Origin: Lentisphaeria bacterium
GTDB lineage: Bacteria > Verrucomicrobiota > Lentisphaeria > JABSQK01 > CAJWLW01
Reading direction: 5' to 3'
NCBI GenBank assembly: GCA_963580095.1
Contig: CAUZJQ010000003.1
Span: 1 to 49,699, forward strand
DNA: 49,699 nucleotides
Shown one piece after another: positions 1 to 49,699 of the stretch. Positions within the stretch are counted from its first letter, which is position 1, and each line of letters begins with the position of its first letter. Both the position numbers and the translations under genes were made by a program. Below the pieces are notes generated by a model. It was not told the origin of the DNA and searched no databases. It saw only the letters and a program-made list of their open reading frames with translations.

Positions 1-1
1 C

Positions 2-1474
2 GAGAGTGTTCTTCACGTCGAGCGAGTCACCGGTCAACCGCGCCACTTCCATGGTGTCACCGGTCGGTTGCAGGCTGCGGAACGTCAGAGTCACCGTCAA
101 CGGCTTGTCCTCCAGTTTCTGTACCACAGACAGACATGCAGTTTTTCTTTCCCTGTCGATGCTGACGAGTACGTCGAGTGCTGAGACATCGTCGTAATGC
201 AGAAGCGTCGGCAGTTTCTCGTCTTTCGCGCTTTCCGGGTCAACGATGCCGCAGAAGAAGCGTTCGTGCTTGGCCGAGAACACTGGTGCGTCGACCGCGC
301 TGTCGACAACAGTGCCGCGATGATGATCGACCATCAGTTTCTGTGTGTACCAGATGGTCTGGCGCACGCAGCGTTCACTGTCGGTGAAGATGTGGCCGAT
401 CATGTTCACCGCTAGGGAGATGTTCGAGAGTTCGATGCTTTTGGTGTTGCGCAGGATGAAATGAAATATCGTCGCGATCGTCAGCGCATCCGTGTAATCG
501 TATTTTTCTTCGACATCGGCGAGTTCTGCGTGGGATTCTCGGTACCAGACATTCCATTCGTCGAAGGCGATGGTCGGGCGCCTGTCGACTTGCGGTGCTT
601 CTCCGAGCTCGCGGCGCGTTCTGGGATGCGCTCCAAGCGTGGTGTCCATGGCCTCGTCGATCGCGACATTGACTGCTGTCAGCATCTCCTCGAGCACTCG
701 ACTGGCGGCCATGCAGTCGCGAAAGACCGGGCGGCCGACGTAATTGTGCATGCTGATCATGTCCAGGTGTCCGAGTGTTTCGAACAGCACGGTCCGATCC
801 CACTCGGGATTGACACGGCCGGCGCCGCAGGCGATGAGCTTGATGGTCGGATCGACCCGCTTCATCTGGATCGCTGCCTGCCGGAACCACCTGGCGTACT
901 CCTCGGCCGTCATCTGCCCGTTCTGCCAGTCACCGTAAATCTCGTTGCCCAGTCCAAAGATCTTGACGTTGTATGGGGCCTCGCGGCCGTGGGCCCGGCG
1001 CAGGTCGGCGTAACGGGTCGGCGTCGTGCCGTTGAGATACTCGACCAGGTTGGCGGCATCGTCCGGCGATTCGATATGAGCATTGACGATCATGTACAGT
1101 TCGGCACCAAGCTCCTGACAGTAATTATACGCTTCCGCAATCCCGAAAGCCGTAGACTGCGAGGCGCCGGTCATCCGGAACAACTTGGCCCGTGGCCGCT
1201 CTGCCACCGGTCCGACGAGTTCCTCCCACTTGAAGTAGGAGGCGCCGCAGCCGCCCGGGTACCGGATATGCGTGACCTTCAGTTCCTGCAGTGCCTCGAG
1301 CACGTCAGTACGTACACCATCCTCGCGCGACCGCGGGCTGCCCGGTTCGAATACGCCGTTGTTGACGCAGCGGCCGCCGAGTTCGAAAAACTGTCCGAAC
1401 AACGGCCCCTCGATTGGTCCAAGGACGTTGCGTCCGAGGACGATTATCTCTGCCGTTTCATTTTGATCATTCAT
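2..1474 (-). CDS. GH51 alpha-L-arabinofuranosidase-family glycoside hydrolase (3' end runs off the window)
   Basis: Absent from the ORF track because no stop lies in the window. Manual translation from ATG 1474 gives MNDQNETAEIIVLGR...FGQFFELGGRC...HIRYPGGC...FGLGNEIYGDWQ...IAFDEWNVWY, which carries the GH51 motifs RYPGG, GNE (acid/base) and DEWN (nucleophile). Confidence 0.9.
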   Translation of the reverse strand, partial: MNDQNETAEIIVLGRNVLGPIEGPLFGQFFELGGRCVNNGVFEPGSPRSREDGVRTDVLEALQELKVTHIRYPGGCGASYFKWEELVGPVAERPRAKLFRMTGASQSTAFGIAEAYNYCQELGAELYMIVNAHIESPDDAANLVEYLNGTTPTRYADLRRAHGREAPYNVKIFGLGNEIYGDWQNGQMTAEEYARWFRQAAIQMKRVDPTIKLIACGAGRVNPEWDRTVLFETLGHLDMISMHNYVGRPVFRDCMAASRVLEEMLTAVNVAIDEAMDTTLGAHPRTRRELGEAPQVDRRPTIAFDEWNVWYRESHAELADVEEKYDYTDALTIATIFHFILRNTKSIELSNISLAVNMIGHIFTDSERCVRQTIWYTQKLMVDHHRGTVVDSAVDAPVFSAKHERFFCGIVDPESAKDEKLPTLLHYDDVSALDVLVSIDRERKTACLSVVQKLEDKPLTVTLTFRSLQPTGDTMEVARLTGDSLDVKNTL

Positions 1475-1519
1475 CGTATGTGCTTTTCCAGTCGTCGGAT
1501 TTGCTGATTCCGTCGCCAG

Positions 1520-2608
1520 TCATTTTGCGGGTTGATCTGGATATTTCTGGTGCCATGGGCAGGTTTCGCACAGGGCCGGACCGGACGTGCGGAATTCACC
1601 ACCGTATTGGACCAGGTCCGGGTGAATGCCGTTTGCGGAACAGAGTGCGACCTTGCGACCGTCGGCATCGTGGCGGCCAAGGCAGGCTGGACAATCGGCG
1701 CGTTCAACCGCACGGTCTGCAAACGGGTCGATCGGCGCCAGCTGGACTTCAAAGCTCTTTGGCGCCTTCGCCGGGCCCTGAGCCCAGGCGCGCAACATGG
1801 CAGCGCCCTTGTTCAGTGCGTCCAAAGCCAGGTCATCGCTGTCGCGATCGGGCGGGCGCAGGATCATGCAGGACGGGTCGTCGGCCATGATCGTTGCCAT
1901 GAAACTTTCGAAGTCCCGGGATCGGATTATTCCGGACGAGCCCTTGCCGACCGGGCCGGTGCGCAGGATGCCGGAGGCCCGGCAGACGTCCTGCATGATG
2001 CCGGGGAATTCATATTGAATGCGCTTGCCGGGCACACAGTGATTCAAATGTCGTTGCTTTGGCCAGTAATGTCCGAGGTAGGGAACGCACAGAATTTCCT
2101 CGTAGTAATGCCACAGCGTAATCGCATTGACCTGAACCCCGAGAATCAATACGACGCCGTCGAGCCTGACCAGCGCTTCGAACGGATTGCCGCGGCCGCA
2201 TGGCGTGGGGCTGTCGCGGTGGTCCTTGCACAGTTTCGCAGCAGCAGGTCCCAGTGCCACCCAGGAATGCGTTGGATGACAACTGCGCACGGTATCTGCG
2301 CGCTGACGCAATTTCTCCGGAATGATCCCCTGGAAGCCAGGCTGCCGGCTGTGACACAGGCCGTCGGAGTTGCTGCAGTCGCAGTCCGTGCAGGTGAAGT
2401 TTTCGGGCTCGCCCCAGACACTGTCACGGAAGGCCGGCGCGATCACCGTGCCGGTCGGCCCGATGGCCTCGAGCAGGGCGTCTACCACCGTGTCGGCGCC
2501 ACCGTCGACCGGCCCGAGGGCGCTGAGCGAACTGTGCACCATTACTACATCGCCGGGCTTCAGGCCCAGCGCTGTGAGATCGTCGGTCAATTGTTTTCGT
2601 GTGATCAT
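1520..2608 (-). CDS. AAC(3)/YokD-family N-acetyltransferase with Cys-rich insertion and C-terminal extension
   Basis: Family motifs LGLKPGDVVMVHSSLSALG, GPTGTVIAPAF, RSCHPTHSWVALG and VLILGV..NAITLWHYYE. Extra Cys clusters CTDCDCSNSDGLC and CPAC...C...CETCPWH. Confidence 0.85.
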   Translation of the reverse strand: MITRKQLTDDLTALGLKPGDVVMVHSSLSALGPVDGGADTVVDALLEAIGPTGTVIAPAFRDSVWGEPENFTCTDCDCSNSDGLCHSRQPGFQGIIPEKLRQRADTVRSCHPTHSWVALGPAAAKLCKDHRDSPTPCGRGNPFEALVRLDGVVLILGVQVNAITLWHYYEEILCVPYLGHYWPKQRHLNHCVPGKRIQYEFPGIMQDVCRASGILRTGPVGKGSSGIIRSRDFESFMATIMADDPSCMILRPPDRDSDDLALDALNKGAAMLRAWAQGPAKAPKSFEVQLAPIDPFADRAVERADCPACLGRHDADGRKVALCSANGIHPDLVQYGGEFRTSGPALCETCPWHQKYPDQPAK

Positions 2609-2821
2609 TGGAGATGATTATAGCCACGCAAGCCCGTAAAACAACGCTTGCGGAAGCCACGCATCCACAGCCTCCAATCTTGAAGCGGCGTTCGGGACTT
2701 TCGGAACACGCGAAAGGAAAAAAAACAATGCGAAAAATTCCCCGTCTGCAATCGCTTTGCCTTTACTTTCTTCATCGTTCCGGCATCTTACATGTCCGCA
2801 ATTGATGCGTGGGAGAATGAC

Positions 2822-3163
2822 ATGGCAACCGAAGAGACCGGCAGAGTCTTGGCGCAGTTGATGGAAATCATCGAGGACCGTCGCAAGAATCCGCCGGAGA
2901 AATCCTATACAACGACGCTTTTTTCCGGGGGTGTGCCCAAGATCGGTGAGAAGATCATCGAGGAAGCGGCGGAAGTCGTCGAGGCTGCCGGTGAAGCGGG
3001 AGACGCAGGCCGTGAACATGCGATCCATGAGGCGGCGGACCTGATTTATCATCTTTTCGTGATGCTCGGTTACAAAATGATTCAATTGGAGGAAGTCGAG
3101 TCCGAGCTGGCCCGACGTTTTGGCTTGTCGGGATTAGACGAGAAAGCAGGACGGGAGAAGTGA
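2822..3163 (+). CDS. hisE: Phosphoribosyl-ATP pyrophosphohydrolase
   Basis: Motifs PEKSYTTTLF, KIGEKIIEEAAEV, HEAADLIYHLFVML and ELARRFGLSGLDEK. A GGAG RBS precedes ATG 2822, and the gene is adjacent to hisG. Confidence 0.95.
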   Translation: MATEETGRVLAQLMEIIEDRRKNPPEKSYTTTLFSGGVPKIGEKIIEEAAEVVEAAGEAGDAGREHAIHEAADLIYHLFVMLGYKMIQLEEVESELARRFGLSGLDEKAGREK

Positions 3164-3258
3164 CGGGAAGGAGAGGTGAGGGAGGAATTGGTCAGATGAG
3201 CAGGTCGCCATTTGCCGATCACCACTGAAACCTGAAATCCTTGAAACAGGAGTGCAAT

Positions 3259-4110
3259 ATGGAAAACCTACGTATCGGCGTGCCCAGCAAAGGGCGTCTT
3301 GCAGAGATCGCAGCGGAGTTGCTGCAGCAGGCGGGGCTTTCGTTCCGTCGCCAGAACCGCAGTCTGTTCGCGCGTGTCCGCGATATGAATGTGGACATCA
3401 CCTTTCTGCGTACGGACGACATTTCTGTCCTCTGTGCGGAAGGTGCTATCGACATGGGGATCACGGGCAGTGATCTGGTTGCCGAGTCGGGGGCCGACGT
3501 ACAGACCCGCCTGCAGCTTGGGGTCGGCAAGTGCCAGCTGGCCGTATGTGTGCCGGAGGATGCGCCCGGCGACTCGGTTGCTTCCCTTGCCGGTCAGCGT
3601 ATTGCCACAAGTTTTCCGAATGTGACGCGGGCTTATCTGGCGTCGCACGGCGTTGAAGCGCATCTAGTAAAGCTAACGGGCAGTGTCGAAGTGATGATTG
3701 CGCTTGGCGTGGCGGACGTTATCGTCGATCTGGTGGAGACAGGGGGCACGCTGGCAGCGAACCGTTTGCGGGTGCTCGACGAGATTGCGTGCTACGAATC
3801 GGTGGTGATCCAGAATAGTACGCCGCAGCATGCGGAACTGGCAGACCGCGTTGTCCGCCGGCTCGAAGGGGTGGTGATCGCCCGAAGCTATTCGTTTCTG
3901 GAGTACAATATCCCGAAAGACAAGCTGGCTGCGGCGGAGGAAATCACGCCGGGGTATAACTCGCCGACGGTTAATGCACTGGAAAATTCGGCATGGTGTG
4001 CGGTGCAGGTAATGGTGCGGCGCGGCGAGATGATCGATGTCATGGACCGTCTGGAAGCGCTCGGTGCGTCGGCGATTCTCGAGACACAGATCACCAATTG
4101 CCGGCTGTAA
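3259..4110 (+). CDS. hisG: ATP phosphoribosyltransferase (long form)
   Basis: Motifs LRIGVPSKGRL, LRTDDI, DMGITGSD, RIATSFPN, GSVE and DLVETGGTLAANRL, plus a C-terminal ACT-like regulatory region (PGYNSPTV). An AGGAG RBS precedes ATG 3259. Confidence 0.96.
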   Translation: MENLRIGVPSKGRLAEIAAELLQQAGLSFRRQNRSLFARVRDMNVDITFLRTDDISVLCAEGAIDMGITGSDLVAESGADVQTRLQLGVGKCQLAVCVPEDAPGDSVASLAGQRIATSFPNVTRAYLASHGVEAHLVKLTGSVEVMIALGVADVIVDLVETGGTLAANRLRVLDEIACYESVVIQNSTPQHAELADRVVRRLEGVVIARSYSFLEYNIPKDKLAAAEEITPGYNSPTVNALENSAWCAVQVMVRRGEMIDVMDRLEALGASAILETQITNCRL

Positions 4111-4241
4111 GGTTGCATTCGCAATCCTCCACCCACTCTGCATCCAGTGCAAAATAGAGTGCTGCAACCGGGTAAAAGTCGTGTTGAAGGCGAGTCGGGT
4201 AACGCTGAGAGGAACGAATAAAACCTGTTCGTTACCCTATT

Positions 4242-5315
4242 TCAGAATTTGACGAAGTTGGCAGCTGCTTTCTTGTCGAGTTTACGGATCAGTGCCGTCA
4301 CGAGCTTGACGCCGGCGAGATAATCATTGATATCGATAATGCTGTTGTGCGTGTGGATATAGCGCGCCGGCACACCGATCACCACGGTGGGCACACCGAT
4401 GCCGTGAAGATGGATCTCCTTGGCGTCGGTGCCGCCGGAACGGCGTACTGCAAGCTGATGCGGAATCTTTTCCGCGACGGCTGTCTGGATGACGAAATTG
4501 ACCAGGCGCCGGTTACTGATGGCGCTCGGGTCCATCATGCGGATCTGCACGCCCTTGCCTAATGCCCCCTGGTTCTCGTCGGCGATGCTCCCTGGCAGAT
4601 CATCGGCAGGAGGACCTTCGAGGACGATGGCGACATCGGGGTCGGCAACGCGCGTGGCGGTGCGGGCGCCGCGGATGCCGACCTCTTCCTGGGTAGCTCC
4701 CACGGCAAGCAGGGTGTTGGGATGCTTGACTTTCTGCAGGGCCTGGGTTGCCTGGATCAGCATGCCGACGCCGACGCGGTTGTCAAAGGCTTTGGCGGCG
4801 TAGCAATTGGTGTGGGCGAGGCGGGTGAAAGGGGTATCAGGGACGACGGTGTCACCGATGGCGACACCGAGCTTGGCGACCGTGTCGCGGTTTGCAGCGC
4901 CGATATCGATGTACATCTGATCGAGTTTCAGGACCTTGTCGCGTTCGCCGGGACCCAGCAGGTGAGGGGGTTTGGCGGCGATGATGCCGGTAAGCTCTTG
5001 CCCTGCACTGGTGCGTACTCGCACGCGCTGCGCCAGAAGCGTGTGCCCCCACCAACCGCCGAGCGGAACGAAACGGAGAAACCCCTCGCGAGTGATCGAG
5101 TGGACGACGAAGCCGACCTCGTCCATGTGCGCCTCGATCATCACCCGCGGCGTTTTCCTGCTGCCGCTGTATTCGTAGATGATGCTTCCGGTGCGGTCGA
5201 AGATAGGCGTACCCGTGAGTTTGGCGGCGACGATGTCGCGTACCATGCCTTCATCGCCGGGTGCGCCATGGGCTTCCGTCAGACATTTGAGTAAAGCGAC
5301 GGCTGGTCTTTTCAT
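4242..5315 (-). CDS. M42-family metalloaminopeptidase (TET/glutamyl aminopeptidase-like)
   Basis: Motifs AHMDEVG, AKAFDNRVG, QEEVGIRGA, GGTDA and PARYIHTH. Confidence 0.93.
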   Translation of the reverse strand: MKRPAVALLKCLTEAHGAPGDEGMVRDIVAAKLTGTPIFDRTGSIIYEYSGSRKTPRVMIEAHMDEVGFVVHSITREGFLRFVPLGGWWGHTLLAQRVRVRTSAGQELTGIIAAKPPHLLGPGERDKVLKLDQMYIDIGAANRDTVAKLGVAIGDTVVPDTPFTRLAHTNCYAAKAFDNRVGVGMLIQATQALQKVKHPNTLLAVGATQEEVGIRGARTATRVADPDVAIVLEGPPADDLPGSIADENQGALGKGVQIRMMDPSAISNRRLVNFVIQTAVAEKIPHQLAVRRSGGTDAKEIHLHGIGVPTVVIGVPARYIHTHNSIIDINDYLAGVKLVTALIRKLDKKAAANFVKF

Positions 5316-5481
5316 GCGGTTGGCGAGGCAATCAGCATTTTACAGTACGTTGACGGTCGAGGATGACCGAAACTCTACAGGAAGACAGAGACGAAAGACG
5401 GTCAAGAAGAACCGCAGCTGCAGTTCCAGAAAGCCAGAGAAGAGCGACGGTCAAAATTGACTGTTTCTCCAGCAAAACGGG

Positions 5482-6315
5482 TTATTTATTGGAGCCTTCC
5501 TTGTTGGACTCTTCCGGATTTTCCGGGGCTTCCTTTTTCTCGGTGCTGGAGCCTTCTTTCTTTGCAGTGCCGGAGTCTTGTTTTTTCAATTTCGTCTTGG
5601 AGCCCTCATAGCGCGGGGACTTGAAGGTGAGATTGCGGATATAGACCGAGAGCGTGCGGGAACTGTATGTGTCGCCGAGCTTGGTTTTGAAGGTCAAACG
5701 GGCGTAGAGCGCTTTACGGTTCGGGACAAAATCGGTGTTGGCACGAACCTCGTATGACGAGGTGCTGTCCGGTTCGATATCGCGCTTGACCTTCTCCGGG
5801 TCGACAACCGTGATGTTCGGGTTGCTGCTTGAGATACTCAGGATGCTCAGCGTATCCTTGCTGTTATTGACGACGTCGAACTTCGCTTCCGAGTTGCTGT
5901 AGACGCCGTTCTGAACGTTGAATTGGACTTTTGCCGGCTGGAAATCCCAAATCGACTTGATCCGTGCCGTGATGTAGATCGCCTGCGTCGGATTCACCGG
6001 ATCGTTGGTTTTGAAGGTGATTGACTTGCGCTGGTTGCCACGTTTTCCCTGCGGGTTGAAGGTGACATCCAGGTACGACTCTTCGCCGGGTTTGAGCTGC
6101 TTCTTTGCCGGCGTCCCAGCTGTGCATCCGCAACTGGCGCGGACATCCTCGATGACCAGCGTTTTGACACCGGCGTTCTTGAACTTGACCTGCGTTGCGA
6201 CTTTGCCGACATCGTCAATGTCACCGAAGTCGTGGGTTTTTTTCTCAAACGAAAGGGTTTGGCTGTACCCGATGGCAGTAATAGCGATGAAGAATGCGAA
6301 GCAAATACGTTTCAT
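5482..6315 (-). CDS. Secreted DUF1573 (Ig-like, CGCT motif) protein, paralog 2
   Basis: Signal peptide, then HDFGDI...FKNAGVKTLVIEDVRASCGCT...LKPGEES.L.VTFNP.GKRGNQRKSITFKTNDP, with a K/E-rich tail. Confidence 0.85.
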   Translation of the reverse strand: MKRICFAFFIAITAIGYSQTLSFEKKTHDFGDIDDVGKVATQVKFKNAGVKTLVIEDVRASCGCTAGTPAKKQLKPGEESYLDVTFNPQGKRGNQRKSITFKTNDPVNPTQAIYITARIKSIWDFQPAKVQFNVQNGVYSNSEAKFDVVNNSKDTLSILSISSSNPNITVVDPEKVKRDIEPDSTSSYEVRANTDFVPNRKALYARLTFKTKLGDTYSSRTLSVYIRNLTFKSPRYEGSKTKLKKQDSGTAKKEGSSTEKKEAPENPEESNKEGSNK

Positions 6316-6407
6316 TTGGAAACTCCGGTTTTTCGTTTCTCACGTTGAGGCGGCGTGTTGAAAACTGGATTATTCGACGATATGTCGTCGTCGTTTATTC
6401 ACATATT

Positions 6408-6435
6408 ACGTTAGAGTATATCACTTTTTTTGCAA
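6408..6435 (-). promoter_or_regulatory. Possible sigma70-type promoter for the downstream DUF1573 gene
   Basis: Minus strand reads TTGCAA-16 nt-TAACGT in an AT-rich intergenic region. The same -35 hexamer appears at other promoters in this window. Confidence 0.4.
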
Positions 6436-6485
6436 GAGTGGATAAGCGTCCGGCGATCGTTTGTTGGGTTAGTTGTTTTACCGTT

Positions 6486-7262
6486 TTACAGTTCGGCTTT
6501 CTCGGAGGTGCCGGAGCTGGGGGTGATTTCCGGGGCGGCAGTTTTCGGCTTGAGGCCTTGGATAGATCTTTTTCTTATGTTGCGAATGTAGGCACCCAGC
6601 GTGCGGACTTTCGTGGTGTCACCGATCTTGGCGTGGACAGTCACGCGACTGTAGCTGAGCCGACGTTTCGGGCGGTATGTCGGATCGATTGCGATGGTGT
6701 AGGTCGTGCTGCCGCCGGGTTCCAGTTCCTGTTTGACGCGATGGGCCTGGAGTACAGAGATCCGGGAATTTTGCGGTTCGATACTCAGGACCGTCAATGT
6801 CTCGTTGCTGGTATTCTCCACAACAAACGTGTCACGAGTGTTCTCGTAGGTGCCGTCAGAGATGTTGAAATCGACCGTGGACGGTCTGAATGCCCACAGG
6901 GTCCGTATATTTGCCGTGATGAAAATCTTTTGGCTCGCCTGCTCCGTGTCGTTGCTTGTGAAGGTGATTGGCTTGCGTTGTTTGCCGCGTTTTCCCTTCG
7001 CGTAAAAAGAAACTTCGACTGTAGACTCTTCGCCGGGCGCCAGGATCATCTTTGCCGGGACTCCGGCCGTGCACCCGCAGGTGGTTCGGACGTTTTTGAT
7101 GACGAGTTCCCGGTCGCCGGTGTTGCTATATTTGAGGGTCGTGCTGACGGTTTCCGTGCCGGTGAGGTCCCCGAAGTCGTGGAGATTTCTTTCGAATGTC
7201 AGCCTCTGAGCACCCGCTACTATCGCAAAAAACGCCATCAGGATCATGCCGATGGTTTTCAT
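6486..7262 (-). CDS. Secreted DUF1573 (Ig-like, CGCT motif) protein, paralog 1
   Basis: Signal peptide MKTIGMILMAFFAIVAGA, then HDFGDL...NTGDRELVIKNVRTTCGCT...LAPGEES. Colinear similarity to 5482..6315 over its whole length. Confidence 0.85.
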   Translation of the reverse strand: MKTIGMILMAFFAIVAGAQRLTFERNLHDFGDLTGTETVSTTLKYSNTGDRELVIKNVRTTCGCTAGVPAKMILAPGEESTVEVSFYAKGKRGKQRKPITFTSNDTEQASQKIFITANIRTLWAFRPSTVDFNISDGTYENTRDTFVVENTSNETLTVLSIEPQNSRISVLQAHRVKQELEPGGSTTYTIAIDPTYRPKRRLSYSRVTVHAKIGDTTKVRTLGAYIRNIRKRSIQGLKPKTAAPEITPSSGTSEKAEL

Positions 7263-7277
7263 GATTTGCACCGGGTG

Positions 7278-8660
7278 TTAGGTGGAGGCTGTCATTTTAA
7301 ATCGTTGACGGCATGCCTCGCCAGTGAGGAATTCCGCATCACTGTCCGGGGGCTTGAAACTCATCGCCAGCAGTTCGAAAGTTCCGGTGTTGTCAGTCAG
7401 TGTACGCATAATGTATGCCGCAATGTCGTCGGCTGAGATGGTCGGGCGTCCGAGGCGGGTAACTGGGCTAAAGGCAATGTCACCGAGACCGTGATAGGAG
7501 CGGTACAGCAATTCCGTGCAGACCAGGCGGTCCGAGCGGCTGAAGTCGAATTCGAAATCATAACGTTTCCCAAAATGCCCGAAGGCGTTGTCAATTGCCT
7601 GCAGCCGATTCTTCAGCGTCAGCCGAGGGCGGACGGCCACTGCATGATCGACACGTAACGTCCGTTCGATCGGATTGCAGACGACCCCTGCCGCCAGTGC
7701 CTCGATCGTCACCAGCGAGTCGTCGCCAAGCATCGACATCGTTGCCGTCACATGCTGGCAGCGGTCGGCACCGATAGTCCGGAGTTTTTTGATCCCGCCA
7801 TGGTACAGCGCGACGTGTGTCCACCATCCGGGTAAGAATACAGTACTCGCTTTTTGTTCCGGACGCACGATGAAAAAATCTCCCGGTTGCAGGAGGTCGA
7901 GGAAGGCGTCAATATGCGGTTCGGGTACGGTCGGATAGTCTGCCAAAGTCAGCCAGGTATTGCCGAAGACATCCATGACCCACGAACGGATCAGGTAGCC
8001 GGCGTTGCGCAGCGGCTGTTTTGCCTTGTCCTGAAGATTCTGAAGGCGCCGCCCGACATGGCTGCGGAAGATATCGACATGCGACCGGCGGACTTGCTCG
8101 TATTGCCGTCTGATCTCGTCTATCAGCCACGCGAAATCCGTATTCACGGCGGCGCTCGTGTGCCAGTCGTCATGGTCTGCGAAGCTGTCCGCGGCGTCAC
8201 GCAGTTGCACCAGGTTATCGGCGTTGCTTAGTGAGTCGCAGATCTGTTCGAACAGGTTCGCGGGCATCCCGAAGCGGGCATCGGCTTCGTTCAGTTTGGC
8301 ACGGATGTGCGGAATGTCCCGATAGGTATTAACCAGCAGTGATGACCAGTTGAACAATATGACGGCACTGCCGAATGCCAGGAGGAAGGCCAGCATTTGC
8401 TCTTCATCCTGATCGAATTCGTCGAGTTCCCGATAGCGGTGAATGATCTCGAAAAGAGCGATGCGATAGTTCCGATAGGCCAGTAGAATGCGGCGAACCT
8501 GGTCATCTTCGTTCGGCAGGAAATAGCCACGCTTGCGAGCGCCCATCTCGTTTTGCGCCTGGGCCATGTGCCCGGCGAGCGCCGAGACCTCGTCGGCGAT
8601 CGAGCGGAGCGTCATACAGTCACGCTGGAAGTCTGTAGGAATGTTCATCGCAGGCAACAT
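7278..8660 (-). CDS. YiiX/YebB-like permuted papain-like (NlpC/P60) amidase with a large N-terminal helical region
   Basis: The C-terminal half has LQPGDF, GWWTHVALY (His), IEAL..GV, GKRYDFEFDF and LVCTELLYRSY (Cys), in the permuted His-before-Cys order. Confidence 0.8.
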   Translation of the reverse strand: MLPAMNIPTDFQRDCMTLRSIADEVSALAGHMAQAQNEMGARKRGYFLPNEDDQVRRILLAYRNYRIALFEIIHRYRELDEFDQDEEQMLAFLLAFGSAVILFNWSSLLVNTYRDIPHIRAKLNEADARFGMPANLFEQICDSLSNADNLVQLRDAADSFADHDDWHTSAAVNTDFAWLIDEIRRQYEQVRRSHVDIFRSHVGRRLQNLQDKAKQPLRNAGYLIRSWVMDVFGNTWLTLADYPTVPEPHIDAFLDLLQPGDFFIVRPEQKASTVFLPGWWTHVALYHGGIKKLRTIGADRCQHVTATMSMLGDDSLVTIEALAAGVVCNPIERTLRVDHAVAVRPRLTLKNRLQAIDNAFGHFGKRYDFEFDFSRSDRLVCTELLYRSYHGLGDIAFSPVTRLGRPTISADDIAAYIMRTLTDNTGTFELLAMSFKPPDSDAEFLTGEACRQRFKMTAST

Positions 8661-8851
8661 ATGCTGACGAACTCTACCGTGCGATCGACCGGTCCCGTGC
8701 CGTTTTCGAATTCGCCCGCGTGGGCGGTGTCGATAGTCAGGGTAAAGATGACACGAGTCGGAGTTGTTCGCACGCGTTCTCTGGTTGGGGGGGGCGTGTA
8801 TTTATATTCCGCGATTCTGAGAATCGAAATTGCTCTGCCTGACGCCCGGGT

Positions 8852-9658
8852 TCACCTGTCGAATTCATCGGGAAACGTCAGATGTTGCATGTTTGACGGA
8901 TGTAGTTGCGTCTGGATTCCACCGTCGGCAACGATACATGTGCCGGTTATGAAGGAGGCTTCGTCACTGGCAACCCAGGCGATGGTCCGGGCCATTTCCA
9001 CCGGTTGCCCGAAACGCCGCAGCGGTGTCATGCCGCACATCGTCGAATGCATCTCGGCGGTATTTTCTTCGTCGGTGTAATCGTTTGACATTTCTGTGTC
9101 GATCGCACCGGGATTGACGCCGACAACACGGATGCCGGTTGGCCCGTACAGTGCCGAGAGTTCGTAGGTAAGGGAATTGAGTCCGCCCTTGCAGGCTTCG
9201 TAGGCCGGGCTCATGCCGCCGGCTCGCTCCGACATCGTGCTTGAGATATTGATGATTACCCCGCTGCCCTGCTTTTCCATTTGCACCGCGGCCCAGCGTG
9301 CCATGAAAGCTGGCGTTGTCAAGGCGATGCGCAGTGTGCGCTCCCACGATTCCTTGGTGATGTTGCGCATCGTGACGACATCACGCCAGGCGGCGTTGTT
9401 TACCAGTACGTCGATGCGGTCGAACTCTTTGATCGTTGCGTCGATTACGGACTCCGCAAAGTCAAGGTCACAGAGGTCGCCGGCGTGTACCAGCGCTTTG
9501 CCACCGGCGCCGCGGATATCATCGGCAACACTTTCGAGCTTGTCCCGAGTGCGTGCGGTGACGGTGACGGCGTAGCCGCGTCGTCCGAATTCGCGTGCAG
9601 TCTCTGCACCGATTCCTTGGGAAGCACCCGTGATGATTGCTGTAGGTCGATTGGCCAT
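8852..9658 (-). CDS. SDR-family NAD(P)-dependent oxidoreductase
   Basis: Motifs TGASQGIG, LVNNA, INISS, YEACK and NPGAIDT. Start trimmed to ATG 9658. Confidence 0.92.
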   Translation of the reverse strand: MANRPTAIITGASQGIGAETAREFGRRGYAVTVTARTRDKLESVADDIRGAGGKALVHAGDLCDLDFAESVIDATIKEFDRIDVLVNNAAWRDVVTMRNITKESWERTLRIALTTPAFMARWAAVQMEKQGSGVIINISSTMSERAGGMSPAYEACKGGLNSLTYELSALYGPTGIRVVGVNPGAIDTEMSNDYTDEENTAEMHSTMCGMTPLRRFGQPVEMARTIAWVASDEASFITGTCIVADGGIQTQLHPSNMQHLTFPDEFDR

Positions 9659-9844
9659 AGCGGGTGAGGGGGCAGTGAGTTTATAGTGTTGAGGACGGGA
9701 GGAGCTCCCAGCCTTACTATCGGGTAATCCGACCAACATTCAATGCAGGAAGCAGGGCTGTTCCGAAGTGGCAGGGCATTGCTGCCGGTCCAGTCCCGGA
9801 AGGTTGCCGGATCGATTGTCGGCACTGTGAAAGCCGGCAAGCGT

Positions 9845-10288
9845 CTACCGGTTTTCGTCCGGAGCCTCGGTAAGGACGTTGTGCATGTCGAGCGCAACCC
9901 TGACAGCGTCGCGGGCGTACTCGTCCTTGCGCGCGAGCATTTGTTCCTTGCTGGCGCCGGGACCGATGATGCCCATGCCGATGGGTTTTCGATGCACGAG
10001 CTGCAGGTTCACCAGGGCGTGATGCACGACGTGCCCCATGACTTCGCCATGCTGGGTCTCGCCGCGAAAAATGCAGGAAAGTACGACGACTGCGTCGATC
10101 TCGTTTTTCTCCAGCAGTACATCAGCAGCCAACGGCATTTCGTAGGATCCGGGCACGCGTATGCATTCTGTGATCTCCGCACCGGTCGCCGCGGCTTCGG
10201 CGGTGGCGACATCGATCATCGTGTCGATGATTTCGCTGTGCCACTTGGCCGCGACGATGCCGATACGTATATTTGAACTGGTGCTCAT
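9845..10288 (-). CDS. ribH: 6,7-dimethyl-8-ribityllumazine synthase
   Basis: Motifs RIGIVAAKWHSEI, VPGSYEMPL, IDAVVVL..IFRGETQH and KPIGMGIIGPG. An AAGGA RBS precedes ATG 10288. Confidence 0.9.
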   Translation of the reverse strand: MSTSSNIRIGIVAAKWHSEIIDTMIDVATAEAAATGAEITECIRVPGSYEMPLAADVLLEKNEIDAVVVLSCIFRGETQHGEVMGHVVHHALVNLQLVHRKPIGMGIIGPGASKEQMLARKDEYARDAVRVALDMHNVLTEAPDENR

Positions 10289-10418
10289 CTTATCGTATTC
10301 CTTTTTTCCTTCATCTATCCTCCTCATCGCGTCTTTTCATCGTCCTTCCGCCCTGATTCTCCCGTCTTAATGCTCCCGCGTTGATTAATACTTGCCGTCC
10401 TGATCAATCCAGGAACAG

Positions 10419-11378
10419 TCACAGCACCTGTGGGTTGATACAAAATTCCGGTTTTTTGCCACGCAGCACCGCGTCCATCCCTTCGGCCATGGTGCAACAG
10501 ATGCGGTTCCACGCCAGTTTGCTGATGCCGATATAGTGCGGGGCGCAGAGGCAACGTTCGTGACGGAACAGCGGGTGTTTGTGGTCCGGCGGTTCGTCGG
10601 GAAAAACATCGAGTCCGACACCGCCGAGCTGGCCGGAGGACAGGGCCGCAGCGATGATGTCAAGACTTTCGATAACGCCCCCGCGGCTCGTGTTGATCAG
10701 GATCACGCCGCGCTTCATTTGGGCCAGGCGGTCGGACGTTATCAATCCTTTCGTCTCCGCGAGCAGCGGTACGTGCAGTGAGACATAGTCGGACTGCGCC
10801 AGTAACGTCTCCAGCTCGACCTTCTCGACGCCCAGGTCCGCCATGGCGTCGGTCGACACCTGGGTGTCAAAGGCCACGGTCCGGAGATCGAACGGTTGCA
10901 CGAGCTTGGCAAGGTGCTGGCCGATGCGGCCGAATCCGACGATGCCCAAAGTGTGTCCGGTGAGATCGCCGCACGGCGTATTGTAGCGTTGGCTCCACTG
11001 GCCGGTCTTGACCCATTCGTCGGCCTGTGGCAAGTTCTTGATGAGGGCCAACAGCATGGCCACAGCACCTTCGGCGACCGCAAATCCGCCGACCGGTGCT
11101 AGTACCACCGGTATGCCGCGCCGCGTTGCAGCCTCGACGTCGACGGCATCATAGCCGGCGCCGGGTCGCCCGATAACCCGCAGTTCCGTGGCTGCGTCGA
11201 TGACTTCGGCCGGCACCTTGCCCTCGCCGCGGCAGACGATGCCGACAGTGTGCTCGAGGGCATTCATCAGGGTTTCCACACTGGTATCCGGCAGTACCTC
11301 ACAGGTAAGCTGCTTGCTGAGAATGTCGACCGCGGCGTCATCGATCGACGCGGTGCACACAACGCGTTCCTTGCTCAT
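10419..11378 (-). CDS. D-isomer-specific 2-hydroxyacid dehydrogenase (SerA-like, no ACT domain)
   Basis: Motifs GAGYDAVD, LGIVGFGRIG, SLHVPL, INTSRG, GLDVFPDEPP and APH. Confidence 0.9.
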   Translation of the reverse strand: MSKERVVCTASIDDAAVDILSKQLTCEVLPDTSVETLMNALEHTVGIVCRGEGKVPAEVIDAATELRVIGRPGAGYDAVDVEAATRRGIPVVLAPVGGFAVAEGAVAMLLALIKNLPQADEWVKTGQWSQRYNTPCGDLTGHTLGIVGFGRIGQHLAKLVQPFDLRTVAFDTQVSTDAMADLGVEKVELETLLAQSDYVSLHVPLLAETKGLITSDRLAQMKRGVILINTSRGGVIESLDIIAAALSSGQLGGVGLDVFPDEPPDHKHPLFRHERCLCAPHYIGISKLAWNRICCTMAEGMDAVLRGKKPEFCINPQVL

Positions 11379-11739
11379 GCCAGTCCTCTACCAGTTGGAT
11401 TGCTGTACGCGGTACAATAATACAGAATTGGCAGAAGATAATAGGCGTTTGATAAGGGAATTTCAGAAATCTGGCTATCCTGTCTCGGGCAATTCGAGCT
11501 CCATTTGTTGCTTCACTTTTTTTTTAATGTCAATCATTGTAATCTTGATGAAAGTTTTGCGGTGGTTTTTGCCGTGCCGAAGCGTCCGTGCTATCTGATG
11601 CGGATACGACTACATCGGTGATTGGACCGTGTGCAACGTTGCTTTTGCCCATGTTGTTGTCATACTTCCTGCCGCATATGAACGACACACTGGAAATTAA
11701 AACGGACGCCATGTTGCTCCGATTGTCTGGAAAGGTGAT

Positions 11740-12471
11740 GTGATGGACTACTGGTTCTGGGGGATTGCGCTGGCAGTCGGAGCAGTGGTAGGCTTTTCGA
11801 AGACCGGCATGCCGGGGTTGGGGGTGATCTCAATGCCGCTGTTGATTCTCATTTTCGACGCCAAGGCGGCGGTCGGAGTCATCACGCCGATGCTTATCTG
11901 TGGCGACATCATGTCGCTGATTCGCTACCGGCAGCATGCGGACTGGTCGAAGTTGTGGAGGCTTTTTCCCGGTGTCCTCATTGGGATGGTCATAGGCGGT
12001 TTCGTTTTTTTGCACATCAACAGTTCTGTGCTACGGCCGCTTCTCGGGATATTGATCCTGTTGCTGGTCATCATGCAGGTGATTACGTCGAAGCTGAAGG
12101 TCGATGAGGTGCCGGATCACTCGGCCTTTGTCTGGGGTATGGGAGGTGCTGCGGGTTTTGCCACGACCGTCGGCAACATGGCAGGGCCGATCATGAGTAT
12201 CTATTTGCTGGCAGTAAGGTTTTCGAAGGAGAAGTTCATCGGTACGGGGGCATGGTATTACTTCATCATCAACTGCATGAAGGTGCCGCTGTACGTCTTT
12301 GCCGGGGAGATCACTTTCGAGACGTTGCGGTTCGATGCCTGTGTCTTGCCCGGGGTCATTGGCGGCGCCTTGCTGGGGTGGTGGCTTTTGCCGTATATCC
12401 CGCGGCGGATTTTCGATCACGCGGTGCTGGTGCTCGCGTCGGTCGGAGGGCTGTGGCTCATCCTGGGTTGA
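11740..12471 (+). CDS. TauE/SafE (TSUP) family anion exporter
   Basis: Polytopic hydrophobic protein with the internal repeat motifs GFSKTGMPGLG and GFATTVGNMAGP. Confidence 0.88.
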   Translation: MMDYWFWGIALAVGAVVGFSKTGMPGLGVISMPLLILIFDAKAAVGVITPMLICGDIMSLIRYRQHADWSKLWRLFPGVLIGMVIGGFVFLHINSSVLRPLLGILILLLVIMQVITSKLKVDEVPDHSAFVWGMGGAAGFATTVGNMAGPIMSIYLLAVRFSKEKFIGTGAWYYFIINCMKVPLYVFAGEITFETLRFDACVLPGVIGGALLGWWLLPYIPRRIFDHAVLVLASVGGLWLILG

Positions 12472-12546
12472 TTCTGCGGAGAAGATCCTTGAACCGTATC
12501 GATCGTGATCAGGAGCACAGGGGGTCGTCCGGCTTGGGGGCGGGCG

Positions 12547-13566
12547 TCAGCCGAGGGCAATCAGGCTCTCGACAGCCTGAATAATTTGGCGGATGTTCGG
12601 GCGATAGGCATTCTCGAGTGCCGGAGCGAACGGGACGGGGATATCGGGCGAAGCAACACGTTGTATCGGTGCGGTCAAATATTCCATCATCCGTTCGCCG
12701 AGGCTGGCGGCGACTTCGGCACTCCAACCGCCGGTTTTCGGTCCTTCCTCGACAATAATGACACGCGATGTTTTTGCCACTGACTGCTCGATCAACGGCC
12801 AATCGAGCGGGTCGAGCGTACGCGGATCGATCACCTCGGCTTCGATACCCTGGCTGGCCAGTTCTTTAGCTGCCGCGAGTGCTAAATGCATCATCAGCAA
12901 CGTGGCGACAATGGTGACGTCACCACCGGGCCGGCGAATGATTCCTTTGCCGATTGGCACGATGTAGTCTTCATCGGGAATTTCGCTGGAGGCATCGACA
13001 TCACCTGTTGTGGCGCTGATTCCTTTCGACCCGTACAAAAGCTTGTGTTCAAACATGAGAACCGGATTGTCATCGCGGATCGCGGCCTTCAGCAGGCCCT
13101 TGGCATCATAGGCGGTGGCGGGACAGATGACCTTGAGGCCGGGTACGCCAGTGAAATAACGTTCCATGTTCTGCGCATGTTGAGCCCCCCTGCCGGTGGC
13201 GCCGACCGGGGCTCGGATAAGTAACGGCACGGAAAGCGTGCCACCCGACATGTAGCGGAGTTTGGCGGCGTGATTGACAATCTGGTCCATCGCCAGAAAG
13301 AGAAAATCGCTGTACTGGATATCCAGGATAGGACGCAACCCTGCCAGCGCCGCACCGATGCCAAGACCGACAGTCCCGGCTTCGGCGATTGGGGTGTCGA
13401 TGAGTTGATCTCGAAATTCCTCTTCCAATCCGAGGGTGACGGTGAATACGCCACCCCAGCCACCGGGTATGGAGATGTCCTCGCCCATACAGAAAACGTT
13501 TTTGTCGCGGCGCATTTCCTCTATCAGCCCGTCGCGGAGTGCGGGTGCTATGGCGAGTTTTTTCAT
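12547..13566 (-). CDS. 2-oxoacid/acetoin dehydrogenase E1 beta subunit
   Basis: Motifs MGEDI...GGVF.VT.GL, DTPIAEAG, GAQHAQ, PGLKVICP, DDNPVLMFEHK and EVIDPRTL.PLD. Confidence 0.93.
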   Translation of the reverse strand: MKKLAIAPALRDGLIEEMRRDKNVFCMGEDISIPGGWGGVFTVTLGLEEEFRDQLIDTPIAEAGTVGLGIGAALAGLRPILDIQYSDFLFLAMDQIVNHAAKLRYMSGGTLSVPLLIRAPVGATGRGAQHAQNMERYFTGVPGLKVICPATAYDAKGLLKAAIRDDNPVLMFEHKLLYGSKGISATTGDVDASSEIPDEDYIVPIGKGIIRRPGGDVTIVATLLMMHLALAAAKELASQGIEAEVIDPRTLDPLDWPLIEQSVAKTSRVIIVEEGPKTGGWSAEVAASLGERMMEYLTAPIQRVASPDIPVPFAPALENAYRPNIRQIIQAVESLIALG

Positions 13567-14537
13567 GATTCCAGCGGCTCCGCGTAGACATATCGAAACG
13601 CTTCTTCCGGATCGGGATCCGGCGCTGCCAGGGCGGTCTCGATGACCGCTTCGATTTCGGCTTCCAGTTCGGTCTGCATTTCCGCCAGCAGCGATGCTTC
13701 CGCGTGACCGTCGCGCAAGAGAACTTTTTCAAAGCGTTTCACGGGCTCCTGCTCCAGCGCGTGGTCGCGTTCTTCCTCCGGCATGTAGTTGCACGGGTCC
13801 CGTCGGTTATGCCCGGTGATGCGGTAGGTCATTGCCTCGATGATGGTTGGCCCCTGGCCGGCGCGGGCTCGCTCGACGGCGGTTCGAGCCGTTTCATGCA
13901 CCTCGAGCACGTCGTTACCGTCGATTGTGACACCCGGAATCCCGTAAGCGGCTGCTATCCCGGACAACTGCTCCAGTTTGGTGTTGCGGGAGTAGTGTGT
14001 GGAAGCGGCGTACCGGTTGTTTTCGATGACGTACAAAATCGGCAAATCCCAGATCGCTCCCATGTTGACTGCTTCGTGGAAGATGCCTTCGGCGACGCCG
14101 CCATCACCACTGAACGACACGGCGACATGGTCTTCCCCGCGCCTCTTGAAGGCCAGCGCCACGCCCGTGGCGATGGGGATGCCGCCGCCTACAATGGCGA
14201 TGGACGGCACCATGCCCTTGGTAATATCACCGACATGCATTGAGCCGCCTCGTCCTTTGCAGCAGCCGGAAGTCTTGCCCAGCAATTCGGCGATGAACGA
14301 CGGCAGGGAGACGCCCTTGGCCAGGGCATGGGCATGGGGCCGGTGGGTGCTGGTAATAACGTCCGTCTGACGCAAGGCGCGACAGATGCCGACGGCCACT
14401 GCTTCCTGGCCGAGAGACTGATGCAGTGTGCCCGGAATAGTGCCTTCCAGAAAAAGTTGACTCAAGCGCTCTTCCACCTTCCGGATGAGCAGCATCTGGC
14501 GATAGAATTCGAGCATGTCGTCGGTCGAATATAGCAT
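13563..14537 (-). CDS. 2-oxoacid/acetoin dehydrogenase E1 alpha subunit (TPP-dependent)
   Basis: Motifs GQEAVAVG, STHRPH, GRGGSMH, the TPP-binding GDGG...ENN and TYRITGH. Its stop overlaps the beta start (ATGA). Confidence 0.93.
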   Translation of the reverse strand: MLYSTDDMLEFYRQMLLIRKVEERLSQLFLEGTIPGTLHQSLGQEAVAVGICRALRQTDVITSTHRPHAHALAKGVSLPSFIAELLGKTSGCCKGRGGSMHVGDITKGMVPSIAIVGGGIPIATGVALAFKRRGEDHVAVSFSGDGGVAEGIFHEAVNMGAIWDLPILYVIENNRYAASTHYSRNTKLEQLSGIAAAYGIPGVTIDGNDVLEVHETARTAVERARAGQGPTIIEAMTYRITGHNRRDPCNYMPEEERDHALEQEPVKRFEKVLLRDGHAEASLLAEMQTELEAEIEAVIETALAAPDPDPEEAFRYVYAEPLES

Positions 14538-14559
14538 GTGGGGAGTGCAGGGTTGAGGT

Positions 14560-15033
14560 TCAATGTTTTGAATTCGCGGCGTCAAGCACATCCTGACGGG
14601 TGATCATGCCATGGTTCCCCGTTCCTTTGAGCTGCGCCAGATCAACTGACATTTTTTTCGCGAGATTGCGGATCAGGGGCGATACGCGCGGCGCATCTTC
14701 TGCCGGTCGCCTGGCCGCCATCGGTTTTTCCTTGTCCGGCTCCGGCTGTTCGGCAGTGGTGTCGGTAGGCGTCACGGTGTCCGGCACCGATTCTCCGGCC
14801 GCCCCGACATAGGCGATTACCTCGCCGACCTCTATGACATCGCCGTCTTCTGCCAGCAGCTTCAGCACGGTTCCCTCGGCTACCGACTCGAGTTCCGTCA
14901 CTGCCTTGTCGGTTTCAATAGCTGCCAGCGGCTGGCCGCGCTTCACCGTATCGCCCGGTTTTACTTTCCACTCGATCAACGTGATCGTGTCGGCCGTGGC
15001 TGCCAGATCCGGCATCATGATTGGTTTTGCCAT
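14560..15033 (-). CDS. Stand-alone lipoyl-domain plus peripheral subunit-binding domain protein (E2-like, no acyltransferase domain)
   Basis: Lipoyl motif IETDKAVTELES, a T/E/P linker and the PSBD motif SPLIRNLAKKMSVDLAQLKGTGNHGMITRQDV, followed by a stop at 157 aa. Confidence 0.88.
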   Translation of the reverse strand: MAKPIMMPDLAATADTITLIEWKVKPGDTVKRGQPLAAIETDKAVTELESVAEGTVLKLLAEDGDVIEVGEVIAYVGAAGESVPDTVTPTDTTAEQPEPDKEKPMAARRPAEDAPRVSPLIRNLAKKMSVDLAQLKGTGNHGMITRQDVLDAANSKH

Positions 15034-15038
15034 AGTAG

Positions 15039-15563
15039 CTATTCCGGATATTCATAATCGGGAGTCCCATAAACTTCCGGCATATCGAGGAGCTCCAGAA
15101 GAATCCCGTATTCGTGGTCTGATTCGAAATAATCAAAGCGACCGTTGCGGTCGTTGCCTAAGATTGGTCCGCCCTGGATCTGGGCATAGCCAAGCCCTTC
15201 AAGGTATTTGTAGGATGCATCGTATTCGCTGGGGGGCAAGTAGGTTCCCAGGTGATGCAGGCCGCCTTCGGGTTGTTTGTCCAGATATTCGGAATAGATA
15301 GTCTTGCCGCTTCCCGGCAGTGGAACGATGATTTCCACATCCCAGGTACCCGAATCCGCCATGCATACCTCGAGGGCATAATCCTCTGCGGCAGCGCCCC
15401 GGTAATTGACACCTTCCCAGTTGCGGCTTTCCACGTTATAGACCTTGAACGGTCCGAAGCCAATCGCCACCAGGCGGTCCATCATTGTTTTCGCGTCGGG
15501 TGCCACAAAGCCGAGTTGGCACCAATCGGCTAACGACTTTATGTCGTCGCTTAATTTGATCAC
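15039..15563 (-). CDS. VOC/glyoxalase-family protein (methylmalonyl-CoA epimerase-like)
   Basis: Motifs QLGFVAPD, GFGPF, VEIIVP..GKTIYSEYL....GGLHHLG and GILLEL. Confidence 0.8.
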   Translation of the reverse strand: MIKLSDDIKSLADWCQLGFVAPDAKTMMDRLVAIGFGPFKVYNVESRNWEGVNYRGAAAEDYALEVCMADSGTWDVEIIVPLPGSGKTIYSEYLDKQPEGGLHHLGTYLPPSEYDASYKYLEGLGYAQIQGGPILGNDRNGRFDYFESDHEYGILLELLDMPEVYGTPDYEYPE

Positions 15564-15595
15564 TGCTTCTAACCTCTTTTTCGTTCAGATATCAT

Positions 15596-16831
15596 TCACG
15601 GCAGCAGGGAACCGACACAGGGGCATGAGATCAGGTTTGCCGACGGGAATTTACTCAATTGACGCACACCGTCCTTGGTTACGACAAATTGCTCCTCAAT
15701 TCGCGCCGCATCGTTTCCTTCGCCGCAATACGTTTCAAAGGCCATGACCATATTTTCTTCGATCACTTCGGGGTTGTCGAAGGAGAAAAACCGGCTGATC
15801 ACCGGTTTCCCCCAGTGCGTGATGCCGATCCCGTGAGCCACCTGCAGGGCAAAGGCCTCGGCCTCGCTGGACAGCCCCATCTCTTCATAGGACGGCCAAA
15901 CTTCGGCAATTTCCGCGGTACTCACACCGGGCTTCACCATTGCAACGGCATCAAACAGCCAGTCATAGGATTTCTGGTATACATCGAGCTGCAGGCTGGA
16001 GGGCTTACCGATCACAAATGTCTGGTAGTAGCATGTCTTGTAGCCGTTGAAGACACTGACCACGTCGATGAAAAGCATGTCGCCCATGCGCAGCATGCGA
16101 TCGGACCAGTCATGCGGATGCGGGTAGGCTCGGTTGCCGGATATGACGTTGATATTCTGTATTTCCTCGGAGCCCAGCCGATACATGGTCTCGCGCATGG
16201 ACCCGGCGATGTCGCTTTCGCGAACGCCCGGTGCCGCCGTGTTGACGACTTCCCAAAACGCCGCCTCGACGATGGAAATGGACGTCTCGATCAACTCCAC
16301 CTCCTCCGCGGTCTTGATCTTCGAGGCATTGAGCAGGCATTGCTGGCCGTCAACGACTTTTATCCCCTCGTTTTCCAGCGCCTGGATGATTGGAATCTCA
16401 GACAGGTCGATGCCCACCGGCTCATTCTGTACGCCGTACTGAGTGAGGTGGTCCTTGACCATGCTGGCAAACTTCTTGGCATTCGCCTCGCCTACCGCCC
16501 GTGGGAAGGCGCCCCGCCAGGTACCGATCGAGGGGAACATGCGGTCGGCGATCCACGGGCAGAGCTTTTTCTTGGCGGCGATAGCGCTGCCGAGCTCGTA
16601 GAGAATGGGTTCCTCGCCGGCCACCATCAGGGCGCTGCGCAGCAGTTTGTTGTTGGCCCAGTCGTTGACCTTTGTGCTGGTGATGTAGCGAATCCAATCC
16701 TGATCGAAGACCAGGAGCGTTGCAATCCCTTCCTTGACCATCTGTTCGTTGGTCTTGCGAACCCGATCTTTGCGAAGCTTGTCGTAGTCAATGCGGATTT
16801 CGCAATCTTTGGCCATTAATCCCAGAGTCAT
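15596..16831 (-). CDS. M24-family (Xaa-Pro peptidase/creatinase-like) hydrolase
   Basis: Creatinase-like N-domain followed by IKTAEEV, PGVRESDI, FIDVV...GYKTCYYQTF, AHGIG, AFETY and ARIEE. Confidence 0.88.
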   Translation of the reverse strand: MTLGLMAKDCEIRIDYDKLRKDRVRKTNEQMVKEGIATLLVFDQDWIRYITSTKVNDWANNKLLRSALMVAGEEPILYELGSAIAAKKKLCPWIADRMFPSIGTWRGAFPRAVGEANAKKFASMVKDHLTQYGVQNEPVGIDLSEIPIIQALENEGIKVVDGQQCLLNASKIKTAEEVELIETSISIVEAAFWEVVNTAAPGVRESDIAGSMRETMYRLGSEEIQNINVISGNRAYPHPHDWSDRMLRMGDMLFIDVVSVFNGYKTCYYQTFVIGKPSSLQLDVYQKSYDWLFDAVAMVKPGVSTAEIAEVWPSYEEMGLSSEAEAFALQVAHGIGITHWGKPVISRFFSFDNPEVIEENMVMAFETYCGEGNDAARIEEQFVVTKDGVRQLSKFPSANLISCPCVGSLLP

Positions 16832-16864
16832 GATAGAAGTCTCCTTGCTTTTGAACTGCGATGC

Positions 16865-17665
16865 TTACGCAAAATACAATCCGCCGTTGAGATTGAGTAG
16901 GCCACCGGTCATATACGAGCCGGCATCGGACGACAGCCACATGATTGTGCCTGCCATGTCCCGTCCTTCCGCGTACCGGCCGAGGGGAATCGTTGCCAGT
17001 TCCTCGTCTTTCAGTTCATCGAACGTCATGCCCCGTTCTTTCGCCTCGTTACGCATAAAGCTCCAGTGCATTTCGGTGGCCGCCAGGCCGGGGCACAGGG
17101 CGTTGACGGTCACGTTGTACGGGGCCATCTCGCGGGCCAGGGAGATCGTCAGCGTATGAACTGCGCCCTTCGAGGAACAGTAGGCCGCATACCCCGGGAA
17201 ACCGAGTTTTCCTCCGTAGGAACCCAGATTGACGATGGCGCCGTGCTTTTGTTCCCGCATTTGCTGCGAGGCGTATTTGCAGCCGAAAAAAATCCCCTTG
17301 AAATTGACCGAGAAAATCCGATCGATGATCTCGACATCCATATCGGCCACAAGTCCTTCTTTCAGATGCATGGCGGCGTTGTTCACCATGATGTCGAGCC
17401 GGCCGAACTTCTCGACCGCGCCGGCAATCAAGTCGCGGACAGCGGCTTCATCACTTACATCGACTTCCTTGGAATAGCCATCGTTTTCCGGATTGGCTTC
17501 TTTTATGGCGTCGAACATTTCGTGAACATTGGGTGAAATGTCGGCAACCACAACGTGCACGCCGTGTTCAGCCAATGTTTCCGCTGTCCCTTGCCCGAGT
17601 CCCCTGGCGGCTCCGGTAATCACTGCGACTTTGCCTGCGACATCGCTGAAAAGTTGCTTGGCCAT
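16865..17665 (-). CDS. SDR-family oxidoreductase
   Basis: Motifs TGAARGLG, MVNNA, YCSSK and NALCPG. First gene of the minus-strand operon ending at 12547. Confidence 0.92.
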   Translation of the reverse strand: MAKQLFSDVAGKVAVITGAARGLGQGTAETLAEHGVHVVVADISPNVHEMFDAIKEANPENDGYSKEVDVSDEAAVRDLIAGAVEKFGRLDIMVNNAAMHLKEGLVADMDVEIIDRIFSVNFKGIFFGCKYASQQMREQKHGAIVNLGSYGGKLGFPGYAAYCSSKGAVHTLTISLAREMAPYNVTVNALCPGLAATEMHWSFMRNEAKERGMTFDELKDEELATIPLGRYAEGRDMAGTIMWLSSDAGSYMTGGLLNLNGGLYFA

Positions 17666-17892
17666 GTGACCCGTCCTGTTGGCTACTGGATGAATGGTCC
17701 CTGACGAAAACCTCGCCGAACGAGGATTTTTATTCAGGCGCTGAACAGATATGTATGAATTTCGGTTTGGCAGTATAGTTACGGTATTCGCAGGTCATGG
17801 AAGGTCAAGCGAAACTGCAGTAAGATGTACTGGACGGATCGATGAAACCCACGGATGGGGCAGGGACAAGATGGGGCCCCGCCTCCAACTGA

Positions 17893-19500
17893 ATGGAACT
17901 TTATACGATGGCGAGATCGCATGCACTTGCAGACGGGGACAGCCCTGCGGCTGCCTGGCAATTGAATGAAAGCGGTATTGCGGTATGGCCGGTCGGAGCT
18001 TTTGAGCAACACGGTCCGCACTTGCCGGTGAATACGGATGGTCTACTGGCGCAATATTTTGGCGAATTCGTCGCTGCCGGGCTGGGTGCTTGCCTGCTGC
18101 CGCTGCAGGCCGTCGGCACCAGCTTGGAACACACCGGGTTTCGCGGATCTTTCAGCCTGACCCCGGAGTTGCTGATGCAGTTCGTCCGCAATTGGGCGGA
18201 TGAGTTGGAAGCCCAGAATTTTCACACCTGCATCGTCGTCAACTTTCACGGCGGCAACTTTTCATTGGCTCCGGCGATCCGCGATATCAATCGCAAAGAC
18301 CGGCGCATCAAGTTTCTCCTGGTCAATTCCTGGGAGTTGATTTCTCCTGCCACCGAAGAGGTCCACGGCGGCGAGTTCGAAACCAGCCTGATGCTCCACC
18401 TCTTTCCGTCGCTGGTGAAGAAAAACGCTGTCGACGAGGATCCGTGCAAGGCGGAACCGCCGTTCGATAAAAGCGACCTGAACACGTTCGGGTTCGGCCG
18501 GATGAGTTGCTCGGGAGTGTGGGGATACCCGACGAAAGCCAGTGCCGCAAAGGGCAGAAAGTGGCTGGCGGGGATGAAGGCGAGCATGCTGCTGCATATC
18601 AACAAGCAACTCGACCGCCTGTCACAGGATCGGCGCTATGGCGGCCCGGGACCTGTTGCTTTGCGGCCGATGACCGAAGCGGACATTCCCCTTGGCATGC
18701 GCCTGAAGGGCCTGGCTCACTGGAACCAGCTCGAGGATGACTGGCGGATGCTGCTGGCTGCATCCGGTGGCGGAAACTTCGTCGCGCTCCACAATGGCCT
18801 TGCGGCCGGCACGGTTACGACGGTGACCTATCAGGATCACTTTTCATGGATCGGCATGGTGCTTGTCGATCCGCCCAGCCGCCGGTGCGGTGTGGGTAAG
18901 GCGCTGTTGACGGCTGCGGTCGATTACGCCGAGGCGTTCGGGCCGGTTCGGCTCGACGCAACGCCGGCCGGCGAAAAGCTCTACGATGCACTGGGGTTTC
19001 GGGAGGAGTCTCGACTGGCCCGCTACGAGTGCCGGAGTTTCGCGGAAGTCCCGCCGTCTGTGGCGGTGAGAATCAAGCCGATCACTGCGAGATTGATCAA
19101 TGCCGTAGCGACCTATGACGCGCAAATATTCGGGGCCGAGCGGAAGTCCGTTCTGAAATCCCTGCAGTCGATGGCACCGGAGCTTGGATACGTGGCGATG
19201 GACGGCAAGGCGATCATCGGGTTCTGCCTGGGCAGGGGAGGGGATGAGTTTACGCAAATCGGTCCGGTGGTAGCCGATTCGCCGGCCACTGCCGCGGCGC
19301 TGCTCTATCGAGCGCTCGCACAATGCCGGGGGCAGGATGTGATTGTCGATAGCCTCGACCGGCAGGCGGCGTTCAATGCGGTTTTAGCGGAACTCGGCTT
19401 TCAGGTGCAGCGCCCGTTCATTCGCATGTGTAAGGGCAAGCTGAAGTGCCCGGGTGTGCCGAAGATGCAGTTCGCGATCGCGGGTCCCGAGGTGGGGTAG
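17893..19500 (+). CDS. Creatininase/MftE-family amidohydrolase fused to a GNAT (YitH-like) acetyltransferase
   Basis: The N-half has EQHGPHLPVNTD, NFHGGN and HGGEFETS. The C-half has WNQLEDDW, WIGMVLVDPPSRRCGVGKALL, LDATPAGEKLYDALGF and QIGPVVA. Confidence 0.85.
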   Translation: MELYTMARSHALADGDSPAAAWQLNESGIAVWPVGAFEQHGPHLPVNTDGLLAQYFGEFVAAGLGACLLPLQAVGTSLEHTGFRGSFSLTPELLMQFVRNWADELEAQNFHTCIVVNFHGGNFSLAPAIRDINRKDRRIKFLLVNSWELISPATEEVHGGEFETSLMLHLFPSLVKKNAVDEDPCKAEPPFDKSDLNTFGFGRMSCSGVWGYPTKASAAKGRKWLAGMKASMLLHINKQLDRLSQDRRYGGPGPVALRPMTEADIPLGMRLKGLAHWNQLEDDWRMLLAASGGGNFVALHNGLAAGTVTTVTYQDHFSWIGMVLVDPPSRRCGVGKALLTAAVDYAEAFGPVRLDATPAGEKLYDALGFREESRLARYECRSFAEVPPSVAVRIKPITARLINAVATYDAQIFGAERKSVLKSLQSMAPELGYVAMDGKAIIGFCLGRGGDEFTQIGPVVADSPATAAALLYRALAQCRGQDVIVDSLDRQAAFNAVLAELGFQVQRPFIRMCKGKLKCPGVPKMQFAIAGPEVG

Positions 19501-19518
19501 AATATATTTGCAGGCTGC

Positions 19519-22500
19519 TTACTGTTGTTGCAGGCGTCCGCGCAGGTGTTCGGCCAACTGGACATTTCCCTCTGCGGTCGCCAGTTCGATTGCCTTCTGG
19601 TACTGGGCAATCCCGTCGTTCGGCATATTCTGGATGAAGAAGGCGTCGCCCAGATTTATCCGGGTATGGGTGCTGTTCGGTCGCAGCCCGATCGATTTTT
19701 TCAGGTGAACGATCGCGGTAGGATCACGTTTCTGGTTGAGCAAGGCCCCGAGAAGGCGCAGCCATTCGGGGTTCTCGGGTGAGAGCCGCACCGCTTCGCG
19801 AAAATGCTGGAGGGCCCGATCGAGCTGTTGCAGATAGACCAATGAATTGCCTAGCAGGGCGTGTGCGTGGGACGACTGGGGATTGATCCGAAGCGCCTCG
19901 TTGCATTGCTGTGCCGTCTGGGCAAATTGTTCGGAACGGACCAGAGCCTCCGCCAGTTCAATGCGCCACTCGTAGACGTCCGGTGCGAGCTCGACGGCTT
20001 TTCTCAGTGCCGTCGCGGCCTCCTCGTTCTTTTTCTGATACCGCAGAATAGTGGCGAGCTGTCCGTAGACACCCGCCCCGCCCCGCTGATGCTCGGCTGC
20101 ATCGCGGAGATAGAGAGCGCCATTGTCGAGAGTCCGTTGCCTATTCTCGGCAACCTCCGATCGCAGAAGGAAAAGCTGTGCCAGGTGCTCCATGCTCATA
20201 TGCTGCGGTGACTCGAGCCAGTGTGCTTCGAACGGGACGGACAGCGTTCGGCGCTGCCGTACGTCGGCGTCGAGCAGTTTGGCATCCTCGAGCAACGTGT
20301 CGACATCGACTGTTCCGCGATAAACCGCCATGATCCGCCCTTTGTCATCGATCAGGAAGCTGGTCGGCACTGCTAGTGGCACGACGCGCGCGAAGATATG
20401 GTCGTTGACTGTCTGCAGTCCGTCTATCGACGCGCTATCGATCAGACCCGCCTCGAAGGGGAACTGCAGCTTGTCGAGCAATCGCCAGACATCCGCCGTC
20501 TCGGTCTGCTTTCTTTCATCGACGCTGTCGACGCTCAGGGCGATGATGTTCAGCCCGGCATTTTTGAGCTGCTGCTGGTCCCGGGTCCACTGCATCAATT
20601 CGCGGTGGCAGGGCGCGCACCAACTGGCCCAGAGGTTGACCAGCGTCGGCCCCTTATTGTCCAGGTTCAGTAATCGTTGCGTACCTTGTCGATCCCGGTA
20701 GCTGATATGGGGCAGCAGCGGTCCGGATGCCAGAAACACACGCCCCGCGCTGGTCGCCGGCTTGCCGGCAAGGATCGTGGGCGTAAGGGGCCCCCTCCCG
20801 GGCGGGCGCGTCCACCGACGGGCTTCGCCGGTGCCCTGAGTGACATGGTACTGACGGTCGGCCTGCAGACCGGTGAACATCTCGGGTTCGCCGCCGGGCC
20901 AGTGGACAGTCACCTTCTCTATCGAGGTGCTGCTGCCCAGCCCGAAGTGCAGCCACTTGCTGGATTGGGCGAGAAATCCCTCTCCCGCGCGGAGGGTCCG
21001 GATCAAAGGTTTCGCCTCATCGCCACCCAAGTGGACCTTGACCCGGGCGCCGATGGCGTCCCGATTACACGTCTTGCCTTCCAGGCGAATCGCCAGGAAG
21101 TGGTTGCCCGTAGGCACGTCGTTGCGCATGTATCGGAGCTGCGGCGCCGTGCGATTGCGCAGCCAGAAATCGAGGTCCCCGTCGTGATCCCAGTCGACGA
21201 AGGCGGCGCCACGGCCGTCGTCTGAGAAGTCGAGGCCGCTGATCGGGGAGATGTCGGCGAATCGCCCATCCTGCATATTGAGGAAGACACAGTGCCGCTC
21301 GTAGCCACTCATCGAGCGCCCCTCCTCCTGCATGCGCACAACCTCGAAGTTGGCCGCCCTGTAGGCCTCCTGCTCTCCCGCACGACTTGGTATTTGCGAC
21401 ACGACCTGCCGCCAAAAAAAACTTCACAAATCCTTCGTGTCGGGAGCGGACAGGTTGCCGTTGGTCACCAGGATGTCGTCCCAGCCGTTGTTGTTGAGGT
21501 CGCAGAATAGAGAGGACCATGCCCACCGCCCCATCGTCACCCCCGCATCGACACTGACGTCGGTAAAGGTGCTGTCGCCGTTGTTGGCAAAAAGGGTGTT
21601 GCCGCGCGCCAGGCGTTGGAAGGATTTGCGGGCGAAAGGGGAGAGGTCGCGTGTGAATTGATCCTGTGTAACGATCCTGTTGCCGGCGTTTGAGTACATG
21701 TTGCTGACGTAAACGTCCATCAGGCCGTCGCGGTTGTAGTCGCCCCATGTAACAGACATGCCGGAGGCGATATCCTCGACATCCGCCGTCGCGGCGACAT
21801 CGACAAATGTGCCGCCGTCGTTGCGATACAGGCAGTTGCGCCCGAAATCGTTGGCCAGATAGAGGTCTTGATCGCCGTCATTGTCATAATCCTCCCAGGC
21901 AGCGGAGAAGGTGAAACGACTGTTGTTGGCATCCAGCCCGGTCTCGACAGTGACGTCGGTGAATTCGAAGTCGCCGTCGTTGCGCAGCAGGAAGTTTCTG
22001 GCGCCGTTATTGGCGTCGTAATAAGGAATCGGCAGTGCGGCGCGATCCGATTCGGCGGCGTTGCGGTTATAGCGGCCGACAAAAAGATCGAGGTCGCCGT
22101 CCTCGTCGTAGTCGGCGGCGCAAAGGGCGAAGCCCATCCCGGCGCTGGTGACGTGCGAAGCCTGCTCGAAATGTCCCGTGCCGTCATTCTCGAGGATAAC
22201 CACCCCGGCGCGCGTGCCGATCGCCAGGTCCTGGTCGCCGTCGTTGTCGAGGTCGACTAACAGAGCGGAGACGGTTGTATCGGCGAAATTGACACCTGAT
22301 TCGCTCGAGCGGTCGGTTGCGGTGGAATCCGGGTTCTGGATGAAGAGGCGATTGGGCAACCCGCCGGCCTCGCAGAGATACAGGTCGTCTAAGCCGTCGC
22401 CGTTCACGTCGCCGATTGCCAGGCCGGAGTAGCCGGCAATATGCTGGCCATGGGCCCGTTCGAGCCTGCCGATCCAATGGAACGTGCCGTGCATCAGCTG

Positions 22501-23277
22501 TTCCCGGAAAAAATCATTACCGCCGATCGCCGCCTCGGTACAGTCTGCAAACAGCGGCGTTTCGGGAGTTCGCAGAATCGTCTCCCGGTAATCGACCAGG
22601 CCGATGGTGTGCAGACGCGGTGGGTTACTGGTCTGCCAGACGCTTTCCCAGATGGATGAAACCGCCGAACCCCGGGCTCGGATCGACACATGCTGCCGCG
22701 TGGTGATCCGGTCAGGTTCCTGCTCGACCCGGAAGATCTTGATATCGACTTGCAGTTCCCCGCCCCCAGCGAATGGCTCTCGAAGCCGGCCAAGGGCTTC
22801 GGCAAGGCCGTCGACCCCATGATAGGGACCGAGGCCCTTAGCAGGATCCTGCGGATTCTCGGCGGCAAGAACCGTCAGGACCTCGTCGGCATAGCGTTCC
22901 TGCAGATTTGCGGGCCGAAGGCCGCTGCAGGAAAACTTGTTTGTCACCAGGGGCGTGAGCCGGGCCGTGTCGATGGGATTGGTCTGCTCGAGCAGACTGC
23001 CCAGTATCTTTAATTGGGCTTTTGCCGCCTTGCTAAACACCTCCGTGTGCCAGCCGTCGTCGGCGGGGTCGTCGGTGAAGAGCGAGTCGATCGGACGGCC
23101 GTCGATGGTGGCGGTGATCGTCTCGGGTTCGCTCGAGACTGTCGCCGTCACGGCTGTGGGGCTTGCGGCAGGTTCCGGATCCCGACAGCCATGGCGTAGG
23201 CTGAAAAACAGGCAGAACAGCATGATGATTGAGACTGTAATCCAGCAGCGATGTGCTCTGACCTGACAGATGATCAA
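19519..23277 (-). CDS. FG-GAP/CRTAC1 + ASPIC-UnbV + TlpA-like redoxin + TPR protein with one in-frame UGA (21424-21426); candidate selenoprotein
   Basis: Track ORFs 21424..23277 and 19519..21402 are in the same frame and join as ...DTKDL-UGA-SFFWRQVVSQIP.... D-x-D/N-x-DGDxD repeats occur on both sides of the UGA. Downstream come NRDAIGARV...LHFGLG (UnbV), WASWCAPC and TPR helices. Confidence 0.75.
21385..21423 (-). promoter_or_regulatory. Putative bacterial SECIS element
   Basis: The mRNA after UGA is AGUUUUUUUUGGCGGCAGGUCGUGUCGCAAAUACCAAGU. GCGGCA pairs with UGUCGC around a GGUCG loop, and UUG/CAA-type pairing can extend the lower stem. Confidence 0.6.
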
Positions 23278-23461
23278 AGGGTCTACTCTCGGTTATTGCG
23301 TGGGTATGCGGCTCGTCCGGAACGTGTTTACCATAGTCTTTGCAAACATTTTCGCGAATACAACCGTTTTTTTTCATCACAGTTTCAACGGCTGCTTTTC
23401 GTTGAATGAAGTTACAGTGCCGAAAAAGGATAACGAGGTCGATTAGGCGTGGTCTGTACAC

Positions 23462-23501
23462 AAAAAAAAAACCGGAGATCGTTGTGATCTCCAGGCTTTT
23501 T
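23462..23501 (-). terminator. Rho-independent terminator after collagen-stalk paralog A
   Basis: GGAGATC/GATCTCC stem flanked by an A-run and a T-run, so probably bidirectional. Homologous copies lie at 25038 and 26473. Confidence 0.75.
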
Positions 23502-23536
23502 GAGTTGTGCTGTATAAGGGCCCTTACGGAGTAGTC

Positions 23537-24628
23537 TTACTGACTGTCGTAGACTGTCTGGACCTGGTCGATGATGTATTCCATGCAGGTTGCGAAATCG
23601 CCCGGGATCGGATCGCAGATGTTGCCGCCGGCTCCGACGGTAGCGACTGTGCCGATGGCTTGGACGGTGCTCTGGAAATCAGTGACCGTGTTGGACGGAT
23701 CAGCCAGCAGCAATGCGGTGGCGAGATCGAAGGTGGAGTCGGAGAGTGTCTCACAGGTGACACACGGAGCTGCTGCGCCGGTATCGCCCAACTTACCCTG
23801 CGGACCCTGGTCGCCGACTGGACCATCCGAACCGACCTTGCCCTGCGAACCCTGCGGTCCAGGAGTCGATTCGATGCTGTCGATCTGGTCCTGTATATCG
23901 TTGAAACGATACGAGTTGAAATCGACTCCGGCCTGTTCTGGGACGAGGCTGGGTTCGGCCACGACGTAAGCACCGCCGATATCGATCGCCTCTCCGCTGG
24001 TATCGTTACTGGCCTTGCCGGCGGCGTCTACTGCAAAAACACCGCCAGTCTCCGGTTTGACATCATGTACCTTGCCTTCGCTGTTAATTCTGAAGGTCAA
24101 GTAGTTGATCTCGGGGAGTCCCGCTGGGTTACTGGATGTAGAGTGCCGATTGAGTCTTGGCCGACCGGTTTCACTCGGCCATATGCCCGTAGTGACATTA
24201 TCGCCACCAACCCATCCGTAATGTCCGGGTCCAAAAAGGCCCACGAGACTGCCGCTGTTGCCGAAGAAACCGTATTCCACAGTCGGCCCGGTGATGTTCA
24301 ACGTGCTGGTGCCTTCGCCGTTGGCGCCCCAGGGCGGTTGAATGTTCTGGACATTGCCGCTGCCGTCGACGTCAAACGTCACTGCCTCATGAAAATGAGC
24401 CCACTTTCCGACCCAATTGTATGAGCCGGTCGGTACATCTCCCGTCATCTCTGAGGCTGCATTCCAAGGAAGCCAAGCATGCCCCCCTGGCAGGGTCGTG
24501 CCGGGTTGAGCGTAACATGCCCAAGGGGTGTTGTCGGCATTTGCAGAGATCGTGACGTTGAACCCACTTGCCGGAATTGCCAAGGCCAAGGCCCCGACTG
24601 CGATGATTGCGATTAATGTTTTTTTCAT
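23537..24628 (-). CDS. Secreted protein with variable N-terminal head, coiled-coil neck, 10 Gly-X-Y collagen triplets and Cys-rich C-terminal domain (paralog A)
   Basis: Signal peptide MKKTLIAIIAVGALALAIPASG, collagen run GPQGSQGKVGSDGPVGDQGPQGKLGDTGAA, and C-terminal APCVTCETLS...ICDPIPGDFATCMEYI. Confidence 0.85.
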   Translation of the reverse strand: MKKTLIAIIAVGALALAIPASGFNVTISANADNTPWACYAQPGTTLPGGHAWLPWNAASEMTGDVPTGSYNWVGKWAHFHEAVTFDVDGSGNVQNIQPPWGANGEGTSTLNITGPTVEYGFFGNSGSLVGLFGPGHYGWVGGDNVTTGIWPSETGRPRLNRHSTSSNPAGLPEINYLTFRINSEGKVHDVKPETGGVFAVDAAGKASNDTSGEAIDIGGAYVVAEPSLVPEQAGVDFNSYRFNDIQDQIDSIESTPGPQGSQGKVGSDGPVGDQGPQGKLGDTGAAAPCVTCETLSDSTFDLATALLLADPSNTVTDFQSTVQAIGTVATVGAGGNICDPIPGDFATCMEYIIDQVQTVYDSQ

Positions 24629-24683
24629 GAGTGTCTTCCTTTTTTCTGTTTTGATGATTGGTCTATTAACTCGCTCAAGAGAC

Positions 24684-24712
24684 ATTATAGAAAAATCCTT
24701 TGCGGATTGCAA
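24684..24712 (-). promoter_or_regulatory. Sigma70-type promoter of paralog A
   Basis: TTGCAA-17 nt-TATAAT with an upstream A-tract. Conserved upstream of all three paralogs. Confidence 0.75.
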
Positions 24713-24953
24713 GTCTTTTTTTTGTCGAAATTGCGCGTAGTATTTGAGCCGCCCCGGTGGCCTTGTGCCGCTTGGGTTACTGACTCGTTTATTAGAGTGT
24801 GTTGCGCATGTTTTTTAGGATAGTTCGCTAACCGGAGGGCAAAGGAAGTACTCTCGGATAATGCGTGTTTATTCCCGTTTATCCAGGCAGGCAGGTTTTA
24901 TACTCGAGACTTGGCAAAGGTTTTAGCGTATGGAGTCGGCTCTTTTTGTCGAA

Positions 24954-25196
24954 CCTAACGACTGCTCTTCGTAAGAATGAAGGAAACTATGTCGGGAAGA
25001 GATGAAGGGGAGCGATTTGGCGTGTGTGTTCGTACGCAAAAAAAAAGCCCGGAGATCATTGTGATTTCCGGGCTTTTTGAGTTGTGCGGTATGGCGGCCC
25101 TTACTCGGCGGCCTTAGCGTCGTAGATGCCTTGGACCTGATCGTTGATGTATTCCAGACAGGTTGCGAAACCGCCCGGGATCGGATCGCAGATGTT
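24954..25196. repeat. Direct repeat copy 1 (3' end, terminator and downstream region of paralog B)
   Basis: Near-identical to 26390..26630. The 110 bp at 25087..25196 match 26521..26630 exactly. Confidence 0.9.
25038..25078 (-). terminator. Rho-independent terminator after paralog B
   Basis: A-run, then GCCCGGAGATC...GATTTCCGGGC, then TTTTT. Confidence 0.8.
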
Positions 25197-26234
25197 ACCG
25201 CCGGAACCGACGGTAGCGACTGTGGCGATCGCATCGACGGAGCTCTGGAAATCGGAGACCGTGGATGGCGCATTGCCTGCCAGGAGTGCGCAAGCGAGAT
25301 CGAAGGTGGCAACGGAGAGCGTCTCACAGTCGACACACGGAGCCGCCGCGCCTCCCGCGCCGTCTGCGCCAATCTTACCCTGGGTACCCTGGTCGCCGGC
25401 TTTGCCCTGCGGGCCCTGCGGGCCGGGAGTCAGTTGAATGTTGTCGATCGATGCCTGCAACTCGTTCTTGATCCTCAGCAAGTCACCATCGATGGGGCCC
25501 TGTTCTGCGACGAGGCTCGTATCGGTCATTACGTAACCCAAGCCGACTTCGACAGCTGATCCTGCGGTGTTAAGTTCAGCCCGGCCGGTAGCGTCTATCG
25601 AAAAGGTTCCGGAACCCGCCGGAGAAGCTGAGGAGACCGTGCCGGTCTCAGGGCTTATCGTGAAGTCGACGTAGAAGAAGTCCTTCCCTGTGGGACTTTG
25701 GGAAGGGTGCAGCCAAGTTGAGGATGCTCTGTCCTGCGGCCACAGAGCGTTAGTGGTGAACTCACCATCTCCGCACCAGCAAGGTGGCGAAACGGCACCA
25801 GGAACACCGTTTTGCGAACTATTGGTAGCAGACGTTAGAGCACCTCCAGCACCTGCGAAACCGAAAGTAACCGTAGGCGGTGTGATGTTCAAGGTGGAGG
25901 TGCCTGCGCCGTTGCCGCCCCACGACGGCTGGATGTTCTGGATCAAGCCGCTATCGTCAACGTCAAACTTCAGAGCGCCCGGGAAATGATTCCAGAATCC
26001 GCCAAACGAGTATGAACCGGTCATCATGTCGCCGGTTTTTTCGTAGCAGCCTGGCCAACAAGACCCATAATCCCAAGGCGCAAAGGGAGCAGGTGCATAG
26101 CCGCCCCGAGTGTGGTCCGAAATAATCGACGGCGCGCTAGATGACGGGGCAATGATCGTGATGTTGAAGGCACTTGCAGGGATTGCCAGAACCATGGCCC
26201 CGGCTGCGATGATTGCGGTTAATTTCTTCTTCAT
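25101..26234 (-). CDS. Secreted variable-head collagen-stalk protein (paralog B; 9 Gly-X-Y triplets)
   Basis: Signal peptide MKKKLTAIIAAGAMVLAIPASA, AAGGAG RBS, collagen run GPQGPQGKAGDQGTQGKIGADGAGGAA, and the conserved C-terminal domain. Confidence 0.85.
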   Translation of the reverse strand: MKKKLTAIIAAGAMVLAIPASAFNITIIAPSSSAPSIISDHTRGGYAPAPFAPWDYGSCWPGCYEKTGDMMTGSYSFGGFWNHFPGALKFDVDDSGLIQNIQPSWGGNGAGTSTLNITPPTVTFGFAGAGGALTSATNSSQNGVPGAVSPPCWCGDGEFTTNALWPQDRASSTWLHPSQSPTGKDFFYVDFTISPETGTVSSASPAGSGTFSIDATGRAELNTAGSAVEVGLGYVMTDTSLVAEQGPIDGDLLRIKNELQASIDNIQLTPGPQGPQGKAGDQGTQGKIGADGAGGAAAPCVDCETLSVATFDLACALLAGNAPSTVSDFQSSVDAIATVATVGSGGNICDPIPGGFATCLEYINDQVQGIYDAKAAE

Positions 26235-26321
26235 CCTGCGGATCTCCTTAATTGGCAATTTTCGTTTTTTCTGTTGATCGGCAGTTGTGAACTTCTGCGT
26301 TTTTCCGATTCAGCAGTCTTC

Positions 26322-26350
26322 AGTATAGAAAAATCCTTTGCGGTTTGCAA
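26322..26350 (-). promoter_or_regulatory. Sigma70-type promoter of paralog B
   Basis: TTGCAA-17 nt-TATACT, with a spacer nearly identical to that of paralog A. Confidence 0.75.
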
Positions 26351-26389
26351 GTTTTTTTTTGTCGAAATTGCGGTAGTATTTGAGCCGCC

Positions 26390-26630
26390 CCTAACGACTG
26401 CTCTTCGTAAGAATGAAGGAAACTATGTCGGGAGAGATGAAGGGGAGCGATTTGGCGTGTGTGTCCGTACGCAAAAAAAAGCCCGGAGTTCATTGTGATC
26501 TCCGGGCTTTTTGAGTTGTACGGTATGGCGGCCCTTACTCGGCGGCCTTAGCGTCGTAGATGCCTTGGACCTGATCGTTGATGTATTCCAGACAGGTTGC
26601 GAAACCGCCCGGGATCGGATCGCAGATGTT
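26390..26630. repeat. Direct repeat copy 2 (3' end, terminator and downstream region of paralog C)
   Basis: Near-identical to 24954..25196 and includes the terminator at 26473..26511. Confidence 0.9.
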
Positions 26631-27650
26631 GTCGCTGGAACCGACGGTCGTGACCGCGCTGATGGCTTGGACGGAACTTTGGAAGTCGGTTACCGTGGAC
26701 GGCGGATTCGCCAGCAGCAGTGCGCAGGCGAGTTCTAAGGTGGCGTCGGAGAGCGTCTCACAATCGACACACGGAGCTGCTGAGCCGGCATCGCCCTGCT
26801 TGCCCTGGGGGCCCTGGCCACCGGCTGCACCATCCGAACCGACCTTGCCCTGCGGACCCTGCGGGCCAGGAGGCGGTGAGATGTTATCGATCTTGCTCTG
26901 CAGCTCAGCGAAACGATATGAGTCGAAATCGATCGCGGCTGCATCCGAGGTGAGTTCCGGGTCGCACATGACGTAAGCCGAGCCGATAGGGATAATTGTG
27001 CCTGCGGTGTCGATTTCAGCCCGGCCGGTAGTGCCGTCTACTGTAAATACACCGTTAGTTGCCGGAAAAGGATCAACGATTTTGCCATCCGCGTTCATGC
27101 TAAACTGTAGGTACGGCACATGATCATAGCCGCCCGGTGCTGAAAGGTGCCGATAAAGTGCGGCAGGTTCGGCTAATCCAGGCCACATACCCGCTGAAGT
27201 GTGATCGCCGTCTCCGACCCAGCCGTCCATGCAAGCACCGTGTGGCCATTTGTGCACATGGCACACCAGGCCAGTTCCGGCACCTGAGAAGCCGTAAGAA
27301 ACTGAAGGCGCCTGGATGTCCAACCTGTTGGTGCCTTCGCCGGAGCCGGCCCATGCCGGTTGAATGTTCTGGAAATTCCCGCTGTCGTCAACGTCGAACG
27401 TCACTGCATTCTGAAAATGAGCCCACCTTCCGGTCCAATTGTATGAGCCGGTCGGTACATCTACCTCAACACCATTATTAGTACCCCAAGGAAGCCAAAC
27501 ATGCCCCCCTGGCAGGGTCGTGCCGGGTGCAGCGTAACATGCCCAAGGGTTGTTTGCATCATTTGCAGAGATAGTGACGTTGAACGCACTTGCGTCGATT
27601 GCCAGGACCAGGGTCACGGCTGCGATGATTGCGGTTAATTTCTTTTTCAT
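26535..27650 (-). CDS. Secreted variable-head collagen-stalk protein (paralog C; 10 Gly-X-Y triplets)
   Basis: Signal peptide MKKKLTAIIAAVTLVLAIDASA. The N-terminus resembles paralog A (PWACYAAPGTTLPGGHVWLPW) and the C-terminus is identical to paralog B. Confidence 0.85.
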   Translation of the reverse strand: MKKKLTAIIAAVTLVLAIDASAFNVTISANDANNPWACYAAPGTTLPGGHVWLPWGTNNGVEVDVPTGSYNWTGRWAHFQNAVTFDVDDSGNFQNIQPAWAGSGEGTNRLDIQAPSVSYGFSGAGTGLVCHVHKWPHGACMDGWVGDGDHTSAGMWPGLAEPAALYRHLSAPGGYDHVPYLQFSMNADGKIVDPFPATNGVFTVDGTTGRAEIDTAGTIIPIGSAYVMCDPELTSDAAAIDFDSYRFAELQSKIDNISPPPGPQGPQGKVGSDGAAGGQGPQGKQGDAGSAAPCVDCETLSDATLELACALLLANPPSTVTDFQSSVQAISAVTTVGSSDNICDPIPGGFATCLEYINDQVQGIYDAKAAE

Positions 27651-27738
27651 CCTGTGGGTCTCCTTAATTTTTAATTTCCGTTTTTTTTCTGGTGTCGGAA
27701 GTTGCGAACTTCAGCGGTTTCCCGCTTCAACTGTAATC

Positions 27739-27767
27739 AGTGTAGAAAATCCATCTGCAAATTGCAA
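27739..27767 (-). promoter_or_regulatory. Sigma70-type promoter of paralog C
   Basis: TTGCAA-17 nt-TACACT with an upstream A-tract. Confidence 0.65.
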
Positions 27768-27869
27768 GACTTTTTTTCGCATACAATTGGAGCGCATTAA
27801 TCCAATTTGTCTGCGAGGATCTCTTGACTGGCGTACTCGTGGATTTTTTTGAGGTACGCCCGGCGCGTC

Positions 27870-29222
27870 TCAATCCAAGTCGACGAGAATCTCTATATCG
27901 GCGTTGCCGCGGAGTTCCTTGAGGTGAGCGCGGCGGGTCCACTCGAGTTTGGCCGCTGCGACCTGATCGTGGAAGGCGCCTTTGCCCCCGTCGTTGAGGA
28001 AAGACCGGGTGATCAATATCTGCCAGGACCGAAATTCGTCATCGGTCAGTTCGTCCGGGAGGATTTCCTGCTTCGCCGCATTCAGGTGTCGGCGCAGAGC
28101 GTCGTTGTCGTCAGCGCTACCGCCCATCACCGTCTTCATTACGGCCTCGTAGTATGCATCGAGTTCCTCATCGGTCACTTCGATGTTTTTGGCAGTCAAC
28201 CCGTGCGCGTCGTAATACGCTTCGACTAGGGCGGGATCGACAACAGCACTTAGTTTTGCGACCGTGTCAGCTAGGTGTTTTACCGTCTCAGTGGTCTTTG
28301 ACAGTAGTTCCACTGTTTTCGGCTCCTTGTCGAATCCTTTTTCCCGTGCTTCGGCGGCTAGCACCTGAATCCTCAAGATCGACACCAGCATCACATCCGC
28401 CTTTGCCCCCGTCGTCTGGGTGCCGATATTGTCCCACCCGGGAAGGTAGCCCAGCACCAGATCTTTGCCGTTAACAGTCAGCACGGCCTTCGCCAGAAGT
28501 TCGTCGATCAATTCCGGATCGCCAGCCAACTCTGTGGGGTCGACGGCTCGCGCTTTCGCTTCGCTGGCCAGCGCCAATTCGATGATCTTGTCACGGAGCG
28601 GTGCGCCTTGCCCTGCTTTAGCCCCCGAGCCCACTTGCCTGGTACTCGCCGAGTCCAACGCTTGATCAATAACTGCCGAAGGTATGGCGTCACCGTTGAC
28701 GGCAAGCCGAATGTCCGCCATCAGCGTTTTTAGCCAATCGCCATACGCCGTTGACTTACGCAAGCGTGTCACAACGCTGCGTGCCTCCTGCCGGTGGAAC
28801 TTAGGGTTTACCTTGGCAAAATAGTCCGCATGCTCGATCAGGCAGGCATCGATTTCTGCCTTTGTTACCTTCACCTTCTTTTCGAGCCCGGAACGAAGCT
28901 CCTTCTCGTAAAACATGCCGAGGAGGCCTGAGCTCCGCTGTATCTCCAGTGCCAGCATCTTTTTGATCTGCGACTCCATACCCTCGGGTTTCTCGATGCC
29001 TTCCGTCTCGGCCTGCTGCGCGATTAATCGGTGATCGATGGCAATTTGGAGCGGGCGGATGAACCCTGTTTCATCGAGAATGAGATTGCTCTCGTAGATT
29101 GCTGTCCCGTTTACCCTGGCCAACGGGTCGACCGGATCGTCCTGGGCCAGGGCGCCACTGCCACAGAGCCAGCATACGAGACTACAAATAAGGATATTAG
29201 AAAAAGATCGTGTTGTGCGCAT
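27870..29222 (-). CDS. Exported SurA/PrsA-N-like helical protein with no recognisable parvulin domain
   Basis: Signal peptide, LARVNGTAIY, LIAQQAETEGI and LAAEAREKGF, KVKVTKAEIDA and NIEVTDEELDAYY, and C-terminal LKELRGNADIEIL. Confidence 0.55.
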   Translation of the reverse strand: MRTTRSFSNILICSLVCWLCGSGALAQDDPVDPLARVNGTAIYESNLILDETGFIRPLQIAIDHRLIAQQAETEGIEKPEGMESQIKKMLALEIQRSSGLLGMFYEKELRSGLEKKVKVTKAEIDACLIEHADYFAKVNPKFHRQEARSVVTRLRKSTAYGDWLKTLMADIRLAVNGDAIPSAVIDQALDSASTRQVGSGAKAGQGAPLRDKIIELALASEAKARAVDPTELAGDPELIDELLAKAVLTVNGKDLVLGYLPGWDNIGTQTTGAKADVMLVSILRIQVLAAEAREKGFDKEPKTVELLSKTTETVKHLADTVAKLSAVVDPALVEAYYDAHGLTAKNIEVTDEELDAYYEAVMKTVMGGSADDNDALRRHLNAAKQEILPDELTDDEFRSWQILITRSFLNDGGKGAFHDQVAAAKLEWTRRAHLKELRGNADIEILVDLD

Positions 29223-29427
29223 GGTGTCGATTCCTGTTTTAGGGCATTGAGTGTTACGCTGTAGACGGTCCAAAACTGTACGCTAAATCCATGCCAGATC
29301 AAGTATAATTGCGGGATGTGGGATGCCCGAACGCCATAATAAATAGGGAAGTTGGCAATTATAGTTGAGATTTGGTAGATTGCTCGGCTGTTCGTGGGGC
29401 GTGGAATTATTGAATTGAGGTTATGCA

Positions 29428-30237
29428 ATGAAAACGACAGTGACAGCTGAAGAGATTTCCCGCTATCGAGACCAGGGCTACTTGATCATCGAGGATTTGT
29501 TGTCGCCGCAAGAACTGGAGAGCTTGAAGGGGGCCGTCACGACTACAGTCGAGCAGATGGGAAATCGTAAGCTGGTTGGCGAGGGAAACGAGCAATTTCA
29601 ATATGACCGAGAGAAAAACCCCGACACGACTTTCCTGCAGAAAATCAACCTGTGGAAAGATAATGATACGGTTTCAGGTTTCGTGCGCAATCCTGAAATC
29701 GGTAGAATGGCGTGTGAGCTTGCCGGCGTTAACAGCGTTCGGCTCTGGCACGATCAGACCTTGCAGAAGCTGCCTTGGTCCAATCCCACGTCTTGGCATC
29801 TCGACGCCCCCAACTGGTCGTTCCATTCCCGTGATGTGCTTTCGATTTGGATCGCGCTGAGTGACTCAACGCTTACGAACGGCTGCATGTGGTTCGTGCC
29901 CGGCACCCATAAGACCGCGGAATTCGAACGAAATGCTGAATTCAGTACGCAGGTGGGCGCCCTGTTCGACATTTACCCGGAATGGCACGGACTCGATGCG
30001 GTGCCGATTGAGTTGAAGGCTGGTTCGGCCAGTGTCCACAACGGCTTGCTCGCCCATGGCGCCGGGGTGAATATGACGCAGAACCCCAGGCAGGCGATGG
30101 TTGGCATCTACATGCCGGACGGCGTCACCTTCAACGGCATCCAAAATATTCTTTCCGCTGAACAAATGGAAGCGCTCAAGGTGGGGGACCGGTTCAATGA
30201 TGATGAGCAGAATCCGGTGGTCTGGTCGCGGCAATGA
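29428..30237 (+). CDS. PhyH-family Fe(II)/2-oxoglutarate dioxygenase
   Basis: Motifs YRDQGYL, TSWHLD (HxD), IWIAL.D.T..NGCMWFVPGTH, HNGLLAHGAG.N and PR. Confidence 0.92.
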   Translation: MKTTVTAEEISRYRDQGYLIIEDLLSPQELESLKGAVTTTVEQMGNRKLVGEGNEQFQYDREKNPDTTFLQKINLWKDNDTVSGFVRNPEIGRMACELAGVNSVRLWHDQTLQKLPWSNPTSWHLDAPNWSFHSRDVLSIWIALSDSTLTNGCMWFVPGTHKTAEFERNAEFSTQVGALFDIYPEWHGLDAVPIELKAGSASVHNGLLAHGAGVNMTQNPRQAMVGIYMPDGVTFNGIQNILSAEQMEALKVGDRFNDDEQNPVVWSRQ

Positions 30238-30343
30238 AGGATCCTCATCATTGGGAATGATTCCGGTGTGACATCGCCTGGCCTTTGCTGTGGTATTGAT
30301 CGACTACAGTACGTTAGCTTTTTTCACTTAATGGCGGATTGAA

Positions 30344-31150
30344 ATGGAAGATTGCACAGCCCACAACATGCAGACTGCGCTCGTCGGCTTGGATGTTCAT
30401 GCCAACACCCTTACGGAAGAGGAAAAGAAGATCCTCGATGAGCAAAGCTTTCTGCTCCTCGAAAATCTGATGGATGATGCATGGATGGAGGATGTTCGGA
30501 GCAGTTACGAAACCCTGATGGAAGAAAAATACGGAGCGTTTCGACCCGAGACTGTCGGGAAACCGGCTGCAGACGGAACCAGCAGGCACTTCAATGCGGG
30601 TACCCGCAGGTGGTTTGATATGGTCAGTGAAGGGGAAGTTTTCGAGCGCATGTACACTCATCCCAAAGTGCTTGCCGCGGTTCACCAGATTTTGAAAGCC
30701 GACTTCAAGCTGCATTCCGTAAACGGACGCGATGCCCTGCCGGGTATGGGAGAACAATCACTCCATACCGACACCAGCGCCCGAAATCCCGATGAGCCGT
30801 ACAAGTTGGTCAACTCCGCCTGGCTCCTCGATGCCTTTACCGAAGAATCCGGCCCAACGCGGATCGTGCCCGGCACGCACAACCTGAAGGGGGAGCCGAA
30901 GGACTATGTCAATCCAGAGGACAGCCACGCGGAACAACAGTTGGTCCATGCTTCCGCCGGATCCGTCTTTGTGTTTAACTGTCATCTCTGGCACAGCGGG
31001 ACCAAGAACCGGAGCACCTCATTGAGACGGGCGATCCACTGCGCGTTTGGCAGGCGCGATTACGACCAGCAACCCTGCCAGAAAGAACGGATTCGCAAGT
31101 CGACCTATGACCGCCTCTCACCAGCAGCCCGGTATTTGCTGGATGTGTAG
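30344..31150 (+). CDS. PhyH-family Fe(II)/2-oxoglutarate dioxygenase
   Basis: Motifs QSLHTD, NSAWLLDAFTEESGPTRIVPGTH and FNCHLWHSGTKNRS..LRR. Confidence 0.92.
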   Translation: MEDCTAHNMQTALVGLDVHANTLTEEEKKILDEQSFLLLENLMDDAWMEDVRSSYETLMEEKYGAFRPETVGKPAADGTSRHFNAGTRRWFDMVSEGEVFERMYTHPKVLAAVHQILKADFKLHSVNGRDALPGMGEQSLHTDTSARNPDEPYKLVNSAWLLDAFTEESGPTRIVPGTHNLKGEPKDYVNPEDSHAEQQLVHASAGSVFVFNCHLWHSGTKNRSTSLRRAIHCAFGRRDYDQQPCQKERIRKSTYDRLSPAARYLLDV

Positions 31151-31279
31151 GAGAGTGGCACGGCAAGAGTGGGAGGAGCTGTTGGGGCAAGTCGTGGGAA
31201 AGACAGATTTCTGCCGTCTGTTGCGACGTGCTATTCATAAATATATATTGCCGTCACCTTAACTTTGAGAGGTAAGATA

Positions 31280-33337
31280 GTGAAAAACACAGTTCGATAT
31301 ACTTTGCGCGTTCCGTTCAACTCGACGTTCAGCGCTGCCGAAGAAGAAGCCAGTCTGGAGGTCCTGCGGCGCGGTGACATCGATGAGGCGCTATTTTTTC
31401 TGCCGAATCTCGAGGAACGCTCTTCCGGCCTGCAGACGCTTGCCGAATGCCAGCGCTGTGCGGACCGGCTGGCGCCGATCTTCGAAAGGTTGCGCGGTGA
31501 GGGGGTCGTGCCGTCGATCAATATATGGTGGACTGTGTCCTTCAGCGATTTTCCCGGCTTGCCGCGGGATCATCGGGAGAAGTTCGATTTTCGCTGGGCC
31601 GTAGGACAGGACGGTCGCCAGAGCCGTACCGTTGCTTGTCCGCAGGACCAGGCATGGCGGCAACATACCCGTGAGATGTACGCCATCTTTGCGCGACTGA
31701 ACCCGGCGCGCATGTGGATCGACGATGACATGCGCATGACTTTGCGCGCCGACCTGCATGATGCCTGCTTCTGTGACGTGTGCCTCGACGAGATGAGTCG
31801 CCGTATCGGGCGTCCTATTGCGCGCGGCGAGCTTGTTCCCGCCATTATGGCAGATCCGCCAAATGCTGTGCGCGACAACTGGCTGGAGTTTCTCGATGAC
31901 CTGTGTCACGACAATGTTCGTGGCCTGGCCGATGCGGTTCGCGAGGCGAACCCGGAGACACAGACGTGCCTGATGCATTCGATGCCGGAAATCCACAATG
32001 CCGAGGGGCGGCGCTGGGATCGCCTGATTGATGCGCTTGGCGGCAACGAGCCCTGGTGTCGGCCGCCGATCGGCCCGTACCATGAGGCGACACCAATCGC
32101 CTATTGCTCATCTCTGAACAGCTGCCGTCTGGCGCTCGATGTCATTCCAGGCCACGTCAAGATGGCGCCTGAGATCGAGAATTACCCGCAGTCAAGATTC
32201 ATGACATCGCCCCGTGGCATCAAGATGAGCCTTGTATTCTCGCAACTGTTTGGCATGGGCGGGGCCATCATTTCGGCCTATCGCTACGCCGGCCGTCTCG
32301 ATCTCGAGATCGAGCGACATGACGCCTGGAGCGGCATGCTGCACGACGTAAAGCCGTATCTTCAGAGTATCGCCGAGCTCGGTGTCGAGCGGCATCAGTT
32401 CCAGGGTATCTCGATGTTCCACCATGGCCAGGTCTGCCGCCATACGCGTGACGTCGCCGATCAGCCGAAACCTATTTTCCTGTACCGCCGCCGGCCGATC
32501 GACGATGCCCTGCCGCTGCTTGGCTTCGCGACTCGTTACGGCGCCGGGGACGTGACTGTTTTTGCGGGGGAACACATTGCCTGCCTGAACAAAGCGGAAC
32601 GGCATGAGTTTTTCGGTCGCGGCGTGCTTCTTGACGGGCGTGCTGCCGAGACGCTGCTGCGGTCCGGAGACGGTGCCCTTGCCGGCCTGAAAAGCGCTGC
32701 CGGTGAGTCGAATGCATCGTTGGAGACTATCGAAGATGCTGACTTCGGCGGGTTGGTAGGTGACCTGATCAACCTCCGTTGGGAAAGCAGCGCCCGGCAG
32801 TTCGACTGGCTCGATGGCGCGCGGACTGTGTCGCTCGTTCGCGATTACGACGACCGTGAAACCGGGCACGGGATCGTGTTGTACGAGAACGACCTGGGCG
32901 GGCGTGTCGCTGTCATTCCGTACGACAGCCAGGTCGAGATCGGCACGTTGGGCCTGACATATGAGTCGATGTGTACACCAGGTTTCCTGTCGTTCCCACG
33001 CCAGGCGCAGCTCAAGGCGGTACTCGAGTGGCTGAACCGCGGGCCGCTGCCGCTGTTCGTCCCGGGCGCGCCGTCCGTCTATCCGCTGCTGATCCGGCAG
33101 GAAAAACGGTTGATCGCGAGCGTAACGAACCTGATGGCCGATCCCGTATTGAATTTGACCCTGGAACTGGCCGTGCCGGGTATCGTCCCGGTGTCGGCGC
33201 GGCACCTGCAAGATGATGGCACATGGACGGATGCGGCGGACCTCAGCATCGATACTGCTGCAGACGGGGCGGTCACGGTGCGCACATCGATTACTGCCGA
33301 GCGGCTGGATCCGGTTGTCCTGGTGTTGGACAGTTGA
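31280..33337 (+). CDS. Uncharacterised ~685-aa protein, probable TIM-barrel glycoside-hydrolase-like enzyme with GH42-type trimerisation-like C-terminal region
   Basis: Motifs ACPQDQAWR, MWIDDDMR, CFCDVC, PEIEN and YENDLGGRVAV. GTG start follows a GAGAGG RBS. The function is inferred. Confidence 0.55.
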   Translation: MKNTVRYTLRVPFNSTFSAAEEEASLEVLRRGDIDEALFFLPNLEERSSGLQTLAECQRCADRLAPIFERLRGEGVVPSINIWWTVSFSDFPGLPRDHREKFDFRWAVGQDGRQSRTVACPQDQAWRQHTREMYAIFARLNPARMWIDDDMRMTLRADLHDACFCDVCLDEMSRRIGRPIARGELVPAIMADPPNAVRDNWLEFLDDLCHDNVRGLADAVREANPETQTCLMHSMPEIHNAEGRRWDRLIDALGGNEPWCRPPIGPYHEATPIAYCSSLNSCRLALDVIPGHVKMAPEIENYPQSRFMTSPRGIKMSLVFSQLFGMGGAIISAYRYAGRLDLEIERHDAWSGMLHDVKPYLQSIAELGVERHQFQGISMFHHGQVCRHTRDVADQPKPIFLYRRRPIDDALPLLGFATRYGAGDVTVFAGEHIACLNKAERHEFFGRGVLLDGRAAETLLRSGDGALAGLKSAAGESNASLETIEDADFGGLVGDLINLRWESSARQFDWLDGARTVSLVRDYDDRETGHGIVLYENDLGGRVAVIPYDSQVEIGTLGLTYESMCTPGFLSFPRQAQLKAVLEWLNRGPLPLFVPGAPSVYPLLIRQEKRLIASVTNLMADPVLNLTLELAVPGIVPVSARHLQDDGTWTDAADLSIDTAADGAVTVRTSITAERLDPVVLVLDS

Positions 33338-33455
33338 ACCGACATCCTCGAGCTTCTCGGTGGGCACGATTGTCTGTGCCTTGACTCTGTGTAAAGCGAA
33401 ACGTATGTTGAATTTTCCTTCTCGTTCCCAGCCCCTTGTTCTATGGTAGCACGCA

Positions 33456-34322
33456 ATGCCTGAAAGCACTGACACAGCGACCGATCAGGCCGCGCGACGC
33501 AAGTTCTGGACAGAGCATATGGAGCGCAGTTATGAGCTGCTGCAGTCCATGACAAGCTACCCGGCGGAAGAGTGCGGCGAGGGGCTTGCCTCTATTCCTG
33601 ATGCCGCTGAGGAAGCCGGGATCGAAATGCTTTTTTCCACCAGCAAGATAGCCGGTGACCTCGACAGGATCCTCTATATTCGCAGCGGACTCATTCCCGA
33701 CCTGATGGCAATCGCCCGGGACATGCGCGAACGTGGCTGGCTGTTGAAGATAGAAGACGGTTTTCGAACGCTGGATATGCAAACGCAACTGGGACGCAAA
33801 CCGTCGGTCTTCGAGATGATTGTGCGTACCTGCCAGTGGGAGCTCGGTGGTGAGCCGCCGCCCCTGGACCTGATCTTTCGGCGCTCAACCTGCCTGGTCG
33901 CGAACTATCCGAATCGTGGCACCCATACGATGGGCGCAGCCGTGGATATATCGGTTTTTAGCCTGGAAGACGGCAGCGAGATTTCGCGTGGAAAATCATA
34001 TTTGGAGATGAGCGAGTACACGCCGATGGATTCGCCCTTTGTCAGCCTTGCTGAGCAGGAAAACCGCAAAGCAATCACGGCGCTGATGGAGCGACACGGC
34101 TTTCTACATTATCCCGGTGAATTCTGGCATTACAACAAAGGCGACCCTCTTTATCATTTTATGGCTGAAACCGGCCGGCCGGCTCAGTACAACTGTGTGC
34201 ATTGGGACGCTCGAACGAATGCTGTTGCCCCCTATGAAGACGTGACATCCCCACTGACGCCGCCCGACGAAATGGCGGAGTATCTGGCGCAAGCCCTGGA
34301 ACGACTGACGGACGAACCATAA
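33456..34322 (+). CDS. M15D-family D-Ala-D-Ala dipeptidase (VanX/DdpX-like)
   Basis: Motifs LKIEDGFRTL..Q, THTMGAAVD and GF..YPGEFWHY. Confidence 0.85.
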   Translation: MPESTDTATDQAARRKFWTEHMERSYELLQSMTSYPAEECGEGLASIPDAAEEAGIEMLFSTSKIAGDLDRILYIRSGLIPDLMAIARDMRERGWLLKIEDGFRTLDMQTQLGRKPSVFEMIVRTCQWELGGEPPPLDLIFRRSTCLVANYPNRGTHTMGAAVDISVFSLEDGSEISRGKSYLEMSEYTPMDSPFVSLAEQENRKAITALMERHGFLHYPGEFWHYNKGDPLYHFMAETGRPAQYNCVHWDARTNAVAPYEDVTSPLTPPDEMAEYLAQALERLTDEP

Positions 34323-34428
34323 GTTGTTTCAGATGACCGCTGGGCAGAGTGCCGGATAGATTGTTGGCATGTCTTTGTTGCTCGCTGACAGCTGATACCT
34401 GAAAACTCCAAACCCATGAATCGTGCTG

Positions 34429-35820
34429 ATGACCTACCCGACTTCTCCCTTGGATCTCAACTCGCCGCTGGTGTCGGCCTATTGCCAGAAAACGGCGGGA
34501 TCGGCGCGATTGTCCGACGGCGCCCGGAACGTCTTTCCCAGCGGCATTACCCACGACGCCCGCTACATAGAGCCGCATGGCATTTATGTGACGCGCACGG
34601 AGGGGGCGCATAAATGGGATGTTGACGGCAACGAGTATGTCGATTACTCAGGTGGCCACGGTGCCTTGCTGCTGGGGCACAATCATCCGGTCGTCATCGC
34701 GGCAGTGGAGGAGCAGTTGAGCAAAGGCACCCACTATGGCGCCAACCACGAGCTGGAGATTCAGTGGGGTGAGTTGATCCAGAAAATGGTGCCCTGCGCC
34801 GAACGCGTGCGCCTGACCAATACGGGGACGGAAACGACGATGCTGGGGTTGCGCCTGGCGCGGGCTTTTACGGGTCGTGAAAAGGTCCTGCGCATCAAAG
34901 GCCATTTTCACGGTTGGCACGACTACGCTTCGGCTGGCTTCATCTCACACTTCGATGGCACGCCTGCTCGCGGTGTACCCGCCGGCACCAACGACAGCAT
35001 TCTACTGACAGCGGTCAACGATTTGGCCGCCGCGGAGCAGGTCTTCGCTGCCAACGCCGACATTGCCGCCGTTATTCTGGAACCCACCGGCTCGACCTGG
35101 GGGCAAGTGCCGACGACGCAGGAATTCATCGAGGGTCTGCGACGGCTTGCCAGCCAGTACGGTACGATGCTGATCTTCGATGAAGTGATCAGCGGCTTTC
35201 GCTGCGCGCCCGGCGGTGCCCAGGAAGCTCTTGGGGTGACACCTGACCTGGCGATTTTGGGCAAGATTGTTTCCGGTGGCTTGACCGGCGCGGCGGTTGT
35301 CGGTCGCAAGGATGTCCTGGATGTTCTGGACTTCCGTGTGGCAGGGGAAAGGGGCGATGAGAAGGTTTTTCACATGGGCACCTTCAATGCCGCGCCCACG
35401 ACTGCCGCTGCCGGGGTTGCGGCCCTTGAGTTGATCCGCTCAACCGACGCCTGTGGGCAAGCAATTGCGTATGGTGACAAACTGATCGATTCGCTCAATG
35501 AAATGTTTAACGAGGAAAACGTCAGTTGGATCTCGTATGGCACCTACGGCGGCTTTCACGTTTTCCTCAACCCGGAGAACATAAGCACGACTCGGCAGCG
35601 TATCGAAGCGGGTGAACACAGCCACGACACGCTCAAGGCGCCGGTGGTCCCGGCGCTTCGTATGAAACTGCGAATCGGTGTCTTGCTGCATGGTGTGGAC
35701 ATCCAGGGTTGGCCCGGCGCCCCTGTCACCGCTGCCCACAGCGATGCAGACTTGGTCCATACTGTCGAGGCTTTTCGCCAGACGATCAGACTGTTGCGCG
35801 AGGAAGGAGATTTGGATTGA
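34429..35820 (+). CDS. Class III PLP aminotransferase (glutamate-1-semialdehyde aminomutase-like)
   Basis: Motifs WDVDGNEYVD, LGHNHP, GHFHGWHD, VILEP, FDEVISGFR, PDLAILGK and GTFN. Confidence 0.9.
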   Translation: MTYPTSPLDLNSPLVSAYCQKTAGSARLSDGARNVFPSGITHDARYIEPHGIYVTRTEGAHKWDVDGNEYVDYSGGHGALLLGHNHPVVIAAVEEQLSKGTHYGANHELEIQWGELIQKMVPCAERVRLTNTGTETTMLGLRLARAFTGREKVLRIKGHFHGWHDYASAGFISHFDGTPARGVPAGTNDSILLTAVNDLAAAEQVFAANADIAAVILEPTGSTWGQVPTTQEFIEGLRRLASQYGTMLIFDEVISGFRCAPGGAQEALGVTPDLAILGKIVSGGLTGAAVVGRKDVLDVLDFRVAGERGDEKVFHMGTFNAAPTTAAAGVAALELIRSTDACGQAIAYGDKLIDSLNEMFNEENVSWISYGTYGGFHVFLNPENISTTRQRIEAGEHSHDTLKAPVVPALRMKLRIGVLLHGVDIQGWPGAPVTAAHSDADLVHTVEAFRQTIRLLREEGDLD

Positions 35821-35857
35821 CAAAGGTTTGTCGATGATTTCCTTAACGTGTATATTG
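35819..35857 (+). promoter_or_regulatory. Palindromic operator overlapping a promoter upstream of prepilin paralog 1
   Basis: Perfect inverted repeat GACAAA-GG-TTTGTC, overlapping TTGTCG-17 nt-TATATT. A homologous motif lies at 37003. Confidence 0.55.
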
Positions 35858-36861
35858 GGACCGTTACAGCTATACAATTGGTCACGCTGAATGAGGTTTT
35901 TGCCATAATTGCCTTCCCAAGACTATCTGGATCGCACCCGTTGCGGTGTTGCGTCGGACCGAAACGCTTTACTCTGATAGAGTTGTTAGTCGTCATTGTG
36001 GTCATAATGATCCTTCTCTCCATGCTGATATCGTCACTTCAGCATGCAAAGAGCGTTGCAAAACGTGTGGCGTGCATGAGTAATATCCGGCAACTGGCGA
36101 TGGCCGCCGGCGGCATCTATCCCACTGACAACGACAGGGTCGTCATACCGGCAGTCCTGAAAGGGCCGACGACGCGGACGAACACTGGGCCGGCGATTCG
36201 AGACCAGGGACAGTATGCCGTCCATACTCCCATGGGTTACTCGGTGAGTTGGCTGGAAGAAATCGAAGACAAGCCGATCGATTTGTCCAAAATGCCGGAG
36301 GAGACGAATCCACTCGGATATTGCCCCGGAGACGAGCTCTACGGCGGCCCTTCGCCGACTGGAGATAGGTATTACAGCAACAAAACCGGTTGGTGGTGTG
36401 GCATTTACCGACGCCAACCGTCCTATTCACTAAATTATTTTTTTACCAACGCCAAAGGTAACGGCGCTCATGAGGATAACAGAGAACTTAACTACATAAG
36501 AATCAACCGGGTCGAGAATCCCGAGGAGAAAGTACTGCTTTGCGAAACACACTACACGGCGGTGGCCGGTGCCAAGTGGGAGTTCGCCAATACCTGGCCG
36601 GGTTGTAACTATGAACGGGGGCCGTTTCCGATGACCAAGGATCCCTATGTCTCATATGCTGATACCGGTGCCATCAGCTATGCGCGCCACGACGGTCTCG
36701 GCTTCAATGTTTCCTTCGCCGATTTGCATTCCGAATTTATTGAAAGCCCCGCCGGGTTGCACTCGCCATGGAGAAAGCCCGTCTCGGCCGGCGATATCGC
36801 CGAAATGAAACGTATGTGGGAGGTCGAGTATGACGGCTACGAGAACAGGATCGGCCACTAA
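35848..36861 (+). CDS. Prepilin-type N-terminal cleavage/methylation protein (DUF1559/H-X9-DG-like), paralog 1; true start uncertain and probably downstream
   Basis: [51 protein letters not shown] and RHDGLGFNVSFADLH. Confidence 0.85.
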   Translation: MYIGTVTAIQLVTLNEVFAIIAFPRLSGSHPLRCCVGPKRFTLIELLVVIVVIMILLSMLISSLQHAKSVAKRVACMSNIRQLAMAAGGIYPTDNDRVVIPAVLKGPTTRTNTGPAIRDQGQYAVHTPMGYSVSWLEEIEDKPIDLSKMPEETNPLGYCPGDELYGGPSPTGDRYYSNKTGWWCGIYRRQPSYSLNYFFTNAKGNGAHEDNRELNYIRINRVENPEEKVLLCETHYTAVAGAKWEFANTWPGCNYERGPFPMTKDPYVSYADTGAISYARHDGLGFNVSFADLHSEFIESPAGLHSPWRKPVSAGDIAEMKRMWEVEYDGYENRIGH

Positions 36862-37002
36862 CGGCCACTTCGTAAAGACACTTTAGTGAGTAGTCTTGGC
36901 CACCGCCGCAGTGTCCGTCTCATCGCGTGGGTAGTGGATTGAAGTAGTGAATTACGAGAATTGCGAAGGCAGGATCAAGAGGATGATATACGATATTTGA
37001 TT

Positions 37003-37039
37003 GATAAAACTTTGTCGAAGTGATGATGATATGTATAGT
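37003..37039 (+). promoter_or_regulatory. Second copy of the operator/promoter, upstream of prepilin paralog 2
   Basis: GATAAA-AC-TTTGTC (one mismatch from the palindrome), overlapping TTGTCG-16 nt-TATAGT. Confidence 0.5.
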
Positions 37040-37055
37040 AAAAATTTAGTTCCGT

Positions 37056-38057
37056 ATGTTGTGGTCCTCGCAAATTAGAGAGTTGCTATCATTGCCTTGT
37101 CAAAGCTCATTTGAATCGCACCGGTTGCGATCTTGCGTCGAGCAGAAGCGTTTTACACTCATTGAGTTGCTAGTCGTCATTGTGGTCATAATGATCCTTC
37201 TCTCCATGATGATGTCGTCGCTTCAGCATGCAAAGAGCGTTGCCATACGCGTGGCATGCATGAGCAACATCCGCCAACTGGCGATGGCTGCGGGCGGCAT
37301 CTATACCACTGACAACGACAGGGTCGTCGTGCCGGCGGTCCTGAAAGGGCCGACAACGCGCGACCACACGCCGGCGATTCGAGACCAGGGACAGTATGCC
37401 GTTCATACTGCCATGGGTTACTCAGTGATGTGGCTGGAAGAGATCGAAGACAAGACGATCGATTTGTCCGCTGTGCCGGAGGAGACGAATCCGCTCGGGT
37501 ATTGCCCCGGGGACGAGACCTACGGCGGTCTGGGGGACGTCGCGCGTTTCCAGGGCACGCTTAGGTATTACAGCAACAAAACCGGTTGGTGGTGTGGCAT
37601 TTACCGACGACAGCCGTCCTATTCACTAAATTATTTTTTTACCAATGCCAAAGGTAACGGCCCTATGACAGAAAACAGAGAACTTAACTACATAAGAATC
37701 AACCGGACCGAGAATCCCGGGGAGAAAGTACTGCTTTGCGAAACGCACTACACCGCGGTCGCGGGTGCCAGGTGGGAATTCGCCAATACCTGGCCGGGTT
37801 GCAACTATGAACGGGGGCCGTATCCGATGACGAAGGAGCCCTATATCTCATATGCTGGTACCGGAGCCATCAGCTATGCGCGCCACGACGGTCTCGGCTT
37901 CAATGTTGCCTTCGCCGATTTGCACGCCGAATTTATTGAAAGCACGACCGCACCGCACTCGCCCTGGAAAAAACCTGTCTCGGCCGCCGACATTGCCGAA
38001 ATGGAGCGTTTGTGGATGGTCGAGTATGACGGCTACGAGGACAGGGTCGGCCACTAA
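37056..38057 (+). CDS. Prepilin-type N-terminal cleavage/methylation protein, paralog 2 (tandem duplicate of 35848..36861); start uncertain
   Basis: Same motifs as paralog 1 with long identical stretches, and the same 3' flank GGCCACTAACGGCCACTTCG. Confidence 0.85.
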   Translation: MLWSSQIRELLSLPCQSSFESHRLRSCVEQKRFTLIELLVVIVVIMILLSMMMSSLQHAKSVAIRVACMSNIRQLAMAAGGIYTTDNDRVVVPAVLKGPTTRDHTPAIRDQGQYAVHTAMGYSVMWLEEIEDKTIDLSAVPEETNPLGYCPGDETYGGLGDVARFQGTLRYYSNKTGWWCGIYRRQPSYSLNYFFTNAKGNGPMTENRELNYIRINRTENPGEKVLLCETHYTAVAGARWEFANTWPGCNYERGPYPMTKEPYISYAGTGAISYARHDGLGFNVAFADLHAEFIESTTAPHSPWKKPVSAADIAEMERLWMVEYDGYEDRVGH

Positions 38058-38227
38058 CGGCCACTTCGCAAAGACAGTTGCATTGATTAGTCTTGGCCAT
38101 CTCCGGTGGCCGCAAGCTTCCCCTCGTCTTTTAATCCGACTCGCAATCTCTCGTCGTGATCATACTCTTAATTGCGTGGTTTAAGCGTGGGAGCCGGAGC
38201 GATTAAGCGTACATATAGGAGTTGATT

Positions 38228-39883
38228 ATGTCCAGGCGGAAAAGCCGAAGATCGAAGTTGCCCGTGTTCGTCACTGCGGGGCTCGTGACCGCAGCGCTGG
38301 TCGGTTGGCTGATTCTGAGACAATCGGCTGGGGATGCCCTTCCACCGCCGGAGCGCAGGGGACAGCAGGCAGATTCCGGGACGCCGTCCAGAAAAAGCAT
38401 CACCGAAAACGACATACGCCGTTTTTGTTCGACTTGTCATGTTTTTGCGGAGCCGTCGGTGATGCCGAAAATCGTGTGGCCTGCCGTGGTCGACCGGATG
38501 TATCGGTTTGTCGGCTTGCAGTTGCCTGAGCTCGCGCGCTCAGGTGTCATGCCCGACCGCCGTGCTGTCGAAGCCTGGTTTGTCAGATTGGCGCCCGAGG
38601 AACTTCCGCGGCCGGAGATCAAGCCTGAGGGACCGCCGTCTAATGTTCGTTTTGCGCGCCACGATTTTGGCGGTAAGTCATCCATGCATGGTGTCTCGCA
38701 AACTACTTTCATCCGCTACTCTGGACAGTTGCCCGATGTCCTGGTCGCCGATTTGCGGGCCGGAAATATAAGTGTGTTCCAGGTCGCAGGCCCGGCGCCT
38801 GGGCGGGAGGTCCTGGCGAACATCAGTGCCCCGGCGCACGTCGAGCCTGTCGACCTGGATAGGGATGGTCACCGGGATTTCGTCGTTGCCAACCTCGGCA
38901 GGTTCGAGCCGTCGAATGAGCGGATCGGTCAGGTTGTGTGGCTGCGGTACGTCCCGGAGACAGCCGTTTACGAACCAATTATACTGGCACAGGACCTCGG
39001 GCGTGTCGCCGACCTCCGGGCAGCGGATATGGATGGCGACGGAGACGTCGATCTGGTCGTTGCAGTGTTTGGCTGGACCGAGGCGGGAGAACTGCTGTAT
39101 TTTGAAAACCGGACCGTGGATTTTTCCCGGCCGGAGTTCAGGCGACGGAAGCTTGATCGGCGCACCGGCGCAATGCGTTTGCAGCTCACCGATCTCAACG
39201 GCGACGGGCTGACGGATATCATTGCATTGTTCAGCCAGGCTTATGAAGATGTGGTCGCTTTCCTGAACGAAGGCGATGGAAATTTCAGCGGCACACTGGT
39301 GTATGAGGCGCGCAATCCCGACTTCGGATTCAGCGGTATGCAGGTCGCCGATATCGATGGCGACGGAGACATCGACATCCTGGTGACCAACGGCGACTCG
39401 ACCGACATCGAGCTGCTTAAGCCGCAACACGGCGTGCGGCTGCTTGAGAACCGTGGCAGTTTCCCGTTTGAAGCGCACGTCCTGACGGCGTTCCCCGGCG
39501 CCTATGGCGTTGCCGCGGCGGATCTCGACAACGACGGTGACCAGGACATCGTCGCGGTTGCCTGGCTCCCGGTCAGTAACGAGGGGCCAAGCGCGCGTCG
39601 GGACACGCCGCACTTCGACCTCTACAATGCCAGGGACCTGCTCCGGCTCAGTTCGATTATCTGGCTCGAGCAGACGGCGCCGCTGGTTTTCGAGTACCAC
39701 ACGATTGAGAAAATGCACGGCGATCATGTGACGGTCGATATTGCAGATTATGACGGCGACGGTGATCTGGACCTGGTTACCGGCAATCTTTCGCTGGATG
39801 GGATGCAGGCACCACCCCAACTCCCGGCGCGGCCCGGTGAGATTACGATATGGGAAAACACGCTGATCCAGCAACAGGAATGA
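38228..39883 (+). CDS. Membrane-anchored FG-GAP/VCBS repeat protein with an N-terminal c-type heme motif
   Basis: N-terminal TM segment, FCSTCH (CxxCH)..P..MPK..W...V..M, and repeats DLDRDGHRD, DMDGDGDVD, DLNGDGLTD, DIDGDGDID, DLDNDGDQD and DYDGDGDLD. Confidence 0.85.
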   Translation: MSRRKSRRSKLPVFVTAGLVTAALVGWLILRQSAGDALPPPERRGQQADSGTPSRKSITENDIRRFCSTCHVFAEPSVMPKIVWPAVVDRMYRFVGLQLPELARSGVMPDRRAVEAWFVRLAPEELPRPEIKPEGPPSNVRFARHDFGGKSSMHGVSQTTFIRYSGQLPDVLVADLRAGNISVFQVAGPAPGREVLANISAPAHVEPVDLDRDGHRDFVVANLGRFEPSNERIGQVVWLRYVPETAVYEPIILAQDLGRVADLRAADMDGDGDVDLVVAVFGWTEAGELLYFENRTVDFSRPEFRRRKLDRRTGAMRLQLTDLNGDGLTDIIALFSQAYEDVVAFLNEGDGNFSGTLVYEARNPDFGFSGMQVADIDGDGDIDILVTNGDSTDIELLKPQHGVRLLENRGSFPFEAHVLTAFPGAYGVAAADLDNDGDQDIVAVAWLPVSNEGPSARRDTPHFDLYNARDLLRLSSIIWLEQTAPLVFEYHTIEKMHGDHVTVDIADYDGDGDLDLVTGNLSLDGMQAPPQLPARPGEITIWENTLIQQQE

Positions 39884-40012
39884 CGGAATGCACCAACTTG
39901 TTGTGCATTGAATGATCTGCCGCCCAGTCGCCGATGCCAAACTTGATTCTGTCCGCACGTGCCAATGGTGAACTCCGAGATCGCCGCCGAGGTGATGGCA
40001 ACTGGTGCGCGA

Positions 40013-41053
40013 CTAAAACTGACTGTCGCGCACTTCGTCTTCCGATAGTCTGCTACGAATCAGCTGGATGTCATCGACCGTGACGGATTGGTTTTCCGGA
40101 AGTGGGTTCTTCCCGGCCTGCTTTCCGAGCGTCGCAACGCTTTTGAGGTTGTTCAAGATCTTTGATCCCTCCACCGCCGTTGCTTCACCGTAGTAGTCGA
40201 ACCACGGCAGATCGCTGTTGGCGTACTCTTTAGAGGTCGGCGGAACGGTGGGGGCGTCTTCGCCGGTGATTTGCCGCCATACCAGCGAGTTGGCGAGGTG
40301 AACAAAGCACCGACTGGCGTTTGCCTGGTCCCAGTCAGAAAAATCAAACGGGTCATCATAGATTTCTTGTTTCATTCTGCCGCCGGGCGCGAGTCCCATG
40401 TCCGGAGTTGCGTCACAAGAGTAAACGTTCTGCATGGGTGAGTGAAGCAACATTGACTCGTCGCGAAGCTCCTGGTGCTGGATCTTGGGAAAGCGTTGCT
40501 CGAACACTTCTCGCTTCATGGGATACACAATGATCTGAAGACCCCCGTGCTCCCCTTCGCCGGTGATTTGCTCTTCGGCTGAGTAACCATCGCCGAGCGG
40601 CATGGCTACGAATTGGCGAATTAGCCCCCGTTCAACGCAATAGCCATCCAACCACGGTTGTTCAGGGACGACTACATAGTCCTGAGGCGCTTTTTTGAGT
40701 TTGTTCTTATATTGTTTGCCGGTTACGGCATTGATTTTTCCGGCGGCAATTTTCATTGCAAATGGATAGCAGGTTTCCCGGTCAGAAATATAGCTGCCAG
40801 AGAAATTGATCCACATTGCTTCTGATTGATACATCGGCAGCATTATGCCCCCGCGTTTCAGCCAGTTTGTCGGCACTGTCTGGACGTGATCGTCGATGTG
40901 CTGGCAGGGAAAAGCGCCCAACCCAGCCGGCAACGGATAGGTTTTACCGTCGTCGGGGATCCGTAGGGTTCGCTGGAATTCCACCGACATGCTGGCGTCG
41001 GGATGAACTTCGGGAAATGAAATGTGCAGACTGTCTTCTCTTAACTCGATCAT
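40013..41053 (-). CDS. Conserved hypothetical protein
   Basis: A 346-aa ORF with a strong AAGGAGG RBS and conserved-looking motifs FQRTLRIPDD, PMYQSEAMWINF, QDYVVVPEQPWLDG, IRQFVAMPLG.GYSAEEQITG and MGLAPGGRMKQEIY.D. Confidence 0.8.
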   Translation of the reverse strand: MIELREDSLHISFPEVHPDASMSVEFQRTLRIPDDGKTYPLPAGLGAFPCQHIDDHVQTVPTNWLKRGGIMLPMYQSEAMWINFSGSYISDRETCYPFAMKIAAGKINAVTGKQYKNKLKKAPQDYVVVPEQPWLDGYCVERGLIRQFVAMPLGDGYSAEEQITGEGEHGGLQIIVYPMKREVFEQRFPKIQHQELRDESMLLHSPMQNVYSCDATPDMGLAPGGRMKQEIYDDPFDFSDWDQANASRCFVHLANSLVWRQITGEDAPTVPPTSKEYANSDLPWFDYYGEATAVEGSKILNNLKSVATLGKQAGKNPLPENQSVTVDDIQLIRSRLSEDEVRDSQF

Positions 41054-41069
41054 AACTCTTCCTCCTTAG

Positions 41070-41420
41070 TTACCAGTCACCATCGCGAACCTCGCGCACG
41101 AGACGAAGCACCGCGTGGTCCGGCATGTCCTGCAATTCTCGAATCATTTCCGCGAAAAGTTGAGGACGTTTAATTATTGTGTGGCGTAGATCTTCACTCA
41201 CCTTGCCGGCCATCGCGAGGAGCACATCGACATCCTCATCGAGCTCTTCAGCAAGACGACGAATTTTCTGCTCTGATGGCGGTGGTTGCTCATCTCTTTC
41301 CACTTTGCTGAGGTAGGAAGGCTCGACGCCAATCCGTGCCGCCACCTGGCGAACGGAATAGCTGCGATCCGATTTCAAGCGAGCCTCTCGGCTCAAACGA
41401 ACATGGCTACCAAAACTCAT
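41070..41420 (-). CDS. XRE-family helix-turn-helix regulator
   Basis: SVRQVAARIGVEPSYLSKVERDEQPPPSE..IRRLAEEL...DVLLAMAGKV. Confidence 0.9.
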   Translation of the reverse strand: MSFGSHVRLSREARLKSDRSYSVRQVAARIGVEPSYLSKVERDEQPPPSEQKIRRLAEELDEDVDVLLAMAGKVSEDLRHTIIKRPQLFAEMIRELQDMPDHAVLRLVREVRDGDW

Positions 41421-41455
41421 AATGTGTACTGTATACTATATACTACACATTGCAA
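41421..41455 (-). promoter_or_regulatory. Inverted-repeat operator overlapping a probable leaderless promoter of the XRE gene
   Basis: AATGTGTA-15 nt-TACACATT abuts the ATG. The minus strand reads TTGCAA-16 nt-TACAGT, ending 7 nt before the ATG. Confidence 0.55.
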
Positions 41456-41590
41456 GCGGTTGGATGAAAAAATGTGGCAGCGTATAGTACGCTCTATTGA
41501 AGCAGGGCGACGCCCTCCGCATTAGTACGCCGTCTACGTCTCCAGCATGCCACGGCGACTTCGCGCTCGAGATCCACTGAGTCATCCCAT

Positions 41591-42394
41591 ATGCCACAAT
41601 TCGAGCCTGACAAGATTCTGACCTACAAGACTGTGGCCAGCGACGAGTTTGGTCCGGCCGAGCTCAAGCTCCATGTTTTTATGCCCGGGTCGCAGAGCCC
41701 GACGGAAAAGCGTCCGGCGATCGTGTTCTTTTTCGGAGGTGGCTGGAATGACGGAACGCCGACTCAGTACTACCCGCAGGCCGAATACTTTGCTGGCCGC
41801 GGTATGGTAGGCATATCTGCGGAGTATCGCGTCACGGTCCGGCACGGCAGTTCAACCCGGGAAAGCGTGAAAGACGCCAAGTCCGTGATCAGATGGTTGC
41901 GACATCACGCCGACGACTTTTGCATCGATCCCGAAAGGATAGTGGCTGCCGGTGGATCGGCCGGTGGGCATATTGCCGCTGCCGCTGCAACCGTAAAATG
42001 CTTTGAGGAAGAAGGTGAGGACAGGAGTGTCAGTTGCCGGCCGGATGCGCTGGTACTGTTCAACCCGGTATTCGACAATGGGCCCGGCGGATACGGTCAT
42101 GAACGGATGATGGAATATTGGCAGGACATTTCACCGATGCACAATATTGATAATGCTACGCCACCAACCATCGTCTTCCTCGGAACGGAAGACGACCTGA
42201 TTCCCACGACAACCGCTGAAAAATACAAGCAACTGATGAACGATCAGGGTTGCCGCTGCGATCTACATCTCTACGATGGGGTCGGGCACGGCTTTTTTAA
42301 TTTTGAACATTATGAGAACTACAAAGCGAGTGTCATTGAGACGGATCGGTTCCTCGCCTCACTTGGATTCCTGGACGGTGAGCCTGCCTTGTGA
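41591..42394 (+). CDS. Alpha/beta hydrolase (acetylesterase/BD-FAE-like)
   Basis: Motifs FFGGGW, GGSAGGH, GTEDDL and GHGFFN. Confidence 0.9.
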   Translation: MPQFEPDKILTYKTVASDEFGPAELKLHVFMPGSQSPTEKRPAIVFFFGGGWNDGTPTQYYPQAEYFAGRGMVGISAEYRVTVRHGSSTRESVKDAKSVIRWLRHHADDFCIDPERIVAAGGSAGGHIAAAAATVKCFEEEGEDRSVSCRPDALVLFNPVFDNGPGGYGHERMMEYWQDISPMHNIDNATPPTIVFLGTEDDLIPTTTAEKYKQLMNDQGCRCDLHLYDGVGHGFFNFEHYENYKASVIETDRFLASLGFLDGEPAL

Positions 42395-42555
42395 CTTTTG
42401 GGCATTTTCGTGACGCACTGAGTGGGTTTCGTTCGGATTGGCCGACAAGTTGTGCGTTCAAAAACTGTTGCCTGACGACGTTGTGCTCTATCTGATTTTG
42501 AAGTAAACAGCCGCTCCATGGATGAAATTCAACAACCCAAGAAGGGGACTCTCAG

Positions 42556-45057
42556 ATGTTGACAGTAAACGTATATGTGGGAATCCGCTCGATCGCTTTA
42601 CTTAAAATCGCCGTCGTTGCAGGGGGCCTGTTGTTGCCGGGGTTCGCACAGGCTGGTGCGTTTGAGGATAAGACAAAGTCGTTCACCGGCGTGGATGACA
42701 TCGGCGATACCAAGGCGGCTTTCGGCGATTTTAACAATGACGGACACGTCGATCTGATTACATACGACATGCTCTTTGTGAACCTCGAAGGCAAGGCCTA
42801 CAAGAAAATCGGCAGCGGCGCCGGCTTGGTTATGTGGGGTGACTTAAACAACGACGGCCACCTCGATCAGGTACGGGCCAATGGCAGCGGCGTCGTGATG
42901 CTCGGTGATGGCGAGGGCGGTTACACGCGCGGCTTGGGTCCGCCCGGGCCGTTCGGCGGAGAATGTAATGCCGCGAGCCTCGGCGACATCGACAACGACG
43001 GTCTGCTCGACATTTATTACTGCGCCGGTGTCGGCAATAAGGACACCTTATGGCGGCAGAATCCGAATCACGAAAATAAATGGGAGCTTGTCCTGGAGGC
43101 GGGCGGCGCCTACGCCCGCAGCGTCGTCGGCTGTGATTTTGACGAAGATAACGACATCGACTTCTACGTGTCCAACTACTGGCTGGCTGCCAATTCCCTG
43201 TGGGTCAGCGACGGCAAAGGTGGGGCAACAAACCAGGCTGGCCCCTTTGGTGCAACCGGCGGCAGCGCCCACTCGGTCGGTGCCTGCTGGGGCGATGTCG
43301 ACAACGACGGCTACTTCGATATTTTCGCCGGAAACTTCGCGCACCCCGGCCAGCCGCAGTCGCGTTTCCTGCACAATCTCGGTCCCGAGAAAGGGTATAA
43401 ATTCGCGGACAAAGGCCAGTGCGGCGTGGCCTTCCAGGAATCCTACGCCTCACCGACGCTCGGAGACTATGACAACGACGGCGACCTCGACCTGTTCTTT
43501 ACGACGGTTTACGGGCATAACGCGGCGCGGCTCTATCGGAATAACGGTGATTGGACGTTCACCGATGTCACGGGCGTTGAAGGGATTCCGCGCATCGGCT
43601 CAACATACCAGGCCGCCTGGGGCGATGTCGACAGTGACGGGGACCTGGACCTGGTGACGGATGGTAAGCTCTTCATGAACAAGGGGAACGACAACCACTG
43701 GCTGAAGATCCGCTTGGAGGGCAACGGCATGACCGTCAACAGATCCGCGATCGGCGCCAGAGTCCACATCAAGCTCGGCGACAAGATTCTCTCCCGCCAA
43801 GTTGAGGGCGGCGGGGTGGGGCAAGGCAATCAGAATGATCCCACCCTCCACTTCGGCCTCGGTGCGCATGGAGGCAAGGTGCAGTACGAGGTCGTTTGGA
43901 CCGACGGCACGAAACAGATCGGCGAAAGCGAGGTCGACAAAATGATCCGTGTCGCGCAGTCCGGCAGCGGCGAGGTGGTGATTGCAAACCTGCGTACCAG
44001 TCTGGGCCGCGCCCGCGACGAGACCCGATTGTTGCGCACCGAGCTCGGCGCATTGCGCGAGTCCGTGCAGTCCCTGTCCGATGCGCAGAAGGTGCGGGAG
44101 AACGATCTGGTGGATGTCAGGAAGGCGGTTGCGGCATCCCTGGCGGAGCAGACGAAGGGACAGCAGAGCGCTGCAGTCGACCAACTGGCGGCTATCAAAA
44201 AGGAGATCGCCGCATCCCTGGCGGAGCAGGCGAAGAGGCAGAGCGCTGCAGGCGAACAGCTGGCGGCTGTCAAGAAGGAGATCGAGGCATCCCTGGCGCA
44301 GCACACAAAGAACCAGAGCGCTGCACGCGACCAGGTGAATGGCCGTATGGACGAGATCGAAGCGTTTTTGGTCAAGCCTTGGAAGACGTTTCCCGGGATC
44401 CTGGAGGATAGGCTCGTGGAAGGGTACACGCTCCCCTGGGAAGGCGACGCGCATCACCCCCTGACTGCACACGCAGGCAACATTTTTACGCTCGAAAAGG
44501 GGCGCGGAATCCGCCTGTCGGGAGGGGCGTATCTCTCCACCGGTGAAGCATGCACCGCACTCAGTACCGCACTCTCTAAAGCGGGAGACCTCACCCTGGA
44601 AGTCGTGATGCGACCAGCGAATCTCACCCAGGCCGGTCCGGCGCGAATTGTCTCGATCTCCGAGGGGGCAGGCACTCGCAACCTCACGCTGGGCCAGGCA
44701 GAGGACCGTTTTGTGGTCCGCCTTCGGACCACCGAGACGAGCATCAACGGGACCAATCCCGCGCTCCATACACAGGCGGGTGTGCTGACTGGCGAGCGGC
44801 AGCATCTCGTTTTCGTTCGGAAAGCAGAGACGCACACGCTCTATGTCGACGGGACCCCCGTCACGTCACTCGCCGTGCCCGGTGATCTGAGCACGTGGGA
44901 CCACACCATGCCGCTCCTGGTGGGCAACGAGACGGGAGGCGATCGGACCTGGGAGGGAGAGGTCTATGGCGTCACTTTCTTCTCGCGAGCCTTCACCGCC
45001 GAGGAGGTTAGACAAGCAGCGCATGCGCCAGTTGAAGCGCGAGTTAGCACCGAATAG
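42556..45057 (+). CDS. Secreted FG-GAP/CRTAC1 + ASPIC-UnbV + coiled-coil repeat + LamG-like protein
   Basis: Multiple GDxxNDGxxD repeats, NHWLKIRLEG...NRSAIGARV...LHFGLG, tandem ASLAEQ repeats, and a C-terminal PARIVSIS...LTLGQ...LYVDG...LLVGNE...W.G domain. Confidence 0.87.
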   Translation: MLTVNVYVGIRSIALLKIAVVAGGLLLPGFAQAGAFEDKTKSFTGVDDIGDTKAAFGDFNNDGHVDLITYDMLFVNLEGKAYKKIGSGAGLVMWGDLNNDGHLDQVRANGSGVVMLGDGEGGYTRGLGPPGPFGGECNAASLGDIDNDGLLDIYYCAGVGNKDTLWRQNPNHENKWELVLEAGGAYARSVVGCDFDEDNDIDFYVSNYWLAANSLWVSDGKGGATNQAGPFGATGGSAHSVGACWGDVDNDGYFDIFAGNFAHPGQPQSRFLHNLGPEKGYKFADKGQCGVAFQESYASPTLGDYDNDGDLDLFFTTVYGHNAARLYRNNGDWTFTDVTGVEGIPRIGSTYQAAWGDVDSDGDLDLVTDGKLFMNKGNDNHWLKIRLEGNGMTVNRSAIGARVHIKLGDKILSRQVEGGGVGQGNQNDPTLHFGLGAHGGKVQYEVVWTDGTKQIGESEVDKMIRVAQSGSGEVVIANLRTSLGRARDETRLLRTELGALRESVQSLSDAQKVRENDLVDVRKAVAASLAEQTKGQQSAAVDQLAAIKKEIAASLAEQAKRQSAAGEQLAAVKKEIEASLAQHTKNQSAARDQVNGRMDEIEAFLVKPWKTFPGILEDRLVEGYTLPWEGDAHHPLTAHAGNIFTLEKGRGIRLSGGAYLSTGEACTALSTALSKAGDLTLEVVMRPANLTQAGPARIVSISEGAGTRNLTLGQAEDRFVVRLRTTETSINGTNPALHTQAGVLTGERQHLVFVRKAETHTLYVDGTPVTSLAVPGDLSTWDHTMPLLVGNETGGDRTWEGEVYGVTFFSRAFTAEEVRQAAHAPVEARVSTE
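44113..44336 (+). repeat. Three intragenic ~66-69 bp tandem repeats (22-23 aa coiled-coil units)
   Basis: GCATCCCTGGCG and CAGAGCGCTGCA each recur three times, encoding KKEIAASLAEQxKxQSAAxxQ. Confidence 0.8.
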
Positions 45058-45069
45058 CAGCCGTAGAAA

Positions 45070-45113
45070 TCGTCCACCGTCCCGACCTCGAAGAGAGTCG
45101 GGACGGTGGACGA
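45070..45113. terminator. Strong hairpin (17-bp perfect stem) downstream of the 833-aa gene; terminator or REP-like element
   Basis: TCGTCCACCGTCCCGAC-10 nt-GTCGGGACGGTGGACGA, with no U-tract on the + strand. Confidence 0.55.
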
Positions 45114-45147
45114 GAAGAGCGTGACAATACGGATTGAGAATAACGTG

Positions 45148-45200
45148 CCCCAACGAGTCGTGTGACGGCGGATATACCGCCGTCACTCACCCAGCACTTA
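45148..45200 (+). repeat. Degenerate attC-like site
   Basis: CCCCAAC followed by a GTGACGGCGG/CCGCCGTCAC hairpin. The R' GTT core is not recognisable. Confidence 0.35.
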
Positions 45201-45826
45201 TGATGAAGATAATTTCACACGTTTCTTTGATGATTGCGGTGCTCGGGATAAGCAGCGGCTGCGCGAGTGACGCGCGCTTTCGTCGCGATCGGCAGATATT
45301 GCATCTATAGAACTCGATGCAAGCGTTCAGTCGGCCTTTGAGCGCGTGCTTGACACCTCCAATTCCCGAAGAGCCAAACCGGACTGCGACGCGATCGCCA
45401 TTAATGATGGGATGTTGTCGTTGAGCCCGGAACCGTGGCGGGAGTATTGTCGCATGAGAGGAATGGTAATGGAGAACATGATGCGCAACGAAAGTATCCG
45501 ACTTGGCGAGAACGTGATTACGACGCTGCGGTTTGAATCATATTCAGATTCTGCTGTGGATTCTCGTGCAGTCCACCTGCACGGGGCTCTCAAACAGGTG
45601 GTAAGGGAACTGGCTGATGCGAGGATACATCGCGTTTCCGATATCTCGCTGCCGCCTTTGGAACCGGTTACGCAGGATGGCATACGCTAGATGACGGGAT
45701 GCCACGAGACTGTGCGGTCAACTGCAAACCGTTGCCAAAGGCAAGATCGGAGCTCGAATCACCTCCCTGTCAGCCACCAATCTTGCCGCTGTGGGGCGCG
45801 CAGTCCGGTTCGCACTCAACATCTGA
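45200..45826 (+). pseudogene. Frameshifted cassette gene, probably a former lipoprotein
   Basis: The lipoprotein-like signal MMKIISHVSLMIAVLGISSGC stops early. Coding-like sequence continues in other frames (45346..45690, then ...AVRFALNI-stop at 45826 just before an attC). Confidence 0.45.
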
Positions 45827-45835
45827 TCAAGCAGC

Positions 45836-45899
45836 GGCCAACAAGCCCGATCCAGACAATCCTCCCGTACGGGAGGATGGCTGATCGGCGGCGTTAGTT
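45836..45899 (+). repeat. attC site
   Basis: R'' GGCCAAC, inverted arms CCGATC/GATCGG and ATCCTCCC/GGGAGGAT, and R' GTTAGTT. Confidence 0.85.
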
Positions 45900-45914
45900 G
45901 CACAAGGAGCAAGC

Positions 45915-46460
45915 ATGAAAAGAGTGCTAATTCCAATATTTTTGCTAATTCTACTTGCGAGTTTTCAGGCATTCGCAAGCTGGGAACTCTATGAGCAAAC
46001 TAATGTTAAAGGAACTATTAGTGGGAGTATCAAAAAAGGTACTGTCATAGAAATGAAGTCTGGAGGTGTATATCAGGTTCATGATCGAGTCAGGTTTCGT
46101 GTGCGTGAAAGAACGCCGGAAGCAATAGTTTTACGTGATGGAAGGTACTTCAAAATTATTATTGATGGCTTCGATGAACCGTTAGTGTGCGTTCAATTAG
46201 TAGAGCCTGGACGCAAATCTTCTTCAAGCGTCTCTTCTACTTCTAATGTTATCCATAGCTATATCGATGGTGAATTTGAGGGTTGGGAGGGAGAAACAAT
46301 CTTTAAGTTGGATAATGGACAGATTTGGCAACAATCAAGTTACGCATATATGTACCATTATGCCTACCGTCCAGAGATAATGATTTTCAATGATGGTGGC
46401 ACATGGAAAATGAAAGTAGAAGATGTAGATGAAATGATCTATGTTATACGTCTTAAATAA
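45915..46460 (+). CDS. Low-GC gene-cassette protein, secreted, function unknown
   Basis: AAGGAG RBS, signal peptide and markedly AT-rich codons. The cassette is bounded by the complementary cores GTTAGTT and AACTAAC. Confidence 0.85.
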   Translation: MKRVLIPIFLLILLASFQAFASWELYEQTNVKGTISGSIKKGTVIEMKSGGVYQVHDRVRFRVRERTPEAIVLRDGRYFKIIIDGFDEPLVCVQLVEPGRKSSSSVSSTSNVIHSYIDGEFEGWEGETIFKLDNGQIWQQSSYAYMYHYAYRPEIMIFNDGGTWKMKVEDVDEMIYVIRLK

Positions 46461-46463
46461 TGT

Positions 46464-46551
46464 AACTAACAAGGAAAATTCACTCGGACGCCAAAAAGCG
46501 CCGCTCGTTCCTCGCTCTGCTTTTTGCCGCCGGTGATTTACGACGTTCGGC
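46464..46551 (+). repeat. attC site
   Basis: R'' AACTAAC begins 4 nt after the stop. Arms TCACTCGG..CAAAAAGC and GCTTTTTG..CCGGTGA, then R' GTTCGGC. Confidence 0.9.
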
Positions 46552-46569
46552 TCGAAAGGAAAATATGAC

Positions 46570-46917
46570 ATGAGAACAACGGTGGCTAAAGTGTGCGTTA
46601 TTCTGGTCGCAGGGCTCCTGACGACCGCATGTTCAGATAGCACTCGACGTGTATGGGTGACGATGAGTGCTGAGCAGGGCGAAACAGATACGATCGTTGA
46701 GGTTTATATTGACGGAGATATGGTCTGCAACATCGAGAACCTCGCAGAGTTCACGAGTCCGGACAAAGCCCGGCAAGTCGGCTACTTCCCCCTGACCGAC
46801 GGCAAGCACACCATAGAAGTCAAAGCCGACGGATACGAGCCTCTTGAGAAGACATTGCGTATCATCACAGGTGAAGAAGGCGTTCAAAACCTGCACCTGT
46901 ATCTGGAAAGAGAATAA
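46570..46917 (+). CDS. Gene-cassette lipoprotein with PEGA-like beta domain
   Basis: Lipobox LLTTAC and EVYIDG...GKHTIEVKADGYEP. The cassette is bounded by the complementary cores GTTCGGC and GCCGAAC. Confidence 0.8.
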   Translation: MRTTVAKVCVILVAGLLTTACSDSTRRVWVTMSAEQGETDTIVEVYIDGDMVCNIENLAEFTSPDKARQVGYFPLTDGKHTIEVKADGYEPLEKTLRIITGEEGVQNLHLYLERE

Positions 46918-46922
46918 TAGCT

Positions 46923-46989
46923 GCCGAACCATCGGCTGAGGTTACCGGTGCCCCGGTGGGGCCCCGGAACCGCAGCCGTAACGTTATCT
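46923..46989 (+). repeat. attC site
   Basis: R'' GCCGAAC, arms CGGCTG.GGTT.CCGG and CCGGAACC.CAGCCG, and R' GTTATCT. Confidence 0.88.
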
Positions 46990-47234
46990 GGCAGAATTCG
47001 AAACGCGGCTAATCGCCGGCGCCGCGAATTTGCGAACTTCGCAAAGCAACGCAATTCGCTGGACGACCCGAAACGTGCGAAGTAGAACGATCCCCTGCGA
47101 AGGCTCGAATTGGAATACAGAAACGAACGGACACAGAGGACCGTTCTACCGGGTCGGACGTTCTCAACGGAACGAGAATAGTGGATCGAATGCGGAACAC
47201 GCAATCGTAGATTGAAGCTATATTGACAGGACCG

Positions 47235-47308
47235 CGACAACCCGATCGGTGCACGCGAGCGCGGAACGGCGCTAAGCGCCGTCCGCGTCGGTGACCTTTA
47301 AGTTAGCC
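47235..47308 (+). repeat. attC site closing an apparently ORF-less cassette
   Basis: CGACAAC...GCGGAACGGCGC-TAA-GCGCCGTCCGC...GGTGACC...GTTAGCC. Confidence 0.75.
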
Positions 47309-47463
47309 GGCCGACACAAGTGCCTGGAAACGTGTCAACACAGGTTTAGCGAACAACGAAAACTGTCGCTAAACCAAAGACGTGACTGTCGTCGCCCATG
47401 GTCCTGGCGCCGTCCGGATAAATACGCTCGCCTAACCCCAGAGTCGGAGGGACATCAGTGAAA

Positions 47464-48216
47464 ATGAACAACGAGGTTGAATGGGCGGTCGAACATCTGA
47501 AGACTTACGGATACTGCTTGCTGGAAGATCGTATCCCGGGAGATCTGGCGCAGAACATGGCGCAGCGTTGCCTCGAGTTGCACGCCGACCCCAAGTTGGA
47601 GCCGTACATCGTCGGTGACGAGTTCTATCAGAGCCTGTTCGGCATGCTGAACCTGGATGACCGGGTCTGGGCCTGTGCCAGTCACCCCGATGTGGTGGCA
47701 GTCGCTCGGCACTTTTTGGGGCCTAATTGTCGGGTAGTCGAGGCGTGTTCCAAGCCGACGTGGCCCGGGGCTCCACGTCAGGGCCTGCACGTTGATTCAG
47801 CGTGTGAGTTCTCCGAGGTACCCGATGTGCCATGGATGATCAACTCCATCTGGATGCTGACGGATTTTACGGTGGAGAACGGGGCCACTGGGGTGGTGCC
47901 GATGAGCCACCGGTCGCGCCTGAAACACCCGCCGCCGGAAATCAAGGCAGACAGCCCGCTGATCAAACCAGTGACTGGGTGGGCCGGCTCGGTGATGATG
48001 TGGCACGGTGGTTTGTTCCACATGGCGCGCGCCAACACCAGCGAGCAGATTCGCGTGGGACTTAATGTGGCCTACTATCCGCGCTGGTTTAACAACTGGA
48101 TCGAGGACGACCACCAGCCGCTCTGGCCCGAGACCCATGACCGGATGTCGCCGGAGATGCAATCGTTGTGTCCGGGTAAGCTCGGCCGCAAACGCGAAGA
48201 CGTGTATGAGAGGTAG
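47464..48216 (+). CDS. PhyH-family Fe(II)/2-oxoglutarate dioxygenase
   Basis: Motifs LKTYGYCLL, QGLHVD, INSIWMLTDFTVENGATGVVPMSH and WHGGLFHMARAN. A GGAGG RBS is present; an alternative GTG start is at 47458. Confidence 0.92.
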   Translation: MNNEVEWAVEHLKTYGYCLLEDRIPGDLAQNMAQRCLELHADPKLEPYIVGDEFYQSLFGMLNLDDRVWACASHPDVVAVARHFLGPNCRVVEACSKPTWPGAPRQGLHVDSACEFSEVPDVPWMINSIWMLTDFTVENGATGVVPMSHRSRLKHPPPEIKADSPLIKPVTGWAGSVMMWHGGLFHMARANTSEQIRVGLNVAYYPRWFNNWIEDDHQPLWPETHDRMSPEMQSLCPGKLGRKREDVYER

Positions 48217-48236
48217 TTGCATCGCCTGCAACGCGC

Positions 48237-48308
48237 CGACAACCAACTCGGTGCACCGAATGCGGAACGCGCTGACGCCCGCCCGCCTAGGTGACCTGAC
48301 CGTTCGAG
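48237..48308 (+). repeat. attC-like site (same subfamily as 47235..47308)
   Basis: CGACAACC..TCGGTGCAC..GCGGAAC....GGTGACCT..GTTCGAG. Confidence 0.7.
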
Positions 48309-48329
48309 GGTAGAGGGAGACATGACAGT

Positions 48330-48737
48330 ATGAGTATTCGACTCGGCATCTGTGGCGTTGGAGCATTCGCAGACTGCTTCATCCCCCTGTTCAAGCACCA
48401 TCCAGAGGTTGAGAACGTCATTTTGTGCGATCTGAATGCGGAGAAACTGACCGCCAAGTGCGCGAAGTTCGACATCGCAGACCGGTGTGCGTCACTGGAC
48501 GAGCTTTGCGAGCTGGATGTAGAGGCAATCGCAGTCATTACCCAACACCATCTGCATGGTCCGCAGGGAGTGCAGGCCCTAAGAGCTGGCAAGCATGTCT
48601 ATTCGGCTGTGCCGTCGGCAATATCGATGGAGGAGATCACCGAGCTGATCGAGGTCCGGCCCGCAATTCGCACAACTGCAGCAAGGCGCATAATGTACAC
48701 TTGGTGCCGTAACCTGCAGACGGGAGGTCCGCCGTGA
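48330..48737 (+). pseudogene. Truncated Gfo/Idh/MocA oxidoreductase (Rossmann domain only)
   Basis: RLGICGVGAFA...H.PQGVQALRAGKHVYSAVPSAISMEEI. Family-like sequence ends at about 48655 and the C-terminal domain is missing. Confidence 0.75.
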
Positions 48738-49444
48738 AACCGCGCAAAACCCATTTCACACTGATTGAGCTACTGGTCGTCATCGCGATCATCGCCATCC
48801 TGGCGGCCATGCTGCTGCCGGCGCTGAGCAACGCAAAAAGGCGCGCCTACGTGGTTGTCTGCCTCGGCAACCACAAACAGCTGGGCATCGCCCTGTCTTT
48901 CTACACCGATTCCCACGACAGCGCGTTCCCGTCCTTCGAGGATGCCGTCCAGACCTACTACAAATGGGGGGGCAAGCAAGGGACCGAATACACGGACAGC
49001 GTCCGGCTGATGAACCCGTATGTGGGCTGGGACGGACCGGCGACCACCACCAGTGCCGGCGAACTGGAACTGTTTCACTGTCCGGCGGATATCGGGACCG
49101 AGGACGGCAGTGCGTGGCCCCGGAAACCGTCCTGGTGGGACACGCTCGGTTACAGCTATGTGCTGAATTCCGACGCGAACGGAAACAACACCGCCCTGGG
49201 GCTGGTCAACAAGAGGCTCTCACAGATTCGAAATCCCGCGCGCGTATTCGCGGTCGTCGAAGCCCCCCTCAAGGCCCATATGTTTGACAACGTGTACTTT
49301 GACCTCAGCTACTGGCATCACAAAAGCCAGCTCGGCTGGGGCACCGCAAACTTCGTGGACGGACACGCGCGCCACCTGCAAGTTGAACGGAACAACCCCA
49401 CCTTCCAGAGCGGCCCCGACTGGACCTACATCTTCGATGATTGA
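48734..49444 (+). CDS. Prepilin-type N-terminal cleavage/methylation protein with H-X9-DG-like motif
   Basis: [29 protein letters not shown]...[18 protein letters not shown] and HH...[20 protein letters not shown] precedes the GTG. Confidence 0.92.
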
Positions 49445-49448
49445 CCTA

Positions 49449-49516
49449 TCGCAATCACCGTCGGTGCACTCGGTTCGGGTTCCGCTGGCGCTCCGCCTCT
49501 GACTTCTACGTTCGGC
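49449..49516 (+). repeat. Degenerate attC-like site
   Basis: Begins 5 nt after the prepilin stop, shares TCGGTGCAC with the previous two sites, and ends TGACTTCTAC-GTTCGGC. The R'' core reads AAT rather than AAC. Confidence 0.55.
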
Positions 49517-49583
49517 GGCAGGACAGATCGTACGCGTACTTCAGTCCCAACGGGACGGTACTCGTACGCGTACTCGGGAGACG

Positions 49584-49699
49584 ATGATGTTTGACCATGA
49601 GAAACTTGATGTCTACCGGATCGTGGCCATGCTGACGAAGATGGCCGCCATATCGATGGAACTGCGGGAGGAAAACGAGTACGAGTACGTCAATCAAGC
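49584..49699 (+). pseudogene. Internally deleted four-helix-bundle (23S rRNA IVP/Avd-like) gene, running off the window
   Basis: A GGGAG RBS is followed by MMFDHEKLDVYR-IVAMLTKMAAISMELREENEYEYVNQ, in which a typical family N-terminus is joined directly to a typical C-terminus. Confidence 0.6.

What the first reader, a model, noticed from the sequence alone, without database searches (positions are those of the whole stretch)
19519..23277. Candidate selenoprotein: FG-GAP/ASPIC-UnbV/redoxin/TPR gene with an in-frame UGA and fdhF-like SECIS
Seen in sequence: two long ORFs are in the same frame, separated only by UGA at 21424-21426 (codon 618, ...DTKDL-UGA-SFFWRQVV...). The FG-GAP repeats continue across the UGA into the UnbV domain. 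The gene at 42556 in this same window shows that FG-GAP-to-UnbV architecture as one uninterrupted ORF. There is no purine-rich RBS before the GTG at 21402. A hairpin GCGGCA-GGUCG-UGUCGC follows the UGA, with GCAGGUC starting 14 nt downstream. Established knowledge: the E. coli fdhF SECIS carries GCAGGUCUGC at almost the same distance from its UGA. Inference: a ~1252-aa exported protein has selenocysteine in a loop of a Ca-binding beta-propeller, plus its own CxxC (WCAPC) thioredoxin-fold domain that could re-reduce it. That would be an extracytoplasmic redox system outside the classical selenoprotein families. UGA is an ordinary stop in other genes here (e.g. hisE), so this is site-specific recoding rather than a code change.
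Basis: partly seen in the sequence, partly recalled or inferred. Interest (0 to 1): 0.9.

Follow-up and report, generated by a model that had tools for sequence, protein, structure and literature searches.

The report
Uncatalogued beta-propeller selenoprotein gene family
The in-frame UGA in this large exported protein is almost certainly read as selenocysteine, and the same signal recurs in dozens of marine and soil bacteria, so this is a selenoprotein family that gene annotation currently cuts into two halves.

Summary
One minus-strand gene (23277..19519) has a single in-frame TGA at 21426..21424, followed by the hairpin GCGGCA-GGUCG-UGUCGC. It is neither an error nor two genes. The TGA sits in the same alignment column in 79 distinct homologues from Verrucomicrobiota, Planctomycetota and Acidobacteriota. 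The hairpin shows compensatory base changes (covariation 0.269 against 0.120 in shuffles, 0 of 500 reaching it). It is absent or much weaker in 9 of 11 relatives that carry a sense codon there. Its GCAGGUC lies 14 nt after the UGA, against 15 nt in E. coli fdhF. The genome has selA, selB, selD and tRNA-Sec, and TGA is its commonest ordinary stop. The seventh propeller blade is encoded after the TGA. The modelled Sec sits in the first turn of a helix. A TlpA-like CxxC domain follows in 74 of 78 TGA forms, but in only 13 of 100 relatives that have neither Sec nor Cys there. That supports a Sec-thioredoxin redox unit outside the cytoplasm; the substrate is unknown. The family is missing from a 2026 catalogue of 119 prokaryotic selenoprotein families. 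Public protein sets hold it mostly as halves. I call it a real selenoprotein and a new member of a known kind.

The parts
19519..23277 (-). Whole selenoprotein gene: 1252 codons from TTG 23277 to TAA 19521..19519. The true start is uncertain: GTG at 23235 or ATG at 23223 are alternatives.
   Evidence: The orthologue L007 has ATG at the position of the GTG (sequence printed).
21424..21426 (-). In-frame UGA, codon 618, read as selenocysteine.
   Evidence: It falls in the same column in 79 distinct homologues.
21396..21412 (-). SECIS-like hairpin GCGGCA-GGUCG-UGUCGC, 11 nt after the UGA, with a GGUC apical loop.
23100..23277 (-). N-terminal hydrophobic segment: an export signal, membrane anchor or lipoprotein-like ...SLRHGC.
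   Evidence: 27 of 34 complete homologues pass a crude hydrophobic-stretch test; I ran no signal-peptide predictor.
22432..23099 (-). N-terminal alpha+beta domain, residues about 60-282, with no Pfam family; it holds the conserved DDPxxDGWxTEV motif.
21427..22431 (-). FG-GAP/VCBS propeller blades 1-6, with Ca-type motifs at residues 290, 342, 389, 463, 513 and 593.
21322..21423 (-). Two-helix insertion that opens with the Sec (residues 619 to about 652: SFFWRQVVS...). It is the most conserved motif of the family.
   Evidence: It is absent from the in-window paralogue.
21169..21195 (-). Seventh-blade Ca-type motif DWDHDGDLD (residues 695-703), encoded after the UGA.
   Evidence: strands 628-648 of the model.
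20848..21057 (-). UnbV_ASPIC domain, residues 741-810.
   Evidence: Foldseek matches murine CRTAC1, 9etn_A.
20326..20694 (-). TlpA/ResA-like thioredoxin-fold domain, residues 862-984.
   Evidence: Foldseek matches 2f9s_A and 4nmu_A.
20608..20622 (-). WCAPC redox motif (W886, C887, C890) at the N-terminus of a helix.
   Evidence: It is conserved in 74 of 78 TGA forms.
19558..20070 (-). C-terminal TPR superhelix, residues about 1070-1240.

Best explanation
This is one gene for an exported protein of about 1250 residues. Its UGA at codon 618 is recoded to selenocysteine by the ordinary bacterial route: SelB with Sec-tRNA binds a SECIS hairpin just downstream. That much is shown by comparative evidence. 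The protein has an N-terminal signal or anchor, an uncharacterised alpha+beta domain, a seven-bladed CRTAC1-like FG-GAP propeller, an UnbV/ASPIC domain, a TlpA/ResA-like thioredoxin domain (WCAPC) and TPRs. The Sec opens a helix in an insertion between blades 6 and 7. My inference is that the selenolate is the reactive centre of a redox site outside the cytoplasm. The CxxC domain in the same chain would recycle it through a selenenylsulfide, and would itself be reduced by a DsbD/CcdA-type membrane protein. The propeller and TPRs would hold a substrate that is still unknown. The confidence given is for the selenocysteine reading; I put the redox-relay inference at about 0.5.
For: (1) Conservation. 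The TGA is in the same column in 11 of 11 close homologues, 4 orthologues and 7 paralogues at about 50-58% identity, in the four genomes of the genus. It is there in 27 of 78 aligned GenBank loci, which include all but one of those with at least 43% identity. It is there in 18 of 23 matches in an Acidobacteriota sample, leaving out an unpublished genome, and in 30 of 34 matches in a Planctomycetota sample. In all there are 79 distinct sequences. (2) SECIS. The six core pairs are formed in 90-99% of sequences. Four pairs carry changes on both sides: pair 27-37 is GU 31, AU 19, CG 16, GC 6, UA 4, and pair 29-35 is AU 68, GC 8. The covariation score is 0.269 against 0.120 +/- 0.010 in shuffles (0 of 500), and the slid controls score at most 0.098. 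The 5' base of pair 27-37 is the synonymous third base of the Arg codon. (3) Spacing. GCAGGUC lies 14 nt after the UGA here and 15 nt after it in E. coli fdhF. (4) The hairpin goes with the TGA. The 21-nt fold energy is -4.0 to -13.6 kcal/mol in TGA forms. In 11 distinct sense-codon forms it is 0 to -4.9 in nine, and -7.2 and -11.6 in the other two. (5) Machinery. The own genome has a selA-selB-selD cluster on contig C121 and tRNA-Sec on C250. Among 41 relatives selA is found in 7, including all 4 genomes that hold TGA forms. It was not found in the 3 that hold only sense-codon homologues. (6) No change of code: TGA ends 843 of 1502 long open frames. (7) One protein. The seventh blade motif follows the UGA. 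The read-through model has pLDDT 91.9 and pTM 0.88. Sense-codon relatives are continuous proteins of about 1250 aa. (8) The bases are confirmed by contigs of independent seawater runs. (9) Redox coupling. A CxxC is present in 74 of 78 TGA forms with enough downstream sequence and in 2 of 2 Cys forms of the same motif. It is present in only 13 of 100 other full-length relatives whose motif is covered. In the model both the Sec and the CxxC sit at helix N-termini. DsbD_TM is present in the genome.
Against: There is no direct evidence of selenium in the protein. The hairpin overlaps the codons of the conserved peptide WRQVV, which sense-codon relatives also keep, so part of the nucleotide conservation is protein-level. 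One Glu-form relative (L143) keeps an equally stable hairpin. Cys at the Sec position is rare: 2 of 120 full-length relatives, the rest being N, A, S, Q, G, L and others. That is unusual for a catalytic Sec, and I cannot exclude that those two database records bear U in their source. Four TGA forms lack an intact CxxC (L173, L182) or lack the thioredoxin domain altogether (L177, L179). One genome that holds a TGA form, G502, a 3.0-Mb assembly, showed no selA. In Acidobacteriota selA is so common (121 of 151) that co-occurrence there says little. Rfam gave no SECIS match. I could not obtain model coordinates, so the distance from the Sec to the CxxC is unknown.
Confidence: 0.9

Rival explanations
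1. There are two separate genes. UGA is a true stop, and the C-terminal half is started independently at the GTG eight codons downstream (21402). This is how gene callers annotate the family.
For: Among the best 150 database representatives matched by the C-terminal ORF, 144 are short proteins that begin at or just after this point. 21 of the 40 N-termini I printed start [MV]-S-[QRH]. The GTG is conserved.
Against: The two halves are in the same frame in all 79 distinct TGA forms. The GTG lies inside the hairpin's 3' arm and has no Shine-Dalgarno-like site. The seventh propeller blade would be separated from the other six. Sense-codon relatives are single proteins of about 1250 aa. This reading explains neither the hairpin covariation nor the link with selA among relatives.
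Confidence: 0.04
2. UGA is read through without selenium. A near-cognate tRNA inserts Trp, Cys or Arg, helped by the downstream hairpin, or the cell makes a mixture of terminated and read-through products.
For: The aligned position tolerates many residues in relatives, so a non-Sec residue could be functional. Downstream hairpins can promote read-through (general knowledge, recalled).
Against: The hairpin has the fdhF-type GGUC apical loop at the fdhF spacing. The full Sec machinery is present. TGA forms keep a partner CxxC that sense-codon forms have mostly lost. A Cys-bearing sister clade exists, and the one genome of that clade I searched showed no selA.
Confidence: 0.05
3. It is a pseudogene or an assembly or sequencing error: a sense codon mutated or was misread as TGA.
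For: The window comes from a fragmented assembly of 545 contigs, and a run of eight T follows the TGA.
Against: The same TGA is in three congeneric genomes and in 75 further distinct homologues. Contigs from independent seawater runs match base for base over the site. No other stop or frameshift occurs in 1252 codons.
Confidence: 0.01

Closest known systems
E. coli formate dehydrogenase H (fdhF) UGA-140 and its SECIS
   Same: An in-frame UGA is followed by a stem-loop with the heptamer GCAGGUC and a GGUC apical loop. The spacing is 15 nt in fdhF and 14 nt here. Both were read from sequence.
   Different: The proteins are unrelated. The stem here is a simple 6-7 bp hairpin that starts 11 nt after the UGA. 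I saw no extended lower helix like the one the fold predicts for fdhF. Whether SelB binds it was not tested.
CRTAC1 / ASPIC-UnbV family (murine CRTAC1 crystal structure 9etn)
   Same: An FG-GAP/VCBS Ca-type beta-propeller is followed by an UnbV_ASPIC domain. Foldseek gives E 6.5e-24 and TM-score 0.72 on the target, and Pfam matches both parts.
   Different: CRTAC1 and the in-window paralogue at 42556 have no Sec. The paralogue lacks the helical insertion that carries it. The catalogue I read lists no selenoprotein of this fold. This protein adds an N-terminal domain, a thioredoxin domain and TPRs.
TlpA / ResA / CcmG extracytoplasmic thiol-disulfide oxidoreductases
   Same: A thioredoxin fold with W-C-x-x-C at a helix N-terminus. 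Pfam AhpC-TSA and Redoxin score above their cut-offs. Foldseek matches ResA 2f9s_A.
   Different: Here the domain is fused behind a propeller. The NCBIfam TlpA and ResA models score far below their cut-offs: 48.8 against 230, and 45.1 against 170.
Catalogued TlpA-type selenoproteins (UGC-containing TlpA family; ResA-like WAxxUGC protein, NF041054)
   Same: They are exported thioredoxin-fold proteins that use Sec. There is a weak profile match over the Trx-TPR part.
   Different: In those proteins the Sec is inside the thioredoxin motif. Here the motif is an ordinary CxxC and the Sec lies 269 residues upstream in another domain. The score is 39.8 against a cut-off of 300, so this is not a member.
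Sense-codon homologues named 'TPR repeat protein/peroxiredoxin' or 'VCBS repeat-containing protein' (for example Granulicella, Terriglobia)
   Same: They have the same length, domain order and DL-x-SFFWRQVV motif, at 40-57% identity around the site.
   Different: The x is N, A, S, Q, G, L and so on, and Cys in only 2 of 120. In 87 of 102 the thioredoxin motif has lost one or both cysteines.

Membership tests
Bacterial SECIS/SelB-dependent selenoprotein | An in-frame UGA conserved at the same codon among homologues | tested here: met
   79 distinct homologues from three phyla.
Bacterial SECIS/SelB-dependent selenoprotein | A stem-loop just downstream of the UGA with a G/U-bearing apical loop at fdhF-like spacing, kept by selection | tested here: met
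   The hairpin starts 11 nt after the UGA. The spacing of the GGUC loop differs from E. coli fdhF by 1 nt. Covariation is 0.269 against 0.120, 0 of 500 shuffles. Rfam has no matching model.
Bacterial SECIS/SelB-dependent selenoprotein | selA, selB, selD and tRNA-Sec in the same genome | tested here: met
   selA is also found in the genomes of three other carriers I tested.
Bacterial SECIS/SelB-dependent selenoprotein | Homologues with Cys in place of Sec | tested here: met
   Five distinct D-Y-C-T-T-[FY]-W-R-H loci and two DL-C-SFFWRQVV database proteins. Cys is rare, though: 2 of 120 full-length relatives.
Bacterial SECIS/SelB-dependent selenoprotein | Selenium shown in the polypeptide | not testable with these tools
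   This needs 75Se labelling or mass spectrometry.
CRTAC1 / ASPIC-UnbV proteins | An FG-GAP propeller followed by an UnbV_ASPIC domain | tested here: met
   Pfam PF13517, PF01839 and PF07593 score above their cut-offs. Foldseek matches 9etn_A.
TlpA/ResA-like thiol-disulfide oxidoreductase (as a domain) | A thioredoxin fold with CxxC, and an extracytoplasmic location | tested here: inconclusive
   The fold and motif are met. Export is inferred only from hydrophobic N-termini. The NCBIfam equivalog models score below their cut-offs.
Any of the 119 catalogued prokaryotic selenoprotein families (Table 1 of PMC13188914) | A listed domain or motif that matches this protein at the Sec site | tested here: not met
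   I read Table 1 in full. It has no FG-GAP, VCBS, UnbV, ASPIC or CRTAC1 entry. No NCBIfam selenoprotein model reaches its cut-off.

The most novel reading that the evidence does not exclude
This would be the founding example of a large, unrecognised family of beta-propeller selenoenzymes outside the cytoplasm. A Sec that mostly has no Cys counterpart, together with a TlpA-like domain in the same chain, would form a self-contained periplasmic redox catalyst. With up to six paralogues per genome, the family would be among the main uses of selenium in marine Planctomycetota and Verrucomicrobiota and in Acidobacteriota. Searches based on Sec/Cys pairs would have missed it because its non-Sec relatives carry N, A, S, Q, G or L.
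Probability: 0.45. Interest if true: 0.8.

Novelty: new member of a known kind. Interest (0 to 1): 0.7.

Why it matters
If this is right, Sec is used in a protein fold (CRTAC1-like beta-propeller) and a setting (a large exported multidomain protein) where no selenoprotein is listed in the catalogue I read. Thousands of database entries would be half-genes that should be joined. Selenoproteome counts for three abundant environmental phyla would be too low. The near-exclusive pairing of Sec with an intact CxxC in the same chain gives a testable model of how a selenolate is recycled outside the cytoplasm. It also gives bacterial CRTAC1-like proteins, whose function is unknown, a first chemical clue. 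Finally, the case shows a blind spot of screens that require Sec/Cys pairs.

Tried and rejected
Rfam, at a permissive E-value over 21250-21500, gave only a chance lncRNA match.

The in-window paralogue (42556-45057) cannot tell us about codon 618, because the alignment has a gap there.

Gene neighbours are uninformative. They are a creatininase-GNAT fusion, an SDR, an M24 peptidase and ORFs without a Pfam family. None is conserved next to homologues outside the genus.

I looked for classical selenoproteins in the genome to compare SECIS elements. The FdhA model matched only a non-Sec molybdopterin enzyme below its cut-off. None of the 11 AhpC-TSA matches has an internal stop.

A crude scan of my own for TGA followed by a hairpin gave 123 candidates. 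The two longest were this gene and its paralogue on C176. Most others translate to junk-like sequence, and none was validated.

A sample of 401 genomes of the window's own phylum found only the own genome at E <= 1e-12 with a 186-aa query. This is a sampling result, not evidence of absence.

Co-occurrence of selA with TGA forms in Acidobacteriota is uninformative, because selA is present in 121 of 151 genomes.

The structure tools return no model coordinates, so the distance from the Sec to the CxxC could not be measured.

Read laying: two RNA-library runs hold short contigs identical or nearly identical to parts of the gene. One of 151 nt reaches only 7 nt past the TGA. These are contigs with small shares, so they show neither transcription nor bridging. 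One 87-nt 'joint' at low depth in one DNA run probably comes from another family member.

Literature. I searched 'selenoprotein' + 'FG-GAP' (4 irrelevant papers, listing only). I searched selenoprotein/selenocysteine with ASPIC/UnbV/CRTAC1 and with VCBS/FG-GAP/UnbV/ASPIC. No relevant paper appeared in the listings. Term searches inside PMC13188914, PMC12013277, PMC13326102, PMC2398784 and PMC9312934 found none of FG-GAP, ASPIC and propeller, nor CRTAC1 and VCBS in the first three, nor integrin in the last two. Supplementary tables are closed. Table S2 of PMC12013277 and the BSepDB database could list such genes without my seeing them.
Full report
OBSERVATION. The feature is a single gene on the minus strand. 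The ORF listing gives 21424..23277 (-) of 617 aa and 19519..21402 (-) of 627 aa. Translated as one frame, they are interrupted only by TGA at 21426..21424, which is codon 618 from the TTG at 23277, in the context DTKDL-U-SFFWRQVV. After the UGA come 11 unpaired nucleotides (AGUUUUUUUUG) and then GCGGCA-GGUCG-UGUCGC. Pfam finds FG-GAP repeats, UnbV_ASPIC (741-810), AhpC-TSA/Redoxin (862-991) and TPRs. The redox motif is W886-C887-A-P-C890.

IS IT AN ERROR OR A BROKEN GENE? No. A six-frame search of 41 related genomes found the gene in all four genomes of the genus. There are four orthologues at 90-100% identity and seven paralogues at about 50-58%, and each has exactly one TGA. All eleven TGAs fall in one alignment column. 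A scan of GenBank species-representative genomes returned 80 loci, of which 78 cover the column. TGA occurs in 27 of them, including all but one of those with at least 43% identity. They come from MAGs titled Akkermansiaceae, Roseibacillus, Pirellulaceae, Planctomycetaceae, Phycisphaerae, Mariniblastus, Bythopirellula and others. TGC or TGT occurs in 6, five of them with the motif D-Y-C-T-T-[FY]-W-R-H. GCC (Ala) occurs in one close relative, and the rest have other codons or gaps in distant CRTAC1-like proteins. Two further samples added more. In Acidobacteriota, 151 genomes gave 24 matches, 19 with one TGA; without the unpublished G470 this is 18 of 23. In Planctomycetota, 201 genomes gave 34 matches, 30 with one TGA. 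One genome there holds six TGA copies and another holds four. After removing duplicates there are 79 distinct TGA forms. Contigs from seawater runs that are not flagged as the possible source match the window over the site with no difference listed at the TGA.

THE HAIRPIN. On the 79-sequence alignment, the six core pairs are formed in 90-99% of sequences. Pair 27-37 occurs as GU 31, AU 19, CG 16, GC 6 and UA 4. Pair 29-35 is AU 68 and GC 8. Pair 25-39 is CG 72 and UA 1. A seventh, optional pair is CG 18, GC 4 and AU 2. Cells with changes on both sides number 36, against 11.1 expected. The covariation score is 0.269 against 0.120 +/- 0.010, and no shuffle of 500 reached either value. Sliding the 3' partner by 1 to 3 columns gives at most 0.098. 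The 5' base of pair 27-37 is the synonymous third base of the Arg codon (CGG, CGA, CGC or CGU). It tracks the first base of the Ser, Pro, Ala or Thr codon ten nucleotides on, which is hard to explain at the protein level (alignment). The tool warns that related sequences can beat shuffles without any structure. The slid controls and the number of pair types argue against that here.

The hairpin goes with the TGA. The fold energy of the 21-nt window is -4.0 to -13.6 kcal/mol in TGA forms. In nine of eleven distinct sense-codon forms it is 0 to -4.9. Two Glu forms give -7.2 and -11.6. I read E. coli K-12 fdhF from its record. The TGA is at codon 140, GCAGGUC begins 15 nt after it and the GGUC loop is at nt 22-25. 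Here the figures are 14 nt and nt 21-24. What I say about SelB contacting the apical loop is recalled, not tested. Rfam has no matching model.

In seawater metagenome contigs, the 40 nt from just before the TGA to the end of the hairpin (21393-21433) collect up to ten times the depth of the flanks. These are contigs that diverge on both sides. This stretch is therefore the most conserved DNA shared by many family members in the same samples.

MACHINERY AND CODE. The genome has selA, the SelB winged-helix domain and selD clustered on contig C121, and a tRNA-Sec (anticodon tca) on C250. TGA ends 843 of 1502 open frames of at least 400 codons, so this is site-specific recoding. Among the 41 relatives, selA was found in 7, including all four TGA holders. 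It was not found in G013, G014 or G022, which hold only sense-codon homologues. These genomes are related to each other, so this is consistent with the reading rather than a statistical test. selA was also found in the genomes of three other TGA loci and of the Ala form, but not in the genome of a Cys form. In Acidobacteriota selA is nearly universal (121 of 151), so it is uninformative there. One TGA holder there, G502, showed none.

ONE PROTEIN, NOT TWO. Six Ca-type D-x-[DN]-x-[DN]-G-x-x-D motifs precede the UGA, and the seventh (residues 695-703) follows it. The read-through sequence, residues 61-1252 with C standing for U, folds with mean pLDDT 91.9 and pTM 0.88. Its best structural match in the PDB is murine CRTAC1, 9etn_A, with E 6.5e-24. 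There are separate matches to TPR superhelices and to ResA-type oxidoreductases. Relatives with a sense codon are continuous proteins of about 1250 aa. Public protein sets, by contrast, hold the TGA forms as halves. Of the best 150 representatives matched by the C-terminal ORF, 144 are under 950 aa and begin at or just after the UGA. 21 of the 40 N-termini I printed start [MV]-S-[QRH], which is the GTG inside the hairpin.

WHERE THE SEC SITS, AND WHAT IT MAY DO. In the model, U618 (model residue 558) is in the first turn of helix 557-568. This helix is the first of two in an insertion between blades 6 and 7. The in-window paralogue lacks this insertion. C887 likewise sits at the N-terminus of helix 828-839. 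A reactive Cys or Sec placed at a helix N-terminus is typical of thiol and selenol oxidoreductases; that is established knowledge, recalled here.

The link between the Sec and the thioredoxin domain rests on co-occurrence. An intact CxxC follows the Sec in 34 of 34 forms in the first set, in 18 of 18 Acidobacteriota forms, and in 22 of 26 non-duplicate Planctomycetota forms. That makes 74 of 78. The exceptions are L173 (degenerate motif), L182 (one Cys), and L177 and L179 (no thioredoxin domain). I also examined 121 full-length database relatives that keep DL-x-SFFWRQVV. Among the 120 listed, x is N 27, A 25, S 21, Q 16, G 10, L 9, E 3, C 2, D 2, Y 2 and H 1, with 2 gaps. Among the 102 whose thioredoxin motif is covered, only 15 keep CxxC, both Cys forms included. 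Another 55 keep one Cys and 32 keep none. So Sec or Cys at position 618 and an intact CxxC are kept or lost together. These sequences are related, so the counts overstate the number of independent events.

Export is inferred from N-terminal hydrophobic segments: 27 of 34 complete homologues pass a crude test. By eye, several others also carry signal-like N-termini, some with a Cys after the hydrophobic run as in lipoproteins (sequences). A DsbD/CcdA-type membrane protein is encoded in the genome. A clade from Acidobacteriota and Planctomycetota, KDT-U-SxFWR[QH]VVA at about 925-1140 aa, has propeller, UnbV and Trx but no TPR. The conserved core is therefore the Sec-bearing propeller plus the thioredoxin domain. 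The substrate is unknown, and the neighbouring genes give no clue.

ORGANISM AND HABITAT. The order-mate G013 carries a contig 100% identical over 3936 nt to a GenBank MAG titled Verrucomicrobia bacterium. The window's genome is therefore most likely from Verrucomicrobiota. The stretch is held by 16 marine or seawater metagenome runs with at least half of its sampled words. Nine of these are flagged as possible sources, and the other seven come from four studies.

COMPARISON WITH WHAT IS KNOWN. The recoding mechanism is the ordinary bacterial one. The protein family is not in the catalogue I could read. Table 1 of the 2026 review PMC13188914 lists 119 prokaryotic selenoprotein families and subfamilies. 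I read it in full, and it has no FG-GAP, VCBS, UnbV, ASPIC or CRTAC1 entry. Term searches in that review, in the deep-Sep paper, the BSepDB paper, the GOS paper and a 2022 review found none of these terms. Three library-wide searches found no relevant paper. No NCBIfam model reaches its cut-off. The selenoprotein model NF041054 scores 39.8 against 300. Passages of the deep-Sep paper say that current methods lean on Sec/Cys pairs. The scarcity of Cys forms here is a plausible reason why the family was missed, but that is my inference. Supplementary tables were closed and could list it.

VERDICT. I put the probability that codon 618 is selenocysteine at about 0.9, and the probability of the Sec-CxxC redox relay at about 0.5.

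Noticed in passing
G000 contig C176 (locus L016:345-1352, minus strand): The same genome has a second TGA-containing paralogue at about 51-54% identity in the compared segment. Its motif is DL-U-SLFWRQVL and its hairpin is GCGGCAG-GUC-CUGCCGC. It is cut off by the end of the contig.
   Followed up: partly
window 42556-45057 (+): This is an 833-aa FG-GAP/UnbV paralogue with no stop. It lacks the two-helix insertion that carries the Sec in the finding's gene, and it has a long C-terminal region that I did not annotate.
   Followed up: partly
G442:C1:1153659-1158285 (locus L150 and the selA match): In one single-contig Acidobacteriota genome, selA begins about 0.7 kb downstream of a TGA-form gene of this family, on the same strand. 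This may be a selenoprotein-machinery neighbourhood.
   Followed up: no
G771:C4 (loci L166, L181, L185, L188 and two matches not fetched): One Planctomycetota genome of 7.9 Mb holds six TGA-containing paralogues of the family. G754 holds four, and G642 holds three plus two sense-codon copies.
   Followed up: partly
window 21393-21433: In seawater metagenome contigs this 40-nt stretch (TGA plus hairpin) collects up to ten times the depth of its flanks. The extra contigs diverge on both sides, so it is the most conserved DNA of many different family members in one sample.
   Followed up: partly
L143 (G507:C389) and L148 (G567:C114): These two Acidobacteriota relatives have GAG (Glu) at the Sec position and no CxxC. 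They still have a fairly stable or fully stable hairpin at the SECIS position (-7.2 and -11.6 kcal/mol). This may be a relic or may be chance in GC-rich sequence.
   Followed up: no
G000 contig C121:1515-6837: selA, selB and selD lie together on one contig. The open frame around the selD match is 723 aa, longer than a usual SelD, so it may be a fusion or simply an upstream open frame.
   Followed up: no
G000 contig C155:1-3318 (+), TGA at 1162: My crude scan flagged another in-frame TGA, with 387 codons before it and 718 after, followed by the hairpin CAACG-AGUC-CGUUG. The context is ...FQRAA-U-FCIDNE. I did not check it against any family.
   Followed up: no
window 17893-19500 (+): The convergent neighbour is a creatininase-family domain fused to GNAT acetyltransferase domains (535 aa).
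   Followed up: no

Follow-up and report, generated by a model that had tools for sequence, protein, structure and literature searches.

A family of collagen-stalked proteins with variable heads and a putative cysteine-stapled C-terminal domain in marine Lentisphaeria

Three tandem genes from an uncultured marine Lentisphaeria bacterium encode secreted proteins in which a variable head and a short collagen-like stalk are followed by what appears, from modelling and covariation, to be a previously undescribed cysteine-stapled three-helix domain of 80 aa (the C-terminal domain, CTD). Bacterial collagen-like proteins are mainly known as single adhesins or as the hairs of Gram-positive spore coats. 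Here, one genus carries about fifty such genes with at least 22 head types on a single modular design, which comes with its own promoter type and chaperone paralogs.

Three tandem genes with a common layout

Three paralogous open reading frames (A, B and C), each taken to start at the Met preceding the signal peptide, span positions 23540-27650 on the minus strand of the window, that is, the whole stretch of 49,699 nucleotides that was analyzed. The features discussed are as follows.

23540..24628, minus strand: gene A, 363 aa; signal peptide, beta head, neck, 10 Gly-X-Y (GXY) triplets, CTD
25104..26234, minus strand: gene B, 377 aa; layout as gene A but with 9 GXY triplets
26538..27650, minus strand: gene C, 371 aa; layout as gene A, 10 GXY triplets; protein used for modelling
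23771..23860, minus strand: GXY run of gene A, aa 257-286; Pfam Collagen below cut-off
25344..25424, minus strand: GXY run of gene B, aa 271-297; Pfam Collagen below cut-off
26778..26867, minus strand: GXY run of gene C, aa 262-291; Pfam Collagen below cut-off
23540..23770, minus strand: CTD part of gene A
25104..25343, minus strand: CTD part of gene B
26538..26777, minus strand: CTD part of gene C; modelled helices span residues 6-23, 29-46 and 62-78 of its 80 aa
24684..24712, minus strand: promoter-like site of gene A, TTGCAA-17-TATAAT, preceded by an A-tract and lying 55 nt ahead of the ATG
26322..26350, minus strand: promoter-like site of gene B, TTGCAA-17-TATACT, lying 87 nt ahead of the ATG
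27739..27767, minus strand: promoter-like site of gene C, TTGCAA-17-TACACT, lying 88 nt ahead of the ATG
23452..23527, minus strand: conserved region 3' of gene A, containing a T run and, at 23472-23494, a hairpin resembling a terminator
25029..25104, minus strand: 3' region of gene B; another copy of that hairpin region, at 78% identity
26463..26538, minus strand: 3' region of gene C; another copy of that hairpin region, at 84% identity
27870..29222, minus strand: 450-aa SurA/PEB4-like chaperone paralog with a signal peptide; next gene upstream of C

In an alignment of the three proteins, identity to A is 52% for B and 60% for C, and column identity averages 72%. The common layout that an earlier, sequence-only reading had described is borne out: FN[VI]TI directly follows the signal peptide, TGSY, FDVD.SG..QNIQP.W...G.GT, APCV.CETLS and NICDPIPG.FATC.EYI are all present, the triplets (given as 9-10) number 10, 9 and 10 in A, B and C, and the proposed neck corresponds to a helix predicted at residues 242-255 of C. 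The alternation of conserved blocks and variable stretches that it reported also recurs over 14 non-redundant relatives, with conservation at residues 83-111 and in the CTD and variation at residues 30-63, 156-163 and 232-250. Gene A lacks the third conserved cysteine of the CTD and has Thr in its place; the last 25 codons of gene B are 100% identical in DNA to those of gene C. Contigs from four seawater RNA libraries cover all three genes but, being assembled contigs, cannot prove transcription (30 of 37 contig records are at least 99% alike, the remaining ones 95-99%).

All three proteins have the uninterrupted Gly-X-Y run of PF01391 proteins. Their scores of 21 (A), 15.9 (B) and 18.3 bits (C) lie under the gathering cut-off of 27.2 because the runs are short, and several paralogs with longer runs clear it, at up to 36.6 bits. 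The run is disordered in the monomer model of C; the whole-protein model has a mean pLDDT of 62.6, with only moderate confidence in the head. Across the genome, 6-20 triplets stand immediately N-terminal to the CTD in 31 of 46 family reading frames, and the CTD is present in 27 of the 39 reading frames that have at least seven triplets.

A modelled three-helix domain of narrow taxonomic range

The sequence-only reading did not recognize the C-terminal domain, and neither did the databases: the CTD has no family match in Pfam (3+36 proteins), NCBIfam or PHROGs, and none by sequence in the PDB (best E 0.94). AlphaFold2 predicts a compact three-helix bundle (pLDDT 78.3, pTM 0.62) in which a bridge joins residues 4-5 to 51-52. 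Searched against the PDB, this model gave a best E of only 2.3 with Foldseek, and with VIA-align a best Z of 6.6, among generic helical bundles. Covariation among 124 unique CTD sequences couples positions 9-45/46, 12-40, 14-43, 16-40/42, 19-34/35, 14-67/68 and 2-48, a ladder that is independent of the model and agrees with it on the bundle; a self-contained monomeric bundle would fully explain both. Five cysteines are conserved. Cys3 and Cys52 are lost together in five sequences, in which the last cysteine is kept (judged by eye), Cys18 is lost alone in CTDs of the gene A type, and a sixth cysteine occurs in 28 of the 124. The CTD is the most conserved part of the proteins, with an entropy of 0.62 versus 1.20 in the head.

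An iterated HMM search, of the kind proposed with the original description, found 46 reading frames with a CTD in the 4.8-Mb genome (54 six-frame matches); in 44 the domain lies within 18 residues of the stop, and it is carried by unrelated heads, which is the outcome that the proposal had looked for. Three sister species have 32-48 CTD matches each and a sister genus has seven. Among 41 related genomes only five, all within one family, contain the CTD; it is absent from the 36 other genomes of the class that were searched and from all 400 genomes sampled across the phylum, and 2.9 million viral contigs yielded no relative. As far as these searches reach, the family appears to be lineage-restricted and greatly expanded, and to occur in only a single small group of marine bacteria. 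All full-length members carry a signal peptide of the Sec type.

The spacing between collagen and CTD is fixed: in 28 aligned collagen-bearing rows Gly4/7/10 and Cys18/21 are invariant, and Gly1/13 nearly so. In 12 of 41 tree rows the CTD comes without collagen, and these rows take in all three loci of the sister genus that the tree includes; once the domain directly follows the signal peptide, at the N-terminus of a tyrosinase, and at one sister-genus locus it is internal to the protein. Its occurrence without collagen and on the tyrosinase argues against a pure sorting signal or a pure collagen-trimerization module, and collagen register is therefore not its sole or original role. With about fifty near-alike CTDs per cell, chains would be prone to join in the wrong heterotrimers unless the choice of partner chain were also encoded in the CTD.

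Promoters, neighbours and heads

Each gene was claimed to have its own promoter and terminator, and both parts of the claim agree with our comparison. The promoter-like region is present in three copies (24683-24722, 26321-26360 and 27738-27777), and the 3' hairpin-plus-T-run region likewise, one per gene and 78-84% alike. The segment originally singled out ended at position 27767, the first base of the gene C -35 hexamer. A generic scan of the region finds promoters and terminators at about chance level (3 versus 2.6 and 5 versus 4.8 expected), whereas the specific family motif, TTG[CG]AA-N17-TA[TC]A[CA][CT], is far above it, with 39 matches in the whole genome versus 1-6 in each of five shuffled genomes. 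Of these matches, 27 lie at most 260 nt upstream of family genes; in a sister species (G003) a CTD is found downstream of 22 of 38 matches, and a control pattern gave seven matches. The motif thus looks almost private to family genes, which are probably co-regulated with genes for other adhesion-type proteins (cadherin-like/Big_9, integrin-beta VWA-like and beta-helix).

The neighbour of gene C has the N-terminal domain of the SurA/PEB4-like chaperones: a profile of ten paralogs matches Cbf2/PEB4 (3rfw) at positions 34-158 with an E of 1e-7, and HP0175 with 9.5e-6. No parvulin-type PPIase domain was found in the paralog at 27870-29222 (Pfam and NCBIfam, E up to 10). Seven of 12 such paralogs lie within 4 kb of family genes versus 0.7 expected (p about 1e-6), and the same holds for seven of 20 loci in G003. 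Neighbours with a prepilin-type N-terminal motif, which scores below the Pfam cut-off, are also enriched beside family genes (8 of 33, p about 4e-4). No secretion-machine genes recur beside family genes, and in the window the genes around A, B and C are of housekeeping and FG-GAP/ASPIC type, none of them phage genes.

The heads of 35 family proteins fall into 22 clusters that are unrelated by BLAST. Those of A, B and C are all-beta and show only weak likeness to Ig-like or CnaB-type sandwiches; the suggested resemblance to collectins and ficolins hence holds for the layout and not for the head, which has no clear known fold. Diversification of the heads, also suggested from the sequence, is supported by mosaic, clustered changes and by dN>dS in some windows. 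Between C and its ortholog, DNA identity is 98-100% over codons 181-371 and 52-90% over codons 31-180, and the syntenic locus holds three, two or three genes with differing heads in three genomes, gene B having no counterpart in the locus of one relative (locus L099). These patterns suggest that the heads diversify by mosaic replacement. The expected position of the variable blocks on loops is matched in part: they mostly coincide with non-strand segments of the model, which are of low confidence.

Possible roles and relation to known systems

The layout, the size and range of the family, the monomer fold of the CTD, its spacing to the collagen, the promoter, the chaperone linkage and the mosaicism support a reading to which we give slightly less than even confidence: the proteins form trimeric head-stalk fibrils of a cell-surface or matrix coat, and the CTD is their common base for register, attachment or both. 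Here we infer the trimer, the disulfide pairs, the folding order, the location and the binding function. The chain would be exported unfolded via Sec and kept soluble in the periplasm by a SurA/PEB4-like paralog, while the CTD would fold by itself into a three-helix bundle stapled by disulfides, likely Cys3-Cys52 and Cys6-Cys62, with Cys18 free or paired with the optional Cys36. Because the bundle stands at a fixed distance from the last triplet, three CTDs may align three chains, from which a short triple helix would zip toward the two-heptad neck. In animal collagens, strand alignment and trimer formation are set by disulfide-linked C-terminal non-collagenous regions, as reviewed in PMC8968730. 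The product would be a trimer of 'lollipop' shape, its far end bearing three variable beta-sandwich heads, and the CTD, common to about fifty heads and the tyrosinase, could hold the fibrils together or to a shared partner in the coat. The heads probably evolve fast, as segments are replaced and loop residues change, and such evolution suggests that they have diversified in what they bind. A strong promoter type of its own would drive transcription of the whole family. Against this reading stands that we identified no anchor partner, no outer-membrane component and no element for binding the cell wall.

Several other readings draw on the same data. The CTD might be a monomeric, dockerin-like plug for a putative scaffold or receptor, the neck and collagen trimerizing by themselves and the family amounting to interchangeable heads and enzymes loaded on one extracellular structure. 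The autonomous, compact fold seen in model and covariation would suit such a plug, as would its occurrence without collagen, on the tyrosinase N-terminus and on a cadherin-like protein (by eye, in the C-terminal tail of that frame), its strong conservation and the co-regulated adhesion-type proteins; we nevertheless regard it as rather unlikely, as Pfam shows no likeness to dockerins and the fixed spacing to the last triplet suggests structural coupling with the triple helix. We are similarly doubtful of a wider 'matrix-building kit', in which a lineage-specific plug attaches about fifty collagen-stalked heads to one extracellular scaffold, together with a tyrosinase as cross-linker and cadherin-like proteins, and which would add a joint switch-on through the near-private promoter type and the family's own periplasmic chaperone paralogs. 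If true, it would parallel the cellulosome on a collagen basis, or amount to an extracellular matrix that a prokaryote assembles from interchangeable parts. That the CTD is instead an export or sorting signal, a folded tag read by a lineage-specific outer-membrane machine and perhaps removed later, with a logic comparable to the type IX secretion CTD, seems improbable to us. Its place at the extreme C-terminus (44 of 46 own frames and the CTD-bearing database proteins listed), its many unrelated cargoes and the enriched prepilin-type neighbours and periplasmic chaperone paralogs fit a tag, but in one member the domain comes right behind the signal peptide and at one sister-genus locus it is internal, the fold is helical and unlike the beta-sandwich of the known type IX tag, secretion-machine genes are not recurrent neighbours and no cleavage motif is evident.

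Collectins have a Cys-rich hub at the opposite chain end, and the layout here mirrors them. Trimers cross-linked through an unpaired Cys18 could be secreted as soluble, multivalent bouquets, for example for the aggregation of particles or prey, and not form a cell-bound coat. An odd number of conserved cysteines in 47 of 124 unique CTDs (five scored columns; 40 more if an alternative last column is counted) and the lack of a membrane or wall anchor in Pfam and NCBIfam point this way. We hold such bouquets to be quite improbable, given that gene A and its kin have no Cys18, that the sixth cysteine of 28 of the 124 CTDs would pair with it, and that its exposure is an assumption. An origin from phage fibres, as tail-fibre-like receptor-binding proteins of a prophage or tailocin, is very hard to credit: the collagen part matches many PHROGs tail-fibre families (best E 2e-8, gene C) and some family heads have tail-fibre-like repeats, but the matches are confined to the GXY run, Sec signal peptides are universal in full-length members, the gene surroundings contain nothing of phage kind, and the viral contigs gave no relative. 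In tail fibres, moreover, the conserved end is opposite to the C-terminus conserved here.

If the CTD registers or docks collagen as a small, autonomous, disulfide-stapled unit, it would be a new tool for recombinant collagens and would open a way to study how a bacterium with two membranes makes a diversified coat of fibrils, and it may shed light on the attachment of these bacteria to particles, algae or prey. The family would also be a natural library of fast-evolving putative binding heads on a constant chassis.

Among known systems, type IX secretion CTDs (Por_Secre_tail) were rejected, with no Pfam match and a helical CTD model, as were trimeric autotransporter adhesins, whose YadA-type barrel is unmatched in Pfam and whose place at the C-terminus is taken by helices. 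Dockerins of cellulosomes, of about 70 aa, are mostly C-terminal and occur on dozens of unrelated proteins per genome, including enzymes. The CTD is likewise a small, mostly C-terminal module on many unrelated proteins, one enzyme included, but it has no calcium-binding repeats and no known cohesin-like partner, and Pfam Dockerin_1 was unmatched in 39 proteins. Collectins, ficolins and C1q share the head, helical neck, collagen stalk, Cys-rich hub and tandem paralogous genes; here the chain order is reversed, and membership was rejected given the N-terminal head and the absence of C-type lectin, fibrinogen and C1q domains (Pfam, E up to 1). Cysteine pairs mark collagen C-terminal junctions in the collagen III knot and FACIT COL1/NC1. 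Like these and the procollagen C-propeptides, which set register and start folding from the C-terminus, the CTD is a Cys-rich, presumably disulfide-held domain right after the last triplet; unlike them, it has 80 aa, also occurs without collagen and gives no hint of removal, and there is no relation in sequence or fold.

In BclA of Bacillus, a short conserved end has a targeting role. That end is N-terminal and the C-terminus is a beta jelly-roll head, whereas here the order is reversed and the CTD helical; the BclA/C1q-TNF type was rejected, the C-terminal jelly-roll being absent and the CTD modelled as three helices (pLDDT 78). In streptococcal Scl, the N-terminal V domain nucleates the trimer and an LPXTG motif anchors the protein to the wall, unlike the putative Cys-stapled helical bundle in a two-membrane host described here. 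Scl1/Scl2 (NF038330, NF038329) were rejected at 17-22 bits versus cut-offs of 325-400, with no LPXTG at the CTD end, and Legionella Lcl (NF046116) at 20-23.5 bits versus 500, in the GXY part only. Lcl is also a secreted collagen-like protein of a Gram-negative bacterium with a functional C-terminal domain (PMC11162425). In Lcl that domain is the binding head. The exosporium nap of the BclA type, as reviewed in PMC8968730, has many collagen-like paralogs with one short conserved end in a hair-like coat; the family described here likewise has many such paralogs with a shared conserved end and may form a coat. The same review gives Scl1/Scl2 as 'lollipops' with a variable N-terminal globular head that differs between strains, a collagen-like stalk and a conserved C-terminus that fixes the protein in place (PMC8968730), and this is the layout that the Lentisphaeria proteins share.

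Three paralogs at a conserved locus

The tandem array of three paralogs described in the sequence-only reading was borne out, with three open reading frames (ORFs) on the minus strand between 23462 and 27767, here called genes A, B and C (proteins A, B and C). These ORFs and the genes next to them are as follows.

23540-24628, minus strand: gene A, 363 aa, ORF from the Met before the signal peptide
25104-26234, minus strand: gene B, 377 aa, ORF from the Met before the signal peptide
26538-27650, minus strand: gene C, 371 aa, ORF from the Met before the signal peptide
27870-29222: secreted chaperone-like protein of 450 aa, just upstream of gene C
29428-30237, plus strand: PhyH-family 2OG dioxygenase
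30344-31150, plus strand: second PhyH-family 2OG dioxygenase

B and C are 52% and 60% identical to A, respectively, and the common layout first described for them is accurate: after a Sec-type signal peptide come a head of some 220 residues, a short helix, a run of GXY triplets (10 in A, 9 in B and 10 in C) and an 80-aa Cys-rich C-terminal domain (CTD), whose CxxC directly follows the collagen run in all three. Each gene also has, as had been claimed, its own copy of a conserved promoter-like region and of a 3′ region with a hairpin and a T run. The flanks are the same in three genomes: one consists of the chaperone-like gene and the two PhyH genes (syntenic in L099, the corresponding locus of a relative, and in the relative G002), the other of the gene for an FG-GAP protein. 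Family genes, by which we mean those encoding a CTD, number three at this locus in the window, two in L099, where B is missing, and three with other heads in G002. Given that only two genes are present in one relative, a C1q-like heterotrimer of A, B and C is unlikely. The window holds four FG-GAP/ASPIC-UnbV proteins (19519-21402, 21424-23277, 38222-39883 and 42556-45057), one joined to a thioredoxin-like domain with TPR repeats and another to a Laminin_G_3 domain.

On A, B and C, Pfam gave the Collagen repeat alone, at 21, 15.9 and 18.3 bits and hence below the cut-off (27.2), NCBIfam gave merely collagen adhesins far below threshold and confined to the GXY part, and PHROGs matches were confined to the GXY run. 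The CTD had been put forward as an unrecognised domain, and indeed it matched nothing in Pfam, NCBIfam, PHROGs or PDB sequences. A profile of 38 CTDs found nothing among PDB sequences (best E 0.94), a full-length profile matched collagen stretches alone, and in 36 paralogs Pfam recognised none of the CTDs and found hardly any family in the heads. The ESM Atlas was of no use here: the Atlas's own model has a pLDDT of 0.36, and feature matches (≤0.82) were to collagen clusters. The literature, covered mostly at listing or abstract level, held nothing on the CTD family or on Lentisphaerae collagen-like proteins.

Size, architecture and range of the CTD family

The window's own genome (545 contigs, 4,820,162 bases) has a completeness of 92.5%. 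Built from the three CTDs without their collagen, an HMM detected 26 reading frames in it, rising to 46 on iteration (49 at E ≤0.01 in a separate count), and a six-frame search gave 54 matches. Such an HMM had been proposed as a check on whether the domain sits C-terminally on unrelated N-termini, and in 44 of the 46 frames it ends at most 18 residues from the stop. It is immediately preceded by 6-20 GXY triplets in 31 of the 46; eight full-length members have no collagen beside it, a ninth has its sole GXY run at a distance, and six frames are fragments. Clustering 35 full-length members by their heads (BLAST, E <1e-3) gave 22 groups, and that of A, B and C has one additional gene, on contig C9. 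A motif of the type F-x-V-x-x-D-G-x-V occurs in 11 of the 35 otherwise unrelated heads, twice each in A, B and C, at a density of 1.4 per 1000 aa in heads versus 0.12 in other long reading frames, a crude background that includes non-coding frames.

Among frames with at least seven GXY triplets, 27 of 39 carry the CTD. The other 12 include some wrong-frame artefacts, one frame that ends at a contig edge exactly where the CTD begins, and about half a dozen of a second architecture, with a tail-fibre-like domain behind the collagen. This second architecture is found on contigs C205, C245, C418, C75, C156 and C23 of the same genome, with motifs such as FWDGDIAGDI...SGNVGIG, and at least one of these collagen genes lies behind the family promoter motif. 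A CTD-like domain also stands right after the signal peptide in L074, a locus of the same genome (contig C177, 6384-8393), followed by long Pro-Glu linkers and a tyrosinase (PF00264, E 6e-39). This secreted tyrosinase could be a cross-linking enzyme sent where the collagen-stalk proteins go.

Of 41 related genomes, 5 had matches to the CTD profile: 54 in the own genome, 32, 48 and 40 in three congeneric species and 7 in the family's only other genus. The remaining 36, which belong to other families of the class and order, had none, and neither did 400 further genomes sampled across the phylum. As these genomes are samples, the range is to be read as not found in those searched. A search with protein C of 1.84 billion representative proteins gave 180 matches at E ≤0.001, three of them at ≤1e-30, and the CTD was present in 57 of 154 collected proteins (own translations included), at the C-terminal end in all 57. 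Where the source gives a name, all CTD homologs are Lentisphaeria MAG proteins. The species collection held two loci related to protein C, labelled uncultured Lentisphaerales MAG and Lentisphaeria MAG, and viral contigs held no relatives.

CTD fold, coupling to collagen and head diversification

The AlphaFold2 model of the CTD (38-row alignment, mean pLDDT 78.3, pTM 0.62) has helices at 6-23, 29-46 and 62-78 and a small bridge from 4-5 to 51-52. Covariation across 124 unique CTDs (effective number 64), which is independent of this model, is weak but coherent: an antiparallel ladder joins helices 1 and 2 (9-45/46, 12-40, 14-43, 16-40/42 and 19-34/35), helix 3 touches helix 1 (14-67/68) and the CxxC region touches the end of helix 2 (2-48). 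Five Cys are conserved, with Cys6 and Cys62 invariant and Cys3, Cys18 and Cys52 present in at least 90%. Cys3 and Cys52 are jointly absent in five of the 124 CTDs, in which the last Cys is kept by eye reading and scored absent in the column tally; CTDs of the gene A type lack Cys18 alone, and 28 of 124 have a further, sixth Cys at position 36. From this pattern of loss and presence we infer that disulfides link 3 with 52 and 6 with 62 and that Cys18 is either unpaired or bonded to Cys36. The best Foldseek match in the PDB had an E of 2.3, and a wide VIA-align search reached at best Z 6.6, to unrelated three-helix bundles, an arrangement rated common; neither search names a structural relative.

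An alignment of 28 collagen-bearing members has ungapped columns for the Gly of the last five triplets and for both Cys of the CxxC, with little or no variation in any of them; the distance from the last triplet to the start of the bundle is therefore fixed. A registering or stapling element would require such spacing. A passage in PMC8968730 describes disulfide-linked C-terminal non-collagenous regions that align the chains of animal collagens, to which the CTD would be alike in logic. In a tree of 41 CTDs, 11 of the 12 collagen-less domains, including the tyrosinase and all three sister-genus loci placed, lie on one side of a branch with support 92/95, and the opposite side holds the collagen-bearing domains with one collagen-less member nested within. 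Three of the four sister-genus loci examined are without GXY, and the domain is internal in one. The tree thus argues against collagen registration as the whole role of the CTD and, together with the GXY-less sister-genus loci, it indicates that the domain is autonomous and probably predates its fusion to collagen.

A full-length model of C (mean pLDDT 62.6, pTM 0.55) is all beta over residues 22-241, followed by a helix (242-255), a GXY run that is disordered, as expected for a single modelled chain, and the same three-helix CTD. Confidence is good at about 83-125 and 185-245 and poor at 45-57, 133-143, 157-159 and 171-174. Among 14 non-redundant relatives, 83-111 and the CTD are conserved and 30-63, 156-163 and 232-250 are variable; in line with the expectation that variable blocks map to loops, the variable stretches largely coincide with non-strand, low-confidence segments of the model. 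Foldseek on the head, another of the suggested checks, gave no match at E ≤0.001. Faint similarity to a CnaB domain and Gram-positive pilins, and that of residues 20-115 to NttC and SpyCatcher (Z 5.6-5.8), are leads only, and the head has no clear fold relative. Two BFVD rows at E ~1e-4 were set aside as not meaningful (TM 0.15).

That the heads are diversified is confirmed by comparison of C with its L099 ortholog: DNA identity is 98-100% over codons 181-371 and 52-90% over codons 31-180, and dN exceeds dS in codons 121-180 (0.14-0.18 versus 0-0.065), a mosaic pattern. Codons 61-90 and 151-180 account for most of the difference between A and its own ortholog. Over their last 25 codons, B (25104-25178) and C (26538-26612) are identical in DNA, with 42-81% identity in the remainder, which points to recent gene conversion.

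Shared promoter motif, neighbouring genes and a putative surface fibril

Upstream of 31 of the 36 family genes with a clear start, 42-205 nt ahead of the start codon, there is an A-tract, TTG[CG]AA, 17 bases with a T-rich end, and TATAC[CT] or a close variant. Counting both strands, the own genome has 39 matches to the pattern TTG[CG]AA-N17-TA[TC]A[CA][CT] versus 1, 1, 1, 5 and 6 in five shuffled genomes, and 27 of the 39 matches lie at most 260 nt upstream of family genes (26 genes). Unlike this specific motif, generic sigma-70 sites in the region were no more frequent than chance would give. The other 12 matches were classified by the C-terminal tails of the genes behind them: two precede apparent divergent family members missed by the HMM, one a family gene that ends at a contig edge exactly where the CTD begins, one a truncated collagen gene with a tail like that of the second, CTD-less architecture, and others a giant cadherin-like/Big_9 protein, an integrin-beta-VWA-like protein, a beta-helix protein and a secreted ubiquitin-domain protein. 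In the sister species G003 the motif occurs 38 times versus 7 for a reversed control, and 22 of the 38 have a same-strand CTD match 0.3-2.3 kb downstream.

Two motif-preceded loci of the own genome, L111 (contig C38, 15629-21424; giant cadherin-like/Big_9) and L112 (contig C59, 14060-18739; large, with an integrin-beta VWA-like domain), look together with the collagen, TSP3-like and FG-GAP proteins like a matrix- or adhesion-type set. A further locus, L113 (contig C154, 1238-3631), encodes 798 aa with a signal-peptide-like start, a full ubiquitin domain (PF00240, E 2e-31) and DUF6345, and has the family motif upstream; a ubiquitin fold is uncommon in secreted proteins of bacteria.

At least half of the sampled words of 23400-29300 are present in twenty public seawater or marine runs, seven of which are RNA libraries, and contigs from four RNA libraries span A, B and C. 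Of 37 contig records, 30 are ≥99% alike and the rest 95-99%. The RNA contigs are at most consistent with expression: contigs cannot prove transcription, their breaks at paralog-repeated sequence are uninformative on transcript ends, and their depth is unfit for ranking genes.

Neither Pfam nor NCBIfam matched the 450-aa chaperone-like protein. A profile built from ten of its paralogs matched the N-terminal chaperone domain of Campylobacter Cbf2/PEB4 (3rfw, E 1e-7) and Helicobacter HP0175 (E 9.5e-6 and 8.7e-5), and no parvulin domain was detected. BLAST finds 12 paralogs in the own genome; 7 of them have a family gene at most 4 kb away, usually as the immediate neighbour and in varying orientations; just 5.6% of the genome is that close, so 0.7 would be expected (binomial p ~1e-6). 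In G003, 7 of 20 chaperone-like loci are within 4 kb of a CTD match, which is no independent test because the species are kin. Eight neighbour families were tested, and the weaker enrichments that follow are uncorrected: 8 of 33 proteins whose N-terminus bears a prepilin-type methylation motif (PF07963, scoring slightly under the cut-off) are near family genes (p ~4e-4; for example C106:7430-8248 and C9:27963-28877), as are 5 of 10 members of a small secreted protein family. PhyH paralogs lie within 4 kb in 8 of 49 cases (p 0.005 uncorrected). With this weak enrichment and no signal peptide, the PhyH dioxygenases were not adopted as collagen hydroxylases, and a link to collagen modification is speculative.

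Our best reading, which we regard as quite possible, is that the family forms putative trimeric fibrils of a surface or matrix coat. Their triple helix would be very short, and at its C-terminal end the CTD would hold three chains in register and provide their common base. The main rival, somewhat unlikely in our judgement, takes the CTD as a monomeric docking plug for a shared scaffold, and it is favoured by the members that lack collagen, by the tyrosinase and by the co-regulated adhesion-type proteins; the two readings are not mutually exclusive. Other explanations fit less well: that the CTD is a sorting tag we consider improbable, that the proteins are soluble inverted collectins slightly more so, and that they are phage fibres very improbable indeed.

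Bacterial collagen-like head-stalk proteins are already known as a kind. New here are the CTD as a domain family, its scale of about fifty genes per genome, a polarity reversed relative to BclA and collectins, the near-private promoter and the dedicated chaperone paralogs. The fibril design of head, stalk and base is that of streptococcal Scl proteins and exosporium hairs, but the present family differs in having a new base and in belonging to a two-membrane bacterium.
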